Virus record (IMG/VR): IMGVR_UViG_3300008266_011056
Source of the DNA: an uncultured virus (IMG/VR IMGVR_UViG_3300008266_011056)
Lineage: Duplodnaviria; Heunggongvirae; Uroviricota; Caudoviricetes
DNA length: 20,000 nucleotides
Reading direction: 5' to 3' (one strand)
Under the pieces are notes generated by a model, which saw only the letters and a program-made list of their open reading frames with translations, searched no databases and was not told the origin of the DNA. A program made the translations under genes and the position numbers. Of this stretch, positions 1-20,000 are shown in pieces; position 1 is the stretch's first letter, and each line of letters opens with the position of its first letter.

Positions 1-638
1 TCGCTAAGTGAATCCTTACCTAATACTCGTTCAATTCGGGAAGATAAATATGCAATATCGAATAGTTGAACGTTCCATCCAGTTATAATATCTGGATAAT
101 CCTTTTTAAGATGGTCAATAAACTTACGTAATAAATCGAATTCATCATTACATTGAATATATTCTGAATCTTCGGTTTTGCACAAGTAGGGTTTACAACC
201 AAAAGACAAAGATCTCTTGGTATTAAAATCTTGTACGGTAATCAGCAAGATCTCTTCTTGAGCAGTTCGAGGGTCAGGAAAGCCATACTCAGTAGATGTT
301 TCTATATCAATGGTCACAATTTTCATATGTGACGTATCAAACTTTATAATACCTGGAAAAAGTTTGCTAATGAATTGATATACGAAATTAGTATTTCCAT
401 AGATTGGAAAGTTACTAACTTCCTTATAATTCTTAATGAAATCTCTAGCTTCGTTGAGACTGTCGAATCTTATTCTTTCGAGATTCTCACCTGTAAGAGA
501 TTTATATTTTGTCTCTTTACCTGAACGAACGAAGAGTGAGGGCTTGAAAGGTATTTTTTCATTTATGCGTTTACCGTCGTGAACACCACGAAAGTAAACG
601 AAATTGCCGCGAGTAACAATATTGGTATAGTATAGCAT
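1..638 (-). CDS. gp43: T4-like family B DNA polymerase, N-terminal and 3'-5' exonuclease portion (runs off the left edge)
   Basis: Not in the ORF track because it is truncated. Manual translation from ATG at 638 gives MLYYTNIVTRGNFVYFRGVHDGKRINEKIPFKPSLFV...KIVTIDIETSTEYGFPDP...DYPDIITGWNVQLFDIAYL, with ExoI (DIET) and ExoII (GWN..FD) motifs. It lies downstream of regA, as in T4-like phages. Confidence 0.96.
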   Translation of the reverse strand, partial: MLYYTNIVTRGNFVYFRGVHDGKRINEKIPFKPSLFVRSGKETKYKSLTGENLERIRFDSLNEARDFIKNYKEVSNFPIYGNTNFVYQFISKLFPGIIKFDTSHMKIVTIDIETSTEYGFPDPRTAQEEILLITVQDFNTKRSLSFGCKPYLCKTEDSEYIQCNDEFDLLRKFIDHLKKDYPDIITGWNVQLFDIAYLSSRIERVLGKDSLS

Positions 639-645
639 ATTTTAG

Positions 646-674
646 ATTATATAGGATATTTATGTACTAAACAA
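646..674 (-). promoter_or_regulatory. Sigma70-like promoter for gp43, overlapping a late-promoter-like CATAAATA (664-657)
   Basis: Minus strand reads TTGTTT (674-669), a 17 nt spacer, then TATAAT (651-646). The ATG follows 7 nt later. Confidence 0.6.
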
Positions 675-687
675 TAGAGAAGGGTAA

Positions 688-1482
688 ATGGATCCGCTAA
701 CACTTTTTGCCTTAGCAAATGGTGCGGTGCAAGCAGTAAAAAAAGGATGTGAATTATATAAAGAACTCTCCGGGGTAGCCGGGGATGTAAAAGGGGTACT
801 AGACGATTTAGAGTCACAGTTTAACTCTCGTCATAAAGATAAACCCCCTACTATAGCTGAGAAGAACCAATACGTAGAAGAAAAAAATCGAATAATAGAA
901 TTAAGTAAAAAACAACCTAACGACATTTACACTACCATTGGAGAAGAGTTAGGTGTTTACTTTGAAAATTATGCTAAGTGCACCGCTATATTTGAAGAAG
1001 AAGAAAAACATGCTCAAGAAGTTTATACAGGAGAAACAAGTCTAGGAAAAAGAGCTTTACAACGTGTTTTAATGCAAAGTAGGCTTACGGCTATGCAAGC
1101 AGAGTTACGTGAGCTTATGGTTTACAACTGCCCTACAGAATTAGGTGATCTATACACCCGTGTAGAGAAAATGATGGAGAAGATGAAAAAGGAACAGGCA
1201 GTTGCATGGACTAAAAAAAGAGCTGCAGATAAAATTGCTGCAGCGAAAAGAAAGAAAAGATTAGAGCATATAAAATGTAACGCGTACAAATACGGCATAG
1301 CTTTCGTTCTTACAATGTACTTAAGCTGGCTTGTGTGGGCAGTAGTTCAGGTTAGAATTGAAAATAATCCTGAACTAGGTATTTGTCTACTCCCAAAAGG
1401 AACTTGGCCATACCAGCACTACAACAACTTAAAGTGGGTCGACTGCGAACCCGAATACTTAATTTTAAAGGAACGAAAATGA
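688..1482 (+). CDS. Hypothetical membrane-anchored helical/coiled-coil protein
   Basis: 264 aa ORF with a purine-rich RBS (GAGAAGGG). It has a long charged helical region, a basic patch KRKKR, one hydrophobic segment (YGIAFVLTMYLSWLVWAVVQV) and a short C-terminal tail with two Cys. Confidence 0.8.
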   Translation: MDPLTLFALANGAVQAVKKGCELYKELSGVAGDVKGVLDDLESQFNSRHKDKPPTIAEKNQYVEEKNRIIELSKKQPNDIYTTIGEELGVYFENYAKCTAIFEEEEKHAQEVYTGETSLGKRALQRVLMQSRLTAMQAELRELMVYNCPTELGDLYTRVEKMMEKMKKEQAVAWTKKRAADKIAAAKRKKRLEHIKCNAYKYGIAFVLTMYLSWLVWAVVQVRIENNPELGICLLPKGTWPYQHYNNLKWVDCEPEYLILKERK

Positions 1483-1937
1483 ATATCTTGCTCTTTGCTA
1501 TATTGTTCTTAATGTCAATATTAAATGCCGGCGCTGAACCATTAAGACTAAAGGTTACACCAGTAGGTAACGAACAATTTATATCATATGATGAAAATGA
1601 TTGGTACTTTGTAGCTAAAGAATCTAACTATAACGTTTATCTTGCAAAAGGTGAAGTAGAAAATAAAAACGGATACTTTATGATACAATCACTTACATCT
1701 TATGATGGTCATGAAATCTATAGCTATATGGAAAAACCTGTAAAGAGAGTTTATACTTACGGTGCGTTAGATTGTGCAAATAAACAACTCTACTTACTAG
1801 GTAGTTTATATTCTGCAGAAGATGATACAGTACAATATCTACAGTACCATGAAATGGGTACTTGGATAGCCGATCTTGCAGCAGAAGGTACTGCTAGAAA
1901 CGAGGTTTACAAAGCAATTTGTAATACATCTATATAA
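1479..1937 (+). CDS. Secreted/periplasmic protein, possibly surface-adhesin E-like fold
   Basis: Start reassigned to ATG 1479 (AAGGAA RBS, ATGA overlap with the upstream stop). It has a signal peptide MNILLFAILFLMSILNAGA and a W...VY...DC...W....C-terminal C pattern reminiscent of the adhesin E family. The fold is inferred. Confidence 0.7.
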   Translation: MNILLFAILFLMSILNAGAEPLRLKVTPVGNEQFISYDENDWYFVAKESNYNVYLAKGEVENKNGYFMIQSLTSYDGHEIYSYMEKPVKRVYTYGALDCANKQLYLLGSLYSAEDDTVQYLQYHEMGTWIADLAAEGTARNEVYKAICNTSI

Positions 1938-2367
1938 TGGTTGCGAGGATAGGATTCGAACCTATGACCTCTGGATTATGAGTCCAGCGCGCTACCTCTG
2001 CGCCACCCCGCGACTGACTATCACCCGGTTCGACTCTGTAGTTATCTTCTACAGAGTCGGGTGTAGATACTTCTAAAACAATCCCCTCTTCTATACAATA
2101 AAGTTGATGAGGAGTCAAAGGGGGATTATGTACTATATCCCCCTCCACTGCTTCTTTTGAATACCGGTCGGCTGTATCTGTATCGATCCAGGTAACTATA
2201 AACTTACCTTTAAGAATGTACCAGGTTTCTTCTTTTTGAGCATGAAAATGCATTGAGAATTTAGCACCTGTTTTAAAGTGCATAAATTTACTACAGTATT
2301 TATCGGAGGTAACCCATATATCTTCGTACCCCCAACCTTTTTCAACTTTACCGCTTAATCGCGCCAT
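1930..2367 (-). CDS. Cupin-fold sugar isomerase-like protein (mannose-6-phosphate isomerase/D-lyxose isomerase-like); the last ~28 codons run through tRNA-Met
   Basis: VEKGWGYEDIW, cupin motif 1 SMHFHAQKEETWYI, motif 2 NPPLTPHQL, and LEVSTPDSVEDNYRV.PGDSQ. Confidence 0.85.
   Translation of the reverse strand: MARLSGKVEKGWGYEDIWVTSDKYCSKFMHFKTGAKFSMHFHAQKEETWYILKGKFIVTWIDTDTADRYSKEAVEGDIVHNPPLTPHQLYCIEEGIVLEVSTPDSVEDNYRVEPGDSQSRGGAEVARWTHNPEVIGSNPILATII
1938..2012 (-). tRNA. tRNA-Met (CAT), initiator-like acceptor stem
   Basis: CGCGGGG TG GCGC AGAGGTA GCGC G CTGGA CT CAT AA TCCAG AGGTC ATAGG TTCGAAT CCTAT CCTCGCA A CCA: full cloverleaf, encoded CCA, C1:A72 mismatch. Confidence 0.93.
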
Positions 2368-3080
2368 GGAAACTTACCCTTATACTTTTCTTCCATCTTA
2401 GCATTACCCTGTAGGAAGAACTCTGGCTGTACCGAACCTTGATTACCACCACAACGATAATTCAAAGTGTATTTACTAGTACAACCGAAGTTTTTATGCT
2501 TAAAGTGATCTTTAAGGATAGTAAAGAAGCGCCTATCAGCACCCCAACCATGATGCCACAGATAACCTACCTGGTTAAAGAACTCTGTCTTATAACAGTA
2601 AGAGCTAGTATCAACTAAAAACGCATCATCATTTACCCATACAGGCCATCTACCTAAAGATTCACAATTATCATCACAAACATAATTACCATGCTCATCA
2701 TGAATACGTCTTAGTGAATAAACATAATCAAAATTAAAACGTTTCAATTCATCTAAACAAATTTCAACGTGATCTGGTTGATACCAGTTATCTTGATCTA
2801 AAAAAAGCATATAATCATGGTTAACTAGATGACTGAAGCCAGCCATAACTCTATGACCATAAAAACCATCACCACCGGTATTGTAAGGTAAATAACATAC
2901 ATCAATACGGTCATCATTAAACTCAGAAACAATAGTTTCTACTTCATGTTTAAATTTTTTACCGTCACATACAAGTAAAAGGTCTACATCTACCGTTTGA
3001 TGCAGTACCGATTTAATTGCATTACTTACAATTTCATTCCCTGTCGTAGGGATAATAACAAGAGCTTTATCTAGTCCCAT
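2355..3080 (-). CDS. Glycosyltransferase family 2 (GT-A fold)
   Basis: N-terminal VIIPT...AIKSVLHQT...LLVCDG and the DxD-type motif MLFLDQDNW. Confidence 0.85.
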   Translation of the reverse strand: MGLDKALVIIPTTGNEIVSNAIKSVLHQTVDVDLLLVCDGKKFKHEVETIVSEFNDDRIDVCYLPYNTGGDGFYGHRVMAGFSHLVNHDYMLFLDQDNWYQPDHVEICLDELKRFNFDYVYSLRRIHDEHGNYVCDDNCESLGRWPVWVNDDAFLVDTSSYCYKTEFFNQVGYLWHHGWGADRRFFTILKDHFKHKNFGCTSKYTLNYRCGGNQGSVQPEFFLQGNAKMEEKYKGKFPWRD

Positions 3081-3739
3081 AATCCTTGATAATACTTTCC
3101 AAATAGTCTTAAACCGTTAGAGATACGATCTTGCATCTCTTGACGGGCTTTCCAATCACAGGTGCGATTACCTAAAATTTCCATACTCTTTAAATTAGGA
3201 TCTTCTGTATCTATAAACTTTATTTCACCCAATTCACCAGACCAAAATTGCTCATCCCAGTCTTCGTTTAATACACATTCAAAGGCAAAAATCATCTCGT
3301 TAAGAACCCAATCCCAACGACGATGAGTTATATCCCAAGAATCTTTCTCATATTTTTCATGATCCTCAAATTTCAATTCTAATTGAGATGACCAATCTTC
3401 GTGGCCAACTATGCGAAGTTCTTTAGGAACATCCTCTAAATCAACTTGTGGTGAACCATGCTTAGTATCCCTAAGCTGAATAAGCATTGGTAAAATAATT
3501 AAAGCAAGCGTATGATCCATTGACCAGGTATCATACTTATCAATCTTTATTTTAATCTTACGTTTTTTCTTACTTTCTACCCAATGGCAGAAACGAGTAA
3601 GCCCTGGAATATTTTTATCTAACCAGGTGCCAAAGTCGTGAACACGGTCGTCATTAAATCTGTCCATCCAGAAAAGAAGCTTCTCAGCTATCTGATATGG
3701 TCCAATCCAATTACGATACGGGCCTATCGTTACTTTCAT
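3071..3739 (-). CDS. Phage hypothetical protein (Trp-rich)
   Basis: 222 aa ORF coupled to both neighbours, with motifs DTWSMDHTLA.II.PML.QL, RWDWVLNEMIFAF and GLRLFGKYY..LWD. Function not recognised. Confidence 0.8.
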   Translation of the reverse strand: MKVTIGPYRNWIGPYQIAEKLLFWMDRFNDDRVHDFGTWLDKNIPGLTRFCHWVESKKKRKIKIKIDKYDTWSMDHTLALIILPMLIQLRDTKHGSPQVDLEDVPKELRIVGHEDWSSQLELKFEDHEKYEKDSWDITHRRWDWVLNEMIFAFECVLNEDWDEQFWSGELGEIKFIDTEDPNLKSMEILGNRTCDWKARQEMQDRISNGLRLFGKYYQGLWD

Positions 3740-3911
3740 CTCGTTCCTTTTTAGTAGCGTTTCTAACTATTAAATTACCGTTTTCCATATCGAAGTTAAT
3801 AGTATCACCTTCACGCCAATCGTTTTCTTCTAAAAATTCAGGACTGAATTCTAGAATCCAGTCCCCAGAGCCATCTTCAGCTTCTATAAGTTTACCTGGT
3901 GGGTTTTTCAT
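3711..3911 (-). CDS. AbrB/MazE/SpoVT-like small DNA-binding domain protein
   Basis: GDWILEFSPEFLEENDWREGDTINFDMENGNLIV matches the swapped-hairpin pattern (i.lP.e......w.eGD.l.......l.l). Confidence 0.6.
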   Translation of the reverse strand: MKNPPGKLIEAEDGSGDWILEFSPEFLEENDWREGDTINFDMENGNLIVRNATKKERDESNDRPVS

Positions 3912-4105
3912 TAGTAACCTAGCTTCTTTGAATCAAATACTAATTCTTTATCAGGAGTTGTTTCTTTAATAACATCCAACATCATTTCGACTATGTAGAG
4001 CTCGTCCTCTTTACCTTTCTTCCTAAGGTAATACATACAATCATTAAGATAAGAAATAATCTCACGTCGATAAGAGTTACGAATATTAGCTCTTGCTTCT
4101 TTCAT
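3911..4105 (-). CDS. Hypothetical protein
   Basis: 64 aa, GAGG RBS upstream, TAATG overlap with the downstream gene. Confidence 0.7.
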   Translation of the reverse strand: MKEARANIRNSYRREIISYLNDCMYYLRKKGKEDELYIVEMMLDVIKETTPDKELVFDSKKLGY

Positions 4106-4114
4106 AAAATAACC

Positions 4115-4636
4115 TCAATCAAAATTATACAATGTAGGTCTATTATTATCTACTGCTTTAATTAAATTATCCACCGTTACTTTAAAGTCACCTGTATGTA
4201 AGATACCGATACCACCGGCGCTAAACCATTCTTCTATGTTAGACCGTTTATCATCTATCAGTATATCACCTGGTTTAGCCCATTTCTGCTTGTCTCTAGA
4301 ATAAGGACCGTAATTAACTTTAAAACCTGGAAAGTACTTATCTAACCACATCTTCTTATCTAGTGCAGCGGAAGGCATGGTAGTTGCTCGAGGTACAGCT
4401 GTAAGAAACTCTACTTTAAACCTTGTTGAGAAACTTTTAGCTGCCGCAACGAGCATAGTTGATTCTTCAATTAAAGGTAACTTAAAGTAAAAATTTTCTA
4501 CAGAAGTAAGTGTATCCCATTCTTCGGAAGAAAGATCTTTTTCATTCCAGCCGATCTCACGACCTAAAAGGTCAGAAGCGAACTTATTGAAGTCCGCTAC
4601 CACTCCATCCATATCTAAGTAGATGGTGCGTATCAT
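4115..4636 (-). CDS. HAD-superfamily 5'(3')-deoxyribonucleotidase (NT5C-like)
   Basis: Motif I IYLDMDGVVADF, motif II FLTA, KKMWLDKYFP and motif IV ILIDDK. Confidence 0.88.
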   Translation of the reverse strand: MIRTIYLDMDGVVADFNKFASDLLGREIGWNEKDLSSEEWDTLTSVENFYFKLPLIEESTMLVAAAKSFSTRFKVEFLTAVPRATTMPSAALDKKMWLDKYFPGFKVNYGPYSRDKQKWAKPGDILIDDKRSNIEEWFSAGGIGILHTGDFKVTVDNLIKAVDNNRPTLYNFD

Positions 4637-4824
4637 CTTTCACTCCATTTAGTTTCATTCAAAGGTTGAGGAACAACTACACATACAACATCAACTACAG
4701 TTTCTATTCTATCCCAGAATACATGATTAGTAGGAACATAGTAACAAACTTGTTGTGGGGTTGTAGTAGCTACTGCGGCCGAAACAGCAGTAGCAGCTAC
4801 GGTTTTAGAGAGCACTAATGGCAT
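4633..4824 (-). CDS. Small hypothetical protein
   Basis: 63 aa with an Ala/Thr/Val-rich N-terminus and two Cys. ATGA overlap with the HAD gene; RBS is weak. Confidence 0.55.
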   Translation of the reverse strand: MPLVLSKTVAATAVSAAVATTTPQQVCYYVPTNHVFWDRIETVVDVVCVVVPQPLNETKWSER

Positions 4825-4840
4825 AATATAGAAAAAGAGT

Positions 4841-5140
4841 TTACTGCACGCAGACCATTACTTCGTTACGAACCATACCTGTTAAAGGGTCACGAACGGG
4901 TACCAGACAGTTATAAGTCTGCTGAAAATAGTTCTGTATGGGAGTATGGTACACCGTCCTAGGAGGAAGTGTAGCAAGGCCACCAGGACCGTAGACCTGA
5001 GGTGGATAGGCGTAAGGTTGTTGTGATTTAGTAATCACAGAACCAAGAACTACACCACCCACCAAAGGTAAAATCCAGTCACTGGCTACAGCATTTCCTG
5101 TAACACCAGCAAACAATAACGTAACAATTAACTTTTTCAT
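4841..5140 (-). CDS. Small secreted/membrane hypothetical protein
   Basis: AAGGAG RBS, signal peptide MKKLIVTLLFAGVTGNAVA, Gly-zipper-like LVGGVVLGSVI, a Pro/Tyr-rich linker and two C-terminal Cys. Confidence 0.8.
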   Translation of the reverse strand: MKKLIVTLLFAGVTGNAVASDWILPLVGGVVLGSVITKSQQPYAYPPQVYGPGGLATLPPRTVYHTPIQNYFQQTYNCLVPVRDPLTGMVRNEVMVCVQ

Positions 5141-5164
5141 AACATCTCCTTAGTTAGTAAAGAT

Positions 5165-5193
5165 ATTATAGATGCAAGCATACCAAAAATCAA
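5165..5193 (-). promoter_or_regulatory. Sigma70-like (early-type) promoter
   Basis: TTGATT (5193-5188), 17 nt spacer, TATAAT (5170-5165), upstream of the RBS of the 4841-5140 gene. Confidence 0.75.
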
Positions 5194-5381
5194 TCGTTAC
5201 TTTTTATTAACTTTTTGATAACTTTTAATGCTTCTTTACGCATTAAAAACGAGCGTGTATCTGATGGTTTATGGACCTTAATATATTCCACACCATCAAT
5301 AAAAGTAACTGTATTGTAATCTTCACAAATCCACTCTTCTGTATTAAGCGGATTTTGCAATCTTACTTTTAGCTTTTTCAT
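5190..5381 (-). CDS. Phage hypothetical protein
   Basis: 63 aa, ATGA-coupled to the upstream gene, with IDGVEYIKV...FLMRKEAL. Confidence 0.75.
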   Translation of the reverse strand: MKKLKVRLQNPLNTEEWICEDYNTVTFIDGVEYIKVHKPSDTRSFLMRKEALKVIKKLIKSND

Positions 5382-5689
5382 GGAGTAACAATACCACCCT
5401 TTTTAACTACTTTAAGACCAGAACCAAAGTTTTCATTATACTGATCATAAAGGTCATCTACAGGATCTTCCACCCACATTACAAAAGTTTTCTTAAGTAT
5501 AACTGAATGAGTTTTAGAGATTGTACCGAATGGAAAGAGAGCTACCTGAAACTTACTGCTGTCAGAATCGGGAGGCATGGGGATAACATTGACACGGACA
5601 GGTGTTTTGAGCTTGTAGTTATCACTATCTACATCTTCAATGTCAGTAATAAGTTCTTCACCTGTTGTTAGTTTGATATACTTTATCAT
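5378..5689 (-). CDS. Phage hypothetical protein, possibly Sm-like fold
   Basis: MIKYIKLTTGEELI...LKTPV...ALFPF...P.DDLYDQY...FGSGL resembles the small protein family often found between hsp20 and gp43 in T4-like phages (from recall, unverified). Confidence 0.75.
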   Translation of the reverse strand: MIKYIKLTTGEELITDIEDVDSDNYKLKTPVRVNVIPMPPDSDSSKFQVALFPFGTISKTHSVILKKTFVMWVEDPVDDLYDQYNENFGSGLKVVKKGGIVTP

Positions 5690-5858
5690 TTAAAAACCTT
5701 TCAATATAGTCATGAGCTACTTCTTCATCATAAAACATTTTTATGTGAGTACTAATTATACGCTCATTATGAAAAAAAACCAATATCTGATCATCAAAGG
5801 AACTGGCTTTGATTAGCCAGTCCCCCAACATTACGGTCTGTAATGTTGCCAGATACAT
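5658..5858 (-). CDS. Hypothetical protein
   Basis: 66 aa, with the ATG immediately after the hsp20 stop and an overlap with the next gene. Confidence 0.65.
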   Translation of the reverse strand: MYLATLQTVMLGDWLIKASSFDDQILVFFHNERIISTHIKMFYDEEVAHDYIERFLNDKVYQTNNR

Positions 5859-6368
5859 TTACTGAGAAAGTTCCTCAGTTAAAAGCTGCTTCTCACTTTT
5901 AGTGGTAATAATATCTTCTTCGCTCTTAACTTCGATCTTACGAGGCTTCTTATGCTCAGGAATGATTCTCTCCAAAGCAATTTTAAGCATACCGTTAAGT
6001 AGTGCTGCATCTTTGAGCTCAATTTGGTCATCAATAGCAAACACTCTAGTAAATGCACGGTTGGCAATACCCTTCCATAAGAAGTTGTCACCATCATCCT
6101 TAGCATTACCCTTGACAATAATTTTATTATCCTCTAGAGTAATTTCAATATCTGATTTAGCAAAACCAGCAACGGCTAGCTCAATCACATATTTGTTTTC
6201 ATCTGCCTTACGAATATTGTAAGGCGGATAGTTAGGGATGTTTTTGGCAATCTCGTCATGCATTTTAGCCATGCGATTAAAATGATCATCGAAACCAACA
6301 AAGAACTTATCAAAGTCCTTAGTTAATGAGCCAAAATCTTTAGGTGTAGTTTGTAACAACCAGTTCAT
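5859..6368 (-). CDS. hsp20: Small heat shock protein Hsp20 (IbpA-like)
   Basis: FVGFD, NYPPYNI, YVIELAVAGFAKSDIEI, FLWKGIANRAFTRVF and A.LLNGMLKIALER.IPE.KKPRKIEV (alpha-crystallin domain plus IxI/V motif). AAGGAGG RBS. Confidence 0.96.
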   Translation of the reverse strand: MNWLLQTTPKDFGSLTKDFDKFFVGFDDHFNRMAKMHDEIAKNIPNYPPYNIRKADENKYVIELAVAGFAKSDIEITLEDNKIIVKGNAKDDGDNFLWKGIANRAFTRVFAIDDQIELKDAALLNGMLKIALERIIPEHKKPRKIEVKSEEDIITTKSEKQLLTEELSQ

Positions 6369-6586
6369 TATTTTGCCTCCTTATTAAAAGTTTTTTCAAC
6401 TACTGCTTTTGCTGCAGCACCAGTTACATCATACCAAGTTTTTGTAACTTGTTTTGTAAAAGATGTTTGAGCATCAACAAATTGTTGAAGAGGCTTGCGA
6501 ACTGTTTCTTCTTTGATGAAGGTGTTTAGCCAAGCAGACTTGCTTGACTGAATGGCATCGATAGCCATGTCAGCGTAATACAACAT
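6368..6586 (-). CDS. Small amphipathic helical protein (phasin-like by inference), 72 aa
   Basis: Start reassigned to ATG 6586 behind AAGGAG (6598-6593): MLYYADMAIDAIQSSKSAWLNTF...FVDAQTSFTKQV... TAATG overlap with hsp20. Confidence 0.75.
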   Translation of the reverse strand: MLYYADMAIDAIQSSKSAWLNTFIKEETVRKPLQQFVDAQTSFTKQVTKTWYDVTGAAAKAVVEKTFNKEAK

Positions 6587-6691
6587 AGTTTTCTCCTTGT
6601 TAAGCGAGTTGTAGTCAGTAAAACCTATCCAATTGGCATAGGTCGGACAGTTTTGATCTCCTTGTCCAGGGAGGTTCCCCATCCCGAGGAA
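6579..6691 (-). promoter_or_regulatory. Structured 5' leader: 5' hairpin, H-type pseudoknot, second hairpin and ROSE-like SD-sequestering hairpin
   Basis: TTCCTC-GGGAT-GGGGAA (6691-6675); CTCC/GGAG crossed with GGACA/TGTCC (6673-6645); ACCTAT(G)CC-AATT-GGATAGGT (6643-6623); CTC(G)CTT-AAC-AAGGAG (6608-6593). The segment is visibly GC-richer than other intergenic DNA. Confidence 0.7.
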
Positions 6692-6697
6692 TCCGAT

Positions 6698-6726
6698 ATT
6701 ATATATGCTTATTCTTCGTAATCCAG
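6698..6726 (-). promoter_or_regulatory. Putative promoter for the leader-hsp20 unit
   Basis: Perfect TATAAT (6703-6698) with a weak -35 CTGGAT at 17 nt spacing. The predicted start (~6691) coincides with the first hairpin. Confidence 0.5.
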
Positions 6727-7140
6727 TTTCTTCTTACCAATATTATACTTAGTTTGAAGTTCCCAGTCATCCTTATCCTTGAAGGCAATTACTTTAATCT
6801 GCGATAAAGGTGCAAGATCTGAGAAGTTATTTGGGTTTAAAATTTTTACTAGACCCCAGTCAGACAATAATTTTGCAATAGTATTACGTCTTTGTAAATC
6901 GTTATCGGTTAAATCTGTACTCTTACCGTCTAATGCAAATAATTCCTTAAAGTGTACAATGTAATATTTACCTTGCTTATGTAATATATGACAGGATTGA
7001 TATAAAATTTTATCTTTCCTAGATGCAACCCCTATTCTAGTTAGCGTTTCACGTACTTTAAGAAAATCATCTGGCTGCACTAAAGTTACTTCTAATGGCG
7101 TGTAGCCTGGAATATCTACACGAAAAAAATCATTTGACAT
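6709..7140 (-). CDS. regA: Translational repressor RegA
   Basis: PDDFLKVRETLTRIGVASRKDKILYQSCHILHKQGKYYIVHFKELFALDGK...RRNTIAKLLSDWGL...KYNIG. Start taken at ATG 7140. Confidence 0.97.
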   Translation of the reverse strand: MSNDFFRVDIPGYTPLEVTLVQPDDFLKVRETLTRIGVASRKDKILYQSCHILHKQGKYYIVHFKELFALDGKSTDLTDNDLQRRNTIAKLLSDWGLVKILNPNNFSDLAPLSQIKVIAFKDKDDWELQTKYNIGKKKLDYEE

Positions 7141-7585
7141 CACTTCCACCCTTTTTTAATTTTTGTTTTAAATGATCTATCTGTGAATCGGATAGAATAG
7201 AAAGGGCTTGGCGAGCTTTTTCAGTGCTGTAACCATAGTAATCTTTAACTATATCTATCGCTTCAATTCTCTGAGCCTTGATCCATTTATTGAATCTCTT
7301 ACGTGGCCTGATGATATTTATAAGAAAATCAAATTGCAGTTTCTTATCCAGATGCGGTCTTGAATTCATCTCGTTTGCTTGAATTACCGTATCTGAACCG
7401 AAGGATAGACCTTTATTAATAACGTACGAATTGTACTGTTTTTCTGACCATTCATCTACAATAAGATTATCTTTGCCAAACGAGATAGCATTGATAAAAT
7501 CAAACGGAGAAATAGCAGGTGGTTTTTCTTCCACTTGCTTGATAACCTCTACTGGTTTTCCGAATACATCATTAATATCGGTCAT
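7130..7585 (-). CDS. gp62: Clamp loader small subunit
   Basis: SPFDFINAI, INKGLSF..DTV..ANEMN, QFDFLINIIRPRKRF.KW, YYGYSTEKARQAL. Located between gp44 and regA. Confidence 0.95.
   Translation of the reverse strand: MTDINDVFGKPVEVIKQVEEKPPAISPFDFINAISFGKDNLIVDEWSEKQYNSYVINKGLSFGSDTVIQANEMNSRPHLDKKLQFDFLINIIRPRKRFNKWIKAQRIEAIDIVKDYYGYSTEKARQALSILSDSQIDHLKQKLKKGGSDVK
7315..7322 (-). promoter_or_regulatory. T4 late promoter consensus TATAAATA inside gp62, pointing at regA
   Basis: Exact TATAAATA on the minus strand, about 175 nt upstream of the regA ATG. It could be a by-product of the codons for L-I-N-I. Confidence 0.35.
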
Positions 7586-7767
7586 GCTCGAAGCACCCAG
7601 TCTTCCGCTTTATCCTCTGCCTCTTGTAAACGATCACAAAAATATTCCATTGACGTTTCAAAGTAACTATCAAAGCATGTTACTCTGTAAGCATCACCTC
7701 TGGCTAATACTAGGGCCGTTCTTTGACCGTCATCAGACGTATGTTTGCTGATTTCTTTAACACTCAT
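7582..7767 (-). CDS. Small hypothetical protein inserted between gp44 and gp62
   Basis: 61 aa with ATGA overlaps at both ends, a GGAGG RBS inside the gp44 end, and C-terminal AEDKAEDWVL. Confidence 0.8.
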   Translation of the reverse strand: MSVKEISKHTSDDGQRTALVLARGDAYRVTCFDSYFETSMEYFCDRLQEAEDKAEDWVLRA

Positions 7768-8696
7768 TTTACCTCCACCGATGCCATTATTTCAGTTAGA
7801 CATGCAATTAAGTTAATCTCTTGGTCGCTCACAAATGCAGATTTATACTGATAGTCTGCAATAGTAAGTACCAGGTTAGGAACTTGATTAGTTAGTGGTA
7901 GAACATTATCGTATATTTTTCTGAATAGGGTAGCAGGATCATTGTCCATGTTGTTAGCTACCCATGTTCGCATTTTTTTCCAATCTTTTTCTTTTAGTGA
8001 ACTAATCAGTTCCTCAATATTAGCATCACCTGTGCTAGTTAGTATACCTTCATCAATAGCACCTATTTGAGAATAACGTTGCAACTCATTTAGTGTCCTG
8101 CGGAAGTCAGGGAAAAATTTCTCTACTACTCTAGCTACTACTACTTTACTATAAGTTACATTCTCCTTAGCGAGAATATTAGTTACTCTTTCAAAAAACT
8201 CTGCAGCAATTTTTTGCTTTTCATTTTTAGGAATCTTAAATTCTACTACAGCACATCTACTATGAAGTGCAGGTATAATTCTATTTTTTAGATTACAAGT
8301 AAGAATGAACCTACAATTATTAGCGAACTCTTCCATAAACCGTCTCAAAGCCGGTTGAGTGGAGTTAGGATTTAAATAATCTGCTTCATCTAATATAACA
8401 ACCTTAGTATTACCCGTGAACGAGATTGTAGATGCAAAGTCTTTAATCTTAGTTCTAAGAACATCAATACCAGATTCTTCTGATCCATTAATAATGATGT
8501 AATCTGTCTTTAGTTCTTCGCATAATGCACGTGCAATTGTTGTCTTACCTGTACCTGCAGTACCAGTTAGAAGTAAGTTCTGTATTTCACCTGACTTTGC
8601 AAATTGATGAAATATAGCTTTTAAATTTTTAGGTAAGATACATTCAGAAATAGTTTTGGGTCTATATTCCTCTACCCATAAAAAATGTTTTTCCAT
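7764..8696 (-). CDS. gp44: Clamp loader large subunit (AAA+, RFC-like)
   Basis: LWVEEYRPKTISECILP, Walker A GTAGTGKTT, INGSEE.GID, Walker B ILDEAD, LHSRC and FPDFRR.LNELQRY. Confidence 0.97.
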   Translation of the reverse strand: MEKHFLWVEEYRPKTISECILPKNLKAIFHQFAKSGEIQNLLLTGTAGTGKTTIARALCEELKTDYIIINGSEESGIDVLRTKIKDFASTISFTGNTKVVILDEADYLNPNSTQPALRRFMEEFANNCRFILTCNLKNRIIPALHSRCAVVEFKIPKNEKQKIAAEFFERVTNILAKENVTYSKVVVARVVEKFFPDFRRTLNELQRYSQIGAIDEGILTSTGDANIEELISSLKEKDWKKMRTWVANNMDNDPATLFRKIYDNVLPLTNQVPNLVLTIADYQYKSAFVSDQEINLIACLTEIMASVEVK

Positions 8697-8698
8697 AA

Positions 8699-9370
8699 TT
8701 AAAGAATTGAATCAGGTTCACAGGCAATCCAATACTGAAGCTGTCTTGACATATGCTTGAAGTATAAAAATTTAGCTTTACCTTTAGGAATCTTTGATAC
8801 TGATACTTCATATGCATCAGGAATCACTTTAAGATTTTCAACAGCAATAAAGACATCAAATGGTTCAAAGCATGTACCTACTTCTTTCTTAAAGTTAGAA
8901 GAAGTAGGGTTCTTTCTATCACCTACAGATAAAACTACTGACTGATCTCTACTGGTAACTGAGATAGATGGCGCACTAGTAATAGAAGCGGCTTTCATAA
9001 TCATCTGTACATCTTCAGCTGTCAAAGTAAACCTATAAACGTCTACTTGATCGATAGTACCTGTAGGTGCCGCAACTACTGTCTCGGGATCTGAATAAAA
9101 ATATTCGAACTTACCAGCCGGGCTACTAATAGACACGGACTTATCGTTAAATTCTACTTCTTGATTTTCAACAATAGTCATCATTGCTAGTAACGAGTTT
9201 AGTTCGTAAATAGCAAATTCGTTAGGTATTGTTTCTTTGATCTGAGCTTTTGCAAACACACTTCTTGACGCTGAGATAGTACTAATCATATCCCCAGGTC
9301 TAAAAAGCATGTTCATATTAATTGAAGCAAAGTTTTTTAGTAATGCGAGTGTCTCGCTACTTATTTTCAT
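8699..9370 (-). CDS. gp45: Sliding clamp (DNA polymerase processivity factor)
   Basis: Start reassigned to ATG 9370 (GAGGA RBS): MKISSETLALLKNFASIN...FAIYELNSLL...ENLKVIPDAYEV...YWIACEPDS. Lies directly upstream of gp44. Confidence 0.95.
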   Translation of the reverse strand: MKISSETLALLKNFASINMNMLFRPGDMISTISASRSVFAKAQIKETIPNEFAIYELNSLLAMMTIVENQEVEFNDKSVSISSPAGKFEYFYSDPETVVAAPTGTIDQVDVYRFTLTAEDVQMIMKAASITSAPSISVTSRDQSVVLSVGDRKNPTSSNFKKEVGTCFEPFDVFIAVENLKVIPDAYEVSVSKIPKGKAKFLYFKHMSRQLQYWIACEPDSIL

Positions 9371-10074
9371 AATGTATCCTCTTCGGGTATTTGAAATTCT
9401 TCCATTGGTAGGAAAACGCAATTTCTGTCACGGTAATATTGTTTGTTATAATAATACGTAATGTGTTTGTCACCTTCTTTAATTAAAGACTTATCCCATA
9501 AAACGAGAACCTCTTTGTTGAGAAGATCCCCTATCACCGAAATACCTGTAATGGTAGAAAGTAAGGGGTTAGGAGATGCCTTGATCAAACCGGCATTGAA
9601 TGCAACAGTATTATTATAATCTAAAAAGTGGCATTTATCTAGCGGAAATTTTCCTGTCGATGCTAGAAAATTTGTAGATGATTTGTCGCCTACCAGATAC
9701 TTGTCCTGGATTGGCTCTACATCAGGTACATTAAGAACAAAACTATTATCTATTTCAAAATCTATATTGTACCTGGCTTTAAAATCCTGTTCTAGTCTAA
9801 GAGTTTCGAAAGGAACATTAGGGTCGGCTTTAAAGTTGTCGAATCGAGAAATAGTTTGATAACTATCATCAATAGCTGCTTCGTATTCAAACTTAAACGC
9901 AGCAATACAATCCTGCATATGCATGAACTCTTTAAGCCCGTTGAATACCATCATGTCGTTTCTTACAACGAGGGAAATTTTGTGTCCGGTAGATTTGTAG
10001 ATACCGGATAGGACGGGTAATACGTTTAAAGTTTGACTGAGCTTACCGCTCGATGTCATGAAAATTCTAATCAT
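9367..10074 (-). CDS. Putative GT-B/GT9 (heptosyltransferase)-like protein
   Basis: The N-terminal GKLSQTLNVLPVLSGI and C-terminal LIKAS...STITGISVIGDLLNKEVLVLW echo GT9 motifs (lGD...alP.l and lI......s.dsG..h.a.al......l). ATGA overlap with gp45. The family call is tentative. Confidence 0.5.
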   Translation of the reverse strand: MIRIFMTSSGKLSQTLNVLPVLSGIYKSTGHKISLVVRNDMMVFNGLKEFMHMQDCIAAFKFEYEAAIDDSYQTISRFDNFKADPNVPFETLRLEQDFKARYNIDFEIDNSFVLNVPDVEPIQDKYLVGDKSSTNFLASTGKFPLDKCHFLDYNNTVAFNAGLIKASPNPLLSTITGISVIGDLLNKEVLVLWDKSLIKEGDKHITYYYNKQYYRDRNCVFLPMEEFQIPEEDTL

Positions 10075-10098
10075 AATTAAAATACCACAAAAAGTAAA

Positions 10099-10824
10099 TT
10101 ATATAAGTTTATGCTCAACTACTCCATTATATTTGTCAATACAGTACTGTCTCTCCTTTGCGTCTAGCTCTCTTAAGTCAGGTCTCCTAAATGCTGAGTC
10201 GCCATGATCTCTAAAACAAACTAAAATTTCATTAAGTAGAATTGGATCACCGTAATGATAATAAGAACGATAGAAATATTCACCATCTACTATCCATACT
10301 AAGTTTTCATCCATCTCTAACGCACATTCTCGTCTAACAGTATAGTTGGATGGATTACCTGTTGTGTTATCACCATTCACATGCTTATTACCATACCATG
10401 GAAGCCTAGCATCGTAATATTTTGATTTATCTTCTGAGCAGTGTATAAAACCTGAAATTAACCACTTGTTATTAGGATTGTTTTTAAAATTTTCGTTTAT
10501 AATATGCAGAGCATTTTGATTAACAAAAAAATCATCCATGTAAAGTAGTTTTAAAAGTTCTCCTTTAGCATATTTAATTCCATGATTGACATTATTAGCT
10601 GCATTCTTTACATTAGAAGTATTCCTAACGTATGTTATATCTAAAACTTTTTCAAAAACTTTAACAATGTCTAAATTTGAGTCATCCGTGCTTTGATCTG
10701 AAATAACTACTTCAAAATCTTTAAATGTTTGCTCAGATAAGTTTGAAAGATACTGAATAAGAAACTTTTCATTCAAGTTATCTTTCATTCTGTATACAGG
10801 GCATACTATAGAAAATCTAGGCAT
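10099..10824 (-). CDS. Glycosyltransferase family 2
   Basis: PRFSIVCPVY, QTFKDFEVVISDQSTD, NHGIKYAKGE, LLYMDDFF, GNPS and WIVDGEYFYR. Confidence 0.92.
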   Translation of the reverse strand: MPRFSIVCPVYRMKDNLNEKFLIQYLSNLSEQTFKDFEVVISDQSTDDSNLDIVKVFEKVLDITYVRNTSNVKNAANNVNHGIKYAKGELLKLLYMDDFFVNQNALHIINENFKNNPNNKWLISGFIHCSEDKSKYYDARLPWYGNKHVNGDNTTGNPSNYTVRRECALEMDENLVWIVDGEYFYRSYYHYGDPILLNEILVCFRDHGDSAFRRPDLRELDAKERQYCIDKYNGVVEHKLI

Positions 10825-11531
10825 TAAACTACCTCAGCTTTAGAAAAGTAGTTGGTGTAAAATTCATGGTAAAGTCTATCTCGTGTAGTAATATGCTCTC
10901 TACCAAACCCTTGTGCTTTGTCGCTTTCAGGTATACGTGTCTGGATTTGTAGTTTACGAGTTAAAGTCTGCTCATTAAACGGTGACCAACCATACCAAAG
11001 AATTTCAAGTTCATCTGTAGTGGGGTCTGTATCGTAATGTCTACCTAACGGGTATTTTATATTTTTTTGTTTATGAATACACCTTGGTCTTCTATTTTTA
11101 AAACCAGGGGTAGAGTTATACTTAATACCATGAGGTTTTTGTTCTACTAATGATAAGTTATGATTAGGCTGCGTCAATGGATCTTTATCTACCATAGTAT
11201 GACAAGGCAGGATAAAAGAATCAGCCGACGCTTTGTCTAAAATATCAAAATTACCTCTAATAAATTCAGTAGTGTTTAGACAAATACGCCAGCCATCAAT
11301 ATTTTTTTCAATATCCATTACTTCTTCGTCAATCAACCTAGCATCAAACATTTCATTTCTAGACGGGATGATTGTCCAGTCAGGACATATCTGTTTGATG
11401 ATTTCAACTGACCGATCTGTAGATGCGTAGTCAATTAAGATACCGTGATAAAAGTATTTCTTATGATGATTTAACCACCAGGGTAAGAGATACTCTTCGT
11501 TATAAAAATGAGTAATAATAGTTCTGTACAT
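10824..11531 (-). CDS. GT-A fold glycosyltransferase-like protein (GT2_4-type)
   Basis: FYNEEYLLPWWLNHHK, ILIDYASTDRSVEII, WRICLNTTEF (degenerate DxD position) and YPLGRH. Confidence 0.8.
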   Translation of the reverse strand: MYRTIITHFYNEEYLLPWWLNHHKKYFYHGILIDYASTDRSVEIIKQICPDWTIIPSRNEMFDARLIDEEVMDIEKNIDGWRICLNTTEFIRGNFDILDKASADSFILPCHTMVDKDPLTQPNHNLSLVEQKPHGIKYNSTPGFKNRRPRCIHKQKNIKYPLGRHYDTDPTTDELEILWYGWSPFNEQTLTRKLQIQTRIPESDKAQGFGREHITTRDRLYHEFYTNYFSKAEVV

Positions 11532-11533
11532 AA

Positions 11534-13432
11534 TTAATTTTCTAATATCTTTACTTCAGGAAAATATCTAAGAAATATAACGTCTTTACTCTTACGGTTC
11601 AATACTTTAGTTCGTATCTCATCAAAGAAGTTCCATGCCAGAGGCACAATACATACTTTTGTTTCTTCCTGCAATATAGCATCTGGATGTTTAATTAAAA
11701 TCTTTGACCCGGGTGAATACAGACCTTGCTTAAGAGGATTATCATCTACAATATAATCTAAGTTAAACTTTGCAAAATTTAAGAATGTATTACCTTTAGC
11801 TGCTGCACCATAACCAATCATCTTGTAACCGTCTCTCTTTAATTGTAGAATCTTATCCGAAGTAGCTTGAGCTATTTCTTTACAATTTTTTGCATACCTT
11901 AACATCTTAAAGTATGTTAGATCCTCTTCAGGGGTATATGAAGCCTCGGAAGATTCTTTACCTAAGACGAAAACAAAACTAGTACCGTGTACAGGTGTTC
12001 TCTGTATATCAATAAGTTTTAACCCTGCCCTTTTAGCTAATGCATGAAATGATTTCTCACTAAAGAAAGAGATATGCTCATGATAGATAGTATCGAATTC
12101 GTTATTCCTTACCATATTAGCTTGAGAAGTCTGAATGAAAATTCTACCATTATCTGACAAATTATTCTTACATATCTCTAAAAACTCTTTAGGGTAAGTA
12201 TTATGTGCAAATACGTTTTGTGCAATAATTATATCAAACTTAGTATTCAACTTACCTATAGAATCTTCTGTAAGATAGTCACAGACGATATTATGGTTTT
12301 TAGAGCTTAGTGGATATAAGTTCACAGCAGGGTCAATGCCAAAAGTACTATATCCCTTTACTTTAAATGAATCTAATTGCGTGCCATCATTACAAGCAAT
12401 ATCAAGAACAGTCTTACCATCAACGTATTGCTTAGAAAAATCTACAAACCAATCAAAATAATCTTTAAGTGTCTTTGTTGTACCACTAACGTACAGATAA
12501 TTTTTAAATAGTAAATCAGGGTTAACTGAATGAGTAAGTTGTATGTGAGTACAGTCGTGGCAGTAGTTGATAGCTAGAGGATACACCCATTCAGCTTCGT
12601 TAATATAATTTAAGTAGCTATTAGCTAGAGGTTGATTATTGAGATCCAGTATTTTTTCTAGATTTGTACCATTACAACATAAACAATGTGTAAGCTCTTC
12701 ACAGTTATTGTGGTCAACACTAATAATATTACTAACCTCTTCTTTAGAAGATTCATTCCAACGTCTATGAGACCCGGCTACGTAATGTATACCCATTATT
12801 TCATTGTCGTCGTTTTTAAAATAACAACAACCATAGTTTTGAGAGTCTGTCTTCCAGTTTAAGGTTTTAATATTATTATCTAGAATGTGTTTTCTAATTC
12901 TATAACCTACCTCAACGAAACCTTCAGCTTTATTTGTATTAACTTCTTCCGGGGTAATTACCCAGCTTTGACTAGTAGCTAATTCTCTAGTATAGTAAGC
13001 ACCAAAGCAGCAAGGAATATTTTCGAAGTTCTTAGGGTTAATATTGACCCAGGCTTTAGTATCTTTACCATCATTGTACTCGCAGCCTACAGCTTGATAC
13101 CCCTCAGCAAACTTCTTAAAAACATACTCATGAATATTATTGGACAGGAAGAAGAAATCGGAATCAATAATACCAACAATATCGGAAGTACAATGCTTTA
13201 ACCCTTCATTAATAGCATGGCCGTGAGATACACCATCAAATGTAGGAACACTATCTAATAAAACTAGTTTATCGATGATAGGGTCGACATCAATAGTTTG
13301 TTTATTTTCGTTTGGTGTGTTATCTACAACGATTAACCTATAATCTTTCTTTGGTAATCTAGTCTTAAAGTTTTTAACTTGAAGATCTAAAAGATCATAA
13401 TTGTTGTAAATTACAATAAGGTAATCAATCAT
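11534..13432 (-). CDS. Fusion: N-terminal GT2-like domain plus NDP-sugar C-methyltransferase (Zn-binding, SAM-binding and C-terminal domains)
   Basis: N-terminal IVVDN...HGHAINEGL...IIDSDFF, followed by CLCC/LNNQPLANSY/CHDC Zn sites, VLDIACNDGTQL, GIDPA, AQNVFAH, FDTIYHEHISFFS, GYGAAAKGNTFLN, DDNPLKQG and LAWNFFDEI. Confidence 0.92.
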   Translation of the reverse strand: MIDYLIVIYNNYDLLDLQVKNFKTRLPKKDYRLIVVDNTPNENKQTIDVDPIIDKLVLLDSVPTFDGVSHGHAINEGLKHCTSDIVGIIDSDFFFLSNNIHEYVFKKFAEGYQAVGCEYNDGKDTKAWVNINPKNFENIPCCFGAYYTRELATSQSWVITPEEVNTNKAEGFVEVGYRIRKHILDNNIKTLNWKTDSQNYGCCYFKNDDNEIMGIHYVAGSHRRWNESSKEEVSNIISVDHNNCEELTHCLCCNGTNLEKILDLNNQPLANSYLNYINEAEWVYPLAINYCHDCTHIQLTHSVNPDLLFKNYLYVSGTTKTLKDYFDWFVDFSKQYVDGKTVLDIACNDGTQLDSFKVKGYSTFGIDPAVNLYPLSSKNHNIVCDYLTEDSIGKLNTKFDIIIAQNVFAHNTYPKEFLEICKNNLSDNGRIFIQTSQANMVRNNEFDTIYHEHISFFSEKSFHALAKRAGLKLIDIQRTPVHGTSFVFVLGKESSEASYTPEEDLTYFKMLRYAKNCKEIAQATSDKILQLKRDGYKMIGYGAAAKGNTFLNFAKFNLDYIVDDNPLKQGLYSPGSKILIKHPDAILQEETKVCIVPLAWNFFDEIRTKVLNRKSKDVIFLRYFPEVKILEN

Positions 13433-14306
13433 ATTTAAAATAACTGTCTCGTTTTACTGGGTTACATTTATCTTGTCTGATATTATTAATTAAGTTGAGA
13501 ATAATTTCTTCTTCTGTTTCTAAAAATTGAAAATTATACCTATATTTAAACTTATCGGAGTTTATAGAAAAGTTGTAAGGGTGAGATGTACTACCTAAAT
13601 CAACCAGCTGCGCGTCTGTAATGGTACATACTTTTTTAGCTACATCTTCTACTGTTGTATTAAAAGAAGAAAGATTGTATATTCCTGAGCTAGGTTTATC
13701 CACTACAATTGCATTTACAGCATTACAAAGGTCATTGATACCCAAAATAGGTCTGTTAATTTCTTTATTGCTTATGAAAACTTGTCTTCTTAGATACGAA
13801 GACCAAACCATAGAGTTAATCATTAGGTCAATTCTTAAAGTACTAGATACACCGTTTACAGTACCGAATCTTAATCCCGTAATGTATCTACCTTCAGCCA
13901 TATGTTTAATTGCTAACAAATCTAAAGCTGATTTAGTAAGATCGTAGTTGTTTACATAATCAAACGAGGTATCGGACTCTACGTAAATCTTTTCGTTTCT
14001 ATTACCGTAAACAGATGAGCTGCTTGCGTAGATAACCGGGATGCTAGGATTAATTTTCTTTAAGAGATTGTCAAAGTTGCGAACATTATTATTCCATGGA
14101 GAGGACAAATCTCCAATACACATCTGTACACTAGAATGGCCTGCTAGTAAAATTATATGTGTAAATTGATTTAAAAACTCTGGTGATAGGTTATTGTAAT
14201 CATCGTCTCTTTTACCTATAGGTATAGCAGAAATATTTTTATCATGAAAGTATTTGGTTAAAGCACTTCCGATGTATCCGTGCCCACCTATGATCAATAT
14301 ATTCAT
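13425..14306 (-). CDS. NAD-dependent nucleotide-sugar epimerase/dehydratase/reductase (extended SDR)
   Basis: ILIIGGHGYIG, YASSSSVYG, catalytic YDLTK (YxxxK), LRFGTVNG and RPILGINDL. Confidence 0.92.
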   Translation of the reverse strand: MNILIIGGHGYIGSALTKYFHDKNISAIPIGKRDDDYNNLSPEFLNQFTHIILLAGHSSVQMCIGDLSSPWNNNVRNFDNLLKKINPSIPVIYASSSSVYGNRNEKIYVESDTSFDYVNNYDLTKSALDLLAIKHMAEGRYITGLRFGTVNGVSSTLRIDLMINSMVWSSYLRRQVFISNKEINRPILGINDLCNAVNAIVVDKPSSGIYNLSSFNTTVEDVAKKVCTITDAQLVDLGSTSHPYNFSINSDKFKYRYNFQFLETEEEIILNLINNIRQDKCNPVKRDSYFKYD

Positions 14307-15376
14307 TTAAAATTGTTCAGTGTATAAATAATGTGTTCTTTATCTTGTGACGATACCCACCACCCATTAGGAATACATATCTGAGTATCAGTAAAAGAAT
14401 CTACACCTGGTAGAATACCTTCGCTGAAGTGAATAGTGCTATCGTAATGATCATTTCTAAAATGAACTGGGCTTGATGCTATGCCATTATCTTGAAGATA
14501 TTTTGTAAACCTGTCTTTGTGACCTGCTTTTACATGCATGCTGAATAACCAGTAGGAGCATGTCTCATCCCAAGTGGGTAGGGTTAGTAATTCATTTTTA
14601 ACCCTGTTAATATAATCATAAGAGTTTAGTCTACTAGCTAGTACAGAGTTTCTAGCTTCAGGTATATTTGTAATACCAATGGATGCATTAACATCATTCA
14701 TATGATATTTGAAACCTACCTGTGTAATGTTTTGCGTACATCTGAAGGATTCATTTTTAGTACGGTCTAGTCCATACCACCTTAAAATTCTTGCATCAGC
14801 TTCTTTATCTGCAGGGCAAATTAGAATACCTCCATCTGCTGTAGTCAAAAACTTGATTGCTTGAAAACTATAACAGATGTAATCACCACGTACAACATCT
14901 TTATCGTTGAATACATCCCAGCAATGTGCAGCATCTTCAATTACAGGTACACCAAATGTTTTAAGTGTACTATAGTCACAAAATTTACCAGCCCAGTTAA
15001 CTGCTACAATGGCTTTTGTTTTATCTGTGATTAGCTTTTTAACAGATTCGGGATCAATAAGACCTGTAATAGGGTCTATATCAGCCCAGCGAATTCTAGC
15101 TTTGCGATGAATAATGTGAACGTTAGATGCAAAGCAAGTTTGAGGTGTTGTAATAACCTCATCACCGGGTTCAACTTTACAAAGTTCTAAAGCAAGATCA
15201 ATTGCCGATGTACAGGAGTTAACTGTTACCGGTCTGGTTTTACACTTTAATTCTTTCTGAAGTAGATCTTCAAACTCTTCTACTACTGGCCCTTGCCCTA
15301 CGAATCCTGAGCTTAATACCTTAGCAACCTTGTCAGCTGCTTTGTCTGACATACCGACTTTAAATAACGGAATCAT
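14303..15376 (-). CDS. DegT/DnrJ/EryC1/StrS PLP-dependent sugar aminotransferase
   Basis: GQGPVVEEFE, VNSCTSAIDLAL, GDEVITTP, IEDAAH, SFQAIKFLTTADGG (PLP lysine) and GFKYHMND. Confidence 0.95.
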   Translation of the reverse strand: MIPLFKVGMSDKAADKVAKVLSSGFVGQGPVVEEFEDLLQKELKCKTRPVTVNSCTSAIDLALELCKVEPGDEVITTPQTCFASNVHIIHRKARIRWADIDPITGLIDPESVKKLITDKTKAIVAVNWAGKFCDYSTLKTFGVPVIEDAAHCWDVFNDKDVVRGDYICYSFQAIKFLTTADGGILICPADKEADARILRWYGLDRTKNESFRCTQNITQVGFKYHMNDVNASIGITNIPEARNSVLASRLNSYDYINRVKNELLTLPTWDETCSYWLFSMHVKAGHKDRFTKYLQDNGIASSPVHFRNDHYDSTIHFSEGILPGVDSFTDTQICIPNGWWVSSQDKEHIIYTLNNFK

Positions 15377-15821
15377 ACCTGTACTCCATAGAAAAGATTC
15401 TATCGTTCACCTCACCTGTTGTAACAAACCCTAGCTTCTCGTATGTTTTAAGAGCACGCGTATTTGTTTTAAGAACTTCTAGTCTTATAGGTAGTTGTTT
15501 ATTACAATTATCGATCAAGAACTTAAATAAAGGTGTTCCTAAACCCTTATCTCTATAGTCTGGTGTCAAACCTCCTGTAAGGAGGTATTGATCTTCTTCT
15601 AAATGTATGACACCAAACCCTGCATTAACTACAACCGCACCATGCTCGATAGCATAAGCAATATATAGTTCATATTTTTTAAACGCAGTTTTAAACCACT
15701 CAGCCTGCTGCTCAGGAGTAATATATTCCGTACTACGTGTCATGTAGTCTTTACATTCATTACGAATAGTACGCAATATCTCAGCTTCTGCAGGGGTGGT
15801 TACTCGTTTAAACACTAGCAT
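15360..15821 (-). CDS. GNAT-family N-acetyltransferase (PseH-like context)
   Basis: IRNECKDYMT..ITPEQQAEWF, acetyl-CoA motif PDYRDKGLGT and LEVLKTNTRALKTYEKLGF. Confidence 0.9.
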   Translation of the reverse strand: MLVFKRVTTPAEAEILRTIRNECKDYMTRSTEYITPEQQAEWFKTAFKKYELYIAYAIEHGAVVVNAGFGVIHLEEDQYLLTGGLTPDYRDKGLGTPLFKFLIDNCNKQLPIRLEVLKTNTRALKTYEKLGFVTTGEVNDRIFSMEYRYDSVI

Positions 15822-16765
15822 AAAAATACCTCATTAAATTTTTTCATCACCTTGTCTGGACTAAACTCTGCTACTCTTTGAGTCCAGTCTTGTTTAATGT
15901 CTTTAATATTTTTTAAGATATAAAAGAAGTCATCCTCATTATTATATAAGGTATCGCTATTTTTTAACATATCTAAATGGTTTTTGTCATGACCACCATT
16001 CCATGCAATTACCGGTTTGTTTAGATACAGAAATTCTGCAATAGATAGTCCAAAAGACTCACCTCTATATCTTGCATGTATCATTGCATCACATGTATTA
16101 ATGAAATTAGCTTTCTTCTGTAGATCGTGAATTTCGTTAATGAACTTAATGTTAGGGTGATCTGAAAAAGGCTGGGTACCTACAAATAAAAATACATAAC
16201 GGTCGTCAGTATTAACTAATTTGAGAATACTATCTCTAACAGACTCAATATCAAATGTAAAGTAACCACCATACCTACCAATCACTATTTTATCTTTAGG
16301 AATATCTAAGTACCCTTTAAAGTCCCCATTAGGTTCTGGTAACTTAACAATATGTGGTACGTAAGGTATCTCTCCCTGTGACATCTCATCAGATAACCAT
16401 TTAGAGATATACGCATACCTATCTCCATGAGGTTGATTAAACTGAAATACCGAATGTACTGCAGTCTTACAGTTAGTTGGTAAAGGTTCTTTTTGCCCTG
16501 AACGAATAAAGTAAGCGAGATCAATTTGCTCTTTAGAAATAATAGCTTCTAAATCGCCTTCTCTATACCCAATTACATTAAAGTCTTTTTTAAGACGATC
16601 AATAACTGCTTGCTCTGAACCCATATCTTTCTCATAACCTAGGCTATGATTGTAAGCTATGACAGATTCATTACCAAATATTTCCTGATTGTAGCGAGCA
16701 TAGTCTGTTATGGCAACAGTTGTACCCCTGTAGTTTAATGTATTAGCATGAAATAAAATTTTCAT
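15815..16765 (-). CDS. GT-B fold glycosyltransferase (GT4-like)
   Basis: RGTTVAITDYA, VIGRYGG and FINTCDAMIHARYRGESFGLSIAEF..LNKPVI (ExFG....E motif). Confidence 0.9.
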   Translation of the reverse strand: MKILFHANTLNYRGTTVAITDYARYNQEIFGNESVIAYNHSLGYEKDMGSEQAVIDRLKKDFNVIGYREGDLEAIISKEQIDLAYFIRSGQKEPLPTNCKTAVHSVFQFNQPHGDRYAYISKWLSDEMSQGEIPYVPHIVKLPEPNGDFKGYLDIPKDKIVIGRYGGYFTFDIESVRDSILKLVNTDDRYVFLFVGTQPFSDHPNIKFINEIHDLQKKANFINTCDAMIHARYRGESFGLSIAEFLYLNKPVIAWNGGHDKNHLDMLKNSDTLYNNEDDFFYILKNIKDIKQDWTQRVAEFSPDKVMKKFNEVFLC

Positions 16766-17445
16766 CTAACTATTTTTCCTTTGTAGTTAAACGTTGTTGA
16801 AGATGTCATATGTTCGGTTGAGAAGGTATTGTTAATAATTTCACTACATCGCTTAACAAATAACTCAATATTTTGAGCCATACGTGACTGATAAAGATGA
16901 TAGACGGTATCTTCAAAGACTGTACCAATACCGTAGTAACCAAGGTTACTTAAGGGCCATAACCCCTCACCAGGTTCCCCTTCAAAGTAAGTTGGTCGTA
17001 ATGCCCGGTAACGAATGCCTTTTTCTTCTGCAATATAACTTATTTCTTCTGCTGTATCTGATCGATATGTTTCTGTAAATGAAGGGCAGTTTAATTCATT
17101 ATAAAGTTTGGTAGGCATCACGTAGAAACCTGGTGCTGCATAGATGTGACTTTTAGGTGGTATATGATTGGATACTTGTGCGATACCTACAAACGTATTA
17201 TTCTTATACGCGTATCTAATAATGTCCAAAACTTTTTGCTTATCTAGTATAACACAATCTGGTTCAATAGTTACTACTACATCTGATTTAGATTCACTAT
17301 GAATCACCTGCATCCAGGTGCCATGATTCCAATTAAGGTTATGGTAATTGACAGGTATGTCAAAATGCTTCATAACTGACTTATGAGCATCTAACATATC
17401 TTTATTGACGTTGTCCCAATGCAGGGAATTAAATTCTACTTTCAT
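16762..17445 (-). CDS. Putative GT-A-like protein
   Basis: Start reassigned to ATG 17445 (GAGGAGGAG RBS). It has HGTWM, a DxD-like VVVTIEPDCV, YAAPGFY and VYHLYQSR. Family is tentative. Confidence 0.6.
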   Translation of the reverse strand: MKVEFNSLHWDNVNKDMLDAHKSVMKHFDIPVNYHNLNWNHGTWMQVIHSESKSDVVVTIEPDCVILDKQKVLDIIRYAYKNNTFVGIAQVSNHIPPKSHIYAAPGFYVMPTKLYNELNCPSFTETYRSDTAEEISYIAEEKGIRYRALRPTYFEGEPGEGLWPLSNLGYYGIGTVFEDTVYHLYQSRMAQNIELFVKRCSEIINNTFSTEHMTSSTTFNYKGKIVR

Positions 17446-17463
17446 TAAGCTCCTCCTCACTAC

Positions 17464-17493
17464 ATTATATATAGGCAACAAGAAAAGCGCCAC
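17464..17493 (-). promoter_or_regulatory. Putative promoter of the glycan/replication operon
   Basis: TATAAT (17469-17464) in an intergenic gap just upstream of a strong RBS. The -35 (GTGGCG, 18 nt spacer) is poor. Confidence 0.5.
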
Positions 17494-17498
17494 TTAAT

Positions 17499-18344
17499 TT
17501 ATTTTTTTAAGTATAACCATTCACTGTGACTACCATTGACCTTGTTAAAGTAGCTTTCAAATGTTTCAGCTGGAAAGAGTAAATTATATGTTTTAAAGCT
17601 TTTTTTCATAAAGATTTCGTTAAAAGCTTTTTGCCATTCTTGATTATAAACTAATTTATTAAAGAATATATCTTTTTCAGAGTTATTGTTAGGTAGTTGA
17701 AAGAGAGAAATTATATATTCAAGATTGCAAAATTTAAATACATTACATACATATAAAAAATTGCTTTCATTAATTTTAATATTATTTTTTGCTAGTTTAA
17801 AGAAGCGAAATATGTTATGGAAATGTTTAGACTCATCTATTAAGAGTTTATGAAAAAACTTCTTAATATCCTCATCTTGTGTATGTTTATAGATCAAATA
17901 CAGACATGTCCAAAAGTTACATTCACCGAGATGGTAGAAAAGCAGCACATCCAATAATGGATATCGATCGACGAATTCTTTAGAAAAATCTTCCAGATAT
18001 TGTTTTCGCTCTTTTGTAATATTGAAATTAATTTTTTTAGATAAAAAATCTTCTAACAATAATGAATGACCACGTTCCTCTTCACTCATCTCTTGTAAGA
18101 AATGTTGTAGGGTTGTAATGTGGTCTAAACCGATAGTATTAATATCACTTAAATAATTTTTGTTTTTAATGTTTTCAGAAATAAGTGAGTAAACTAAAGT
18201 GGCTTGATATTCCCCTACATATAGATAGTTAACAAGTTCTGCAAAAAAGTTTTTTTCGAACTGCGAGAATTCGTCACCAAAATATTTTTTCAGGTCATCA
18301 GAAAAAATAGATTCTTTTAAAGAAAGAGGATTAGATAAGTTCAT
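17499..18344 (-). CDS. Ferritin-like superfamily diiron protein (function unknown)
   Basis: Four-ligand pattern E(VGEYQA)...EEERGH...E(LGECNF)...DESKH. The likely start ATG 18344 has no SD. The sequence is visibly AT-richer than its neighbours. Confidence 0.75.
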   Translation of the reverse strand: MNLSNPLSLKESIFSDDLKKYFGDEFSQFEKNFFAELVNYLYVGEYQATLVYSLISENIKNKNYLSDINTIGLDHITTLQHFLQEMSEEERGHSLLLEDFLSKKINFNITKERKQYLEDFSKEFVDRYPLLDVLLFYHLGECNFWTCLYLIYKHTQDEDIKKFFHKLLIDESKHFHNIFRFFKLAKNNIKINESNFLYVCNVFKFCNLEYIISLFQLPNNNSEKDIFFNKLVYNQEWQKAFNEIFMKKSFKTYNLLFPAETFESYFNKVNGSHSEWLYLKK

Positions 18345-18347
18345 TTT

Positions 18348-18371
18348 AAAAAATGGGCCTTTCGGCCCATT
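18348..18371 (-). terminator. Rho-independent terminator after rubrerythrin
   Basis: TGGGCC-GAAA-GGCCCA followed by TTTTTT, a few nt after the stop codon. Confidence 0.88.
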
Positions 18372-18375
18372 AACT

Positions 18376-18810
18376 TTAAGTATCTGACAAGTGTTTATCC
18401 AAAGCTTTTTGATAACGATTAGCATGACTACGTTCTGCTTTAGCTAATGTCTCAAACCAGTCGGCTACTTCATCAAAACCTTCTTCACGTGCAGTTTTAG
18501 CCATACCAGGATACATGTCTGAATACTCATGTGTCTCTCCTGCAATAGCTGCTTCTAGCATTTGACGGGCATTCTTTGCTGGCATGCTGGTACCAGGTTC
18601 ACCAGCTCCACCCTCAATCAAGTACTCCATATGACCATGGGCGTGACCAGTTTCACCTTCAGCTGTAGAACGGAACAATGCTGCTAGATCATTCTCACCT
18701 GCAATGTCACATTGGTTTGCAAAATACAAATAACGGCGGTTAGCCATCGATTCACCCGCAAAAGCTTCTTTCAAACATTCTGCAGTTTTAGTTCCTTTTA
18801 AACTACTCAT
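18376..18810 (-). CDS. rbr: Short rubrerythrin (erythrin; diiron domain only, no rubredoxin domain)
   Basis: [88 protein letters not shown]. Confidence 0.95.
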
Positions 18811-18829
18811 AATATCTCCTTAATGTAAA

Positions 18830-18913
18830 TGGTACCCGGAGCCGGACTCGAACCGGCACGCCTTTCGGCGAAGGATTTTAAGTCCTTTGTGTCTACCATT
18901 TCACCACCCGGGC
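18830..18913 (-). tRNA. tRNA-Leu (TAA)
   Basis: GCCCGGGTGGTGAAATGGTAGACACAAAGGACT-TAA-AATCCTTCGCCGAAAGGCGTGCCGGTTCGAGTCCGGCTCCGGGTACCA, with a long variable arm and encoded CCA. Confidence 0.96.
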
Positions 18914-18915
18914 AT

Positions 18916-18991
18916 TGGTGCCGGTTGCAGGACTCGAACCCACCACCTGATGATTACAAATCAACTGCTCTACCTGATGAGCTAAACCGGC
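18916..18991 (-). tRNA. tRNA-Thr (TGT)
   Basis: GCCGGTTTAGCTCATCAGGTAGAGCAGTTGATT-TGT-AATCATCAGGTGGTGGGTTCGAGTCCTGCAACCGGCACCA, with one T:T mismatch in the anticodon stem. Confidence 0.94.
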
Positions 18992-19465
18992 TTATGCTGC
19001 TAACAACTCTTTAAGCCTATCTGCAGCGTAACTTGCTGCAAATGCATTAGGTTTAACAAGAGGCACTACGTTACATACACCTCTAATATAACCTACGGCT
19101 TGTTGTATAACAATACTACTATTATAGTGTTCATCGGGATTAATATCCAGATGTATCTCTACATTCCGGTCCCCGATTACGTCTACTAACTTCTGATACA
19201 TCTCTGCTACTTTGTAAACTTCATTCATTAAACGTAATGACGGTTTACTTGCTTTAGCATCATAATCTACTTCTGTTTGTACCTCTCCAAAAATTTTACA
19301 ACCATGTCTACCATCAATATGAACTACTACTGCTAATGTGTAATCTGCGTACCATATTTTACCTACTTTATATCGATCAGAATCAGCACCAATGTAAATT
19401 TTTGTTTCAGGGCTTTGCTTATCAATAAAAGCTTTTACTTCTTCGATATCTAACTGTCTACGCAC
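18992..19465 (-). CDS. YkuK/DUF458 RNase H-like nuclease family protein
   Basis: KIYIGADS, AVVVHIDG.HG, RLMNEV, EIHLDIN and KPNAFAASYAADR. GTG start with AAGGAG RBS. Confidence 0.85.
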   Translation of the reverse strand: MRRQLDIEEVKAFIDKQSPETKIYIGADSDRYKVGKIWYADYTLAVVVHIDGRHGCKIFGEVQTEVDYDAKASKPSLRLMNEVYKVAEMYQKLVDVIGDRNVEIHLDINPDEHYNSSIVIQQAVGYIRGVCNVVPLVKPNAFAASYAADRLKELLAA

Positions 19466-19478
19466 GATTACTCCTTAT

Positions 19479-19552
19479 TGGAGCGGAGTAGGAGAATCGA
19501 ACTCCTCGCTTTAGCTTGGAAGGCTAAGGTATTACCACTATACGAACTCCGC
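19479..19552 (-). tRNA. tRNA-Gly (TCC)
   Basis: GCGGAGTTCGTATAGTGGTAATACCTTAGCCT-TCC-AAGCTAAAGCGAGGAGTTCGATTCTCCTACTCCGCTCCA. Confidence 0.95.
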
Positions 19553-19554
19553 GT

Positions 19555-19812
19555 TTATGTAAAAAATGTTTCAATAATTTCCGGTTTTAGTATACCAGGT
19601 TTCTGACCATGTTTATCATAGTCGGGATGAAGAACTAGTGCCCAAGCTTTTTCAACAGCGTCTGGAATTAAGTAATCATAATCGTTACCAAAAAAAGCTG
19701 TTCCTTTAAGCATTTCAATACACTGATCTTTATTTTCCGCTATAACAGCCCACATACCACCATACTCAGATGACGGAAAAGGTACCCAGTATTCACCGAT
19801 ATAAACTTTCAT
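19555..19812 (-). CDS. Phage hypothetical protein
   Basis: 85 aa, AAAGG RBS, motif YWVPFPSSEYGG.W.VIA. Confidence 0.8.
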   Translation of the reverse strand: MKVYIGEYWVPFPSSEYGGMWAVIAENKDQCIEMLKGTAFFGNDYDYLIPDAVEKAWALVLHPDYDKHGQKPGILKPEIIETFFT

Positions 19813-19823
19813 GTTAACCTTTC

Positions 19824-19897
19824 TGGCTCCGGAGGAGGGAATCGAACCCCCACTAACGGTTTTGGAGACCGCCGCACTGCCATTATACTACTCCGGA
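19824..19897 (-). tRNA. tRNA-Trp (CCA) with atypical acceptor stem
   Basis: TCCGGAGTAGTATAATGGCAGTGCGGCGGTCT-CCA-AAACCGTTAGTGGGGGTTCGATTCCCTCCTCCGGAGCCA. Confidence 0.92.
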
Positions 19898-20000
19898 ATC
19901 TTTTTAATAAGAGGATTATCAATAGGTTCATCTACATAAGCACCTATCTCATCACTAATTCTCATCATTTCATCTAAAGCTTTTTCTCTTTTTTTATTTC
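19888..20000 (-). CDS. 3' end of a hypothetical protein (starts beyond the right edge); its stop codon lies inside tRNA-Trp
   Basis: Manual translation gives ...NKKREKALDEMMRISDEIGAYVDEPIDNPLIKKIPE*, with TAG at 19890-19888. Confidence 0.65.
   Translation of the reverse strand, partial: NKKREKALDEMMRISDEIGAYVDEPIDNPLIKKIPE

Follow-up and report, generated by a model that had tools for sequence, protein, structure and literature searches.

Why does an uncultured freshwater T4-like phage keep nine sugar-enzyme genes directly upstream of its sliding clamp gene, and onto what would their product be built? In the window, by which we mean the whole 20,000-nucleotide stretch of DNA that was analysed, these genes (g1 to g9) occupy positions 9367-17445 on the minus strand, are all co-oriented, and have junctions that range from -17 to +24 nt, with six overlaps (4, 7, 17, 4, 8 and 1 nt, the 17-nt one between g3 and g4) and two gaps (2 and 24 nt). 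The TGA stop codon of g9 shares an ATGA, read from the sequence at 9367-9370, with the ATG of gp45. A terminator scan returned 8 terminator-like sites, compared with 5.1 +/- 2.4 in shuffled sequence; two weak minus-strand sites fall within coding sequence of the cluster (g6 and g5), and none was listed on that strand at or near the g9-gp45 junction. Hence the preliminary description of nine co-oriented, mostly overlapping genes, the last running into gp45 with no terminator in between, holds. The clamp gene itself (8699-9370, minus strand, 223 aa) is identified by PF02916 and PF09116 and by phrog_223 (3.2e-59), the last match beginning at residue 18 of the TTG-initiated ORF, which is ATG 9370.

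Profile and structure searches run for each gene, using Pfam, homologue profiles and the predicted folds of g1 and g9, uphold all nine domain calls and enzyme-family readings made earlier, and we consider the enzymology of the cluster quite likely to be right. On the minus strand, as are all these genes, g4 (14303-15376, 357 aa) encodes a DegT/DnrJ/EryC1 PLP-dependent NDP-sugar aminotransferase (PF01041, 189.3 bits). Its K175, which we take from an SF-x-x-x-K motif to be the PLP lysine, and D148 are the same in all 18 sequences compared. The PseC, ArnB and WecE-type models of NCBIfam all score below their own cut-offs, and the best solved relatives are the 'putative aminotransferase' 4zwv/4xau (~1e-61), with CalS13 (1.8e-46) and ArnB also found; because CalS13 and ArnB presumably act on 4-keto-pentoses, the sugar skeleton is uncertain. 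The preceding gene, g3 (15360-15821, 153 aa), encodes a GNAT N-acetyltransferase (PF13673, 39.2 bits; PF00583, 34.7 bits) with a weak match to PseH (7e-6, far below cut-off). Its homologue lies directly before a DegT homologue in all 15 other loci that carry it, and from this pairing we infer that g3 N-acetylates the sugar.

A second set of tailoring functions is encoded by g5 and g6. The g5 product (13425-14306, 293 aa) is an extended SDR of the reductase/epimerase type (PF01370, 65.8 bits), whose 25-sequence profile best matches the 'putative sugar-nucleotide epimerase/dehydratase' 6vo6 (1.3e-30). All 29 sequences compared share residues G7/G10/G13, S95/S96, Y121 and K125, and the protein has the motif YASSSSVYG, not TDE, which we take to be the 4,6-dehydratase motif; from its motifs alone, g5 is read as a 4-ketoreductase. 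In g6, residues ~245-632 (11534-12700) form an NDP-hexose 3-C-methyltransferase (PF08421, 58.3 bits; PF13489, 70.9 bits; PF08484, 84 bits) related to the TylC3-type D-mycarose 3-C-methyltransferase 4rv9 (6.7e-51), TcaB9 (6.5e-40) and 5t64 (1.8e-38), with C250, C253, C291, C294 and Y450-H-E-H453 invariant in 40 of 40 sequences. Residues 1 to ~244 (12701-13432) form a GT2 domain (PF00535, 28.8 bits, residues 6-119) whose D37 and D90-x-D92 are kept in all 7 fused forms, and which in L028, L041, L045, L046 and L047 has a separate ORF of 241-244 aa as its counterpart.

The remaining five genes encode glycosyltransferases. For g1, the earlier description began at GTG 17493; the gene stands, whereas its start is most likely ATG 17445 (16762-17445, 227 aa), judging from the GAGGAGGA Shine-Dalgarno at 17451-17458 and a length like that of its homologues (329 among 395 candidates, mostly 221-228 aa). 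There is no match to g1 in Pfam, PHROG or NCBIfam, and its predicted structure (pLDDT 93.1) has a GT-A fold: the best 50 VIA-align rows are all GT-A glycosyltransferases (Z 12.0-9.9), led by STIV A197 (Z 12.0, rmsd 3.0, 149 aligned), and all 32 sequences compared keep D63 of an E-P-D motif. The GT-B/GT4-like g2 (15815-16765, 316 aa) scores 24.9 bits against PF00534 (GT1/GT4), just below the 26.4 cut-off. The sole match of its 10-sequence profile is the WbaZ-1 mannosyltransferase (E 0.005), and E236-x7-E244, presumably the GT4 signature EX7E, is present in all 10 sequences. Similarly, g7 (10824-11531, 235 aa) resembles GT2_4 (PF13704) below threshold (23.6 bits, cut-off 27.5); 31 of 31 homologues match that model at E<=0.01. 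In the Atlas, g7 falls into clusters named 'glycosyl transferase family 2' in which viral proteins dominate, with a feature score of 0.98 and structural TM values of 0.94 for the first row, which is probably the cluster of g7 itself, and 0.92 for the rows after it. The GT2 enzyme g8 (10099-10824, 241 aa; PF00535, 46.9 bits) keeps D43 and D97-D98 in 21 of 21 sequences and has NCBIfam matches to PglI, EpsE, PgaC and TuaG that are each far below cut-off. Finally, g9 (9367-10074, 235 aa) matches no Pfam, PHROG or NCBIfam family, and none of its 46 homologues among 319 candidates has a Pfam domain. Its predicted structure (pLDDT 93.5) is a compact GT-B protein with the GT9 (heptosyltransferase) fold, aligning with WaaC (Z 14.6, rmsd 3.4, 210 of 235 residues), WaaF (Z 12.7) and TibC (Z 11.2) ahead of the first row outside that fold (Z 7.5). 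The families of g1, g7 and g9 come mostly from phage-sized or viral contigs. Decay of catalytic residues across homologues, which the preliminary description named as evidence that would count against it, is not seen in the homologues checked.

Is the cluster a stable part of such genomes or a recent acquisition? Among 79 other non-identical loci (80 loci in all, 1.23 Mb), eight, all of them viral contigs, carry g1-g8 in unchanged order immediately ahead of gp45-gp44-gp62-regA, and two further loci with this order are cut by contig ends, so the cluster is real and conserved. Identities of g1-g8 in the syntenic relatives (49-78%) are similar to those of gp45/gp44 (63-76%), which argues for co-inheritance with the core genes rather than recent capture and points to vertical descent. 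The exception is g9, which is absent from the eight syntenic relatives and has only 29-33% matches, in five other loci. Smaller units recur: 30 of the 79 other loci have a g5-type SDR directly upstream of their C-methyltransferase gene, and 38 have a g7-like gene next after it. Four loci (L071, L073, L078 and L091) pair the C-methyltransferase with DegT, with or without GNAT, and lack an SDR match in the fetched stretch.

Enzyme identities, catalytic residues and synteny together support the original proposal of a phage operon, abutting gp45, that tailors an amino/N-acetyl/C-methyl sugar and has six glycosyltransferase domains. A single multiply modified sugar is not the sole reading, as gene co-occurrence fits two sugar branches at least as well. 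We matched no sugar nucleotidyltransferase (PF00483) in the 165-kb genome, which means that the pathway must draw on NDP-sugars of the host. No 4,6-dehydratase is recognisable in the phage either (its other SDR is GalE-like, 258 bits), and for both reasons the starting material would be a host NDP-4-keto-6-deoxyhexose or NDP-4-keto-pentose. We infer two branches that would draw on this one 4-keto intermediate. In one, the Zn-dependent 3-C-methyltransferase of g6, with g5 as 4-ketoreductase, would yield an NDP-3-C-methyl-6-deoxyhexose; in the other, g4 and g3 would yield an NDP-4-acetamido-4-deoxy sugar, possibly C-methylated too. The six soluble glycosyltransferase domains (g1, g2, g6-N, g7, g8 and g9) would then join sugars into an oligosaccharide, attached to an acceptor accessible from the cytoplasm.

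Expression of the cluster may be less simple than the single TATAAT promoter first proposed. That -10-like box is present (17464-17469, minus strand): it lies 18 nt before the ATG of g1, is followed by the Shine-Dalgarno and may work as a promoter. It is absent from the promoter-scan listing and, whereas a TTGAT-type -35 accompanies several of 17 other intergenic TATAAT sites at most 80 nt from a gene start in the same genome, none stands before this one. A hairpin precedes TATAAT before g1 in five of ten non-identical relatives: in L022, L023, L025 and L042 the hairpin has a T-run and is followed by TAT(A/T)TATAAT and a Shine-Dalgarno, and in L031 it is followed by TATAAT. The idea of one promoter is weakened by a second TATAAT (10098-10103, minus strand) that overlaps the stop codon of g8 and lies 23 nt ahead of the ATG of g9. 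In nine of ten relatives (the exception is L031) this box is kept before gp45, at or just past the g8 stop, while the stop codon and flanking sequence vary around it. The TTGA(G/A)C upstream of it, at a distance of only 9-12 nt, is not a canonical -35. This second box is possibly a separate promoter for g9-gp45, and the cluster may be transcribed together with gp45 and co-expressed with the replication genes.

As for the acceptor, we lean tentatively towards the virion proteins of the phage itself. The entire reading, a vertically inherited and wholly cytoplasmic glycan assembly line of a T4-like myovirus with two branches and a virion-protein acceptor, has in our estimate a probability of roughly 40%. 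Chlorovirus and mimivirus clusters glycosylate virions. Phage-encoded glycosyltransferases modify virions in mycobacteriophages Che8, Corndog and Myrna, a precedent described in the available text of one report (PMC12363180). Weighing against virion proteins, the cluster sits in the early/replication module away from the structural genes, no TATAAATA late-promoter motif precedes it, and the fold of g9 is nearer to the LPS-core heptosyltransferases WaaC and WaaF than to the protein heptosyltransferase TibC.

That fold also favours a possible but somewhat doubtful alternative, in which a lipid-linked acceptor of the host (Und-PP-sugar or lipid A-core) lies at the cytoplasmic face and receives an oligosaccharide, new or extended, that is exported by a host flippase and ligase. 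If so, the altered LPS, O-chain or capsule would block superinfection or the loss of progeny to infected cells and debris. The weak matches of g8 and g2 to glycosyltransferases for Und-PP-glycans and polysaccharides (PglI, EpsE, TuaG and WbaZ-1) are consistent with this, as are the CDP-ribitol-synthase-like pair and FkbM/Methyltransf_24 methyltransferases carried by relatives, which we take to be typical of surface polysaccharide loci. Very large fibre proteins with Laminin_G_3 lectin domains in the genome make glycans plausible receptors. The lack of any membrane segment in g1-g9 (19-residue Kyte-Doolittle mean, maximum 1.45) favours a wholly cytoplasmic assembly line but is also compatible with a lipid-linked acceptor served by host Wzx/WaaL, since the O-antigen glycosyltransferases of bacteria are soluble or peripheral as well. 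However, no phosphoglycosyltransferase that could initiate synthesis, and no flippase, polymerase or ligase, emerged from the Pfam scans of the genome. Nor did such genes appear among the scanned hydrophobic ORFs of the 80 loci, where a crude screen of 1,440 ORFs of at least 100 aa gave 12 with at least three hydrophobic segments, and the seven scanned matched TctA, MFS, desaturase and tetraspanin-like models or, in one case, nothing. Moreover, receptors already exposed on a non-growing, lytically infected cell should be beyond the reach of cytoplasmic synthesis, and divergence that tracks the core genes contrasts with the frequent swapping that strain-specific O-antigen acceptors would favour.

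It is improbable that the product is instead a glycosylated small molecule, glycolipid or host protein used in host takeover or signalling. Every cluster enzyme is soluble, and we presume that 3-C-methyl and 4-amino sugars, like the solved relatives TylC3, TcaB9, 5t64 (KijD1-type) and CalS13, belong to natural-product pathways. However, genome Pfam scans revealed no aglycone-forming genes (PKS, NRPS or terpene), and six glycosyltransferases suggest an oligosaccharide over a decorated aglycone.

Addition of unusual sugars to a modified base of phage DNA by at least one of the glycosyltransferases, as an anti-restriction measure, is very improbable. Known DNA glycosylation to our knowledge involves at most one or two hexoses, far less than six glycosyltransferase domains and a pair of tailored sugars would imply, and we know of no glycosylated 7-deazaguanine in DNA. 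Such DNA modification would explain the position within the replication module beside gp45/gp44/gp62, and non-canonical bases are plausible given the complete preQ1 route (FolE, QueD, QueE-like, QueC and bimodular QueF) and, in the same island, a PF00551 formyltransferase resembling the DpdN proposed in the available part of one study (PMC10516641) and a 271-aa protein near viral 'queuine tRNA-ribosyltransferase' clusters (Atlas, features only). Even so, this 7-deazaguanine gene set lies ~110 kb from the cluster, the genome has no Pfam TGT or DpdA match, and the 271-aa candidate has no PDB match. The genome check proposed in the preliminary description matched no hmC/hmU-type enzyme, and a thymidylate-synthase-type hydroxymethylase was not found at E<=1. 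Ordinary T and C are indicated by ThyX, dCMP deaminase and a dCTP-deaminase/dUTPase-like gene.

Our preference for virion proteins departs from the literature as far as its available text goes, in which host O-chain modification is the default reading of such clusters (PMC7029224, PMC7824862) and an envelope target is the standing interpretation of pelagimyophage and cyanomyophage 'LPS' clusters, no test being reported in those portions (PMC7029224, PMC7824862, PMC12801897). The same sources describe 'LPS-like' glycan and glycosyltransferase clusters from cyanomyophages and pelagimyophages. This kind of cluster has therefore already been described in aquatic T4-like phages, and that of our freshwater phage is a further member.

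Nine minus-strand open reading frames (g1-g9, numbered in transcription order towards the sliding clamp gene gp45) fill window positions 9367-17445, with junctions of -17 to +24 nt. The resulting 8.1-kb cluster encodes a DegT aminotransferase, a GNAT protein, a short-chain dehydrogenase (SDR), a C-methyltransferase and six glycosyltransferase (GT) domains. All nine genes lie on the minus strand: g1 (16762-17445) has no family match; g2 (15815-16765) is GT4-like, at 24.9 bits slightly below the cut-off; g3 (15360-15821) is the GNAT; g4 (14303-15376) is the DegT aminotransferase, with 189.3 bits against a cut-off of 19.8; g5 (13425-14306) is an extended SDR; g6 (11534-13432) joins a GT2 domain to a three-domain sugar C-methyltransferase; g7 (10824-11531) is PF13704-like, with a match in 31/31 homologues; g8 (10099-10824) is a GT2; and g9 (9367-10074) again has no family match. 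The stop codon of g9 and the ATG of gp45 overlap as ATGA at 9367-9370. The preliminary description had proposed nine co-oriented genes, a domain for each, and this overlap, all of which are borne out (the domain calls by family profiles, homologues and structure models), such that its observation is confirmed overall and its interpretation supported overall. Its start for g1 at GTG 17493 is replaced by the more likely ATG at 17445, which is preceded by a GAGGAGGA Shine-Dalgarno sequence and yields a product of 227 aa, in keeping with homologues of mostly 221-228 aa.

The two genes that lack family matches are predicted to be glycosyltransferases on the basis of their structure models. The g1 model (pLDDT 93.1) has a GT-A fold with a top VIA-align Z of 12.0, and all 50 VIA-align matches listed are glycosyltransferases. 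A sugar nucleotidyltransferase was considered for g1 and rejected: KdsB and RmlA occur among the Foldseek matches but are absent from those 50, and the protein also lacks the N-terminal Gly-rich loop of such enzymes. The g9 model (pLDDT 93.5) has a GT9 fold and matches WaaC (Z 14.6, 210/235 residues) and WaaF (Z 12.7), with 206-210 of 235 residues aligned and a clear gap to unrelated folds, which begin at Z 7.5. No Pfam or NCBIfam family matches g9 at E<=0.01, and precomputed Pfam domains are absent from all 46 of its homologues. At 235 aa, about 90 residues shorter than WaaC, g9 is probably a minimal GT9-fold enzyme whose modelled fold is closest to WaaC and WaaF.

The C-terminal half of g6 matches PF08421, PF13489 and PF08484 (58.3, 70.9 and 84 bits, all over the cut-offs), and is matched to the D-mycarose 3-C-methyltransferase 4rv9 (6.7e-51, covering residues 245-609) and to TcaB9 (6.5e-40), with Y450-H453 aligned to 'tiyheh' of 4rv9. 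The four zinc cysteines and the Y-H-E-H motif presumably have the roles described in the TcaB9 literature. This half of the protein is thus a putative NDP-hexose 3-C-methyltransferase of the TylC3/TcaB9 type that would methylate an NDP-4-keto sugar at C-3. For g4, the proteins of solved structure that match best are CalS13, AtmS13-like proteins and ArnB. Scores against the PseC, ArnB, WecE, DesI and LegC equivalog models are 147.9/423.5, 144.6/631, 115.4/375 and 80/650 bits (score/cut-off); no specific sugar can be assigned. A 4,6-dehydratase is an unlikely identity for g5: dTDP-glucose dehydratases appear among its profile matches, yet the motif is SSSSVYG rather than the TDE of these enzymes. 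A literature search on 6VO6, the best solved relative of g5, yielded no paper on its function.

Decay of catalytic residues across homologues, which the preliminary description had named as counting against its reading, is not seen, since the active-site residues are invariant: D63 of g1 (32/32), E236 and E244 of g2 (10/10), K175 and D148 of g4 (18/18), the G-x-x-G-x-x-G, S95, Y121 and K125 of g5 (29/29), C250, C253, C291, C294 and Y450-H-E-H453 of g6 (40/40), and D43, D97 and D98 of g8 (21/21). The D37 and D90-x-D92 residues of g6 are likewise kept in 7/7 sequences.

Mycarose-type routes proceed by methylation, reduction and then transfer. By analogy, the methyltransferase domain of g6 would methylate an NDP-4-keto sugar at C-3, after which g5 would reduce the 4-keto group and a glycosyl transfer would follow; the S-Y-K triad of g5 in its YASSSSVYG...YDLTK context and the conserved SDR, C-methyltransferase and GT trio suggest this order. 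All matches of g4 are to C-4 aminotransferase models or structures (PseC, ArnB, WecE-type, CalS13), and g4 overlaps g3 by 17 nt, which suggests that the two enzymes would together produce a 4-acetamido sugar. The preliminary description had these genes build a modified sugar. The amino, N-acetyl and C-methyl tailoring enzymes and the glycosyltransferases are indeed present, but a single, multiply modified sugar is not the sole fit. The SDR-CMT-GT and DegT-GNAT modules (CMT being the methyltransferase domain of g6) are found separately in some loci and combined in others, so that a scheme in which one 4-keto precursor feeds two sugar branches fits no less well. This precursor would come from the host, since no PF00483 nucleotidyltransferase is matched in the complete genome, where the sole further sugar SDR resembles GalE. 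Neither a 2,3-dehydratase, a 3-ketoreductase nor a 5-epimerase is found in the phage, and the product would therefore keep its 2-OH.

The host genome of the cluster is that of a T4-like aquatic myovirus. In reverse complement, the window corresponds to about positions 1246-21069 of a 165,076-bp virus record (G001), with 99.97% identity over 19,824 bases; this record has direct terminal repeats and a CheckV completeness of 100. Window positions 1-19824 are collinear with it, after which the alignment jumps such that 19887-20000 corresponds to G001 585-698, a rearrangement or assembly difference near the 114-bp terminal repeat. T4-like genes in the genome include gp45, gp44, gp62, regA, gp43, gp41, gp32 and gp59, as well as UvsX/Y/W, gp55, a gp33-like gene, gp23, gp20, gp18 and baseplate genes. 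The closest relatives of gp44 are in Methylophilales phage Melnitz (62%) and Pelagibacter phage Mosig (58%), both Kyanoviridae, and neither has a comparable cluster before gp45. A megablast of the cluster and the remaining window against 50,697 phage records gave no match. Of the 20 sequencing runs listed as containing the DNA, none is from RNA; their labels read lake water, freshwater or, for some, 'fungus metagenome'.

An IMG/VR scan with g6 gave 164 relatives among 182 pattern matches, and the window proteins were compared by tblastn with the 80 loci retained (79 of them non-identical). In 8/79 (L022, L023, L025, L031, L042, L045, L047 and L049), g1-g8 keep this order and lie immediately ahead of gp45-gp44-gp62-regA, and two further loci (L024, L026) are interrupted by contig ends. 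The cluster proteins of these syntenic loci are 49-78% identical to those of the window, versus 63-76% for gp45 and gp44, which indicates that the cluster diverged in step with core genes. The ninth gene, g9, is missing in the syntenic relatives, and g8 adjoins gp45 directly in L031, L045 and L049. More broadly, the commonest shared unit is the SDR, then the C-methyltransferase, then a g7-like GT: the SDR lies ahead of the methyltransferase in 30/79 loci, and a g7-like gene lies behind it in 38/79. The GT2-CMT fusion occurs in seven sequences, and in the other loci the two halves are neighbouring genes.

Relatives also insert extra modules, among them a CDP-ribitol-synthase-like pair and methyltransferases. 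The pair, an IspD/MobA-like nucleotidyltransferase and a short-chain dehydrogenase, lies inside the cluster at L022:9399-10777, and L047:13319-14700 has ORFs in the same place that resemble it by size alone. The methyltransferases, also inside the cluster, are of the FkbM (L031:6481-7161) and Methyltransf_24 (L028:7157-7705) families. The cluster adjoins a DUF6267 gene rather than gp45 in L028, L041 and L046, and in two of these (L028, L046) it is flanked on its opposite side by a DnaB-like helicase.

The preliminary description had placed the nine genes behind one TATAAT promoter and coupled them directly to gp45. This box is present before g1, and TATAAT is enriched 3.8-fold in intergenic DNA (3.06 vs 0.80 per kb). 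The box before g1 has no TTGAT-type -35, an element that several other intergenic TATAAT boxes of the genome do have. A hairpin with T-run, then TATAAT and a Shine-Dalgarno sequence precede g1 in 5/10 non-identical relatives, which supports a putative unit starting at g1; the terminator hairpin of the relatives is degenerate in the window. Against a single promoter, a second TATAAT that overlaps or closely follows the g8 stop is kept before gp45 in 9/10 relatives, in differing surrounding sequence, and thus gp45 may have its own promoter. In the window, the corresponding box (10098-10103) stands before g9, and only g9 is demonstrably coupled to gp45, through the ATGA overlap. Neither promoter scans (48 vs 51.5 +/- 6.4) nor terminator scans (8 vs 5.1 +/- 2.4) rise above shuffles. 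The late promoter TATAAATA does not occur before the cluster, and its sole exact match on the cluster strand is within gp62 at 7322.

Other genes of interest surround the cluster. A second sugar module lies on the minus strand 6 kb downstream (1930-3739) and encodes a 222-aa protein (phrog_11543), a GT2 (241 aa, PF00535 44.5 bits) and a 145-aa cupin (PF07883, weak WbuC-family match). This additional GT2 brings the phage to at least seven GT domains. Homologues of the module stand behind hsp20 in several relatives (L023, L031, L042, L047). A tRNA-Met gene (1938-2012, minus strand) overlaps the last ~27 codons of the cupin ORF. Upstream of the cluster are minus-strand tRNA genes for Leu(taa), Thr(tgt), Gly(tcc) and Trp(cca) at 18830-19897, and tRNA-like sequence directly precedes g1 in L022, L023, L042 and L045. 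Between these tRNAs and g1 (17499-18810, minus strand) lie a rubrerythrin gene (144 aa, 89 bits), with weak relatives of 35-39% identity in L025 and L057, and, overlapping it by 50 nt, a 308-aa ferritin-like ORF (17499-18425) with weak Rubrerythrin and MiaE matches. This ORF was rejected as a cluster member, as it has no PDB match and no relative in any non-identical locus. A TonB-dependent receptor gene is found just upstream of g1 in one relative (L031:2119-4332), and the complete genome encodes a PstS-like phosphate-binding protein and a phosphate-selective porin O/P (L009:3593-6034).

None of g1-g9 has a hydrophobic segment, and Pfam scans of the genome contain no initiating transferase, flippase, polymerase or ligase. 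Among 1,440 ORFs of at least 100 aa in 80 loci (1.23 Mb), just 12 contain at least three hydrophobic segments; of the seven scanned, six match TctA, MFS, desaturase or tetraspanin-like models and one is blank. With an all-soluble set and no export machinery, the chemistry should be cytoplasmic, which leaves two routes: a lipid-linked product is handed to the export machinery of the host, or the glycan is added to an intracellular acceptor. Our data do not decide between virion proteins and the host envelope, although we lean towards virion proteins, with a probability of roughly 0.4. We do so because of the all-soluble make-up, the inheritance in step with core genes and the virus-dominated GT families, because surface receptors already in place would be hard to change during lytic infection, and because the large virus-encoded sugar/GT sets that have been resolved perform virion glycosylation. 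Those of chloroviruses and mimivirus glycosylate their virions. In mycobacteriophages, virion glycosylation by a phage-encoded sugar/GT set is experimentally resolved, according to the available text of PMC12363180. The major capsid protein gp23 is 66% identical to that of Melnitz, and its sole addition, a 12-residue Ser/Thr/Gly-rich insert near residue 130, is uninformative on glycosylation.

A credible, if still tentative, alternative is that the sugars are placed on the host envelope. This is the default reading of such clusters in the field, given as putative in the available text of the relevant papers (PMC7029224, PMC7824862, PMC12801897), and it agrees with the nearness of the g9 fold to WaaC and WaaF. 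Phage DNA is a very improbable acceptor. The ThyX and deaminase genes indicate ordinary pyrimidines, and a search of the complete 165-kb record for a thymidylate-synthase-type hydroxymethylase (PF00303) gave no match at E<=1, with a control that matched 10/14 genomes. The preliminary description had noted that the window holds no base-activating hydroxymethylase, a point that now extends to the complete genome, and had proposed a wider search for hmC, hmU and 7-deazaguanine enzymes; the full preQ1 gene set found by this search, with a DpdN-like formyltransferase, speaks for DNA.

The preQ1 island (G001 about 125-134 kb, L008:5076-13936) encodes QueE-like, FolE, bimodular QueF, QueC and QueD proteins, together with a PF00551 formyltransferase. 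The latter resembles DpdN, the dPreQ1 formyltransferase proposed in the available text of PMC10516641. Language-model features of the Atlas place a 271-aa protein of the island (L008:7106-7921) beside viral 'queuine tRNA-ribosyltransferase' clusters (0.98). Pfam searches for TGT/DpdA (PF01702, PF23859) and a PDB phmmer of this protein were blank, and DNA insertion of 7-deazaguanine is therefore only a lead. The island also contains, at L008:9913-10383 and L008:12461-13414, a PF25185 'Type I Thoeris inhibitor Tad3' (8.8e-40) and the GalE-like UDP-glucose 4-epimerase (TIGR01179, 258 bits vs a cut-off of 262). Also very improbable is that the phage DNA carries the oligosaccharide, or just its initial sugar, on, for example, the aminomethyl group of the 7-deazaguanine (dPreQ1) that the genome seems able to make; if true, a glycosylated 7-deazapurine would be a DNA hypermodification of a kind not yet described, and the glycosyltransferases responsible would be inherited together with the replication module.

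The role of the abundant 'LPS-like' glycan genes has been a standing question since the first cyanophage genomes, and if the acceptor is identified, this compact, soluble and conserved cluster (eight syntenic relatives) would serve as a model for such genes in aquatic T4-like phages. If virion proteins are glycosylated, T4-like phages that infect Gram-negative freshwater bacteria would join the mycobacteriophages, the phages in which this process has been shown so far; with a host acceptor, the cluster would provide a documented case of a lytic phage that remodels the envelope. In addition, 3-C-methyl sugar synthesis, mainly known from antibiotic pathways, would be widespread in aquatic phages, given the relatives in 164/182 pattern-matched IMG/VR stretches.

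Several known systems share features with this cluster. T-even phages, which glucosylate their DNA by means of gp42 and alpha- and beta-glucosyltransferases, likewise keep phage glycosyltransferases near replication genes, but they make one or two transfers from UDP-glucose, whereas six GTs and tailored sugars are present here and a hydroxymethylase is not. O-antigen seroconversion by temperate phages (gtrABC type) relies on membrane proteins GtrA, GtrB and Gtr(type), none of which is among g1-g9; the sole link is a 'GtrB-like' PHROG match of g8 (6e-4) over its soluble GT2 domain. The DegT aminotransferase that overlaps a small GNAT recalls WecE/WecD (dTDP-Fuc4NAc) and PseC/PseH, and weak WecE-type, PseC and PseH matches exist, yet all equivalog models score far under their cut-offs, and so no named enzyme of these pathways is present. 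Mycarose and branched-sugar pathways (TylC3, TcaB9, KijD1) share a Zn C-methyltransferase with four Cys and YHEH and an adjacent SDR and GT, but in actinomycete antibiotic clusters rather than a phage, and the GT2 fusion is particular to the phage lineage.

Viruses that glycosylate their virions (Che8/Corndog/Myrna, PBCV-1, Mimivirus, STIV) also encode soluble GT-A enzymes, and STIV A197 (Z 12.0), Mimivirus R699 (Z 10.4) and PBCV-1 A64R (Z 10.3) are among the structural matches of g1, level with GT-A enzymes of cellular origin. Mimivirus encodes an aminotransferase and an acetyltransferase for 4-amino sugars, as this phage does. In contrast to those systems, g1-g9, whose virion acceptor is putative, reside in the replication module, away from capsid and tail genes.

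The nearest counterparts include the 15-gene cluster of P-SSM2, the clusters of S-SCSM1 and S-SCSM2R, and the glycosyltransferase sets of pelagimyophages, described as 'LPS' or cell-wall clusters in the available text of PMC7824862, PMC12801897 and PMC7029224. As far as that text goes, these too belong to aquatic T4-like myoviruses and combine co-oriented NDP-sugar tailoring enzymes, including SDR epimerases and aminotransferases, with several GT families; relatives vary by module insertion, and action on host LPS or cell wall is putative in both. Unlike the cyanophage clusters termed 'complete' in the available text of PMC7824862, g1-g9 have no nucleotidyltransferase or kinase of their own. 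They also differ in that g1-g8 are, in one lineage, fixed directly upstream of gp45 and diverge with core genes, and in that g6 is of the TylC3/TcaB9 3-C-methyltransferase type, GT2-fused in seven genomes. One narrow search for C-methyltransferases with glycosyltransferases in cyanophages returned no paper on the topic by title. The cluster is thus a further example of the glycan clusters already described in T4-like cyanomyophages and pelagimyophages, and what is particular to it is its freshwater-lineage place before gp45, its putative branched-sugar methyltransferase fused to a GT2, and its predicted 235-aa minimal GT9-fold enzyme.
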